Source of the DNA: a virus
Taxonomy: Duplodnaviria > Heunggongvirae > Uroviricota > Caudoviricetes
Virus record (IMG/VR): IMGVR_UViG_2563366907_000012
DNA: 14,397 nt
Direction: 5' to 3' (one strand)
The position numbers and the translations under genes were made by a program. Below, in pieces: positions 1 through 14,397 of this stretch. Under the pieces are notes generated by a model. It saw only the letters and a list, made by a program, of their open reading frames with translations. It had not been told where the DNA came from and made no database searches. Numbering within the stretch: position 1 is the stretch's first letter; the number at the start of each line of letters is the position of its first letter.

Positions 1-582
1 AATGGCGACACCACGCCCACGGCAATCCTTACAGGCGGTGGAAACCTCACCCTTTCCGCCACACTCCGGACAGGCAACTTTTACCACCTCCCTGACTTTT
101 TTCCATTCTTCCCAGTAAGACGGATACACACCTTTCGTACACTTTGCCCATACCGGCGGCTTACCATCCGGATACTGGACCTTGTTTGTAAAAACTACGC
201 TTTCAATAAATTTTTCCCCATAGCAACAAGGGCACTGCTTTTTACTCGCTGCGCTGCGGGCATAATCCTCAAAAGCGTACGAAGCCATAATGCGCATCAC
301 TACCGGTTTTATTTCTGCCGGAAGTTTTCTCAACGCCGCCACACGATCGCACCGACTGAGTGCATAATCTGCCAGTAATTCTGTTGCCCGCACCCTGTCA
401 TTCATACTGATGCCCATTTTCCCCAGGAACGCAGAAAAACCCATCTCAGCCCGATTCTGTGTCATGCCCTGCGCGGCCATCACATCAGTGATACTCAGCG
501 CATCTTTTGACGTTGAGGCCGATGCATCGGTCAGGCCAGGGGATTTTGGGGAGTAGTATTTCGGTAAATCTTCCAGTTTCAT
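1..582 (-). CDS. Phage late-gene antitermination protein Q (5' part; C-terminus runs off the window start)
   Basis: ATG at 582..580, open frame to position 1 (194 codons, no stop; hand-translated). Contains CPCC and CPECGG...CKDCRG zinc-finger-like motifs and sits directly downstream of rusA, as in lambdoid nin-Q modules. Not in the ORF track because it has no in-window stop. Confidence 0.6.
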   Translation of the reverse strand, partial: MKLEDLPKYYSPKSPGLTDASASTSKDALSITDVMAAQGMTQNRAEMGFSAFLGKMGISMNDRVRATELLADYALSRCDRVAALRKLPAEIKPVVMRIMASYAFEDYARSAASKKQCPCCYGEKFIESVVFTNKVQYPDGKPPVWAKCTKGVYPSYWEEWKKVREVVKVACPECGGKGEVSTACKDCRGRGVAI

Positions 583-597
583 TTTTTGACCTGCCCT

Positions 598-954
598 TCA
601 AGCATTATGGGGTAAATCTTCACCCCCCAGACGTCCACCAGATACTGGCTGACCACGAACGATATTGATTTCATCAAACTGCTCATCGTCCATTAGCAAC
701 CCCGCATGCGTCAGCGCATCCAGCGGTGCTTTCAGGATATTGTCCAGGTCGCGACGACGCTTATCCGGTGGCTCTGCAATCACCTTTATCGCCAGCCTTC
801 CGGACAGGCTTAATTTCAGCCGCTGCTGGCGAACAATAAGCGCCACAGCCCGGCGATAACGCTTTCCCTCCTCCGAGATAAAATATGTGCTGCCACGGCG
901 TCGCCAGTAAGTGTTCACCGTCGGCGGGTAAGGTAAAACCAAATCTATGAGCAT
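598..954 (-). CDS. rusA: RusA-family Holliday junction resolvase
   Basis: 118 aa; N-terminus LVLPYPPTVNTYWRRR and DKRRRDLDNILKAPLDALTHAG match the recalled RusA catalytic core (DxRRRDLDN). Stop is 15 nt upstream of the Q start. Confidence 0.8.
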   Translation of the reverse strand: MLIDLVLPYPPTVNTYWRRRGSTYFISEEGKRYRRAVALIVRQQRLKLSLSGRLAIKVIAEPPDKRRRDLDNILKAPLDALTHAGLLMDDEQFDEINIVRGQPVSGGRLGGEDLPHNA

Positions 955-966
955 CAGTCACCTCTT

Positions 967-2013
967 TTACCCAAGCACGCCAGTTGCAAAGGCGTGATCA
1001 AGAAAACGAAAAATTAAATCAACCTGAGAACCATGCTTTTCTTCGAACGCCAGCGGATCCGCATGAAGCTCGTTGTGATGCTCCCGACACAGCGGTAGCG
1101 TGAAAATATCGTGAGATTTTGTCCCCATTCCGCCCTGACCATGACCAATCAGGTGATGGGGATCGTCGGCTGGCTTACCACAACACGCACACGGCTGTGT
1201 CTTCACCCAGCGTGTGTATTTCTCGTTAACCCAGCGGCGACGTTTAGGTCGTTTCATGAAAGATTCCGGAGACTCAGGATCAACGGCAATGCTGACCACC
1301 GTCTTTTCCTGTGGCGGGTTTTGCTGGTGGGCGTGAGGCAGCGGCGCAATATTTTTTGTGCGCTGTTTCAGTATGCTGGTGGCGGTCTGCTCTCCCGGTA
1401 CGATGTCGCTTTCACGGTACATTGAGCGGATTTTTTCCGCACGCAACCCCAGCGAACGACGTAATACCGCTTCCGGTAGCGCGTCCGCCACCTGATTGCG
1501 GACCGCCCACCAGGATAATTCAGCCAGCGATAATTCCCGTTCCTGCGAGCCATTCATTGCATGGCGTATGACGTCAATCATCCATGCAAACAGGTTTTGG
1601 TGAGCAAGTTGCCCGAGTGATTCGGAGGTCTGGTCGCGCAGCTGGTTGTCGCAGTGCCAGCACAACACCATTGCGCCGGTACCATAACGGTGAATGACGG
1701 TTTCACTGTGGTGATAATCGCCGTGTGGCCACTGGCAGGATTTAACATGGCGCAGTAACCAGTCAGACAATGCGCCAGCGCCACCAGCAGCACGAATCAC
1801 TCGTTCGTCGCTGAAAAATGGCAGTAATGATTTATCCTCCGCCAGCGGCTGGCGAACGGCAGGAACGACCCCGGACGGCAGATTACGCATGCTTTTCGGT
1901 TCCGGCTCCACCAGTACCCGGGTATTGTGGAATACCGGCATGGATTCACGGCCCGGCTTAACGATCACCAGCCCGAGTTCCGGTACCAGAACAGGTCGAA
2001 GTAATACCCGCAC
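967..2013 (-). CDS. DUF968-type prophage protein with C-terminal HNH-like (His-Me finger) motif, YdfU-like
   Basis: 348-codon ORF. C-terminus CACCGKPADDPHHLIGHGQGG...CREHHNELH has the Cys/His spacing of an HNH nuclease motif. Same position as ydfU between hok and Q in Qin-like prophages. Annotated start is GTG; true start uncertain (internal ATG at MPVFHN). Confidence 0.65.
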   Translation of the reverse strand: MRVLLRPVLVPELGLVIVKPGRESMPVFHNTRVLVEPEPKSMRNLPSGVVPAVRQPLAEDKSLLPFFSDERVIRAAGGAGALSDWLLRHVKSCQWPHGDYHHSETVIHRYGTGAMVLCWHCDNQLRDQTSESLGQLAHQNLFAWMIDVIRHAMNGSQERELSLAELSWWAVRNQVADALPEAVLRRSLGLRAEKIRSMYRESDIVPGEQTATSILKQRTKNIAPLPHAHQQNPPQEKTVVSIAVDPESPESFMKRPKRRRWVNEKYTRWVKTQPCACCGKPADDPHHLIGHGQGGMGTKSHDIFTLPLCREHHNELHADPLAFEEKHGSQVDLIFRFLDHAFATGVLG

Positions 2014-2014
2014 G

Positions 2015-2287
2015 TTACCTCCAGATGCGTTGCTGGAATGTGCGGGACGGACGCGGTGGGCGTTCGGAGTAAGGAAGCCTGACGGAGATTATCCAGTGAC
2101 GATAATCGAGGCTGAGGGCTTTCTTAATCTCGTATCCGCGTCTGCGGTAGTTATGAATTAGCCATTCGGCCTGTTCTTCAGTACATGGTGGGTGTTGGTA
2201 CCAGTCGGTTTTAAATGCGTGTGAACGCCGCCCATGCCGGATGGCAAGGTCGGTATCAGAATTGTGAAATTTGGTTTTGTGCGCCAT
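2015..2287 (-). CDS. Hypothetical small protein (position of rem in Qin-type prophages)
   Basis: 90-aa ORF with ATG start. Ends 1 nt before the GTG start of the DUF968 ORF in a different frame. Weak Shine-Dalgarno; could instead be the 5' part of a frameshifted DUF968 gene. Confidence 0.35.
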   Translation of the reverse strand: MAHKTKFHNSDTDLAIRHGRRSHAFKTDWYQHPPCTEEQAEWLIHNYRRRGYEIKKALSLDYRHWIISVRLPYSERPPRPSRTFQQRIWR

Positions 2288-2359
2288 CTGTTTTCTCTGC
2301 TGGCGCAGCAGGTGTCAGGTGTTCAGGCTGACGTGCGAATTGTAAACCAGAATGCCAGA

Positions 2360-2400
2360 AAAAAACAAAACCCGCCGAACCGGGTTAAGTGCGGGTGCGT
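2360..2400 (-). terminator. Putative 3' hairpin plus U-tract ending the hok transcript
   Basis: On the minus strand, a GC stem (CCCGC ... GCGGG) is followed by TTTTGTTTTTT, about 55 nt past the hok stop. Stem is imperfect and loop long. Confidence 0.35.
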
Positions 2401-2454
2401 TGAGGATGCCTGACACATCAGAGGTGGCGAGGGATTTCTCCCCCGCCAGGTCTC

Positions 2455-2610
2455 TTACTCCTCAGGTTCGTAAGCTGTGAAGACAGCGACCTCCGTCTGG
2501 CCGGTTCGGAGTCGTACCTCGCAGAGGTCTTTCCTCGTTACCAGTGCCGTCACTATGACGGTTAAACAGATGACGATCAGGGCGATTAACATCGCCTTTT
2601 GCTGCTTCAT
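2455..2610 (-). CDS. hokD: Hok-family type I toxin (HokD/RelF-like membrane peptide)
   Basis: Hand-translated as MKQQKAMLIALIVICLTVIVTALVTRKDLCEVRLRTGQTEVAVFTAYEPEE (51 aa), near-identical to recalled HokD. Below the ORF-track length cutoff. Confidence 0.9.
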   Translation of the reverse strand: MKQQKAMLIALIVICLTVIVTALVTRKDLCEVRLRTGQTEVAVFTAYEPEE

Positions 2611-2666
2611 AGCCTGCTTCTCCTTGACCTTTCGGTCCGTAAGAGGCTAATCTCTATGTGTCGCAT
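2607..2666 (-). CDS. Short leader ORF (mok-like) translationally coupled to hok
   Basis: ATG at 2666..2664 encodes MRHIEISLLRTERSRRSRL; its TGA overlaps the hok ATG (ATGA). The start lies in an inverted repeat TCTATG-CGACA-CATAGA. Much shorter than plasmid R1 mok, so tentative. Confidence 0.35.
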   Translation of the reverse strand: MRHIEISLLRTERSRRSRL

Positions 2667-2720
2667 AGATATGGCCTCAGATTAATGTTAAGCGTCTTGC
2701 AGGACGCGTAATGTTAACTG
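2624..2720 (+). ncRNA. Putative Sok-like antisense RNA with promoter, antisense to the hok mRNA leader
   Basis: TTGACC at 2624..2629 and TAATCT about 18 bp downstream on the plus strand, inside the hok 5' region and pointing away. Downstream hairpin GCGTC-TTGCAG-GACGC (2692..2707) is flanked by direct repeats TAATGTTAA (2683..2691, 2709..2717). Boundaries approximate. Confidence 0.3.
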
Positions 2721-2868
2721 GGGCTTTTCTCTATCTGCCTTTTGGTGTTCATGCCTGAGACAGATAGCCTCAAGCACCCGCAGTCATTCTACTTAACTAA
2801 GATTTCCCCGCAAACCGTTTTTGTCCGGCACAGTAAATATCCAACTAAACCAATGGCGTTCGCTGTAT

Positions 2869-3048
2869 TTACCGCCAGTATTCAATGCACATGACCGCCA
2901 TGAACACCCCTAAAAAAAGGGCATTTATATGTCCAAACATTAATATCAAAACATCAACTTTTTCCATATACCTTGCTGTGAAGATGATGGGCATACATGA
3001 TGCGAACAACCAGAACGCAACAAACAAAAACTGCAATGCGTTTTTCAT
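2869..3048 (-). CDS. Small hydrophobic (two predicted TM segments) protein
   Basis: The 72-aa ORF is trimmed to the internal ATG at 3048, which has GGGGG 4 nt upstream. Product MKNALQFLFVAFWLFASCMPIIF... is strongly hydrophobic. Confidence 0.45.
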   Translation of the reverse strand: MKNALQFLFVAFWLFASCMPIIFTARYMEKVDVLILMFGHINALFLGVFMAVMCIEYWR

Positions 3049-3218
3049 TATTCCCCCTACAATCAATGTGCAATAACATTTAAACACACCTCAATTTAGC
3101 CGGACATATAAATATCTAAACCAGAAAAAATCACTTACATAGCGTTACAAACTCTTTAGTCTAAATATTCATCGTAAAACATTCCCCATACTTATCAGCC
3201 CGTTCTGCGCCAGGTAGC

Positions 3219-3533
3219 TCATTGCCTTATCTGGGAATCTGTAATCAGGTTTCCGGATGCTGGTGGATTTTCGCGTTTTAGTTGTTCATAAAAGTGCACA
3301 GCTTTAACCAGTTCTTCTGATGTCACCGGAACTGGCGGGGCAGCGAATAAGGCCTGAATTTCATAGTTCGGCCTGTCGTTGCAATCCTCTTTTGTCGGTA
3401 CATATTTCCAGTCACCAACCCACAGATTCTCCTGAAAGTCCGTAACGCCTTTTTTCACGTAGCGATATCGCCATGCAACTGGTTTTGCCTGCCCTGCCGT
3501 TTCATGCCCTTCCTGATAATTAATCTCGCTCAT
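3219..3533 (-). CDS. Hypothetical phage protein (104 aa) with shared MSEINYQ N-terminal module
   Basis: ATG overlaps the stop of the upstream acidic ORF (ATGA). First 7 codons and flanking nucleotides are near-identical to the start of the ORF at 4932. Confidence 0.55.
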   Translation of the reverse strand: MSEINYQEGHETAGQAKPVAWRYRYVKKGVTDFQENLWVGDWKYVPTKEDCNDRPNYEIQALFAAPPVPVTSEELVKAVHFYEQLKRENPPASGNLITDSQIRQ

Positions 3534-3706
3534 TCATCGCCCCACTCATCACAATATGCTTCGACCGGAGTTTTTCCTGCTTCATAATCATCACGCCATG
3601 CTTCAGCATCAGCAGCACTGCCACCACGTAACTCTGCATAGTCCATTAACAGTTCATGCCATGCTTCAAAACTGACGTTGTATTTAGTTGAACCAAAATC
3701 AGCCAT
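3530..3706 (-). CDS. Small highly acidic protein (58 aa)
   Basis: Hand-translated as MADFGSTKYNVSFEAWHELLMDYAELRGGSAADAEAWRDDYEAGKTPVEAYCDEWGDE. Start overlaps the stop of the preceding ORF (ATGGCTGA) and its stop overlaps the next start. Below the ORF-track cutoff. Confidence 0.5.
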   Translation of the reverse strand: MADFGSTKYNVSFEAWHELLMDYAELRGGSAADAEAWRDDYEAGKTPVEAYCDEWGDE

Positions 3707-3881
3707 TTTGCTCTTCCTCTTCGTCTTTTATTTCGTGATATGAGTAATTGCAGTAGTTAAAGAAAATATCTTTTGCTTCGTCATGTATTTCATCAGGCGT
3801 CGCATCATCATCCACTTCGAATTCATCCTCGAAATCTCCACCGGCTATTCCCGTTTCAATAATTATTTTAAACTTTCGCAT
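3699..3881 (-). CDS. Small highly acidic protein (60 aa)
   Basis: MRKFKIIIETGIAGGDFEDEFEVDDDATPDEIHDEAKDIFFNYCNYSYHEIKDEEEEQNG, about one third Asp/Glu. AGGAGG lies upstream, separated from the ATG by a hairpin. Confidence 0.55.
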   Translation of the reverse strand: MRKFKIIIETGIAGGDFEDEFEVDDDATPDEIHDEAKDIFFNYCNYSYHEIKDEEEEQNG

Positions 3882-3888
3882 TTAACTA

Positions 3889-3910
3889 CCGCCCTTTCGG
3901 GCGGCCTCCT
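3889..3910 (-). promoter_or_regulatory. Shine-Dalgarno plus GNRA-tetraloop hairpin in the translation initiation region of the 60-aa acidic ORF
   Basis: mRNA reads AGGAGG-CCGCCC-GAAA-GGGCGG-UAGUUAA-AUG: a perfect 6-bp GC stem between SD and start codon. Could also serve as a stabiliser or partial terminator for the upstream gene. Confidence 0.5.
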
Positions 3911-3974
3911 GATGTTCTGAGGGTGCAGAAATCCCTCCGGTTAAGGATTAAATTTTTAACAGAGCTAAATTTAA

Positions 3975-4331
3975 TTATTCAGTTCTGGATTTTGTCGCCC
4001 TGCGTATCCGCGCTTTCGCGTTACGCTCAATCTGAATTAGCTTTTCTATATTTTTTCGCCTTTCCCGCTCCTCCTGACGCAAGAGCCTTACATCATCTGC
4101 CAGTCTGGTTTCTCTTTTCGCCACAGAGAGCATCCAGTCAAATGGTTCCACAACTGCACCGCAGATTTTACAGCGGACCTGACGCTCTTTTTCGTCAACC
4201 CGGACAGAGGCGTGATGACAATATGGTCTTTCCGATGGCTCATAAAGAAAATTAACCTGATTACGAGGGTCATCCTCTTTTACCGGAAATAAAACGATAT
4301 TGCTTAACTCATCCTCTGGTTTTATTTCCAT
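3975..4331 (-). CDS. Hypothetical protein with Cys/His zinc-ribbon-like motif and basic coiled-coil tail (118 aa)
   Basis: Trimmed to the ATG at 4331, which has AAGGAGAGGAG upstream. Contains CHH...CKICG and an Arg/Glu-rich C-terminus. Confidence 0.6.
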   Translation of the reverse strand: MEIKPEDELSNIVLFPVKEDDPRNQVNFLYEPSERPYCHHASVRVDEKERQVRCKICGAVVEPFDWMLSVAKRETRLADDVRLLRQEERERRKNIEKLIQIERNAKARIRRATKSRTE

Positions 4332-4932
4332 GCTCCTCTCCTTTGATGCGAATGCCAGCGACGCGTAATGCGTGTTCCAGGTCAATCAGGTAAAGCCAAC
4401 TGCCATTTTCTTTAGGTATCATGACATGTCGCTCATCTGCATTTATCGGGTGTCCATATCGAAGGTCGTAGCGAGTCGGTAATTGAACTTCCCGCGCTTC
4501 CAGTTCAGCAATACGCTTGCACCCATCAGAGATAACTCCCTCGTAATACTCGCGCTGCTCGTTGAGTTTTGATTTTGCTGCTTCAAGCTCAACGAGCAGC
4601 TTCCCAACCGTAAGCGCAATATCCTCGTTCTCCTGGTCGCGGCGTTTGATGTATTGCTGGTTTCTTTCCTGTTCATCCAGCAGTGCCAGCACGGTAGCCG
4701 GGTTAGCCTCTGCTATGAACTCAGCGTTTGCATAAGCCTGAGCATCTGTTTCAATCAGGCAGTTAACATGACGTTCCGCAATCACGCCACCGGGTTCTCC
4801 TTTCCATTTTTGACAAACAAAAACTCCTGTTAAATTGCCGTGTTGGTTAACAGATGTATGCCCTACGATGTAGCTTCCTTTAGTTGCTTTCTCTGCCTTT
4901 TCACGCAGTACCTGATAGTTAATCTCGCTCAT
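4309..4932 (-). CDS. Ead/Ea22-like coiled-coil prophage protein (tentative family call)
   Basis: Trimmed to MSEINYQ at 4932, overlapping the stop of the upstream small ORF. About 207 aa with a central coiled-coil-like segment. Family assignment is from memory. Confidence 0.55.
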   Translation of the reverse strand: MSEINYQVLREKAEKATKGSYIVGHTSVNQHGNLTGVFVCQKWKGEPGGVIAERHVNCLIETDAQAYANAEFIAEANPATVLALLDEQERNQQYIKRRDQENEDIALTVGKLLVELEAAKSKLNEQREYYEGVISDGCKRIAELEAREVQLPTRYDLRYGHPINADERHVMIPKENGSWLYLIDLEHALRVAGIRIKGEEHGNKTRG

Positions 4933-5107
4933 TTTTCTCTTCATTCCGGTATACAAGAATTACAACGTCACCTCTGCTAATTACGCGAGCTGGATCCCCT
5001 GGTTCCATGCTGTCAATCCCGAAGGCTTCGAAAAATGCATCCATTGCCTTCTGGCGTTGCTCCTGCTTACGGCGTTTATTCCATTTTTGAACAACAGTGA
5101 CAGCCAT
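4919..5107 (-). CDS. Hypothetical small protein (62 aa)
   Basis: Soluble-looking product (KAMDAFFEAFGIDSMEPGD...). Stop overlaps the MSEINYQ start. Competes with an overlapping frame at 4981..5199 that starts GTG behind a GGAGGTG SD and encodes a hydrophobic N-terminus. Confidence 0.4.
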   Translation of the reverse strand: MAVTVVQKWNKRRKQEQRQKAMDAFFEAFGIDSMEPGDPARVISRGDVVILVYRNEEKNERD

Positions 5108-5188
5108 CGTCCGCTGCAGAACATGATGTAGAAATAACCAAGAAGTGCCAGGCCGGTGTTCAGGGCCATATCAATCGTTATCGCCGGG

Positions 5189-5491
5189 TCAATATTCACT
5201 GCCCACCTCCTGAAAAATCACCGCATGGCCCAGTTTCTCCGCCAGTGCCAGCTCAGCCCTTGCACCTGCCGACTGCTGCCAGCCTTTCAGCATGTAAACC
5301 GCATCCACGCAACGGAGCATTGCCATGCAAATATCCATGTAGTGTGGTTGAGTCAGCCCGTCCGGAAGTACTGCCGGGTTTAAAACGGTATGCCCTTCCC
5401 GTTTCAGCGCATCTTTCGCCCTGTGAAACGCCTCGCGGTTGAAATTTTCATATCCCGTCATCGGACCGGCGATATAAATCCTCACCCTCAC
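5189..5491 (-). CDS. DUF4406-like protein (nucleoside 2-deoxyribosyltransferase-like fold)
   Basis: Product starts RVRIYIAGPMTGYENFNREAFHRAKDALKREGHTV, as recalled for DUF4406. GTG start with AGGAGGG upstream; overlaps the preceding stop as GTGA. Confidence 0.6.
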   Translation of the reverse strand: MRVRIYIAGPMTGYENFNREAFHRAKDALKREGHTVLNPAVLPDGLTQPHYMDICMAMLRCVDAVYMLKGWQQSAGARAELALAEKLGHAVIFQEVGSEY

Positions 5492-5742
5492 TCCTGAACC
5501 CTCCTGTCGAAATAAACGTAGTTATTCACTGCGCCCAACTTCATCCCAAACTTTTCGGCAATTTCCCGTCGGGGTACGCCACGCTGATGCAGTTGCCGCG
5601 CCAGCTCAATATCACGCTGTGAATATTTTGCCGACGGGTGAAAATCACCCCGTAAAATCATGCTGATACCCAGTTCCCGCGCTTTCGTCCTGACGGCTGA
5701 CTCACTACGACCAATCAGATAACCGATGCTTTCGACTCTCAT
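5488..5742 (-). CDS. Small helix-turn-helix protein (84 aa)
   Basis: Internal ATG at 5742 chosen over the 134-aa version, which would overlap the upstream gene by about 90 nt. Contains HTH-like segments (SESAVRTKARELGIS; RREIAEKFGMKLGAVNNYVY). Confidence 0.45.
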   Translation of the reverse strand: MRVESIGYLIGRSESAVRTKARELGISMILRGDFHPSAKYSQRDIELARQLHQRGVPRREIAEKFGMKLGAVNNYVYFDRRVQE

Positions 5743-5801
5743 CGTTCCCGCACACTGCCGGAGTATCAGGATTTCAGCCCAGCGCCACTTCTTCCAGCCA
5801 C

Positions 5802-6518
5802 TCACCGCTGCTGCTCTCTGGTGGCGGTAATATCCCGGAGAATATCCCTGTGTTTGTTCAGTTCCCGCAGCGCAGCACAGACTCGCTCCCACTTCTGGAC
5901 ATCACTTTTCGCCCGGCGCAGCTCGCGGTTAGCCACATGCAGCGATGGTAGAATCAGGTCATCTGCTTTCATTTCGGTGATCGATGGCTGTAACCTCACA
6001 ATGTCTTCCACGATTTCTGTTTTCATTTCTTCCTGTGCCATCATTTCCTGTACTGGTAACGCAACACCTGCTGGCTGAGGAAAGGCTTTACCATCGGTTT
6101 CCGCTACGGATGCAGCTTCCGGCTCTGCCGGTAAATCAGCGCCCGGTATGCAGTAACGAAATTTACCGCCCTGATTCACGCGAATCAGACGCCCTTTGCT
6201 GATTGCCATGGCCAGCGATGAATTCGCCCGGCGCGAGGTAATCCCGAACATCAGTGCCAGCTCATCCGCCGTTTGTGGGCCATGTTGTTCAATCGCCTCA
6301 GTCAGCATTTGCGCTGTCACTTTCGGTACCGGTGACACCGGTTCACTTTCACCAGCCTGAATCAGCCACCACATCGAACCCTTGTTATCCGCTTCACCGC
6401 GGCGCTTCAGTTTCCACAGTTCGTTGACCGCATCTTCACGGCTGATTCCAAGGCGGGCCGCCACTACCTGTGAAGAGGCTCTTTTCAGTGCTTTCAGTGC
6501 GTCAAATACGGTTTCCAT
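5802..6518 (-). CDS. Hypothetical prophage protein with two winged-helix-like repeats and a C-terminal coiled coil (238 aa)
   Basis: ATG with GGAGG 7 nt upstream. Two similar segments ([25 protein letters not shown]; [28 protein letters not shown]). Lies just downstream of the DnaC-like gene. Confidence 0.65.
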
Positions 6519-6539
6519 TAATATTTCCTCCGGACAAAA

Positions 6540-7286
6540 TTACTTCACAACCCTCATATTGCTGACATTTGGACGCCAGCTATCCCAGTTAAACGTCACC
6601 CATCGACCACCGTTCATGGTCATGCGGTCCATAATCCTCTCACCAAGAAGCGTACTCATTGCGGCATGATTCAGGTTTGTTAACATCCCGACACTGCACA
6701 GTGATGCTGTCCGGCGATCAATTATCTGGTGCAATACCACCTGCTCGTTTTTCGTCTCCCGCTGAACGCCTATTTCATCCAGGACCAGCAAATCAACCCC
6801 GCAAAGCTCCTGTAAAAATTTTTCCCCGGATTTGCCGTTGTCGTAGCTGTCATGCAACACGCTCATGACGTCAGACACGGTGACGATAATCACGCTGCGC
6901 CCCTTCACCATCAGCCGGTTGCCCATCGCCGCTGCAAGGTGATTTTTCCCGGTGCCGGTTTTACCGCTGAACACAAAATTCGTGCACCCGGTCATCAGTT
7001 CGTCAGCTATGGATTTGGCCTGGCTCAGCGCGTATTTTTGCCCGTCGTTCTGCACCTGATAATTTGCAAACGAGCATTTGCTGTGCAGAGGCTGGATGCC
7101 CGAACGATTCAGGATTTTTTCCACCCGCAACTGGCGATTCTGGCGGTTAATCTCCTCGCTGCGTTTTCGTCCTTCAGCAAGTTGCCATTCCCGCCACTCC
7201 TCCACCGTCCGGTACGGTGGAACCGACCCCTGTGGTGCAAGTCTGCGAATACGTTCAAGAACCCCAACTGCCGCAATGTTTTTCAT
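6540..7286 (-). CDS. DnaC/IstB-like AAA+ helicase loader (replication protein)
   Basis: Walker A FSGKTGTGKNHLAAA and Walker B DLLVLDEIG; 248 aa; directly follows the O-like initiator. Confidence 0.85.
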   Translation of the reverse strand: MKNIAAVGVLERIRRLAPQGSVPPYRTVEEWREWQLAEGRKRSEEINRQNRQLRVEKILNRSGIQPLHSKCSFANYQVQNDGQKYALSQAKSIADELMTGCTNFVFSGKTGTGKNHLAAAMGNRLMVKGRSVIIVTVSDVMSVLHDSYDNGKSGEKFLQELCGVDLLVLDEIGVQRETKNEQVVLHQIIDRRTASLCSVGMLTNLNHAAMSTLLGERIMDRMTMNGGRWVTFNWDSWRPNVSNMRVVK

Positions 7287-7292
7287 GACACG

Positions 7293-8255
7293 TCACCCCC
7301 TGAATCCCGGCGGTATTTCAGTGTCCGGTTCAGAAATGTGATTCACGCAACGCTGCGCAGGCGAACGCCCCAGGCGGATAACCAGTTCATCCCATTTTTC
7401 CCGGAGTTTTGCCGGACTCATGATGTTTTTTACCCAGAACGAATCCCGCTGGAGACGCTCAAACATTTCACAAATTTGTCTGTGAGTTCTGCCATCCAGC
7501 ATCCGCATTGTGCGAACGTCATTGGCCCATGCTGTCCAGTTGGGTTCTTTCGGTCTAGTGATCTCGCCATCATAGCTGGCCGCCTGCTCGTAAAGACTCA
7601 CGATTCGTCCCCAGATCCACTGTGCGCACACCAAATCTTCCTGACTTCCCCACTGGCGTTTTTTCGCACTGAACACAACCGCGTCAGGGTGTCGGGTTAA
7701 AAAATCCTGTTCAGCCGTCTGCGGGTCCGGTTGCGAAGCGTCCGGACAAGAAGATCTTTTATCTGACGGATCAGGTTTTAATACTGACGGATCGGGGTCA
7801 ATCATCGCCCCCCTAATCGGCAGTTTTTTATCAACAGTTGATCCATCAAAATTTGACGGGTCAACCGTTGAGGGGTCAATATTTGACGGGTCAACTGTTA
7901 ACGGGTCATTTTTTGCCGGGCTAATTTTTCTTTTCGGTTTATATGACTCACGCGCCGCCGCCGCAGCTGCTTCGAGTTTTTCCACATTAAGTCGATAGAT
8001 ATTGCTTACATTACGCCCACCGACCTTACGCTCTTCCTTCGTCAGCCAGCCCTCTTTCGCCAGTTCTGCAATAGCCGATTTCACTGTGGATTCACTTCTT
8101 GCACCGATCTGACGCCGGATAGTTTCAATGGCAGGCCATGACACGCCCTCGTCATTGCTGTAGTCTGCAAGACGGGCCATAACCGCCACCCTGGATAAGA
8201 TCATGCCGGTGAAGGCGCACCCTTCCCAGACAAGACCATGAAGCTTGCTGCTCAT
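7293..8255 (-). CDS. Replication initiator, lambda O-like (HTH N-terminal domain, internal iterons)
   Basis: Trimmed to the ATG at 8255 (GGGGG SD; the track's 8270 start is GTG). N-terminal winged-helix domain; central DPSxx pentapeptide repeats encoded by DNA iterons. Confidence 0.8.
   Translation of the reverse strand: MSSKLHGLVWEGCAFTGMILSRVAVMARLADYSNDEGVSWPAIETIRRQIGARSESTVKSAIAELAKEGWLTKEERKVGGRNVSNIYRLNVEKLEAAAAAARESYKPKRKISPAKNDPLTVDPSNIDPSTVDPSNFDGSTVDKKLPIRGAMIDPDPSVLKPDPSDKRSSCPDASQPDPQTAEQDFLTRHPDAVVFSAKKRQWGSQEDLVCAQWIWGRIVSLYEQAASYDGEITRPKEPNWTAWANDVRTMRMLDGRTHRQICEMFERLQRDSFWVKNIMSPAKLREKWDELVIRLGRSPAQRCVNHISEPDTEIPPGFRG
7828..7924. repeat. Iteron array (putative phage origin) inside the O-like gene
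   Basis: Four tandem 15-bp units with core GGGTCA(A/T) starting at 7858, 7873, 7888 and 7903. TCAAC-N-GTTGA/GTTAA recurs every 30 bp (7831, 7861, 7891). A T-rich tract follows at 7906..7935. Confidence 0.6.
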
Positions 8256-8277
8256 AAAACCCCCGAACACCGTGCTT

Positions 8278-8703
8278 TTAGTGCATCACCACAGCATTCC
8301 CTGCCGGGCCGCCGCGATTCATCTGGTCATACAAAACAACCGCTGACGCAACAAAATCATCGACATCCTTCACCAGCCGATCCCTCCGTTCGACGATCTC
8401 ACGGTAATATTCAGAACTGTGGCTGCGCATACGGGCCACCAGCAGAGGCGGCATTGCCTTTTCGATCGCCGGTAACAGAGCCTGCATTTTTTCAACAGCA
8501 TCAGGGGTGTCTTTATCCAGCCAACGGAAAATTTTCTGGGTATTACGGGCCAGGGCTTCCGGATGGCTGTCGTCATACAGTTCCGGGAACGTCATTCCCA
8601 GCTCGAAATACGCTTTGGTAATTTTCGCAGCCGGTACTTTTTCGCCGTCCGGATGCGCCCAGACATTCATCGCCATGCGGATGTGTTCATGCTTGATTTT
8701 CAT
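8278..8703 (-). CDS. YdaT-family protein (cII-position regulator/toxin-like)
   Basis: Begins MKIKHEHI as recalled for Rac YdaT. 141 aa; start overlaps the cro-like stop (ATGA), matching ydaS-ydaT order. Confidence 0.65.
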   Translation of the reverse strand: MKIKHEHIRMAMNVWAHPDGEKVPAAKITKAYFELGMTFPELYDDSHPEALARNTQKIFRWLDKDTPDAVEKMQALLPAIEKAMPPLLVARMRSHSSEYYREIVERRDRLVKDVDDFVASAVVLYDQMNRGGPAGNAVVMH

Positions 8704-8915
8704 GAATCATTCTTTCCTTCGTTCGAGGTGCTATCCTGCTTCTTGTAAAGTTCTGGGTTGTATTTCAATTCACCGTTAGTAATTTCATCCAGTTCCATTG
8801 CGCGAAGTTTGGGAATAACTGCTTTCCACCGCACAACAGCCACATGTGAAATTCCAAGAGCCTCAGCTACTAGTCGCTTTTTTTTGAAATAGCGCAGAAC
8901 ATCATCTTTGAACAT
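8700..8915 (-). CDS. Cro-like DNA-binding protein (DicC/YdaS-type)
   Basis: 71 aa, divergent from the repressor, AGGAGAG SD 5 nt upstream. Central segment LVAEALGISHVAVVRWKAVIP fits a YdaS/Cro-type HTH. Confidence 0.7.
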   Translation of the reverse strand: MFKDDVLRYFKKKRLVAEALGISHVAVVRWKAVIPKLRAMELDEITNGELKYNPELYKKQDSTSNEGKNDS

Positions 8916-8944
8916 AAAACTCTCCTGTTATTTCGAGCAGAAGG

Positions 8945-9006
8945 GTAACAATAGTTACATAACAATGTCAACCATAGCAACATCACTTGGTAGTAACATT
9001 GGTTAC
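8945..9006. promoter_or_regulatory. Divergent immunity-region operators: two GTAAC-N4-GTTAC palindromes
   Basis: GTAACAATAGTTAC at 8945..8958 and GTAACATTGGTTAC at 8993..9006. The second abuts the repressor ATG at 9007, implying a leaderless or near-leaderless repressor transcript. Confidence 0.55.
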
Positions 9007-9681
9007 ATGAAAAACACTATCAGCGAACGTATTCGGAATCGTCGAAAAGACGTTGGATTAACCCAACAGCAGGTTGCGAAAGCAATCGGCATATCTCGTG
9101 TATCCGTAACAAAATGGGAAAATGGCTCTTCAAAACCTGACGGTGAGAATTTGTATCTACTGTCAAAATTGCTTTCCAAATCTCCTGAATGGATTCTTTA
9201 TGGAAAGGACTGTCACGATAAAACCGATGATCTGCGTCTGAATCAGTACCCTTACATTAGTGACAACATCGCCCGGTTGCCCGTTTTAACGTGGGAACAG
9301 GCTGGTTATTGGGATATGAGTTGTCCAGTAACCAAGATTCCTGGTATTAATAACTGGGTTGATGTCATGACAAAAACCGCTGAAAACTCTTTTTTATTGC
9401 ATGTTGAGGGAGATGCGATGACAAACTCTAACGGCCTCCCAACCATCCCCGACGGATCTACCGTGCTGATCACACCATGCTCAAGTAACATTAGAGAACT
9501 GGTGGGAAAAATAATCTTAATCCAATTGGAAGGAACGCCAAACGTAACACTAAAAAAAGTTGCGATTGACGGACCAAACATCTATTTGTTGTCACTGAAT
9601 CCGCTTTACAAACCCATCGAACTGAATGGTGGTTACACCATTAAAGGTAAAGTTTCACAAATACATCAATACTTAGACTGA
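9007..9681 (+). CDS. CI/C2-type prophage repressor (N-terminal XRE HTH, C-terminal S24 LexA-like domain with Ala at the catalytic Ser position)
   Basis: MKNTISERIRNRRKDVGLTQQQVAKAIGISRVSVTKWENG aligns with the recalled P22 C2 N-terminus. C-terminal domain has VEGDAM where LexA/CI have GxSM, with the VTLKKV Lys retained. Upstream TTG (8908) and ATG (8965) starts rejected. Confidence 0.85.
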   Translation: MKNTISERIRNRRKDVGLTQQQVAKAIGISRVSVTKWENGSSKPDGENLYLLSKLLSKSPEWILYGKDCHDKTDDLRLNQYPYISDNIARLPVLTWEQAGYWDMSCPVTKIPGINNWVDVMTKTAENSFLLHVEGDAMTNSNGLPTIPDGSTVLITPCSSNIRELVGKIILIQLEGTPNVTLKKVAIDGPNIYLLSLNPLYKPIELNGGYTIKGKVSQIHQYLD

Positions 9682-9686
9682 GTCAG

Positions 9687-9711
9687 AACCCGCATTCATT
9701 GCGGGTTTTTT
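9687..9711 (+). terminator. Rho-independent terminator after the repressor gene
   Basis: ACCCGCA-TTCAT-TGCGGGT stem-loop followed by TTTTTT, 6 nt after the stop codon. Confidence 0.7.
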
Positions 9712-9743
9712 ATGCCCTCAAATGTACCTTTTGCAACATTGTA

Positions 9744-9770
9744 TTGACTCGAAAGGTAACTCTTGTTACC
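9744..9770 (+). promoter_or_regulatory. Putative PL-like promoter/operator for the dicB-type operon
   Basis: TTGACT at 9744..9749 followed by a third operator-type palindrome GGTAAC-TCTT-GTTACC (9755..9770). The -10 element is not clear. Confidence 0.45.
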
Positions 9771-9953
9771 TTAACAACATACCAACCCACACCGCCCCAC
9801 AGAACGCAGGGAAATACTTCGAGTTACCCGGCAGTGGTCAGGGGTTAAGTAGCCAGCCCGAGGCGTAAGAACATGACGGCAGGGTTCAACTTTAATAACT
9901 ATGCAGCAGGTTTTTGTTCCGCTACCCCGGCGTTAAGGGGAAATGAGGTCAGC

Positions 9954-10109
9954 ATGGATACTATCGATCTTGGCAACAGCGAATCTCTGGTATGTGGCGT
10001 GTTCCCCAACCAGGACGGTACGTTCACCGCGATGACGTATACCAAAAGCAAAACGTTTAAAACCGAAAATGGTGCCCGTCGCTGGCTGGAAAGAAACTCA
10101 GGTGAGTGA
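9954..10109 (+). CDS. ydfA: YdfA-like small protein (51 aa)
   Basis: ATG with GAGG 5 nt upstream; MDTIDLGNSESLVCGVFPNQDGTFTAMTYTKSKTFKTENGARRWLERNSGE. Length and position match ydfA of the Qin dicB operon. Upstream extension of the 78-aa ORF rejected. Confidence 0.7.
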   Translation: MDTIDLGNSESLVCGVFPNQDGTFTAMTYTKSKTFKTENGARRWLERNSGE

Positions 10110-10110
10110 T

Positions 10111-10239
10111 ATGGATTTTGACACAATCATGGAAAAGGCTTACGAAGAATACTTCGAAGGCCTTGCCGAAGGCGAAGAAGCTCACAGCTTCAACGAATTT
10201 AAACAGGCGCTTTCCAGTTCGGCAAAATCTAACGGCTGA
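10111..10239 (+). CDS. ydfB: YdfB-like small acidic protein (42 aa)
   Basis: ATG 1 nt after the ydfA stop, AGGTGAG SD. MDFDTIMEKAYEEYFEGLAEGEEAHSFNEFKQALSSSAKSNG. Below the ORF-track cutoff. Confidence 0.7.
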   Translation: MDFDTIMEKAYEEYFEGLAEGEEAHSFNEFKQALSSSAKSNG

Positions 10240-10268
10240 TAAGCGAAACAGCACCGCGAGGAATCAGT

Positions 10269-10487
10269 ATGCAGAAACGAGAACCCGTCATCATCGCGCC
10301 AGACTATACCGATGATGAACTTTATGAGTGGATGCGCCAGAAAATTAATGCAGCGCAGGATCTGAAATGGGCTAATGAAGTCAGGGCTAAGCAGGCTGAA
10401 AATCTGTCCGCTCTGGAGCAGGATATCACCAATCTGGAAAAAGCAGCGGCATTAAGCATTGCCAGAATGATTACATACCCGCGTTAG
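10269..10487 (+). CDS. ydfC: YdfC-like protein (72 aa)
   Basis: ATG with GAGGA SD; length and position match ydfC upstream of dicF. Confidence 0.7.
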   Translation: MQKREPVIIAPDYTDDELYEWMRQKINAAQDLKWANEVRAKQAENLSALEQDITNLEKAAALSIARMITYPR

Positions 10488-10827
10488 TAGCTAACCAACG
10501 AAGCTAAGGTTAGTAATTAAGGAGTTCTCCACGGGTGAGGTGGAGTGCGTGCGCCGGACACGGGTGCGCATCCGGCACTGACAGTTTACTGAAAGGATAT
10601 TTCCCTGAAAAGTCAGACCATAACGCGAAAGCGCACGGCGAGGTAGCTGGTTCATAGATAGCCTGTCGTTAAATTTTCGTCGACCGTGCGCTTCCGGTTG
10701 TGGCAACCCGCGAAATGGCGCGGCGGTAAGTATGGCGGGGTTATTCCTTCCCCGTTGAGGACACCGGGTTGTCAGGTTGACCATACGCTTAAGTGACAAC
10801 CCCGCTGCAACGCCCTCTGTTATCAAT

Positions 10828-10880
10828 TTTCTGGTGACGTTTGGCGGTATCAGTTTTACTCCGTGACTGCTCTGCCGCCC
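10828..10880 (+). ncRNA. dicF: DicF small regulatory RNA (ftsZ-targeting antisense sRNA)
   Basis: The 53 nt TTTCTGGTGACGTTTGGCGGTATCAGTTTTACTCCGTGACTGCTCTGCCGCCC match the DicF sequence as I recall it, followed by TTTTT, between ydfC and dicB. Confidence 0.85.
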
Positions 10881-11054
10881 TTTTTAAAGTGAATTTTGTG
10901 ATGCGGTGAATGCGGCTAAGCGCACGCGGAACAGTTAAAACCAAAAACAGTGTTATGGGTGGATTCTCTGTATCCGGCGTTAATTGTTAACTGGTTAACG
11001 TCACCTGGAGGCACCAGGCACTGCATCACAAAATTCATTGTTGAGGACGCGATA

Positions 11055-11243
11055 ATGAAAACGTTATTACCAAACGTTAATACGTCTGAAGGTTGTTTTG
11101 AAATTGGTGTCACTATCAGTAACCCTGTATTTACTGAAGATGCCATTAACAAGAGAAAACAAGAACGGGAGCTATTAAATAAAATATGCATTGTTTCAAT
11201 GCTGGCTCGTTTACGTCTGATGCCAAAAGGATGTGCACAATGA
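11055..11243 (+). CDS. dicB: DicB cell-division inhibitor (62 aa)
   Basis: MKTLLPNVNTSEGCFEIGVTISNPVFTEDAINKRKQERELLNKICIVSMLARLRLMPKGCAQ matches recalled DicB; GAGGA SD 7 nt upstream. Confidence 0.85.
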   Translation: MKTLLPNVNTSEGCFEIGVTISNPVFTEDAINKRKQERELLNKICIVSMLARLRLMPKGCAQ

Positions 11244-11431
11244 ATTCAGCATTTGTGCTTGTTCTGACAGTTTTTCTTGTTTCCGGAGAGCCAGTTGATA
11301 TTGCAGTCAGTGTTCACAGGACAATGCAGGAGTGTATGACTGCAGCAACCGAACAGAAAATTCCCGGTAACTGTTACCCGGTCGATAAAGTTATTCACCA
11401 GGATAATATCGAAATCCCGGCAGGTCTTTAA
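11240..11431 (+). CDS. ydfD: YdfD-like small membrane/lysis protein (63 aa)
   Basis: ATG overlaps the dicB stop (ATGA). MNSAFVLVLTVFLVSGEPVDIAVSVHRTMQECMTAATEQKIPGNCYPVDKVIHQDNIEIPAGL with a hydrophobic N-terminus. Confidence 0.8.
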   Translation: MNSAFVLVLTVFLVSGEPVDIAVSVHRTMQECMTAATEQKIPGNCYPVDKVIHQDNIEIPAGL

Positions 11432-11523
11432 AACAGTTCCGTAATAAATATCCGGTTTCATTCTTATATGCCAGCAATGGCAGGGATTTGTTCATCCTTA
11501 AATCTGTCATGAGGTTAAAACAA

Positions 11524-14397
11524 ATGAGTAAAGTCTTTATTTGCGCCGCTATTCCTGACGAACTGGCAACAAGGGAAGAAGGCGCTGTGGCTGTAGCCAC
11601 AGCCATTGAAGCTGGCGACGAACGCCGTGCTCGAGCAAAATTTCACTGGCAATTCCTGGAACATTATCCGGCTGCTCAGGACTGCGCTTATAAATTTATT
11701 GTCTGCGAGGATAAACCTGGCATACCCCGCCCTGCCCTCGATTCATGGGATGCTGAATATATGCAGGAAAACCGCTGGGATGAGGAGTCTGCTTCTTTTG
11801 TCCCGGTTGAGACTGAATCCGATCCGATGAACGTCACTTTTGACAAGCTGGCCCCTGAAGTACAGAACGCTGTCATGGTTAAGTTCGACACATGTGAAAA
11901 CATCACCGTTGATATGGTTATTAGCGCACAGGAATTGTTGCAGGAAGACATGGCAACATTCGACGGACATATCGTTGAAGCGTTGATGAAAATGCCAGAA
12001 GTTAACGCCATGTATCCGGAGCTTAAGTTGCACGCCATTGGGTGGGTTAAGCATAAATGTATTCCTGGTGCTAAATGGCCCGAAATTCAGGCAGAGATGC
12101 GCATCTGGAAAAAACGTCGCGAAGGTGAACGCAAGGAAACCGGAAAATACACGTCTGTTGTTGATCTCGCCCGCGCCAGAGCCAATCAACAGTACACTGA
12201 AAATTCAACAGGAAAAATCAGCCCGGTCATTGCTGCCATTCATCGCGAATACAAGCAGACATGGAAAACACTGGATGACGAACTGGCCTACGCTCTCTGG
12301 CCTGGTGATGTGGATGCCGGAAACATTGACGGCAGCATCCATCGCTGGGCAAAAAAAGAAGTTATCGACAACGACCGCGAAGACTGGAAGCGTATCTCGG
12401 CATCAATGCGCAAACAGCCTGATGCCCTTCGCTACGACCGCCAAACTATTTTTGGCCTTGTCCGTGAGCGTCCGATCGACATTCACAAAGATCCCGTAGC
12501 ACTGAACAAATATATCTGCGAATACCTGACGACAAAGGGCGTGTTTGAGAATGAAGAAACAGACCTGGGCACTGTTGATGTTCTCCAGTCATCAGAAACA
12601 CAAACTGATGCAGTGGAAACTGAGGTATCTGATATCCCAAAAAATGAAACCGCGCCGGAAGCTGAACCATCTGTAGAGCGTGAGGGGCCGTTCTATTTCC
12701 TCTTCGCAGATAAGGACGGAGAAAAATACGGTCGCGCAAACAAACTCTCTGGTCTGGATAAGGCACTGGCTGCTGGCGCCACTGAAATCACAAAAGAAGA
12801 ATATTTTGCCCGAAAAAATGGCACATACACGGGCTTACCGCAAAATGTAGATACCGCTGAAGATTCAGAACAACCAGAGCCGATAAAAGTTACCGCTGAC
12901 GAAGTAAACAAAATTATGCAGGCAGCCAATATCAGCCAGCCTGACGCCGATAAGTTGCTTGCTGCATCACGTGGTGAATTTGTTGAAGGGATTAGTGACC
13001 CGAATGATCCGAAATGGGTTAAGGGGCTCCAGACCCGCGATTCTGTGAACCAGAACCAGCATGAATCGGAACGGAACTACCAAAAAGCGGAACAAAACAG
13101 TCCAAATGCGTTACAAAACGAGCCAGAAACGAAACAGCCTGAACCAGTAGCGCAACAGGAAGTGGAAAAAGTCTGCACCGCCTGCGGTCAGACCGGCGGC
13201 GGCAACTGCCCTGATTGTGGCGCGGTGATGGGCGACGCAACATACCAAGAAACATTCGATGAAGAGTATCAGGTTGAAGTTCAGGAAGATGATCCGGAGG
13301 AAATGGAAGGCGCTGAACATCCACACAAGGAGAACACTGGCGGCAATCAGCATCACGATAGCGATAATGAAACTGGCGAGACGGCAGATCACCCAATTAA
13401 GGTGAACGGTCATCACGAAATCACATCCACCAGCAGGACGTGTGACCATCTAATGATCGACCTTGAAACCATGGGAAAAAATCCTGATGCCCCGATCATC
13501 TCAATAGGTGCAATATTTTTCGATCCGCAAACCGGAGATATGGGACCGGAATTTAGTAAGACTATCGATCTGGAAACTGCTGGCGGAGTCATTGATCGGG
13601 ACACCATTAAATGGTGGCTTAAGCAATCACGCGAAGCGCAATCTGCCATTATGACCGATGAAATCCCGTTAGATGATGCACTGTTACAATTGCGAGAATT
13701 TATCGACGAAAACTCCGGTGAATTTTTTGTTCAGGTTTGGGGAAATGGAGCCAACTTCGACAACACGATTTTGCGCCGTTCATACGAACGGCAGGGGATC
13801 CCCTGCCCGTGGCGTTACTACAACGATCGCGATGTACGCACAATCGTTGAGCTGGGGAAAGCCATAGACTTCGATGCCAGAACGGCTATTCCATTCGAAG
13901 GTGAGCGCCATAATGCGCTTGATGACGCCCGTTACTGGGAACTGGAAAAAGATGAAGTGATAAGCCCACTGCCGGTTTATGCCTCAACCTTTGAAGGCTG
14001 GGACTCCCCTGAACGTAGTGCCTTCCCACTGCAACTGTTTGGTTTCCATTACAAATCCCGTACGCACTCGACCTACGGCAACATTGATGTCCTGAAGGCA
14101 GCCTGCCGTCAGGAAGTGTGGATCAACCCTATTGACGCACAGAAACGTGGGATTGCCAACGGCGATATGGTGCGGGTGTTTAACCATCGTGGCGAAGTTC
14201 GGCTACCAGCCAAAGTGACACCACGCATTCTCCCTGGGGTTAGCGCTATGGGCCAGGGAGCCTGGCACGAGGCCAATATGTCTGGCGATAAAATCGACCA
14301 CGGCGGCTGTGTGAATACGCTAACCACTCTGCGCCCTTCACCACTGGCGAAGGGAAACCCGCAGCACACTAATCTGGTCGAGATCGAAAAAATATAA
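11524..14397 (+). CDS. Large chimeric ORF: YdfE/RecE-like prophage protein (zinc ribbon plus DEDDh 3'-5' exonuclease domain) fused in frame to the C-terminus of a DmsA/YnfE/YnfF-family molybdoenzyme
   Basis: ATG at 11524 with GAGGT SD (track start 11488 is TTG). Features in order: CTACGQTGGGNCPDCG zinc ribbon (~13174..13221), acidic/His-rich linker, Exo I DLETMG, Exo II GNGANFD, Exo III HNALDDA (~13441..13930). From ~14010 on, FPLQLFGFHYKSRTHSTYGN ... GDMVRVFNHRGEV ... PSPLAKGNPQHTNLVEIEKI reads as a molybdopterin dinucleotide-binding domain. Stop is at the last base of the window. Confidence 0.7.
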   Translation: MSKVFICAAIPDELATREEGAVAVATAIEAGDERRARAKFHWQFLEHYPAAQDCAYKFIVCEDKPGIPRPALDSWDAEYMQENRWDEESASFVPVETESDPMNVTFDKLAPEVQNAVMVKFDTCENITVDMVISAQELLQEDMATFDGHIVEALMKMPEVNAMYPELKLHAIGWVKHKCIPGAKWPEIQAEMRIWKKRREGERKETGKYTSVVDLARARANQQYTENSTGKISPVIAAIHREYKQTWKTLDDELAYALWPGDVDAGNIDGSIHRWAKKEVIDNDREDWKRISASMRKQPDALRYDRQTIFGLVRERPIDIHKDPVALNKYICEYLTTKGVFENEETDLGTVDVLQSSETQTDAVETEVSDIPKNETAPEAEPSVEREGPFYFLFADKDGEKYGRANKLSGLDKALAAGATEITKEEYFARKNGTYTGLPQNVDTAEDSEQPEPIKVTADEVNKIMQAANISQPDADKLLAASRGEFVEGISDPNDPKWVKGLQTRDSVNQNQHESERNYQKAEQNSPNALQNEPETKQPEPVAQQEVEKVCTACGQTGGGNCPDCGAVMGDATYQETFDEEYQVEVQEDDPEEMEGAEHPHKENTGGNQHHDSDNETGETADHPIKVNGHHEITSTSRTCDHLMIDLETMGKNPDAPIISIGAIFFDPQTGDMGPEFSKTIDLETAGGVIDRDTIKWWLKQSREAQSAIMTDEIPLDDALLQLREFIDENSGEFFVQVWGNGANFDNTILRRSYERQGIPCPWRYYNDRDVRTIVELGKAIDFDARTAIPFEGERHNALDDARYWELEKDEVISPLPVYASTFEGWDSPERSAFPLQLFGFHYKSRTHSTYGNIDVLKAACRQEVWINPIDAQKRGIANGDMVRVFNHRGEVRLPAKVTPRILPGVSAMGQGAWHEANMSGDKIDHGGCVNTLTTLRPSPLAKGNPQHTNLVEIEKI

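Follow-up and report, generated by a model that had tools for sequence, protein, structure and literature searches.

Two adjacent acidic small genes of a lambdoid prophage belong to separate families of mobile-element proteins

Results

The ORF1-ORF2-ORF3 block

We analysed a stretch of phage DNA of 14,397 nucleotides (the window), in which an earlier note had singled out two adjacent, overlapping small reading frames at 3530-3881. Both frames were present on the minus strand, with the 60 and 58 residues described. ORF1 (3699-3881, minus strand, 60 amino acids; MRKFKIIIETGIAGGDFEDEFEVDDDATPDEIHDEAKDIFFNYCNYSYHEIKDEEEEQNG) is identical to WP_001224662.1, and ORF2 (3530-3706, minus strand, 58 amino acids; MADFGSTKYNVSFEAWHELLMDYAELRGGSAADAEAWRDDYEAGKTPVEAYCDEWGDE) is identical to WP_000753058.1. 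The overlap reported before was also found: the two frames share the 8 nucleotides ATGGCTGA at 3699-3706 (minus strand), as read from the sequence, and codons 2-3 of ORF2 contain the stop codon of ORF1. Translation of ORF1 and ORF2 is predicted to be coupled through this overlap. A putative Shine-Dalgarno-like element for ORF2, GAGGAAGAG, lies at 3711-3719 (minus strand) and is made up of the Glu codons that encode the acidic tail of ORF1 (GAAGAGGAAGAG). The third gene of the block, ORF3 (3219-3533, minus strand, 104 amino acids; phrog_660, no match in Pfam), is joined to ORF2 by a coupling ATGA overlap, and comes after ORF2 in 75 of 80 close relatives from IMG/VR.

ORF1 cannot extend further upstream, since a TAA stop codon directly abuts its ATG. 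Six nucleotides upstream of this ATG, RNA fold prediction placed a stable hairpin with a 7-bp stem (GCCGCCC-GAAA-GGGCGGU; 3888-3905, minus strand), which is preceded by GGAGG at 3905-3909 (minus strand). Lacking a T-tract, the hairpin does not qualify as a canonical terminator; it might shorten the distance between the Shine-Dalgarno sequence and the ATG of ORF1, or be a site of processing or pausing. A consensus scan of the coding strand called no promoter or terminator near ORF1 and ORF2, and co-transcription with the rightward operon described below would be the simplest reading.

Prophage and operon setting

We identified the window as a Qin/Rac-like lambdoid prophage of E. coli. A region of 801 bp around the block (3200-4000) was 100% identical to many E. 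coli chromosomes, and Qin/Rac-like lambdoid phages matched the window at ~95% identity in a mosaic pattern. We took the gene map from the RefSeq annotation of one identical E. coli chromosome. On this map, the plus strand carries the leftward operon, with dicB, an exonuclease gene, xis and int. The rightward operon on the minus strand starts with cro, ydaT, and the genes for an O-like helix-turn-helix protein and a P/DnaC-like ATPase, continues with DUF1627, DUF4406, Ead/Ea22 fragments and a gene for a 118-residue protein into ORF1, ORF2 and ORF3, and ends with sok/hokD, a rem-like gene, DUF968/YdfU, RusA and Q. Because of this synteny, ORF1 and ORF2 can be placed in what appears to be a nin-like delayed-early accessory stretch, with replication genes on one side and hokD, rusA and Q on the other. 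The early accessory region proposed before was roughly right, and is now narrowed to the nin-like part of the delayed-early rightward operon. Two RNAs were detected with Rfam: the sok antitoxin RNA (2608-2779, minus strand, 106.7 bits) beside hokD (2455-2610), and the sRNA DicF (10829-10880, plus strand, 76.7 bits) in the leftward operon.

Several other features of the surroundings were recorded. The gap between ORF3 and sok/hokD (2780-3218) is 439 bp long, AT-rich (38.5% GC) and contains no RefSeq gene; a plus-strand ORF ('hornerin') is annotated at roughly the equivalent position in one phage record. The 118-residue upstream neighbour of ORF1 (3975-4331, minus strand; phrog_1621) gave a weak zinc-ribbon signal (TFIIB Zn_Ribbon, E 2e-4) that is under the Pfam cut-off. 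At 4309-5121 (minus strand), RefSeq marks an Ead/Ea22-like ORF, which matched Pfam Ead_Ea22 with an E value of 1.7e-39, and an adjoining DUF4752 fragment as incomplete pseudogenes; such remnants suggest that recombination has left a scar immediately upstream of the ORF1-ORF3 block. The record PP818812.1 ('Actinobacillus phage vB_Apl-pPE4') contains DNA ~93% identical to this lambdoid region, both ORFs included, and Actinobacillus is an unexpected host label for it.

ORF1 and ORF2 are genuine genes

PGAP/RefSeq annotates WP_001224662.1 as 'DUF7167 family protein' and WP_000753058.1 as 'hypothetical protein'. Of 5426 complete E. coli genomes, 2674 matched the 801-bp region at least partially, and 1522 matched it with a coverage of at least 80%. 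Comparison of ORF2 with its 86%-identical IncI2 plasmid copy gave a dN of 0.071 and a dS of 0.755, and comparison of ORF1 with a Klebsiella copy gave a pN of 0.18 and a pS of 0.86, where synonymous sites are saturated. These substitution patterns show that both genes are under purifying selection. In view of their annotation, their prevalence in E. coli, this selection, and families that extend far beyond E. coli, we consider ORF1 and ORF2 to be genuine genes. Although the ORFs are very short, and many database copies are truncated or frameshifted, as would be the case for spurious or decaying frames without function, this reading is refuted for practical purposes by the strength of the purifying selection, the conservation of both families in distant phages and plasmids, and the confident fold predictions described below.

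Acidity is conserved in both proteins

The strong acidity claimed for the two proteins was confirmed by calculation. Asp and Glu make up 33% of ORF1, the one third given in the earlier note, and 26% of ORF2; the pI values are 4.05 and 4.06, and the net charges -15 and -11, respectively. ORF1 and ORF2 are by far the most acidic among the 16 window genes examined, the other 14 having an Asp and Glu content of 10-19% and net charges of -3 to +9. The median net charge was -13 for the DUF7167 family, to which ORF1 belongs, and -10 for the ORF2 family. Fourteen positions were acidic in at least 70% of 55 DUF7167 members, and the ORF2 family keeps its acidity at 9 fixed positions. Acidity by itself is common in small phage proteins; here, position-specific acidity is selected and conserved across both families.

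ORF1 is a full-length member of the DUF7167 family

No family could be named for either protein in the earlier note. Both are in fact catalogued, ORF1 in DUF7167 and phrog_1997 and ORF2 in phrog_519, and the part of the statement that stands is that these families have no assigned function. ORF1 matched Pfam DUF7167 (PF23768) with an E value of 7.9e-15 and 55.1 bits against a gathering cut-off of 24.4, and its residues 2-53 aligned to profile positions 1-60 of 60; the match to phrog_1997 had an E value of 9e-31. The motifs IET, FEV.DDAT and CNY are common to ORF1 and its DUF7167 relatives, and I8, E9, T10, E22, D25, D26, C44 and Y46 are near-invariant among the 55 members. An AF2 model of ORF1 (mean pLDDT 78.7) contained strands at residues 2-9, 16-23 and 46-51 and helices at 29-39 and 53-59, predicting a beta-beta-alpha-beta fold followed by an acidic C-terminal tail that forms a short helix. 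A search with the DUF7167 profile returned 131 clusters, and all those listed were short proteins with no other Pfam domain.

DUF7167 was found in 38 phage and 15 plasmid records, the phages including Klebsiella Guernseyvirinae, Enterococcus Herelleviridae and Phapecoctavirus. The gene occurs in the nin regions of lambdoids of both E. coli and Klebsiella, and in the leftward operon of a P22-like prophage, where it is flanked by Dam and a homologue of DNA polymerase III theta. In Klebsiella Guernseyvirinae, a PD-(D/E)XK/DUF2800 exonuclease gene is located downstream of the DUF7167 gene, which overlaps the start of the exonuclease gene; in Enterococcus Kochikohdavirus, the DUF7167 gene lies downstream of the gene for a 180-residue exonuclease and overlaps its end. 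A further copy is located in the TelA/TerD cluster of Phapecoctavirus-like phages.

ORF2 belongs to a family shared by phages and conjugative plasmids

ORF2 matched phrog_519 with an E value of 2e-22 and 81.1 bits, but only over the C-terminal part of the profile (positions 76-137 of 143); read-through fusions of DUF1187 and ORF2, such as P0143, are the probable source of the profile's N-terminal part. No Pfam match was found for ORF2 or for 28 relatives. The AF2 model of ORF2 (pLDDT 88.3) has helices at residues 13-27, 34-42 and 47-55, and ORF2 is predicted to be a three-helix bundle that exposes conserved aromatic and acidic residues; W37, Y41 and G44 are invariant in the family. When 1.84 billion representative proteins were searched exhaustively with phmmer, only 58 clusters of ORF2 relatives were recovered, most of them standalone proteins of ~50-65 residues.

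The family has members in 198 phage records, among them virulent Ackermannviridae of Salmonella, Klebsiella and Serratia. In Vi01-like phages the homologue lies just downstream of the major capsid gene, and in the T7-like phage phiKDA1 it is flanked by the DNA polymerase and exonuclease genes. Lastavirus ZX1 has a homologue as well. In other contexts, homologues were seen directly 3' of a P2-type GPA replication gene, after an exonuclease-RecT-SSB module, and overlapping an Rv2179c-like exonuclease gene. Less expected was the presence of the family in 561 plasmid records, 516 of them predicted to be conjugative, and ~420 conjugative plasmid records carry a copy 86% identical to ORF2 (IncI2 in the one examined). 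This examined plasmid, NZ_CP034109.1, also carries mcr-1. Its operon consists of a CaiF/GrlA-type regulator, DUF1187, the ORF2 homologue, SPFH, NfeD and type IV secretion/pilus genes, and starts beside repA; the ORF2 homologue is at the head of the transfer operon. Within positions 6793-7177 of this plasmid, DUF1187 is joined to the ORF2 homologue by the identical ATGGCTGA junction. We considered a position in the leading region of the plasmid and found no support for it, because the relaxase gene, which is absent from the PLSDB gene table, would lie beyond mcr-1, at least 15 kb away from the ORF2 homologue. The breadth of the family, over temperate and virulent phages and several hundred conjugative plasmid records, is mildly interesting and makes it a reasonable candidate for experimental screening.

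ORF1 and ORF2 are independent of each other

The earlier note implied that ORF1 and ORF2 act as a pair. The 8-nucleotide overlap is consistent with a two-component unit, for example a heterodimer, a pair of the toxin-antitoxin type, or an inhibitor plus chaperone, and so is the adjacency of the two genes in 159 of 160 IMG/VR loci that carry one of them; on IncI2 plasmids, in addition, ORF2 has the same kind of coupling to a different small gene, DUF1187. However, the 160 loci are nearly identical DNA, and are therefore not independent observations. Outside the E. coli lambdoids, each gene was found without the other in every distant or diverged context examined, so that a functional pair is unsupported. 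The numbers of records are also unequal, with 38 phage and 15 plasmid records for ORF1 against 198 and 561 for ORF2, and a tight complex between two strongly negative proteins is disfavoured.

We also asked if DUF1187 could be a cryptic homologue of DUF7167, since the two have a similar beta-beta-alpha-beta pattern by eye. Alignment with hhalign gave a probability of 0.45%, and the candidate was rejected; the lack of profile similarity is a further point against a two-component unit. Linked by the same ATGGCTGA junction to DUF1187, a gene unlike DUF7167, ORF2 behaves as a separate module, with recombination taking place immediately upstream of the ORF2 start codon. An obligate pair or toxin-antitoxin system, which would be conserved together across lineages, is largely refuted by this distribution, and we regard any form of two-component unit as highly improbable. 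In view of their separation in distant contexts, the unequal counts, the exchange of DUF7167 for DUF1187 and their like charges, ORF1 and ORF2 are independent accessory genes from separate families and not an obligate pair.

Searches for known inhibitors

We compared both proteins with characterised inhibitors and DNA mimics. Scans of Pfam, NCBIfam, PADLOC and PHROGs returned only families without assigned function, and PADLOC gave no match for ORF1, ORF2 or ORF3 at an E value of 1 or better. Searches of PDB sequences with single sequences and with a profile gave nothing significant. Neither protein showed homology to a structural protein or to one of known function, and no link in sequence or fold to a characterised inhibitor or DNA mimic was found for either. 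The DUF7167 and DUF1187 families are absent from the supplements of the EVADES catalogue of anti-defence proteins. Literature searches with DUF7167, DUF1187, the WP accessions, peptide strings and PHROG identifiers found one paper (PMC9409062).

In that paper, AcrHub tools predict members of phrog_519 from Kuttervirus phages to be anti-CRISPR proteins, with a PaCRISPR score of 0.54 against a threshold of 0.5 (PMC9409062). The prediction would make ORF2 an anti-CRISPR protein, but the score is marginal and based on composition. The window contains no helix-turn-helix Aca-like neighbour, the adjacent ORF3 and ORF0 having no such Pfam match, and searches by sequence and fold found no similarity of ORF2 to a solved or validated anti-CRISPR protein. 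We therefore give this reading very little credence.

A pattern common to ORF1 and Gp2 of T7, 'KKF..VE(S/T)...FEV...A', was noticed by eye, and would fit a reading in which ORF1 is a distant relative or analogue of Gp2 that inhibits host RNA polymerase. We aligned 55 DUF7167 sequences with 23 distinct Gp2 sequences from T7-like contigs using hhalign. The same stretch was aligned, over 21 columns, but with a probability of 0.8% and a P value of 0.074. Equally good scores are also obtained with many unrelated folds. The C-terminal motif AEWQYVPAGF.VTRVRP, which includes an Arg that is essential in Gp2, is present in every full-length Gp2 sequence of this set. The motif is absent from DUF7167, Arg included; at its position DUF7167 has NxCNYG(Y/F)HEI, followed by the acidic tail. 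We consequently rejected ORF1 as a member of the Gp2 family, and consider inhibition of RNA polymerase by a Gp2-like route very unlikely.

Discussion

Proposed mode of action

ORF1 and ORF2 are already-catalogued members of two separate families, and lie outside any characterised inhibitor family. Nothing that we found shows DNA mimicry or the blocking of host defences, for which the two proteins had been put forward as candidates. In favour of keeping the candidate label, each protein is small and conserved, consists of a single domain, is carried by mobile elements and has its acidity fixed by position. The AF2 models are compact, confident and devoid of catalytic features, no catalytic motif was seen in either protein, and the genes that adjoin their relatives are in most cases genes of DNA replication, recombination or nucleases. 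Both families are spread over temperate phages, virulent phages and conjugative plasmids.

We tentatively propose, as the best-supported reading although at clearly less than an even chance, that each protein is a stoichiometric binder of a basic, probably nucleic-acid-binding, surface on a host partner. ORF1 and ORF2 would be two independent accessory genes of mobile elements that happen to sit side by side, each encoding a single domain too small to be an enzyme. Each protein may dock its conserved acidic face onto the basic nucleic-acid-binding surface of its partner. Candidates for this partner are host nucleases and proteins of defence, of repair or of the nucleoid. Docking would block or modulate the partner, with consequences at the time when the element replicates or arrives in a new cell. 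The role as binder or inhibitor, the kind of partner and the resemblance to nucleic acid are what we infer for ORF1 and ORF2, and the heterogeneity of the genomic contexts, with no constant neighbour, argues against the proposal.

Strict DNA mimicry of the Ocr, ArdA or gp5.9 kind, in which carboxylates stand in for the phosphate backbone and fill the site where a restriction enzyme or RecBCD binds DNA, is one form of binding to a host partner. The strong negative charge and low pI expected of DNA mimics were found in both proteins and both families, and the acidic positions are conserved. In two phage groups that are not related to each other, the DUF7167 gene immediately adjoins one for an exonuclease, and in phiKDA1 the ORF2 homologue is located between the DNA polymerase and exonuclease genes, where T7 has its RecBCD inhibitor gp5.9. 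On the other hand, comparison with known mimics produced no homology in sequence or fold to any of their families, and we regard this strict form as improbable.

The main alternative to a host partner is a replication or recombination enzyme encoded by the element itself. ORF1 and ORF2 would then be accessory factors of the element's own DNA metabolism, acting as partner or regulator of a phage exonuclease, recombinase or replication protein. The recurrent neighbours fit this: the PD-(D/E)XK/DUF2800, 180-residue and Rv2179c-like exonucleases, and further RecT/ERF, SSB, Dam, the DNA polymerase III theta homologue and P2 GPA, with reading frames that sometimes overlap those of the two families. 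Yet adjacency to such enzymes carries little weight, because phage early regions are rich in them anyway. Moreover, no partner gene is constant, the neighbours in the window themselves have no assigned function, and the 86%-identical ORF2 copy is maintained in the IncI2 transfer operon without any such enzymes. A role of this kind is thus possible, but on the unlikely side.

The binding of host partners can also be framed more widely. Temperate lambdoids, P2-like and T7-like phages, virulent Ackermannviridae and conjugative plasmid records all carry the ORF2 family, which may supply broadly used inhibitors of a host protein, working by imitation of nucleic acid or by acidic and aromatic docking and deployed on cell entry or replication. 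DUF7167 would then be a second, independent inhibitor family built on a Gp2/Dmd-like beta-beta-alpha-beta scaffold. We hold this wider formulation to be rather doubtful. If either protein does inhibit a host nuclease, a defence system or a nucleoid protein, it would represent a new anti-defence family. With one of the two proteins present in about half of complete E. coli genomes and on widespread IncI2 plasmids, some with mcr-1, an inhibitory role, if true, would be relevant to phage therapy and to the spread of plasmids. The useful outcome at present is that ORF1 and ORF2 are genuine, independent of each other and outside the characterised inhibitor families.

Comparison with known systems

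ORF1 and ORF2 are like the DNA mimics T7 Ocr, ArdA, T7 gp5.9 and lambda Gam in being small acidic proteins of mobile elements, and unlike these four in having no match to them in sequence, profile or fold. The genes for T7 gp5.9 and lambda Gam adjoin exonuclease or recombination genes, and so do some relatives of ORF1 and ORF2. From T7 Gp2, the inhibitor of host RNA polymerase, ORF1 differs in profile, C-terminal motif and genomic setting. The scaffold predicted for ORF1 may be that of the small phage inhibitors T4 Dmd, AcrIIC3, AcrIC9 and AcrIE2. Compared with Pfam DUF7167 and phrog_1997, a family with no assigned function or literature, ORF1 is a full-length member and shows no difference. 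The IncI2 member WP_000753050.1 is 86% identical to ORF2 and has the same ATGGCTGA coupling to a small upstream gene, this upstream partner being DUF1187 on the plasmid and DUF7167 in the prophage.

Follow-up and report, generated by a model that had tools for sequence, protein, structure and literature searches.

A candidate replication origin formed by a 15-bp repeat array inside the O-like initiator gene of a cryptic E. coli prophage

The DNA examined in this study (hereafter called the window) is a 14,397-nucleotide stretch that carries the early-right region of a lambdoid, Qin/Rac-like cryptic prophage of E. coli, read on the minus strand. Its genes, and the features discussed below, are collected in Table 1. 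The product of the gene that directly follows the O-like replication initiator gene matches Pfam IstB_IS21 (E = 7e-19) and PHROG 50, 'DnaC-like helicase loader' (E = 8e-82). The prophage is truncated: at ~13927 its exonuclease gene runs in frame into the 3′ end of host ynfE, and the 14.4-kb window lacks an integrase. An origin in such a truncated prophage may be a relic, though the initiator and loader genes are both intact.

No promoter-like site was detected between positions 7200 and 9100. An Rfam scan of the window returned only sok (2608-2779) and DicF (10829-10880), with no family over the repeat array that is the subject of this report, and the ORF list of the window contains no plus-strand reading frame of at least 50 aa overlapping the array. 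An antisense gene or RNA at this site was rejected on these grounds. The Rac prophage of K-12 has a similar gene order (racR-ydaS-ydaT-ydaU-ydaV), but K-12 YdaU is a DUF1376 protein and represents a different initiator. The Rac origin, oriJ, has been defined genetically, and we found nothing about it at the sequence level in the oriJ literature.

Table 1. Positions of the genes, protein domains, repeat units and DNA motifs considered in this study, numbered along the window
Feature	Position	Strand	Basis
CI-like S24 repressor	8908-9681	+	Gene order of window
Cro-like protein (early-right region)	8700-8915	-	
YdaT/CII-like protein (early-right region)	8278-8703	-	
O-like replication initiator gene (320 aa, ATG at 8255)	7293-8255	-	ORF, translation, PHROG 391
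N-terminal winged helix-turn-helix domain (aa 1-95), presumed to bind the repeats	7971-8255	-	Pfam, AlphaFold2, Foldseek
Six 15-bp units arrayed head to tail; five are good, and that at 7906-7920 is degenerate	7831-7920		Repeat finding
Unit 1, TCAACAGTTGATCCA (plus-strand letters)	from 7831		
Unit 2, TCAAAATTTGACGGG (plus-strand letters)	from 7846		
Unit 3, TCAACCGTTGAGGGG (plus-strand letters)	from 7861		
Unit 4, TCAATATTTGACGGG (plus-strand letters)	from 7876		
Unit 5, TCAACTGTTAACGGG (plus-strand letters)	from 7891		
Unit 6, TCATTTTTTGCCGGG, degenerate (plus-strand letters)	from 7906		
Nucleotide-conserved segment downstream of the repeats (gene orientation), encoding MIDPDPSVLKPDPSDKRSSCPDASQPD	7725-7805		Codons of 82 genes
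First GATCCGTCAG motif, with Dam site	7784-7793	-	Consensus of 82 genes
Second GATCCGTCAG motif, 21 bp from the first, with Dam site	7763-7772	-	Repeat search and codon conservation
AT-rich 40-mer (0.68), among the highest in the gene, between and around the two GATCCGTCAG motifs	7748-7787		AT content
C-terminal domain (aa 182-300), homologous to the lambda O C-terminal domain	7356-7712	-	tblastn
C-terminal tail VNHISEPDTEIPPGFRG, like the E. coli DnaT C-terminus	7296-7346	-	phmmer versus PDB
DnaC/IstB-like AAA+ helicase-loader gene, directly downstream of the initiator	6540-7286	-	Pfam and PHROG
DUF1627 (early-right region)	5802-6518	-	

The initiator gene has an alternative GTG start at 8270, upstream of its ATG. 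Residues 1-320 of the product align with positions 1-298 of PHROG 391, 'replication initiation O-like' (E = 2e-115), and the C-terminal domain is 36-39% identical to lambda-type O proteins. In tblastn comparisons, aa 182-300 share 38.7% identity with the O proteins of lambda, 933W and phage 21 (E = 7e-19), whereas phi80 gp15 is 36.3% identical. These matches bear out a preliminary description of this DNA, which had called the gene O-like. That description had also placed the repeats inside the gene, which is correct, and it is amended here in that the gene lies on the minus strand.

The N-terminal domain is recognized by Pfam as HTH_36 (PF13730) at aa 25-71 (E = 2e-6, 27.9 bits with a cut-off of 25), and weakly as DnaD_N. 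It has no match to Phage_rep_O (PF04492), whereas lambda O itself matches this family. An AlphaFold2 model of aa 1-100 (pLDDT 84) has the topology H-H-H-H-beta-beta-H of a winged helix-turn-helix, and the nearest solved folds identified by Foldseek are MarR/PadR/ArsR-type winged-helix DNA binders. Residues 1-95 are the presumed binder of the 15-bp repeats. Judging from its matches, the initiator is a chimera of the kind common in lambdoid phages, in which the protein's own DNA-binding head is connected by a repeat-encoded linker to a lambda-O-type tail.

When solved structures were searched by sequence, only the extreme C-terminal tail gave matches (2ru8, 6aep and 9zbt, by phmmer versus PDB), and the last 17 residues of DnaT are VNTVSEPDSQIPPGFRG, to which the final 17 residues of the initiator (VNHISEPDTEIPPGFRG) are closely similar. 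This likeness to the host protein hints at mimicry of a replication-restart contact. It also explains why 'primosomal protein I' recurs as an annotation for such proteins. This database label is misleading, and RefSeq lists the initiator as a 'helix-turn-helix domain-containing protein'.

The units of the array are in frame with the initiator gene, where they occupy codons 112-142 of 320 and encode the peptide …NDPLTVDPSNIDPSTVDPSNFDGSTVD…. Read on the plus strand, the array consists of a block, TCAAnnnTTGA(C), followed by a variable spacer, and perfect 11-bp palindromes occur in three of the six units. The preliminary description had counted four 15-bp repeats with the core GGGTCA. The four cores are indeed present, but the count falls short of the five good units and one degenerate unit that make up the array. 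Its 30-bp periodic element was confirmed, as TCAACnGTTGA alternates with TCAAwwTTTGA every 30 bp, and the peptide it had given for the in-frame repeats holds on translation (VDPSNIDPSTVDPSNFDGSTVD).

The periodicity of the array is well above that of the surrounding DNA. Tandem Repeats Finder reports a period of 15 (7831-7908/7852-7929, 5.2 copies, 71% matches) and a period of 30 (7846-7920, 84% matches, score 101), and a repeat search locates five in-register copies spaced 15 nt apart. A self-comparison of the region, as suggested in the preliminary description, gave self-identities for 7831-7920 of 0.69 at lag 15 and 0.80 at lag 30, whereas other 90-bp stretches of the window reach 0.45 at best at lag 15. 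Among 20,000 shuffles, none attained the observed self-identity at any lag from 4 to 40. The pattern TCAANNNTTGA matches five times in the window, with four of these matches inside the array, and 0.42 matches are expected in the whole window. By Tandem Repeats Finder and autocorrelation, this is the sole sizeable tandem array in the window.

A T-rich tract had also been described next to the repeats. Runs of T are present (T6 at ~7822-7827, T6 at 7909-7914 and TTTTTCTTTTC at 7925-7935), but they are short, and the best AT content of nearby 40-bp stretches is 0.65-0.70. Two 8/9 matches to the DnaA box lie beside the array (7828-7836 and 7978-7986). Such matches are at chance level, with 16 found in the window versus 11.9 expected, and the one at 7828-7836 looks altered by eye in the relative L002. 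An oriC-like 13-mer was rejected as well, because GATCTTCTTGTCC near 7753 has, by eye, four mismatches to GATCTnTTnTTTT.

Repeats at a comparable position are well established in lambdoid phages. In lambda, iterons and an AT-rich tract are located in the middle of O, and the number of iterons differs among lambdoid relatives, with four in lambda and six in the Stx phages 933W and P27 (PMC7466680). Known ori mutations include in-frame deletions inside the repeats (PMC6022878). In lambda, 933W and P27, as in the window, in-frame repeats lie in mid-gene, flanked by an N-terminal domain for DNA binding and a C-terminal domain for loader recruitment, and the C-terminal domain of lambda O is homologous to that of the window initiator (38.7% identity, as given above). 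The systems differ in the N-terminal domain, which is HTH_36 in the window and Phage_rep_O in lambda, and in the sites, which are contiguous head-to-tail units of 15 bp rather than ~19-bp dyad sites with spacers. They differ further in the AT-rich tract, which at 0.68-0.70 is much weaker in the window than in lambda (0.80), and in the partner gene, which encodes a DnaC/IstB-like ATPase and not a lambda P-type helicase loader.

The same layout is seen in phi80, for which the record JX871397 annotates four gp15 sites in gene 15 at codons ~122-147. The phi80 repeats encode a short peptide, FPK(T/S)G…, at 21-bp spacing. As in the window, they are accompanied by a modest AT-rich stretch (0.68) and then by a related segment, AAAAGATCTTC…GTCCG, with the peptide KRSS…FL(S/T)(T/R)HP(E/D)A. 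However, phi80 departs from the window in its N-terminal domain, in the sequence of its repeats and in their period. The analogy to lambda ori drawn in the preliminary description is therefore apt as regards position, in that the candidate origin repeats are placed between the N- and C-terminal domains as they are in lambda and phi80.

The nearest published parallel is found in gene 18 of Salmonella phage L and P22, a distant O homologue in which imprecise short repeats were proposed as the origin by the same logic of inference, and by equally computational means (PMC8022706). The phage L repeats (TGTCCAACGGA), which are 11 bp long and occur in six copies, are unrelated to the units of the window, and the N-terminal domains also differ. 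Plasmid iteron origins (F, P1, R6K, pPS10; Rep_3/RepA) likewise have tandem initiator-binding repeats next to an unwinding region, some with Dam sites nearby. Plasmid iterons, however, are about 17-22 bp long, keep helical phase and are found outside the rep gene, and DnaA boxes are usual. The window departs from this arrangement in its 15-bp period, in the location of its repeats inside the gene and in having DnaA-box matches at chance level. Taken as sequence comparisons, these results support the assignment of the array as a putative member, undescribed as far as we found, of the well-known class of origins that are embedded in lambdoid initiator genes.

We consider it probable that the repeats are iterons bound by the very initiator that they help to encode and that, together with ~80-100 bp downstream, they form a prophage replication origin inside the O-like gene. 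The position of the array between the DNA-binding and lambda-O-like domains, as in proven origins, supports this reading. The same sites could instead serve in control, through titration, handcuffing or a transcription roadblock, while initiation takes place only at the downstream segment or elsewhere. In iteron plasmids, a single set of sites serves to start replication and also to restrain it. Relatives with 0-2 units exist, the downstream segment is conserved more strictly than the repeats, and good binding in Stx phages is confined to four of the six iterons (PMC7466680), all of which would be compatible with a control role. However, the layout of the window is collinear with those of lambda and phi80, whose repeats are the initiating sites. 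Moreover, the window contains no other array or candidate origin, and no further TCAAnnnTTGA cluster near the promoter region. A role restricted to control is for these reasons unlikely.

The DNA downstream of the array was compared in 82 non-identical relatives from across Enterobacterales. Over ~80 bp, or about 27 codons (7725-7805), near-fixed codons (GAT 82/82, CCG 80/82, TCA 66/66, GTA 74/76, GAT 72/72, TGT 61/61 and GAC 70/70) alternate with residues that vary freely. For 49 conserved residues of the N-terminal domain, by comparison, the share of the commonest codon averages only 0.52, and synonymous sites are saturated. This contrast in synonymous-site conservation between the flank and the N-terminal domain also supports the origin reading. 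Within the segment, the 12-mer GATCCGTCAGTA (7782-7793) is at least 90% conserved at every position in the 82 genes. Each copy of GATCCGTCAG resembles the left half of an iteron, and four GATC sites fall within 88 bp around the segment, versus 2.9 per kb in the window.

In or beside this segment lie the 40-mers of the gene with the most AT (0.68-0.70), compared with 0.70 in SfII, 0.68 in phi80 and 0.80 in lambda. The helix-stability z-score is modest, at about +1 to +1.5. Its position and the analogy to known origins make 7725-7805 a candidate for the unwinding or helicase-loading part of the origin, and 7748-7787 is a candidate DNA-unwinding element.

The segment is located exactly at a point of module exchange. 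Phage HannyBb (and mEp460) shares the C-terminal half of the gene with the window at 86% nucleotide identity up to ~7760, where the homology ends. Its N-terminal domain is unrelated, and its repeats are different (ATyGGkTCAAAA, with ~23-bp spacing). The HTH_36 domain and its 15-bp repeats form a cassette that is also joined to another C-terminal domain, Phg_2220_C, so that two kinds of C-terminal domain follow the cassette just after QPD. Among HTH_36 heads, the window type and the SfII type differ where the predicted recognition helix begins and in the wing, and unit positions 13-14 are (A/G)T with window-type heads versus TC with SfII-type heads. The repeats travel with the N-terminal domain, and in these alignments the pattern is that expected of an initiator-binding domain and its own sites.

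These junctions could also mean that the nucleotide conservation, especially that of 7725-7805, reflects a mosaic-joint linker kept alike by phage recombination, with no DNA site involved. The positions of the HannyBb/mEp460 breakpoint and of the cassette joints are what such a process would leave behind. However, fixed codons among varying residues have the look of motif-wise selection and not of a recently shared block, and the position-specific codons of the repeats would be left unaccounted for. We regard this explanation as very unlikely to suffice. Both effects could nevertheless coexist, and mosaic-joint homology may contribute to the conservation of 7725-7805.

That the repeats matter as DNA is indicated by their codons. 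For codon counts, units were defined at the protein level as xxS[KNEDT]S (n = 297, from the 82 genes), and for positional conservation they were extracted by periodicity alone. The first Ser of the unit is encoded by TCA in 268 of the 297 units and never by TCT or AGY. The second Ser, two residues on, is encoded by TCT in 238 of the 297 and by TCA once. The residue between Asp and Ser varies (A, P, T, L, G, R, V, E, H, Y or M). Together, TCA and TCT account for 83% of Ser codons in the linkers versus 36% elsewhere in the same genes, and AAA accounts for 93% of Lys codons versus 66%. In the units extracted by periodicity, conservation and information are near their highest at wobble positions 9 and 15, and they are lowest in codon 2, throughout its three positions.

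What is conserved is thus 12 nt of DNA per unit, followed by a free spacer of ~3 nt. Most relatives have TCA-AAA-TCT-GAC as this block, and the window type has TCAAnnnTTGA(C). Dyad symmetry of the block is good in the window, whereas that of the commoner SfII-type block, TCAAAATCTGA, is imperfect, and either a monomer or a dimer may bind each unit. Mutually exclusive Ser codons, a free middle residue and conserved wobble positions cannot be imposed by a peptide, and the codon pattern thus shows, at the level of comparative sequence analysis, that selection acts on the repeat DNA and not on the encoded peptide. It is highly improbable that the array is a protein feature only, a flexible low-complexity DPSxx pentapeptide linker expanded by slippage and without a DNA role: the linker is rich in Pro, Ser and Asp, is predicted to be unstructured in character and varies freely from 0 to ~10 units in relatives, suggesting a loose length constraint, but TCA and TCT are mutually exclusive in about 80-90% of the 297 units around a free central residue, wobble positions are conserved above the first and second positions of codon 2, and subfamilies encoding SKSD versus SNID/STVD nevertheless keep TCA…TGA(C). 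The preliminary description had named absence of the repeat pattern from related prophages as the observation that would speak against an origin. The pattern is in fact conserved across Enterobacterales, as DNA and with position-specific synonymous codons.

The module is widespread. Of 5426 complete E. coli genomes, 1517 contain 80% or more of the 571-bp segment 7700-8270, in most cases with an identity of at least 99%. The module is thus carried by ~28% of these genomes, O157:H7 strains included. A protein search yielded 914 clusters of initiator relatives, and a genome scan yielded 80 loci from Edwardsiella, Erwinia, Morganella, Providencia, Proteus, Pantoea, Yersinia, Rahnella, Enterobacter, Kluyvera and other genera. 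Among ~85 linkers, self-correlation at 15 nt is strongest or joint-strongest in most, and the majority of the others have their maximum at 30 or 45 nt. Plasmid use of the module was considered and rejected, as most matches of this kind come from prophages, carried either by megaplasmids or by chromosomes entered under the wrong type. A 16-kb circle that carries the module (NZ_CP148542.1) is suggestive of plasmid use, but its O gene is frameshifted in the record.

Unit number varies in steps of five residues. Close E. coli relatives have 2, 3, 4 or 5 units (305, 310, 315 and 320 residues), and the SfII-type branch has 0 to ~10. Relatives with only 0-2 units (P0107, P0103 and P0099) may be defective, or the repeats may be dispensable. 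The preliminary description had proposed that the repeat count might change together with the linker length. The five-residue steps among relatives agree with this proposal, but hypervariability is not observed: 80 near-identical IMG/VR copies have the same length throughout and differ by single substitutions only, which rules out a hypermutable (contingency) repeat.

The initiators of the isolated Shigella phages SfII and SfIV, Escherichia phages Kati and vB_EcoM-689R6 and Citrobacter phage phiNP belong to the family of the window initiator, and the SfII-type proteins are 56-58% identical to it over the full length. Each of these phages has four 15-bp units, TCTGACCCGTCAAAA, that encode DPSKS/DASKS at the same place and are followed by the same conserved downstream segment. 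The block consensus is TCAAAATCTGAC against TCAAnnnTTGAC in the window, and recognition-helix and wing residues differ. Because these phages were isolated and are viable, the module is functional in them. No published origin annotation was found for SfII-type phages (the SfIV paper included), and the literature search found no experimental account of the origin of the HTH_36 O-like initiator family. The paper on the non-lambdoid 'Eru' replication units of Stx phages covers neither origins nor the HTH_36 O-like module.

If the array and its downstream flank are an origin, we infer that initiator binding, DNA unwinding and helicase loading would all occur at this locus, and that the origin may be active in the truncated prophage as well. 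The winged-helix N-terminal domain would bind the TCAAnnnTTGA(C) blocks, one per 15 bp, to form a nucleoprotein array resembling the lambda O-some. This array might then stress or open the adjoining DNA at 7725-7805, which is moderately AT-rich and contains the two half-iteron-like, Dam-methylatable GATCCGTCAG motifs. The lambda-O-like C-terminal domain, possibly with the help of the DnaT-like tail, would bring in host DnaB via the neighboring DnaC-like loader. Since the sites are in frame, unequal recombination or slippage that adds or removes a unit would alter the number of sites and the length of the linker (by five residues) at once.

Several observations run counter to this origin model, among them the relatives with only 0-2 units, the truncation of the prophage and the imperfect dyad symmetry of the SfII-type block. 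There is no strongly AT-rich tract, as the best 40-mers have AT contents of 0.65-0.70 versus 0.80 in lambda. In addition, the 15-bp center-to-center spacing is, to our knowledge, shorter than that of any known lambdoid origin, and it would place successive sites on different faces of the helix.

A more elaborate and rather doubtful version of the origin model is that the locus exemplifies a distinct three-part design, in which a variable array of abutting, unusually short 15-bp iterons is combined with a Dam-site core invariant across the family and with helicase recruitment by a DnaT mimic and a DnaC-like protein. The core, GATCCGTCAGTA … GATCC(A/G)TCAG, would have two Dam sites bracketing the unwinding segment, and it might either subject initiation to Dam/SeqA control or provide half-sites for the initiator. 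Helicase would be recruited without a lambda-P-type protein, through the DnaT-mimicking tail (…SEPDxxIPPGFRG) and the DnaC-like loader. If this were true, very common prophage modules of E. coli would tap the replication-restart machinery of their host.

Although the finding leaves the understanding of lambdoid phage replication unchanged, it adds codon-level proof of selection on DNA, extends the conserved region to 7725-7805 with its invariant GATC motif and reveals the cassette behavior of the module. The 15-bp period of TCA…TGAC blocks in combination with GATCCGTCAGTA provides a signature with which prophage origins could be annotated. An origin at this location would explain the five-residue length polymorphism of the initiator proteins, and the comparisons define a cassette, composed of the N-terminal domain and its sites, that is exchanged among phages. 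The array is also a clean case of dual coding, as the choice among synonymous codons is position-specific and thereby exposes a DNA site within an open reading frame.

The prophage is cut off at the exonuclease-ynfE end of the window. The encoded fusion protein has an Rv2179c-like 3'-5' exonuclease domain at residues 654-816, and its ynfE portion corresponds to the Molydop_binding domain, with positions 13927-14397 being 99.6% identical to ynfE. Neither an integrase nor an excisionase gene is present in the window. When a junction-spanning query (13700-14397) was compared with the complete E. coli genomes of the collection, none was matched at a coverage of 80% or more. The exonuclease ORF also carries a weak 21-nt periodicity at 13046-13160 (identity about 0.62), where the protein is rich in Glu, Asn, Gln, and Pro (GAACCAGAA…GAACGGAAC…). 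Two small RNAs of the window, DicF and sok, are typical of Qin-like cryptic prophages.

Small RNAs and the terminal fusion ORF of the window
Feature	Position	Strand	Remarks
sok antitoxin RNA	2608-2779	-	Rfam, 106.7 bits; adjoins hok-type locus
DicF RNA	10829-10880	+	Rfam, 76.7 bits
969-residue ORF	11488-14397	+	phage exonuclease and host ynfE 3' end in frame; junction near 13927

One relative of the O-like gene (positions 1660-2637) lies on NZ_CP148542.1, a 16-kb circular record described as an E. coli 'plasmid'. This circle consists solely of the immunity, replication, nin, and lysis region of this prophage, with no other replicon listed, and is reminiscent of lambda-dv plasmids. The circle may replicate autonomously, or it may have arisen as an artefact of assembly. 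Its O-like gene is frameshifted at a C-run immediately before the first GATCCGTCAG, which is possibly a sequencing error.

The O gene of phage HannyBb (locus 894-1859, minus strand) shares its C-terminal half with the window's gene; the N-terminal domain of its product is unrelated to that of the window and has no Pfam match. Three copies of ATyGGkTCAAAA, encoding SIGSK or VIGSK and spaced about 23 bp apart, form a further candidate iteron set whose specificity differs from that of the window's repeats. The linker of the relative from Tatumella saanichensis (locus 2501-3613) holds a far longer array with a 45-nt superperiod, in which EPSEPQGPKSGLSESEGLKTG occurs at least four times, and represents an extreme expansion of the window's repeat-linker region.

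The O-like initiator ends in 17 residues, VNHISEPDTEIPPGFRG (7296-7346, minus strand), that closely resemble the very C-terminal end of E. coli DnaT, or primosomal protein I (VNTVSEPDSQIPPGFRG; PDB 2ru8, 6aep, and 9zbt). This likeness is probably why these O-like phage proteins bear the database label 'primosomal protein I', and it suggests that the initiator tail mimics a DnaT contact in helicase loading.

In Providencia/Proteus relatives (including L020, from a Providencia sp.), the AT-rich stretch of the linker is followed by TCGCAGAATTCTGACGAATCC (SQNSDES). Lambda and phi80 have the similar TC(A/C)GAGAATTCTG(G/A)CGAATCC, encoding SENS(G/D)ES. Given this closeness, lambdoid origins of otherwise different types may have their right arm in common at the DNA level.

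Follow-up and report, generated by a model that had tools for sequence, protein, structure and literature searches.

A Qin-like lambdoid prophage of Escherichia coli very likely has, in its immunity region, the operators of a lambda-like CI-type repressor in the form of three copies of one palindrome, GTAAC-N4-GTTAC; the repressor very likely starts at the ATG at position 9007 and is probably translated from a leaderless mRNA. The window, that is, the whole stretch of DNA analyzed (14,397 bp), is such a prophage. The three sites exist, are not due to chance, keep their positions among relatives, and have half-sites that are linked to the recognition helix of the repressor; a Shine-Dalgarno sequence ahead of the repressor gene is absent. 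What we infer is that the repressor binds these sites, which promoters are used, where the transcript starts, and in which direction autoregulation works.

Genes, palindromes, and promoter elements of the immunity region

Leftward in the region run YdaT-like and P22-Cro-like genes, and rightward a gene encoding a repressor with HTH_3 and Peptidase_S24 domains (Pfam), followed by ydfA-ydfB-ydfC-DicF-dicB. The Cro-like gene (8700 to 8915, minus strand; 71 amino acids; Pfam PF14549 P22_Cro, E value of 2.9e-16) has a good Shine-Dalgarno sequence, AGGAG. The repressor gene (9007 to 9681, plus strand; 224 amino acids) is followed on the same strand by an intrinsic terminator at 9685 to 9711, with a U-run and a hairpin of −16 kcal/mol (z score of −4.3). 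According to the RefSeq annotation of an identical locus, ydfA (9954 to 10109, plus strand; DUF1391, E value of 8.8e-28) is the first gene of the ydfA-ydfB-ydfC-DicF-dicB series, in which the DicF RNA lies at 10829 to 10880. Between the cro ATG at 8915 and the repressor ATG at 9007 there is a gap of 91 bp (8916 to 9006), the length given in the first-pass annotation.

That annotation had described an inverted repeat of 14 to 16 bp occurring twice in this gap and once downstream of the repressor terminator, ahead of ydfA. All three copies are exact matches to GTAAC-N4-GTTAC at these places. Site 1 (GTAACAATAGTTAC; 8945 to 8958), which is OR1-like, covers parts of the cro promoter, namely its spacer and −10. 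Site 2 (GTAACATTGGTTAC; 8993 to 9006), which is OR3-like, abuts the repressor ATG with a gap of 0 nt, its last base being 9006, just as had been stated. Site 3 (GTAACTCTTGTTAC; 9756 to 9769), which is OL1-like, lies between the terminator and ydfA, where it falls in the ydfA promoter's spacer and −10. Sites 1 and 2 are palindromes of 14 bp, and site 3, the sole site extending that far, reaches a 20-bp palindrome (9753 to 9772; AAGGTAAC-TCTT-GTTACCTT) and has a position weight matrix (PWM) score of 21.9 bits. Two weaker candidates had not been noticed, nor had the annotated start at 8965 or a shift of about one helical turn relative to lambda, which are discussed below. The candidate middle operator, OR2-like (TCAAC-CATA-GCAAC; 8968 to 8981), is degenerate in the window, with 0.2 bits by PWM. 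The candidate second left operator, OL2-like (GTACC-TTTT-GCAAC; 9724 to 9737), lies upstream of the −35 and is, with 11.2 bits, the fourth-best PWM match across the whole window.

On the minus strand, the −35 of the cro promoter, TTGACA (plus strand, TGTCAA), is found at 8966 to 8971, and the predicted −10 of this PR-like leftward promoter, TACCCT, is found at 8942 to 8947, overlapping the left flank of site 1. The block ATGTCAACC at the cro −35 is kept in five close lineages, with variable flanking bases; the −10 reads TACCTT in most relatives, and columns −65 to −60 relative to the repressor start hardly vary among 29 lineages. For the early promoter that points rightward, the equivalent of dicBp or PL, the −35 TTGACT (9744 to 9749, plus strand) and a predicted −10 TACCTT 17 nt past it (9767 to 9772, plus strand) were read from the sequence; K-12 has TAATCT at the latter place. 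The two promoters share a conserved −35, TTGACA or TTGACT, followed 17 to 18 nt on by a TACCYT hexamer. The predicted −10 of a PRM-like maintenance promoter, TAACAT (8994 to 8999, plus strand), lies inside the left half of site 2. A consensus scan of 8600 to 10100 with a threshold of 9 of 12 called no sigma-70 promoter, and the promoters were therefore assigned by eye and by conservation alone. The cro −10 was not called because only three of its six bases match the consensus (three to four in the proposed −10 hexamers overall); the same scan missed the obvious terminator, too.

Positions of the probable operators are fixed among relatives

We compared 29 distinct relatives with 42 to 100% protein identity to the repressor, from lineages of Escherichia, Salmonella, Hamiltonella, Kosakonia, Yersinia, Erwinia, Klebsiella, Edwardsiella, and others. 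In all 29, site 1 occupies −62 to −49 and site 2 occupies −14 to −1 from an invariant ATG; the DNA between the sites diverges, and the positions are fixed. In 7 of 10 lineages, the middle site, at −39, is the third-best PWM match; its right half reads GTTAC in most of the 29, with A-27 and C-26 invariant. Relatives that keep the early-left region carry a further site 6 nt after TTGACN. In K-12 dicBp and in 7 of 10 lineages, TTGAC precedes the operator by 6 nt, the OL arrangement is kept in 8 of 10, and a second site 32 to 35 bp upstream of OL1 (32 bp here) is found in 8 of 10, with exact matches in L007 and L094. Among 41 near-identical loci there are nine polymorphic positions, none of which falls in an operator or in the coding sequence that begins at 9007; sites 1 and 2 have no polymorphism at all in this set. 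The OR/OL-like layout proposed at the outset thus finds support in the fixed site positions in 29 relatives, in the overlap with conserved −35 sequences, and in the helix-linked half-sites described below.

A probably leaderless repressor mRNA

Neither candidate start codon of the repressor has a Shine-Dalgarno sequence. The calculated pairing with the anti-Shine-Dalgarno sequence is −3.0 kcal/mol for the ATG at 9007 and +0.9 kcal/mol for that at 8965, against a median of −2.65 kcal/mol for random ATG triplets and −7.4 and −8.1 kcal/mol for the neighbors cro and ydfA. The hexamer TAACAT, at −13 to −8, lies 7 to 8 nt upstream of the ATG at 9007 and predicts a transcript start at −2 to +1 (about 9005 to 9007). 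Its T-13, A-12, and T-8 are invariant in the 29 lineages; as site 1 has a central N4 just as conserved as that of site 2, the conservation of T-8 is not specific for a −10. The start codon is ATG in 29 of 29 distinct lineages and never GTG or TTG; Brock et al. in 2008, as cited in PMC8630535, are said to have found that leaderless initiation needs a 5′-terminal AUG. K-12 dicA has TAGCAT at the equivalent place, 7 nt before its mapped start at −3. By differential RNA sequencing, the leader of dicA is 3 nt long and ymfK and racR have none (PMC4681348, Table S3), and paaR2 was found to be leaderless by 5′ RACE and N-terminal sequencing (PMC8630535). Given the missing Shine-Dalgarno sequence, TAACAT at −13 to −8, and the leaderless dicA, ymfK, racR, and paaR2, we consider it likely that the repressor mRNA is leaderless. 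The leaderless start suggested from the single sequence hence gains comparative support, to which the operator-flush ATG and the syntenic dicA also contribute.

The alternative that survives best accepts the sites as operators and has the repressor made mainly from a leadered transcript, begun farther upstream in the intergenic region or at an establishment promoter in or beyond cro, with the AUG used without a Shine-Dalgarno sequence. Lambda also makes a leadered cI mRNA, from PRE; the maintenance promoter has no recognizable −35, the promoter scan called none, and TACAT-like hexamers occur around −28 to −23 in many relatives. Nevertheless, this is unlikely. Nothing in the region from −25 to −15 is conserved across the lineages, an internal AUG without a Shine-Dalgarno sequence is a poor initiator, and mapped starts lie 3 nt before the AUG in the syntenic dicA of K-12 and at the AUG in ymfK and racR. 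Moreover, the direct contact of operator and ATG, with 0 nt between them in 29 of 30 lineages of the GTAAC type, would be hard to explain with a leadered transcript.

The probable start codon at 9007

The start chosen by PGAP is an in-frame ATG at 8965, which overlaps the −35 of the cro promoter and gives a protein of 238 amino acids, against 224 amino acids from the ATG at 9007. If that start were used, site 2 would fall within the gene and would encode Ser-Asn-Ile-Gly-Tyr instead of being an operator at the 5′ end. The start is annotated in RefSeq, the 238-amino-acid form is the commoner one in public records (at least 1,000 contigs, versus 304 for the 224-amino-acid form), and five close lineages retain an open frame that begins near site 1, with SNIGY conserved. 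We regard it as very unlikely all the same. The constant spacing of 48 bp is a multiple of 3, so that the frame is kept trivially, and the conserved parts of the extension are DNA elements, Met-Ser-Thr corresponding to the −35 (ATGTCAAC) and SNIGY to site 2. Otherwise, the 14-codon extension has 28% amino acid identity, versus 73% in the next 80 codons, and it lacks codon periodicity, with nucleotide identities of 0.55, 0.47, and 0.43 at the three codon positions, compared with 0.75, 0.87, and 0.47 in the gene. Its polymorphism has the density of noncoding DNA (4 of 34 positions in 8959 to 8992, whereas none of 104 positions varies in the coding part that begins at 9007). L007 has GTG at the codon equivalent to 8965, and gene callers drift to other starts there. 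Relatives with 42 to 52% identity begin at the conserved Met, which is invariant in the protein alignment, and the sequence of one distant relative, L016, has an in-frame TAG in the extension region. The ATG at 8965 lacks a Shine-Dalgarno sequence as well. Taken together, the polymorphism, the missing codon periodicity, and the in-frame stops in relatives favor the ATG at 9007.

Nonrandom sites and their link to the recognition helix

The window contains exactly three copies of GTAAC-N4-GTTAC, versus 0.01 expected, and none of 200 dinucleotide shuffles of the window reached three sites. In four 50-kb pieces (200 kb) of a host chromosome carrying this prophage there was no exact match to the motif; base composition alone would give about 4.6 exact sites in a genome of 5.2 Mb and 0.0007 in a stretch of 825 bp. 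When viral contigs were scanned, this repressor family was found alongside in 41 of 41 loci with three core sites. In contrast, 78 unrelated viral loci (686 kb), which were chosen for one extended site each and all lack this repressor, had just one further core site, 4.7 kb from the first.

The recognition helix SRVSVTKWE of the repressor pairs with the half-sites GTAAC/GTTAC. In mEp390, the helix NRVTVTGWE pairs with GTAGG/CCTAC at −62, −39, and −14 and after TTGACA-N6, the right half of its middle site being CCTAC as in its own half-site. In K-12, the DicA helix SHVSVSQWE pairs with TTAGT/ACTAA. In these sequence comparisons, each recognition helix goes with a half-site of its own, and the positions on the common scaffold stay the same. 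DicA binds Oc in vivo, and one base change abolishes this binding; Oc is bound alone, with the equivalents of the middle site and site 2 unbound, and Oc-bound DicA represses dicC and activates dicA (PMC3441716). That the palindromes are chance repeats, or sites for a host factor or for the Cro-like protein alone, is extremely improbable: the Cro-like protein probably shares the sites of the repressor, but chance is excluded by the window count and the host background, and another protein is contradicted by site clusters that stand in viral contigs solely beside this repressor family, by a half-site that follows the recognition helix of the repressor at fixed positions, and by the experimental link between the homologous DicA and Oc (PMC3441716).

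Proposed switch and comparison with known systems

We propose that a repressor dimer binds 5-N4-5 palindromes with the core GTAAC-N4-GTTAC. On site 1 it would shut off the leftward cro and YdaT-like genes, and on site 3 it would do the same to the rightward ydfA-DicF-dicB operon. Site 2 would hold the −10 TAACAT of a weak maintenance promoter; since it contains this −10 and ends at the ATG, the mRNA would begin no more than about 2 nt from the AUG and be leaderless. When much repressor is present, its own synthesis would be blocked at site 2, as at OR3 of lambda. The weaker sites at 8968 to 8981 and 9724 to 9737 probably complete a set of three plus two operators through cooperative binding, and the Cro-like protein probably acts on the same sites. 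A dimer on the middle site, centered at −32.5, would cover the −35 region, and activation as at lambda OR2 is therefore not simply transferable; as the center is not near −42, we do not claim the OR2-type geometry.

The design is a known lambdoid one, with the CI/Cro immunity features of divergent repressor and cro genes, intergenic dyads over the promoters, and a second cluster at the early-left position. As in lambda, cI and cro diverge, three sites are spaced 23 to 25 bp apart, a second cluster lies at the early-left promoter, and the repressor has an N-terminal helix-turn-helix and a C-terminal S24 domain. The AUG of lambda cI is the 5′ end of the maintenance transcript from PRM (cited in PMC4681348 and PMC8630535). 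The operators here are 14 to 20 bp long with 5-N4-5 symmetry, compared with 17 bp in lambda, and their centers lie at −7.5, −32.5, and −55.5 from the start, compared with about −19, −42, and −66 computed for the lambda OR sites. The distance from the three OR sites to the presumed start is thus some 10 bp shorter than that from the lambda sites to PRM. Unlike in lambda, the early-left operon has no N gene, and the catalytic Ser of the repressor is replaced.

Among the closest known arrangements is dicC-dicA-dicBp of the K-12 Qin prophage, with a leftward cro-like gene, a rightward repressor gene, and then ydfA-ydfB-ydfC-DicF-dicB. The K-12 scaffold likewise has a strong site, the 8-N4-8 Oc, beside the cro-like gene and a dicBp site 6 nt after TTGACC, and site 3 has the position of this DicA-type site. 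The systems differ in the gap between operator and ATG (0 nt here versus 2 nt for Oa of dicA), in the half-sites and helices given above, and in the repressors: DicA has 135 amino acids and no S24 domain, whereas the repressor here keeps the S24 domain, with Ala for the catalytic Ser. The two proteins have about 33% overall identity and align through the ERIR...SxVSVxxWE region. Compared with that of K-12, the ydfA leader has about 100 additional nt. Its extra conserved part, 9812 to 9880, which was considered as a put-like antiterminator RNA or a known RNA family, had no Rfam match above noise and a weak consensus fold (−10.5 kcal/mol) almost without covariation, and there was no similarity to the HK022 PL/nun region. 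Also rejected, as a homologue of the antirepressor Rem, was a 90-amino-acid open reading frame at the rem position (2015 to 2287, minus strand), which did not align with K-12 Rem.

Compared with P22 immC, the N-terminal domain is closest to that of P22 C2, and the Cro-like protein belongs to the P22_Cro family; the length before the ERIR motif is presumably the same in C2. The neighboring genes differ, and P22 operators are 18 bp long with a different sequence. In the regions of paaR2/ydaS (CP-933P), racR (Rac), and ymfK (e14), too, the repressor gene and a cro/ydaS-like gene are transcribed divergently, about 90 to 97 bp apart, and a YdaT-family gene follows cro. Their repressors are unrelated or distantly related to this one, and their operators differ from GTAAC-N4-GTTAC, those of e14 being GTAC-based palindromes. 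The operator sequence was not found described in the literature searched: a full-text search with four operator strings matched no paper, and the ZF40 literature concerned Aca2, not cI operators. By megablast against phage genomes, the immunity region is found in no sequenced phage at the DNA level, and the flanks alone match.

Repressor protein and implications

The repressor is similar to lambda CI (chain 3bdn_A; E value of 2e-14), the N-terminal domain of P22 C2 (1.3e-12), and the 434 repressor (4e-5). The candidate identity with YmfK of e14, which also has 224 amino acids, was rejected, as the two align over the C-terminal domain only, at 26% identity. In place of the S24 catalytic Ser there is Ala (Ala137; codon 9415 to 9417), VEGDAMTN being aligned to VEGNSMTA of lambda. 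The Ser-Lys dyad for self-cleavage is hence incomplete, with the nucleophile replaced; the cleavage-site Ala-Gly (EQAG/YW) and the Lys (LKKV) are present. Ala is found in 44 of 47 close loci and is fixed in lineages at 100%, 88%, and 70% identity. Ser-to-Ala mutants of LexA and CI lose cleavage, and the repressor is predicted not to be cleavable by RecA.

A more tentative, and in our view doubtful, possibility is to read the two features jointly, so that site 2 would be operator, −10, and leaderless 5′ end in one and the switch of the E. coli/Salmonella clade would have lost RecA-dependent self-cleavage. If so, the repressor would gate its own synthesis directly at +1 and not via OR2 activation and OR3 repression, and this three-in-one site would have kept its 0-nt spacing through changes of operator specificity and in no fewer than 29 lineages. 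The dicBF cell-division inhibitors would then be under an SOS-blind repressor, and release would come from Cro bistability or an antirepressor alone.

The understanding of lambdoid switches is unchanged by these results. What they provide, for a repressor predicted to control the DicF/DicB cell-division inhibitors, is the operator code AAGGTAAC-N4-GTTACCTT, an operator map, and the probable true start; the ATG at 9007 corrects a 14-codon overextension that is widespread in public annotation. The fixed scaffold, with sites at −62, −39, and −14 and another following TTGACN-N6, has seen the exchange of at least three repressor/operator specificities and is useful for the prediction of immunity groups and the design of orthogonal repressor-operator pairs. 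The prophage is carried by 702 of 5,426 complete E. coli genomes (about 13%).

Probable operator sites around the repressor gene

A motif search of the whole window found three exact GTAAC-N4-GTTAC palindromes, at 8945-8958 (site 1), 8993-9006 (site 2), and 9756-9769 (site 3), the places around the repressor gene named in the first-pass annotation, and nowhere else; with one mismatch allowed, the sole extra match was at 6153. The chance expectation for the window is 0.01, and none of 200 shuffles reached three sites. Base composition predicts about 4.6 per 5.2-Mb genome (0.0007 per 825 bp), and four 50-kb samples of one prophage-carrying host chromosome held no exact match. Sites 1 and 2 lie in the 91-bp gap between the ATG of the cro-like gene (8915, minus strand) and the repressor ATG (9007), with site 2 ending at 9006, directly before the latter. 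Site 3 lies beyond the repressor terminator, a hairpin at 9685-9709 with a U-run after the stop codon (-16 kcal/mol, z -4.3), and ahead of ydfA (DUF1391), which starts at 9954. The observation of three sites is confirmed, and its interpretation as operators with a leaderless repressor is supported. As a lambdoid immunity region of the P22-C2/DicA type, the locus is ordinary and well conserved; it is of value mainly for an annotation correction and for a scaffold with exchangeable specificity. We found no description of the GTAAC-type operator specificity in the literature that could be searched.

We compared relatives with repressors of 88, 87, 70, 66, 52, 45, and 42% identity, together with phages ZF40 and mEp390 and a Klebsiella phage, and added 20 further loci from a species-genome scan. 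Counted from the conserved Met, strong sites stand at exactly -62 to -49 and -14 to -1 in 29 distinct GTAAC-type lineages; in the 30th, L160, the ATG-proximal site is separated from the ATG by 3 nt, while in mEp390 it is again flush. The inter-site DNA diverges freely, except for the cro-promoter -35 element and a middle site. A set of 41 near-identical loci comprises 10 haplotypes with nine polymorphic positions in total. All of these fall within 8916-8944 and 8959-8992, and none in either operator, cro, or 9007-9110. Downstream of the repressor, 8 of 10 lineages have a strong site 6 nt past TTGACN and a second site 32 to 35 bp upstream. Scanning viral contigs with AGGTAAC-N4-GTTACCT returned 120 loci, 42 of which carry the repressor family; 41 of these have all three core sites, and the exception (locus L074) is cut by the locus end. 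The other 78 have one site each, save one with a second site 4.7 kb off.

The strongest argument that the sites would act as operators is the co-variation of half-site and recognition helix on a fixed scaffold. The mEp390 repressor (41% identity, helix NRVTVTGWE) is accompanied by two copies of GTAGG-N4-CCTAC, one at -62 and one at -14, by a CCTAC half-site spanning -30 to -26, and by GTAAG-ATAT-CCTAC 6 nt past TTGACA. K-12 DicA (helix SHVSVSQWE) is accompanied by the operator Oc, TTAGT-CATA-ACTAA, by TTAGC-ATTA-GCTAA ending 2 nt ahead of the dicA ATG, and, at the early promoter dicBp, by TTAGT-CATG-GCTAA 6 nt past TTGACC. DicA binds Oc in vivo, and one base change abolishes binding (PMC3441716). 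Oc was the only site bound by DicA in K-12 in vivo (PMC3441716), so occupancy of site 2 by the window repressor is a prediction, although the core of site 2 is a perfect match.

Scored with a position weight matrix derived from the relatives, the whole window has as its fourth-ranked match a candidate OL2-like site at 9724-9737 (GTACC-TTTT-GCAAC; 11.2 bits). A candidate OR2-like site at 8968-8981 (-39 to -26; TCAAC-CATA-GCAAC) has 0.2 bits in the window. The latter position is the third-best match in 7 of 10 lineages; most of the 29 lineages have GTTAC as the right half, and mEp390 has CCTAC. It is therefore a real family feature, degenerate in the window. The layout thus appears to comprise two OL sites, ahead of ydfA, and three OR sites, in the cro/repressor gap, with centers 23 and 25 bp apart. 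The proposed OR/OL-like layout holds, but its tally missed these two sites, with which the region is closer to lambda than suggested. Another weak operator-like sequence, within the repressor gene (9485-9498, GTAACATTAGAGAAC; 8.8 bits, fifth-best in the window), is probably due to chance.

Predicted promoters

The putative leftward cro promoter has TTGACA at 8971 to 8966 and TACCCT at 8947 to 8942, separated by 18 nt; site 1 would fall in its spacer and -10, giving cro mRNA a predicted leader of roughly 20 nt that includes AGGAG. Site 3 would likewise fall in the spacer and -10 of a putative rightward ydfA promoter (TTGACT at 9744-9749, 17 nt, TACCTT at 9767-9772), which is the arrangement of K-12 dicBp, position for position. 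The maintenance promoter probably uses TAACAT (8994-8999), within site 2, as its -10, with no recognizable -35. A consensus promoter scan called none of the three. Compared with lambda, all OR sites in the window lie about one helical turn nearer the presumed start, so lambda-type activation from the middle site cannot be assumed.

Repressor start codon and probable leaderless expression

PGAP starts the repressor at ATG 8965, 14 codons ahead of 9007, and public databases hold both forms (238 amino acids on at least 1,000 contigs, 224 on 304). Comparison of relatives favors 9007. The Met at 9007 is invariant in the protein alignment, and amino acid identity is 28% in the 14-codon extension versus 73% in the next 80 codons. 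The extension has no codon periodicity among the relatives, and its conserved residues coincide with DNA elements: MST with the -35 (ATGTCAAC) and SNIGY with site 2. It is polymorphic at 4 of 34 positions, matching non-coding DNA, whereas none of 104 positions varies in the gene. In more distant relatives the protein begins at the conserved Met, and one locus, L016, carries an in-frame stop upstream of it. In PGAP and most public records, the repressor start appears to be placed 14 codons too early (8965-9006). The ZF40 cI is similarly over-extended, from a GTG overlapping cro, and the repressor of Klebsiella phage ST13-OXA48phi12.2 is annotated 4 codons short of an operator-abutting ATG.

Neither ATG has a Shine-Dalgarno sequence, as had been claimed for 9007: the pairing energy with the anti-Shine-Dalgarno is -3.0 at 9007 and +0.9 at 8965. 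Random ATG triplets have a median of -2.65, and cro and ydfA reach -7.4 and -8.1. The repressor start codon is always ATG among the lineages examined. TAACAT at -13 to -8 predicts a transcript start at -2 to +1; K-12 dicA has TAGCAT at the equivalent place, 7 nt ahead of the mapped start. That start is at -3, and those of ymfK and racR are at the AUG itself (PMC4681348), and 5′ RACE and protein sequencing have shown paaR2 to be leaderless (PMC8630535). We consider leaderless expression of the repressor likely.

Replacement of the S24 nucleophile

Among solved structures, the repressor is nearest to lambda CI (both domains, E 2e-14) and the P22 C2 N-terminal domain (E 1.3e-12). Its S24 nucleophile, the catalytic Ser of the G(D/N)SM motif, is replaced by Ala (VEGDAMTN, codon 137 of 224, GCG at 9415-9417), which lines up with Ser149 of lambda CI; it retains both the Lys and the Ala-Gly cleavage site. 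Of 47 close loci, 44 have this Ala, as do the relatives of 88% and 70% identity (the latter from Salmonella). Ser is found in the sister lineages of 87% and 66% and in all distant relatives, including those of 42 to 52%. The replacement predicts a repressor that is not cleavable by RecA and hence a prophage not inducible by the SOS response, recalling K-12 DicA, where the whole domain is gone. A 90-amino-acid ORF (2015-2287, minus strand) between a DUF968 gene and hokD lies where K-12 Qin has its Rem antirepressor, but we rejected it as Rem-like, as it has no detectable similarity to Rem.

Prophage context and the ydfA leader

The segment 8650-10000 is present over at least 80% of its length in 702 of 5,426 complete E. 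coli genomes, with at least 99% identity in 699. Strain ECAMP047 carries it at the Qin locus, adjoining rspA and ynfA, in the RefSeq order YdaT-family protein, Cro/CI regulator, LexA-family protein, ydfA, ydfB, ydfC, dicB, and ydfD. Pfam matches at the locus are P22_Cro, HTH_3 with Peptidase_S24, YdaT_toxin, and DUF1391. The YdaT-family gene (8278-8703, minus strand) has the position of cII in lambda. There is a 4-nt overlap between its start and the stop codon of cro, an arrangement also seen in Rac (ydaS-ydaT) and CP-933P. Rfam matches are DicF (10829-10880, plus strand, 76.7 bits), within the operon predicted to be repressed from site 3, and sok antitoxin RNA (2608-2779, minus strand, 106.7 bits), adjoining hokD. 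The immunity region had no DNA-level match among the sequenced phages of the collection searched, and the best-matching phage repressors share 42% identity. An ORF of more than 969 amino acids (11488-14397, plus strand) continues past the window end; its counterpart in the related locus L008 has YdfE_N, YdfE_C, and Rv2179c-like domains. The ECAMP047 prophage, otherwise identical, has a deletion of this region and directly adjoins rspA.

The ydfA 5′ leader contains a block of about 70 to 110 nt at 9812-9880 (…CGAGTTACC…GGGTTAAGTAGCCAGCCCGAGGCGTAAGAACATGACGGC…). It matches no Rfam family and does not resemble the HK022 putL region, and its fold is weak, with almost no covariation. It is near-invariant in relatives down to 66% repressor identity and absent from K-12 Qin; e14 and ZF40 have a related AAGTAGCC motif past their left promoters.

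Follow-up and report, generated by a model that had tools for sequence, protein, structure and literature searches.

The gene at positions 9,007 to 9,681 of a 14,397-nucleotide stretch of Caudoviricetes DNA (IMG/VR record IMGVR_UViG_2563366907_000012; hereafter the window) is, as judged from its sequence and surroundings, a lambda-CI-type immunity repressor gene of a Qin-like lambdoid E. coli prophage, and its architecture points to a role in repression and superinfection immunity. In the C-terminal Peptidase_S24-fold domain of its product, alanine occupies the position of the nucleophilic serine; far from being a laboratory mutation, this alanine is naturally fixed across a widespread family of alleles. 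LexA S119A and lambda CI S149A abolish cleavage while the fold is kept; following this precedent, the repressor is most likely unable to carry out RecA*-stimulated self-cleavage and would represent a natural ind- CI. We assign a probability of roughly 70% to the reading that it uncouples the prophage and its dicBF operon from RecA-mediated induction, with loss of cleavage and SOS non-inducibility both predicted from the substitution.

The repressor and its catalytic residues

The 224-residue open reading frame extends from ATG 9007 to TGA 9679-9681 on the plus strand, while the PGAP annotation uses an upstream start at 8965 and gives a 238-residue product (WP_000103685.1, "LexA family protein"). 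We favour the start at 9007 because an operator (8993-9006) abuts its ATG, because residues 1-15 of the 238-residue form are predicted by AF2 at a pLDDT below 50, and because several homologues begin at the same Met. The product matches PHROG 4 (transcriptional repressor), its helix-turn-helix (HTH) matches the N-terminal domain of P22 C2 (E = 1.3e-12), and its C-terminal domain scores 60.3 bits against a PF00717 gathering cut-off of 23.3, covering profile positions 1-115 of 116. The AF2 model of the repressor (pLDDT 77.5) has its best Foldseek matches in lambda CI (3bdn, E = 3.6e-11), the CI-RecA complex 8gmu, 2hnf and LexA structures. An earlier note, made from the sequence alone, had called the protein an S24-domain repressor; this assignment is borne out by the Pfam profile (1.8e-16), the HMMER match to lambda CI, the family alignment and the predicted fold, so that sequence profile and predicted S24 beta-fold both place it in the Peptidase S24 homology family.

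Full-length lambda CI (3bdn) aligns with the repressor by HMMER at E = 2e-14, pairing VEGDAMT with VEGNSMT, TLKKV with TFKKL and EQAGYW with VQAGMF; lambda K192 was placed on the first K of TLKKV by counting from lambda Ser149. As the earlier note had proposed, codon 9415-9417 is GCG at the position of the nucleophilic Ser, and the general-base Lys is kept; the two residues align with lambda CI Ser149 and, for Lys183 (9553-9555), with lambda CI Lys192. The two proteins thus share the aligned Ala-Gly, the frame of the G-x-S-M motif and the Lys, and two of the features of an active self-cleaving S24 protein, the general-base Lys and the Ala-Gly scissile bond, are present, whereas the nucleophilic Ser in G-x-S-M is replaced in GDAM; self-cleavage, whether stimulated by RecA* or by alkaline pH, is therefore predicted to be absent. 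Engineered S-to-A forms among the laboratory mutants (lambda cI ind-, CI S149A, LexA S119A) carry this very substitution, and S-to-A mutants appear among the Foldseek matches as stable crystallised forms (1jhh, 6a2s, 8s7g), which fits non-cleavage. The features of the locus are collected in Table 1.

Table 1. Coordinates of the repressor gene, its domains and key residues, and flanking features in the window.
Feature	Position	Strand	Evidence
CII-like / YdaT-family gene	8278..8703	-	PHROG 163 CII-like activator 1.8e-46; Pfam YdaT_toxin
Divergent cro-like gene, P22_Cro family	8700..8915	-	Pfam 2.8e-16, PHROG 409
Operator GTAACAATAGTTAC, between cro and repressor gene	8945..8958		Exact palindrome GTAAC-N4-GTTAC
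Putative middle operator TCAACCATAGCAAC, weaker, some 24 bp away from both adjacent operators	8968..8981		Sequence reading, conserved in relatives
Operator GTAACATTGGTTAC, abutting ATG 9007	8993..9006		Palindrome scan, conservation
CI/DicA-type immunity repressor gene	9007..9681	+	ORF, Pfam, lambda CI and P22 C2 matches, PHROG 4
HTH_3 DNA-binding domain, residues 9-63	9031..9195	+	Pfam 3.5e-17
C-terminal domain with Peptidase_S24 fold, residues 92-216, predicted to be catalytically inactive	9280..9654	+	Pfam 1.8e-16, Foldseek, dN/dS
Ala99-Gly100 (GCT GGT), counterpart of lambda CI A111-G112 scissile bond; kept	9301..9306	+	Alignment; 80/80 IMG/VR loci
Ala137 (GCG) at S24 nucleophilic Ser position (lambda CI Ser149)	9415..9417	+	Alignments
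Lys183 (AAA), counterpart of general base lambda CI Lys192; kept	9553..9555	+	Alignment; 80/80 IMG/VR loci
Terminator hairpin and U-run, directly after repressor stop codon	9685..9709	+	Fold -15.1 kcal/mol, z -4.2
Operator GTAACTCTTGTTAC, 3' of repressor gene, adjoining TTGACT 9744-9749	9756..9769		Palindrome scan, conservation
Presumed repressed left operon ydfA, ydfB, ydfC, DicF, dicB, ydfD	9954..11431	+	99.07% identity to K-12 Qin
DicF sRNA	10829-10880	+	Rfam 76.7 bits
dicB	11055-11243	+	In left operon

The Ser-versus-Ala comparison that the earlier note had called for confirms that Ser is the usual state: it occupies the nucleophile column in 88 of the 105 nearest 50%-identity cluster representatives and in all 20 species-representative relatives at 43-52% identity, and an 87%-identical E. 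coli sister allele reads VEGDSMT. The Ser is likewise missing from about 16% (one in six) of related repressor families, and the more distant Ser-less families have usually lost Ala-Gly as well. The Ala alleles show no variation in Ala-Gly, Lys183 or the LPVLTWEQAGYWDM segment around them, the one exception being P0068 (Val-Gly).

Distribution of the alanine allele

An exact 33-mer carrying GCG is found in 682 of 5,426 complete E. coli genomes, and its TCG form in none; the gene is carried by about 13% of these genomes (approximately one in eight), clinical lineages included, and the identical protein occurs on at least 1,000 contigs. GCG is likewise present in 80/80 IMG/VR loci, with Lys and Ala-Gly unchanged. 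In the same set of complete genomes, the Ala clade comprises about 694 genomes versus 8 for its Ser sister clade. Two further allele groups are fixed for Ala as well, one from E. coli at 88% identity (cluster 2) and one from Salmonella with the codon GCA (cluster 4), whereas Ser is kept in the sister E. coli group (cluster 3, TCA) and in an Enterobacter group (cluster 5, TCG); the Ala allele family as a whole occurs in E. coli, E. albertii and Salmonella. The earlier note had explained the substitution by a single-base change from TCG to GCG, but a recent event of this kind does not agree with a fixed allele family whose nearest E. coli Ser alleles read TCA, two bases away. Codon parsimony is tied between single and multiple origins of Ala, and the relationship of the three E. 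coli lineages is star-shaped, with 40, 38 and 35 informative sites and no recombination tract around the nucleophile codon.

The Ser sister alleles (E. coli cluster 3, e.g., O178:H19 2012C-4431, 86-87% identical; Enterobacter bugandensis cluster 5, 65% identical) share with the Ala allele the operators, the cro and YdaT-like neighbours and the left-operon type; having GDSM at the motif (TCA or TCG), they are predicted to be cleavable.

The allele resides in mosaic prophages at at least five attachment sites with differing integrases, which indicates that the module has moved between phages and that some lytic or recombinational activity has occurred. An isolated phage with this immunity was not found in INPHARED, where the best matches are only 42% identical and none exceeds 60%; the Ser sister clade is likewise absent from INPHARED, so the missing isolate does not discriminate between the two. 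A match to the "plasmid" pNR3838_1, considered as evidence of an excised phage, was discarded because the record contains chromosomal genes (ompW to chaC). No earlier description of the allele or of its accession was found in the literature searched.

Operators, neighbouring genes and related systems

The palindrome GTAAC-N4-GTTAC occurs in three exact copies, and in four at no more than one mismatch against 0.28 expected, a number reached in none of 200 shuffles. The copy that separates cro from the repressor gene lies at the same place whether the allele encodes Ser or Ala, across E. coli, Enterobacter and Salmonella. The copy at 9756..9769 lies at a PL/dicBp-like position ahead of ydfA, where a promoter is probably located; a consensus promoter and terminator scan of 8650-10000 gave nothing useful and did not call a promoter by TTGACT 9744-9749. 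The cro-like gene is full length in 77/80 IMG/VR loci. With the HTH at the N terminus of its product, a divergently oriented cro-like neighbour and repeated operators to either side, the repressor gene has a lambda-CI-type architecture, and lambda CI and P22 C2 share the two-domain HTH and S24 layout, the divergent cro and the palindromic operators flanking the gene; yet the repressor is only about 25-28% identical to lambda CI, and its left operon is of the Qin type (ydfABC-dicF-dicB).

Window positions 9916-12290 are 99.07% identical to K-12 Qin ydfA..ydfE, and the repressor occupies the genomic position of DicA, upstream of ydfA-ydfB-ydfC-dicF-dicB-ydfD. Its HTH is 57% identical to that of DicA over 65 residues (E = 7e-24). 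The two would be expected to produce the same outcome, a dicBp repressor that is uncleaved in the SOS response (PMC10448788), by different means: DicA has 135 residues and neither an S24 domain nor Ala-Gly, whereas the repressor here has a complete S24 domain with a point substitution. The Qin dicA region contains dicC, ydfX and ydfW, in place of which we find a P22_Cro-type cro and a YdaT/CII-like gene, and Qin has the antirepressor gene rem, whereas no rem was found here. The repressors of Gifsy-1, -2 and -3 (GfoR, GtgR, GfhR) and RacR are likewise lambdoid repressors for which self-cleavage is not expected (PMC3121763); they have about 136-150 residues without the C-terminal protease fold, and LexA-controlled antirepressors have been identified for them, whereas here the fold is present and no antirepressor was found. 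With 224 residues and an S24 fold, the protein falls outside the short DicA/RacR/Gifsy class (about 135-150 residues, no S24).

Routes of induction and biological meaning

According to the reading we prefer, a full-length relative of DicA would bind GTAAC-N4-GTTAC at the cro-side promoter and ahead of ydfABC-dicF-dicB, its S24-fold C-terminal domain being retained for folding and oligomerisation. Since Ala replaces the nucleophilic Ser, RecA*-stimulated self-cleavage would presumably not take place, and the prophage with its toxic dicB, dicF and ydfD would be kept silent, out of reach of direct SOS induction; derepression would in that case proceed via a RecA-independent flip of the CI/Cro switch, as for DicA/DicC, or via an antirepressor in trans. 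It is thus most likely that the prophage and the cell-division inhibitor genes stay silent even during DNA damage. Two precedents are in line with this. The lambda cI ind- mutation lowers induction about 1000-fold and removes the lysogen fitness cost in the mouse gut (PMC4752277), and the DicA-controlled dicBp shows no mitomycin induction and is switched on independently of RecA (PMC10448788). A host-level advantage of the Ala allele is also suggested.

Of the explanations that compete with this one, the strongest, which we nevertheless regard as unlikely, is that SOS induces the prophage even though the repressor cannot be cleaved, in the manner of Gifsy, 186 or N15: a LexA- or stress-controlled antirepressor from the prophage itself or from a co-resident one would bind the repressor and inactivate it. 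Antirepressors are the established paradigm for non-cleavable repressors, DicA and RacR relatives included, and can act in trans (PMC3121763); Rem is the antirepressor of DicA in Qin (PMC10448788). The repressor's N-terminal domain is 57% identical to that of DicA, and a module dispersed among so many attachment sites points to phage activity. Against it, a search of the window for LexA boxes (CTGT-N8-ACAG, at most one mismatch) returned 7 matches versus 4.2 expected, none convincing, and a consensus-weighted scan of five carrier prophages (L001, L002, L004, L005 and L006) as well as the surroundings of the 80 IMG/VR loci (971 kb, about 10 kb each side) yielded only sporadic weak sites. PHROGs and Pfam identified no antirepressor family among the 20 window ORFs, and tblastn with K-12 Rem found no Rem homologue. 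The Rha-family gene of L004 sits within the repressed left operon, and Rem and the Gifsy antirepressors act on short repressors with a different C-terminal part. One LexA-like box was noticed at L001:11019, outside the window, at a methyltransferase gene. The earlier note had foreseen either an antirepressor or a non-inducible prophage: the lack of a cis antirepressor or LexA box favours an SOS-uncoupled prophage over the former. As the screen took in about 10 kb on each side, an antirepressor that acts in trans, or is encoded in a late region or a co-resident prophage, may still play a part.

It is very improbable that the Ala protein is instead cut in trans at Ala-Gly by a Ser-bearing S24 protein, such as the CI of another prophage or a hetero-oligomer partner. 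Kim and Little (1993) reportedly described C-terminal domains of LexA and CI that cleave other molecules, and there are homoimmune Ser alleles that share the operators. Moreover, apart from P0068, every Ala allele examined in E. coli and Salmonella keeps Ala99-Gly100 and Lys183, whereas most distant Ser-less families have lost Ala-Gly. This invariance, which extends to the LPVLTWEQAGYWDM segment, counts against our preferred reading, as does the movement of the module between phages noted above. The invariance could mean that the site is still functional, for example as a trans-cleavage substrate, or it could reflect general constraint. However, purifying selection acts strongly along the entire C-terminal domain (omega about 0.06), so that three conserved residues call for no explanation of their own; known cases of trans cleavage are slow, and with Ser-clade alleles so rare (8/5426 genomes) the cognate partner would usually be absent.

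Slightly less probable still is that the substitution is a neutral loss of function in a cryptic prophage that is dead and decaying, the gene itself turning into a pseudogene. Some carriers are clearly defective (in L005, exo, xis and int are missing; in L004, the integrase is frameshifted and a stop codon interrupts the DnaC-like gene), and INPHARED holds no close phage repressor, as described above. However, other carriers, such as L001, look complete, and dN/dS is 0.05-0.08 in both domains, including 0.06 for the C-terminal domain between two Ala alleles at dS 0.76. In the 80 IMG/VR copies there are no premature stops, and C-terminal-domain polymorphisms within the Ala clade number 14 synonymous versus 3 non-synonymous. 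Ala is, moreover, fixed across allele groups differing at dS of at least 0.76. Low C-terminal dN/dS, the lack of stop codons and the intact cro and operators, alongside an intact CII-like gene, argue that the gene is functional and not decaying.

A misleading alignment or a base error that conceals a true Ser nucleophile is already refuted by the available data, since nothing was found in its support, four independent alignments agree, sister alleles have Ser in the exact column, the only nearby serines, those of TNSNG, which the earlier note had named as an alternative, are rejected as nucleophile because most homologues have Pro there (TNPNG), and GCG, identical in 682 independent complete genomes and all 80 IMG/VR loci, is neither a sequencing error nor a private mutation.

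Beyond the uncoupling from RecA that we favour, we tentatively consider, at odds well short of even, that the nucleophile codon serves as an inducibility toggle in a homoimmune family. In that case selection would have favoured Ser-to-Ala on two or more separate occasions (GCG in E. coli, GCA in Salmonella), or Ala would be the ancient state from which the rare, STEC-associated clade has gone back to Ser, with Lys, Ala-Gly and the cleavage-site region kept by selection so that one base change could switch between SOS-inducible and SOS-blind states. As a corollary, the Ala protein may dock on RecA* filaments without being consumed.

SOS induction is the default assumption for annotated CI/LexA-like ("S24 family") repressors, and a gene so common in complete E. 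coli genomes is misleadingly annotated as "LexA family protein" or "SOS-response repressor and protease"; predictors of prophage inducibility should inspect catalytic residues and not the domain match alone. The natural allele pair, 87% identical, differing as Ser versus Ala and sharing its operators, is suited to testing how hosts or phages tune inducibility. Should the repressor indeed resist cleavage, neither these prophages nor the dicB/dicF/ydfD genes for cell division and lysis that they carry would respond directly to SOS-inducing antibiotics, which bears on predicting phage-mediated gene transfer and filamentation under fluoroquinolones, and the allele would be a natural counterpart of the lambda cI ind- prophage, whose lysogens were found in experiments to be relieved of their fitness cost in the gut (PMC4752277).

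An S24 repressor with alanine at the nucleophile position

The repressor carries an N-terminal HTH_3 domain (residues 9-63; Pfam, 3.5e-17) and a C-terminal Peptidase_S24 domain (residues 92-216; Pfam, 1.8e-16), the latter scoring 60.3 bits against a Pfam cut-off of 23.3 bits. Its best HMMER match among solved structures is full-length lambda CI (3bdn, E 2e-14), and P22 C2 also matches the N-terminal domain (E 1.3e-12). An AlphaFold2 model computed from the family alignment has a mean pLDDT of 77.5, with values below 50 for residues 1-15 of the 238-aa form, and its Foldseek matches are lambda CI (E 3.6e-11), numerous LexA structures and 8gmu, the complex of CI with the RecA filament. Judged by sequence and model, the protein is a member of the S24/LexA-CI family and a lambda-CI-type immunity repressor.

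In the HMMER alignment, VEGDAMT of the repressor is placed on VEGNSMT of lambda CI, TLKKV on TFKKL, and EQAGYW on VQAGMF, and residue correspondences were set by counting from lambda Ser149. The earlier note had read GDAM in place of GxSM with the general-base Lys kept, and Pfam, HMMER and AlphaFold2/Foldseek bear this out in every detail: in the profile and lambda CI alignments, Ala137 lies under Ser149 and Lys183 under Lys192. The repressor is without the Ser nucleophile, the residue by which a catalytically active S24 peptidase is defined. Exchange of this Ser for Ala is the classical change that blocks S24 self-cleavage while keeping the fold, as in LexA S119A and lambda CI S149A, and the Foldseek matches include 1jhh, 6a2s and 8s7g, all of them such S-to-A forms, crystallised and in one case imaged on RecA. 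From these precedents we infer that self-cleavage of the repressor is lost.

Features of the immunity region and left operon
Feature	Position	Strand	Remarks
CII-like / YdaT-family gene	8278-8703	-	Pfam/PHROG; divergent from repressor gene
P22_Cro-family gene	8700-8915	-	Pfam/PHROG; divergent from repressor gene
O-like and DnaC-like replication genes		-	Pfam/PHROG; divergent from repressor gene
Repressor ORF	ATG 9007 to TGA 9679-9681	+	224 aa
Ala99-Gly100, GCT GGT	9301-9306	+	aligned to scissile Ala111-Gly112 of lambda CI
Ala137, GCG	9415-9417	+	aligned to lambda CI Ser149
Lys183, AAA	9553-9555	+	aligned to lambda CI Lys192
Terminator hairpin and U-run	9685-9709	+	directly 3' of repressor stop; -15.1 kcal/mol, z -4.2
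DicF sRNA	10829-10880	+	Rfam, 76.7 bits
dicB	11055-11243	+

The RefSeq pipeline starts the gene at 8965, 42 nt upstream, giving a 238-aa product (WP_000103685.1, 'LexA family protein'). This start codon sits within the operator region, and the apparent conservation of 'NIGYM' in the extended N termini of homologues (8965-9006 in the window) falls on the operator GTAACATTGGTTAC, which argues that the 14 extra residues of the annotation are probably not translated. Since the operator at 8993-9006 abuts ATG 9007, the start taken in the earlier note is favoured over 8965.

Distribution and history of the alanine allele

Of 5426 complete E. coli genomes, 702 carry the repressor gene. A codon-centred 33-mer, designed such that any codon mismatch abolishes every megablast seed, matched exactly with GCG in 682 complete E. 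coli genomes and with TCG in none. GCG, the Lys183 codon AAA and the Ala-Gly codons GCT GGT are found in 80/80 related IMG/VR loci, and the exact protein occurs on at least 1000 contigs from E. coli and E. albertii. Among complete E. coli genomes, the Ala clade numbers about 694 against 8 for the Ser clade, which is found mostly in STEC or bovine strains.

Comparing homologues for Ser versus Ala returned Ser in most relatives (88 of the 105 nearest full-length representatives of 50%-identity clusters, and all 20 species-representative relatives at 43-52% identity), but Ala is fixed in several allele groups. The other 17 cluster representatives lack Ser (6 Ala, 7 Thr, 4 other; P0084-P0229 search), although some of these calls may be alignment slips. 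On these alignments, Ser loss at the nucleophile is not rare in sequence space, and catalytically dead CI-like repressors appear to be common yet annotated as LexA-family peptidases.

Within the close family, the residue is fixed in each allele group. Ala is encoded by GCG in cluster 1 (the window's own; E. coli, E. albertii) and cluster 2 (E. coli, 88% identity to the window protein), and by GCA in cluster 4 (Salmonella enterica including subsp. diarizonae, 68%); Ser is encoded by TCA in cluster 3 (E. coli, 86-87%) and by TCG in cluster 5 (Enterobacter bugandensis, 65%). Ala alleles are interleaved with Ser alleles in trees, and the three lineages in E. coli give a star-like topology, with 40, 38 and 35 informative sites for the three possible pairings; no recombination tract around the codon was found in them. 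Codon parsimony ties two histories: either Ala is old and cluster 3 went back to Ser, or Ser changed to Ala independently at least twice.

Under both histories a fresh lesion is rejected: two Ala alleles stand at dS 0.76, yet their C-terminal-domain dN/dS is 0.06, and none of 80 IMG/VR copies has a premature stop. Over all pairs, dN/dS is 0.05-0.08 in the C-terminal domain and 0.03-0.13 in the N-terminal domain, being relaxed in the linker only, and C-terminal-domain polymorphisms of the Ala clade are 14 synonymous versus 3 non-synonymous (80 IMG/VR copies).

Ala-Gly, Lys183 and LPVLTWEQAG are invariant in all Ala alleles examined, Salmonella included, except P0068, an Ala allele with Val-Gly in place of Ala-Gly; most of the 17 more distant Ser-less representatives have lost Ala-Gly. 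General constraint (omega ~0.06) is enough to explain retention of Ala-Gly and Lys183, leaving room for cleavage in trans by a partner that has the Ser, for kept RecA* docking, or for selection holding the site one mutation from inducibility.

Two homologues have diverged further. P0009, on an E. coli chromosome, is a 132-aa truncated derivative of a Ser-clade allele that terminates '...ENSFYCA' just ahead of the active-site motif and is DicA-sized (HTH, linker, cleavage site); from its sequence, the truncation is a second, independent route to cleavage loss in this family. In P0020, from Arsenophonus nasoniae, the active-site motif has degenerated to 'PDDKTDN' and Ala-Gly is gone ('HDMKKW'); it is apparently a copy that has decayed in this insect symbiont.

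Immunity region and carrier prophages

The palindrome GTAAC-N4-GTTAC occurs in three exact copies, at 8945, 8993 and 9756; allowing one mismatch there are four versus 0.28 expected, a number reached by 0/200 shuffles. The first two fall in the interval from cro to the repressor gene and flank a weaker site (spacing ~24 bp), and the third, adjoining a TTGACT hexamer, lies beyond the repressor terminator, which a consensus terminator scan missed. Operators occupy the same positions in E. coli Ser and Ala alleles and in Enterobacter, while Salmonella has an exact match at the 8945 site only. The shared operators suggest that Ser and Ala alleles are probably homoimmune.

Downstream, 9916-12290 is 99.07% identical to ydfA-ydfB-ydfC-dicF-dicB-ydfD-ydfE of the K-12 Qin prophage; the immunity module adjoining it on the left is wholly unlike dicA/dicC. 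Because this operon lies downstream and the repressor HTH is 57% identical to DicA, the gene reads as a full-length, S24-bearing dicA counterpart whose location suits it to repressing the dicBF operon. With its protease fold kept entire, the protein falls outside the short DicA/RacR/Gifsy class.

Mosaic lambdoid prophages with the identical protein occupy at least five attachment sites; some of these prophages look complete and others are clearly defective. At potC (L001) the prophage looks complete; at tRNA-Ser/mtfA (L004) its integrase is frameshifted and its DnaC-like gene contains an internal stop; at rspB, the Qin site (L005), exo, xis and int are absent; and one lies at ompW (L050). The Ala cluster-2 allele P0002 (L006) is found at a further site, yccA. 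L050/L051 is NZ_AP040233.1 (pNR3838_1, 94.5 kb), annotated 'plasmid'; it holds the prophage with the repressor plus chromosomal ompW, tonB, opp, adhE, hns, nar and chaC, and is probably an assembly artefact or excised chromosomal circle, no plasmid. The nin-like region of the window contains the toxin gene hokD and its sok antisense RNA (2456-2611 and 2608-2779, both -; Rfam RF01794, 106.7 bits). A gene resembling ead/Ea22 and one for a DUF4752 protein (4498-5169, -) are annotated in L004 and L005, both near-identical carriers, as partial or frameshifted, which suggests some nin-like-region decay even with an intact immunity module.

A switch with or without SOS input

The repressor would bind its operators and oligomerise via the conserved C-terminal domain, and RecA*-stimulated autoproteolysis could not inactivate it; by analogy with the lambda cI ind-/S149A mutant and with DicA, which it is expected to resemble in action, neither cleavage nor SOS induction is anticipated. 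Non-cleavable repressors take SOS input through a LexA-controlled antirepressor (PMC3121763), and Rem is the antirepressor of DicA (PMC10448788). No credible LexA box was found in the window, five carrier prophage segments or 971 kb flanking the 80 loci, a search for a Rem homologue returned none, and Pfam and PHROG detect no antirepressor family among the window proteins. Across the carriers one LexA-like site alone was reasonable, AACTGGATATTTTTACAGTA; it lies outside the window at the 5' end of a prophage DNA-methyltransferase gene (L001:11019-11038). A Rha-family phage regulatory gene (L004:28720-29574, strain GN02050), present in that one carrier and absent from the window, lies between ydfC and dicB; it was rejected as induction trigger because it sits inside the repressed left operon.

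The evidence best supports a CI/Cro switch that is blind to SOS. It would be derepressed by switching independent of RecA, of the kind measured for DicA/DicC, a system in which dicBp is not mitomycin-inducible (PMC10448788); alternatively, a co-resident prophage may supply an antirepressor. With lambda cI ind-, induction drops ~1000-fold and lysogeny no longer carries a cost in the mouse gut (PMC4752277), providing a selective rationale for a non-cleavable repressor. Where the carrier is defective, switching on dicB, dicF and ydfD during SOS would be expected to harm the host and yield no phage.

We found no published description of the Ala allele in the searchable literature. As read from its sequence record, it is a natural, widely fixed and selectively maintained nucleophile-dead CI, for which the rare Ser-bearing sister allele offers a ready-made experimental comparison.

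Follow-up and report, generated by a model that had tools for sequence, protein, structure and literature searches.

An in-frame junction between a prophage exonuclease gene and the 3' end of ynfE in one Escherichia coli strain, the probable scar of a single deletion

Deletions in cryptic lambdoid prophages can alter the context of an exonuclease gene, as in the sbcA mutations of the Rac prophage, some alleles of which encode fusion proteins. These deletions lie upstream of recE and turn the gene on; the RecE nuclease belongs to a family different from that of the DEDDh exonucleases. Many phages integrate at the ends of tRNA or protein genes, with attP supplying the replacement end. 'Grounded' prophages, including Qin, arise by the loss of int or att, and intQ is mutated in most Qin matches, a likely cause of their grounding (Ramisetty & Sudhakari 2019, PMC6379469). 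Defective prophages, fixed in the chromosome once mutation or deletion has abolished their excision functions, are also treated by Bobay et al. 2014, as cited in PMC6379469. On the host side, deletion of the ynfB-speG operon has removed speG in Shigella, with complete loss of the locus in S. sonnei; this loss is convergent, often IS-driven, and aids survival in macrophages (PMC3213128).

The locus described here closes a window of 14,397 nt (the whole stretch of DNA analyzed), which is 100% identical to scaffold KB732540.1 (968 kb) of the draft E. coli assembly GCA_000351205.1. In it, a phage exonuclease gene runs in frame into the last part of ynfE. We consider it about 90% probable that the junction is the scar of a single ~9.0-kb chromosomal deletion in a CFT073-like E. 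coli strain of phylogroup B2 type. In principle the prophage does not differ from grounded prophages in general; what is notable is only that one of its genes continues in frame into a host gene. Decay at the int end is common to Qin and the source strain; in Qin this end is mutated, whereas here it is wholly deleted, seven host genes deep, ending inside ynfE. Unlike the Rac sbcA deletions, the one proposed here lies at the 3' end of exo, leaves the exo promoter context unchanged, and gives no sign of activation. In contrast to Shigella, the predicted loss of speG would here be incidental to a single deletion, in one strain of E. coli.

Table 1. Features of the chimeric gene, its junction, and the neighboring prophage genes (window coordinates).
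Feature	Position	Strand	Basis or remark
Cro-like gene (immunity region 8700..9681)	8700-8915	-	Pfam P22_Cro
CI-like repressor (immunity region 8700..9681)	8965-9681	+	Pfam HTH_3 + Peptidase_S24
ydfA	9873-10109	+	Early-left (dicB-type) operon; gene calls, Pfam, ECAMP047 annotation
ydfB	10111-10239	+	Early-left (dicB-type) operon; gene calls, Pfam, ECAMP047 annotation
ydfC	10269-10487	+	Early-left (dicB-type) operon; gene calls, Pfam, ECAMP047 annotation
DicF sRNA	10829-10880	+	Rfam DicF, 76.7 bits
dicB	11055-11243	+	Early-left (dicB-type) operon; gene calls, Pfam, ECAMP047 annotation
ydfD	11240-11431	+	Early-left (dicB-type) operon; gene calls, Pfam, ECAMP047 annotation
Chimeric ORF Exo(1-804)::YnfE(656-808)	11524..14397	+	957 codons + stop; translation, Pfam
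Prophage DEDDh exonuclease portion	11524..13935	+	YdfE_N, YdfE_C, Rv2179c-like domains
Deletion junction	13927..13936	+	Three-way alignment
Host ynfE 3' end, codons 656-808 + stop	13936..14397	+	DNA identity, Pfam, alignment
41-mer tag of the deletion			CTTGATGACGCCCGTTACTGGGAACTGGAAAAAGATGAAGT

Translation of the chimeric gene gives a single open frame of 957 aa without interruption, deposited as ELD37833.1 / WP_001545546.1 under the record name 'exonuclease'. The motifs DLETMG (aa 646-651), GNGANFD (740-746), and HNALDDA (796-802) are followed by WELEKDEV..., and Pfam places an Rv2179c-like 3'-5' exonuclease domain at aa 642-804 (209.9 bits) and a Molydop_binding domain (PF01568) at aa 836-949 (95.2 bits). 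The first-pass annotation had read this ORF as switching from a phage DEDDh exonuclease to the C-terminus of a DMSO-reductase-family protein, and both Pfam and DNA identity agree. The switch is abrupt, at 13935|13936, and does not spread over a zone of about 13930-14020, as was then thought. Likewise, the host-derived part had been put at about 140 codons of DmsA/YnfE/YnfF type; the family was correctly recognized, and the count is 153 codons, from ynfE specifically.

Codons 1-804 correspond to a widespread DEDDh exonuclease of lambdoid prophages, with a usual length of 823 aa. Up to 13935, the window has 99.4-99.9% DNA identity to prophage 'exonuclease' genes, and the closest intact 823-aa genes are 99.8-99.9% identical over the whole exo gene to that point. 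The Pfam score, against a cut-off of 27 bits, and the presence of DxE, D, and H-x4-D place the protein in the YdfE-type exonuclease family (PF16473). All five catalytic residues are retained, with DLE in the first motif, NFD in the second, and H796...D801 in the third. The chimera does not contain a complete DEDDh domain with the C-terminal helix that follows H-x4-D. The fusion spans profile positions 2-168 of 177 and the full-length exonuclease (823 aa) positions 2-177, as native residues 805-823 (the last 19 aa) are replaced by YnfE sequence and nine C-terminal profile positions are lost. The exonuclease domain of the chimera would retain its catalytic residues and carry an altered terminal helix. 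The homologues available are at least 97% identical, which makes for a shallow alignment.

Positions 13935-14397 match the ynfE 3' end with 100% identity in CFT073 and Nissle 1917, among others. Alignment places the last 153 residues with YnfE and with the C-terminal parts of TMAO and DMSO reductases of solved structure (9h4t, 1eu1), and not with phage exonucleases, the contrary outcome that the first-pass annotation had named. Full-length YnfE has Molybdop_Fe4S4 at residues 49-108 and the PF00384 molybdopterin oxidoreductase domain at 111-566 (Pfam). The chimera, which starts at YnfE residue 656, lacks both the Fe4S4 (FS0) domain and PF00384, together with the Tat signal, whose role is treated in PMC5203670. 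It does contain the C-terminal Molydop_binding domain of YnfE/YnfF/DmsA subunits, and its ynfE tail spans only this domain IV barrel. Because its YnfE part is a fragment only, the chimera does not belong to the DMSO-reductase-family molybdoenzymes. The remaining YnfE is probably non-functional, since the C-terminal cap domain alone is left, without the Tat signal, FeS, and Mo-binding domains.

The join falls between two codons, giving 804 + 153, and both parent sequences have C at base 13935. Alignment resolves the deletion endpoints and the microhomology that the earlier reading had left to be mapped. The 9 nt up to and including 13935 are GCCCGTTAC; the ynfE counterpart, GCCCGTACC, agrees at 7/9 positions in register, giving the pattern GCCCGTnnC. 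The chance of at least 7/9 agreement at a random exo/ynfE position pair is 0.0018. The microhomology is imperfect, with the crossover 2 nt past a perfect 6-mer. No IS was found at the join, and an IS-mediated deletion was rejected on this ground. A scan of the fusion and the ynfE-ynfF spacer for consensus promoters and terminators is uninformative, because the sites are no more numerous than in shuffled sequence.

The layout from which the junction may derive is preserved in NT1F10 and in a DH5alpha record, where the prophage end is intact and the order is dicB-ydfD-exo-xis-int, followed by rspB-rspA-ynfA-ynfB-speG-ynfC-ynfD-ynfE-ynfF. These references are colinear, and exo and ynfE are co-oriented in them. 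Seven host genes separate int from ynfE, which bears out the distance of about eight genes between the Qin exo/int end and ynfE given in the first-pass annotation. The two breakpoints lie 9,024 bp apart in this layout, the window matching the sequence at either end, with xis, int, and the int-rspB spacer between them; the figure presumes an ancestor with a Qin-type xis-int module. In the source scaffold, no integrase or excisionase gene was found between ydfD and ynfM, which bears out the original remark that none adjoins the junction. Because the reference order is colinear, one 9,024-bp deletion accounts for the junction, and the proposal of a single event removing the int end and neighboring host genes between co-oriented frames stands. 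Wherever a prophage carrying this exo module is intact, exo is followed by xis-int-att, at three different attachment sites. Two such cases, GN02050 (the best full-window match, with its prophage at the tRNA-Ser/mtfA site and a different integrase) and strain 2D (with a 99.9% identical exo copy, located at ompW), confirm the exo-xis-int layout and were rejected as intact ancestors.

In the mechanism that we propose, illegitimate recombination at the short imperfect microhomology would have joined exo nt 2412 to approximately nt 1965 of ynfE. On the phage side, this would have deleted the last 57 coding nt and the stop codon of exo, along with xis, int, and attR. On the host side, rspB, rspA, ynfA, ynfB, speG, ynfC, ynfD, the ynfE promoter, and ynfE codons 1-655 would have been removed. 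Because exo and ynfE are co-oriented and the join lies on a codon boundary, the product would be one ORF of 957 codons.

The rest of the prophage is that of a lambdoid phage, with immunity, replication, early-left operon, Q, and lysis genes all present; Pfam identifies P22_Cro, HTH_3 + Peptidase_S24, IstB/DnaC-like, RusA, Antiterm, DicB, and holin families. The K-12 Qin prophage and Qin-type remnants share ydfA, ydfB, ydfC, DicF, dicB, ydfD, and exo, as well as the orientation toward ynfE. The early comparison with Qin holds for these dicB-operon genes, but not for K-12 Qin itself, as the source strain carries a different lambdoid prophage, with a CI(S24)/Cro immunity module versus DicA/DicC in Qin. 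Gene calls and the reference breakpoints agree that int, xis, and the int-side attachment site are absent, as in 'grounded' prophages. With int, xis, and attR gone, the prophage would no longer be excisable and is probably excision-defective, in line with the earlier suggestion that it is locked in the chromosome, which would follow from the missing genes. To the right, the chimera is followed by ynfF, ynfG, ynfH, dmsD, clcB, bioD, mlc, and ynfL in normal order. Toward the prophage left end of the source scaffold, about 2 kb of sequence give way to gaps in which 1,390, 1,190, and over 4,079 N were counted.

ECAMP047 (NZ_CP196265.1) is a near-clonal host: the 10 kb downstream is 99.99% identical, with a single mismatch, and it carries the prophage of the source strain at 99.6% identity. 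The left end of this ECAMP047 prophage abuts a truncated ydfJ, as in Qin-type records, and its structural gene set is full. At the other end, a deletion runs from 7 nt past the ydfD stop into mid-rspB, so that exo is gone, rspA-ynfE is kept, and ynfE is intact about 4.6 kb beyond the prophage right end. Both strains have lost xis, int, and attR through deletion into host DNA, but ECAMP047 differs in its endpoints, in the complete loss of exo, and in having no fusion ORF. Because the two deletions differ in this way, they are independent events, and the two strains descend separately from an ancestor whose int end was intact. The ydfJ/rspB site is seen only in Qin-type records and ECAMP047; by analogy with the latter, the prophage of the source strain was probably attached there as well.

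A single draft assembly is the only known source of the junction. An exact-protein look-up places WP_001545546.1 on a single contig, and a 998-bp junction-spanning query found no place with at least 80% coverage in 5,426 complete E. coli genomes. Exact junction strings gave no matches in metagenome_contigs and none in genome_contigs, which holds one genome per species and is a weak test. When the 318 C-terminal residues were compared with 5.8 billion protein clusters, the best 120 matches were all to the exonuclease half only, each covering at most 52% of the query. The fusion itself is absorbed into an exonuclease cluster of 23,183 members, in which near-identical fusions from elsewhere would stay hidden.

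This rarity is also what would be expected had a short-read assembler misjoined exo and ynfE, with the 9 kb between them still in the chromosome. The source assembly is unfinished: its scaffold is broken by runs of N within this prophage (those in the late region start 2-3 nt left of window base 1), and none of the other genomes, protein records, and metagenome contigs searched contains the junction. Lambdoid exo modules are multi-copy in many E. coli (median of two places per genome), which invites misassembly, whereas ynfE is single-copy (median of one place per genome), so that there is no repeat on its side. The 7/9 nt shared by the two sides are far below what a k-mer or overlap misjoin needs. 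Moreover, N is absent from the window and from the 10 kb to its right, which excludes a scaffold gap at the join; the contig is uninterrupted for more than 13.9 kb leftward and at least 10 kb rightward. The order and orientation of both sides fit a simple deletion, and ECAMP047 shows that real deletions of this prophage end occur. We therefore regard an artefact as quite unlikely. Site-specific integration into the 3' end of ynfE, with attP carrying a replacement gene end, would leave a host-gene 3' end beside prophage DNA as its usual signature. Here, no integrase adjoins the junction, which lies inside the exo ORF, 57 nt before the normal stop. The ynfE-like part is 100% host allele and not a diverged phage-borne copy, and the 5' 1,965 nt of ynfE plus seven genes are missing from their expected place. 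In ECAMP047, the prophage spans truncated ydfJ to mid-rspB with ynfE intact. Integration into ynfE was rejected on these grounds and is almost certainly not the explanation.

A deletion could also have been favored for what it created or removed: a working exonuclease with a new domain, phage/SOS control of ynfFGH-dmsD, or loss of speG or of the excision genes. The intact frame, the retention of all DEDDh catalytic motifs, and the fact that the YnfE piece is a complete Pfam domain would suit a selected fusion, and ynfF, ynfG, ynfH, and dmsD are intact immediately downstream. Two near-clonal strains have independently lost xis-int, which fits the proposal that grounding is favored (PMC6379469), and speG loss is adaptive in Shigella (PMC3213128). 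Against selection of the fusion, it is a singleton on one contig, the exonuclease + Molydop_binding architecture is absent among the best 120 matches, and the exonuclease domain is nine profile positions short. The YnfE fragment lacks everything required for catalysis or export. An in-frame join has a one-in-three chance of arising randomly, and the 100% identity of the undiverged ynfE part points to an event too recent for selection to have acted on the fusion. We consider such a selected product very unlikely. Because about one third of such joins are in frame, the fusion is best seen as an accident and not as a selected new protein; nothing points to selection of the chimera. That the deletion went beyond neutral decay, combining grounding under selection with phage-controlled rewiring of a host respiratory operon, is quite unlikely. 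If true, ynfFGH-dmsD would stand behind a repressor-controlled phage operon and be expressed with the chimera only upon SOS or prophage induction, speG having been removed by the same deletion. The single deletion thus remains our reading, and the case is one of real but ordinary, strain-specific prophage decay.

For the source strain, the analogy with lambda suggests that the CI-like repressor silences the exo operon in the lysogen, and the chimera would be made only when this repressor is inactivated, for example during SOS induction. The ynfFGH-dmsD genes, left without their native promoter, probably depend for transcription entirely on internal promoters or on read-through out of the phage early-left operon. 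SpeG, RspAB, YnfA-D, and YnfE are predicted to be missing from the strain, losses that could affect polyamine handling and selenate reduction. Beyond this strain, the relevance is small. For annotation, some caution is warranted: databases label a phage-host chimeric ORF plainly as "exonuclease", WP_001545546.1 is that chimera, and phage exonuclease plus Molydop_binding is not a real domain architecture. Together, the source strain and ECAMP047 provide a small natural experiment, the repeated loss of the int end from one prophage in one lineage. The case is a clean, base-resolved example of a prophage becoming locked into the chromosome, in which one microhomology-associated deletion would have taken the excision module and 7.8 host genes.

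The plus-strand ORF runs uninterrupted from the ATG at 11524 to the TAA at 14395-14397 and encodes 957 residues. The first-pass annotation had described it as a DEDDh exonuclease that changes into a reductase C-terminus, a reading borne out by the motifs it quoted, by the Pfam domains and by matches to both parents. From residue 805 onward the protein reads WELEKDEVISPLPVY... Precomputed annotation also places YdfE_N and YdfE_C on the ORF. The long N-terminal part of the exonuclease contains a CxxC...CxxC motif, CTACGQTGGGNCPDCG (window 13174-13221, residues 551-566), which lies outside the Rv2179c-like match between acidic low-complexity stretches and is a possible zinc ribbon.

Features of the chimeric ORF, the surrounding prophage and the source scaffold (L008, the region of KB732540.1 that reaches left of the window)
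Feature	Location	Strand	Details
DEDDh motifs, chimeric ORF	aa 646-651, 740-746, 796-802		DLETMG, GNGANFD, HNALDDA
Rv2179c-like 3'-5' exonuclease domain	aa 642-804		Pfam, 209.9 bits
Molydop_binding domain	aa 836-949		Pfam, 95.2 bits
Full-length YnfE domains	aa 49-108, 111-566, 687-800		Fe4S4, Molybdopterin, Molydop_binding (Pfam)
hokD-type type I toxin gene	window 2455-2610	-	Pfam HOK_GEF
sok antisense RNA	window 2608-2779	-	Rfam RF01794, 106.7 bits
Ead/Ea22-like ORF	window 4309-4932	-	207 aa
DicF sRNA	window 10829-10880	+	Rfam RF00039, 76.7 bits, full length
dicB	window 11055-11243	+	cell-division inhibitor gene
N runs	L008 12016-13405, 14421-15610, 16969-21047		prophage late and lysis region; first run 1,390 N

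A 998-bp query across the junction was compared with 5,426 complete E. coli genomes, and no place in them covers at least 80% of it. Its left side, up to 13935-13941, is 99.4-99.8% identical to genes annotated as exonuclease, and the whole exo part (11439-13935) shows 99.9% identity to intact 823-residue exonuclease genes, present in ~3,490 of these genomes. From 13935 to 14397 the window has 100% identity with the 3' end of ynfE, which encodes a selenate/tellurate reductase subunit, in CFT073, Nissle 1917, ABU 83972 and others. Three-way alignment of the exo parent (...GATGACGCCCGTTAC then CTGGCAAAA), the ynfE parent (...GAAATTGCCCGTACC then TGGGAACTGG) and the window (...GATGACGCCCGTTAC then TGGGAACTGG) places the join between bases 13935 and 13936, base 13935 (C) being common to both parents. 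In-register identity over the nine nucleotides up to the join is 7/9 (GCCCGTnnC), a level reached at 0.18% of random exo/ynfE position pairs; such brief, inexact matches are a usual mark of illegitimate recombination. The breakpoint respects codon boundaries, 804 exo codons being followed by 153 ynfE codons (YnfE residues 656-808). The continuous phage-host reading frame is a curiosity, as about one third of such joins are expected in frame.

Scaffold KB732540.1 (968 kb) in NCBI assembly GCA_000351205.1 contains the window at 100% identity. Downstream of the chimeric ORF, ynfF (807 aa, all three domains present), ynfG, ynfH, dmsD, clcB, bioD, mlc and ynfL follow in normal chromosomal order. 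Upstream lie ydfD, dicB, DicF, ydfC, ydfB, ydfA, a CI-like S24 repressor, Cro and YdaT, and farther out replication genes, hokD/sok, DUF968, RusA and Q. DicF and dicB share an operon with the chimeric ORF and sit just 5' of it, and the hokD-type gene adjoins sok. In NT1F10 and the DH5alpha record, E. coli references with the prophage int end intact at this site, dicB-ydfD-exo-xis-int is followed by rspB-rspA-ynfA-ynfB-speG-ynfC-ynfD-ynfE-ynfF; exo and ynfE are co-oriented, with the breakpoints 9,024 bp apart on the DH5alpha record. This colinear layout means that a single deletion accounts for the whole arrangement, as the first-pass annotation had proposed; it had also noted that no integrase stands at the join. 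The deletion took the last 19 exo codons and stop, followed by xis, int and the attachment site on the int side. From the host it took seven genes (rspB, rspA, ynfA, ynfB, speG, ynfC and ynfD), along with the ynfE promoter region and codons 1-655 of ynfE. Related prophages keep the exo-xis-int-att order at tRNA-Ser/mtfA (GN02050) and ompW (strain 2D), so the missing module is the expected one. Three observations exclude site-specific integration into ynfE: an integrase is absent, exo itself is interrupted by the join, and the ynfE portion is identical to the host allele.

We put the probability that the junction is a real deletion at about 0.9. An assembly artefact would fit the fact that the junction is known from GCA_000351205.1 alone: an exact-protein look-up returns one contig, the junction string occurs 0 times in species-representative genomes and metagenome contigs, and none of the best 120 hits in a search of 5.8 billion protein clusters is a representative spanning both halves. 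In this scaffold the late region of the prophage is broken by N gaps, the nearest beginning only 2-3 nt before the first base of the window, and the left end lies beyond them, which marks the source as an ordinary-quality draft; the first gap cuts the Q antiterminator gene (194 aa called vs 273 aa, an 822-nt gene, in ECAMP047). However, neither the window nor the 10 kb to its right contains any N, which places the join within a contig rather than at a scaffold gap. Furthermore, ynfE is single-copy in E. coli, flanking order and orientation are chromosomal on both sides, and the 7/9 nt shared by the parents is far below the length needed for an assembler misjoin. A misassembly is thus very unlikely.

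The complete genome of ECAMP047 (NZ_CP196265.1), a near-clonal sister strain with the same prophage, points to a second deletion. Its identity is 99.6% over window 1-11438 and 99.99% (1 mismatch) over the 10 kb that follow the window, where CFT073 reaches 99.97%. Its prophage adjoins a truncated ydfJ on the left, and its lambdoid tail, head, terminase and lysis genes form a full set. On the right it passes, 7 nt beyond the ydfD stop, into mid-rspB (23433-23441 of its prophage region vs window 11431-11439); exo, xis and int are absent and rspA to ynfE retained. Since neither arrangement is derivable from the other, they probably arose by independent deletions from an ancestor whose int end was still intact, and the excision module appears to have been lost twice in one lineage. 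The two prophages differ at 46 positions, mostly in window 1315-2650 and 10119-11126 with none in 2648-7991, which suggests small recombination patches exchanged with other lambdoid prophages and not uniform divergence. The Ead/Ea22-like ORF is called intact in the window; in ECAMP047 and GN02050 the annotation of its counterpart gives a truncated pseudogene and a frameshifted DUF4752 gene.

Within the Rv2179c-like exonuclease family the fusion counts as a truncated member. All catalytic residues are retained, but the Pfam match ends at profile position 168/177 (177/177 in the intact protein) and part of the helix that follows H-x4-D is replaced, making exonuclease activity uncertain. Of YnfE only the last domain, Molydop_binding, is left, which aligns with the cap at the C-terminus of DMSO/TMAO reductases of known structure; the fusion does not belong to that enzyme family because three of the four defining parts are missing. 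The deposited protein (ELD37833.1 / WP_001545546.1) bears the bare name "exonuclease" and falls in an exonuclease cluster of 23,183 members, so the phage-host fusion goes unseen in annotation and the record brings a spurious Molydop_binding domain into the exonuclease family.

The chimeric gene is the last in a ydfABC-dicF-dicB-ydfD-exo operon that follows the gene for a CI-like repressor, which carries an S24 self-cleavage domain. If control works as at lambda pL and at the dicB operon of Qin, which DicA represses, the lysogen should not express the chimera, and induction should be needed to switch it on. The dicB operon is of the same type as in Qin, but a CI(S24)/Cro immunity module replaces DicA/DicC. 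YnfE, whose assembly requires its own Tat signal peptide and DmsD (PMC5203670), was presumably destroyed. The ynfEFGH-dmsD operon has a promoter at ynfE (PMC5203670); with this promoter gone, the intact ynfFGH-dmsD would rely on internal promoters or phage-operon read-through, and a consensus promoter and terminator scan around the fusion and the ynfE-ynfF spacer gave nothing informative, with no excess of sites over shuffled sequence. The deletion would also have cost the strain speG, rspAB and ynfA-D. Loss of speG is adaptive in Shigella (PMC3213128); here it is merely part of the deleted block. Lacking int, xis and attR, the prophage should be unable to excise; PMC6379469 describes this "grounding" route for cryptic prophages of E. 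coli, Qin among them. The feature is very probably real, yet ordinary, a private and recent deletion scar. It adds one more case of prophage decay through int-end deletion, in a Qin-type early-left gene context, one described for Qin as highly variable (PMC6379469).
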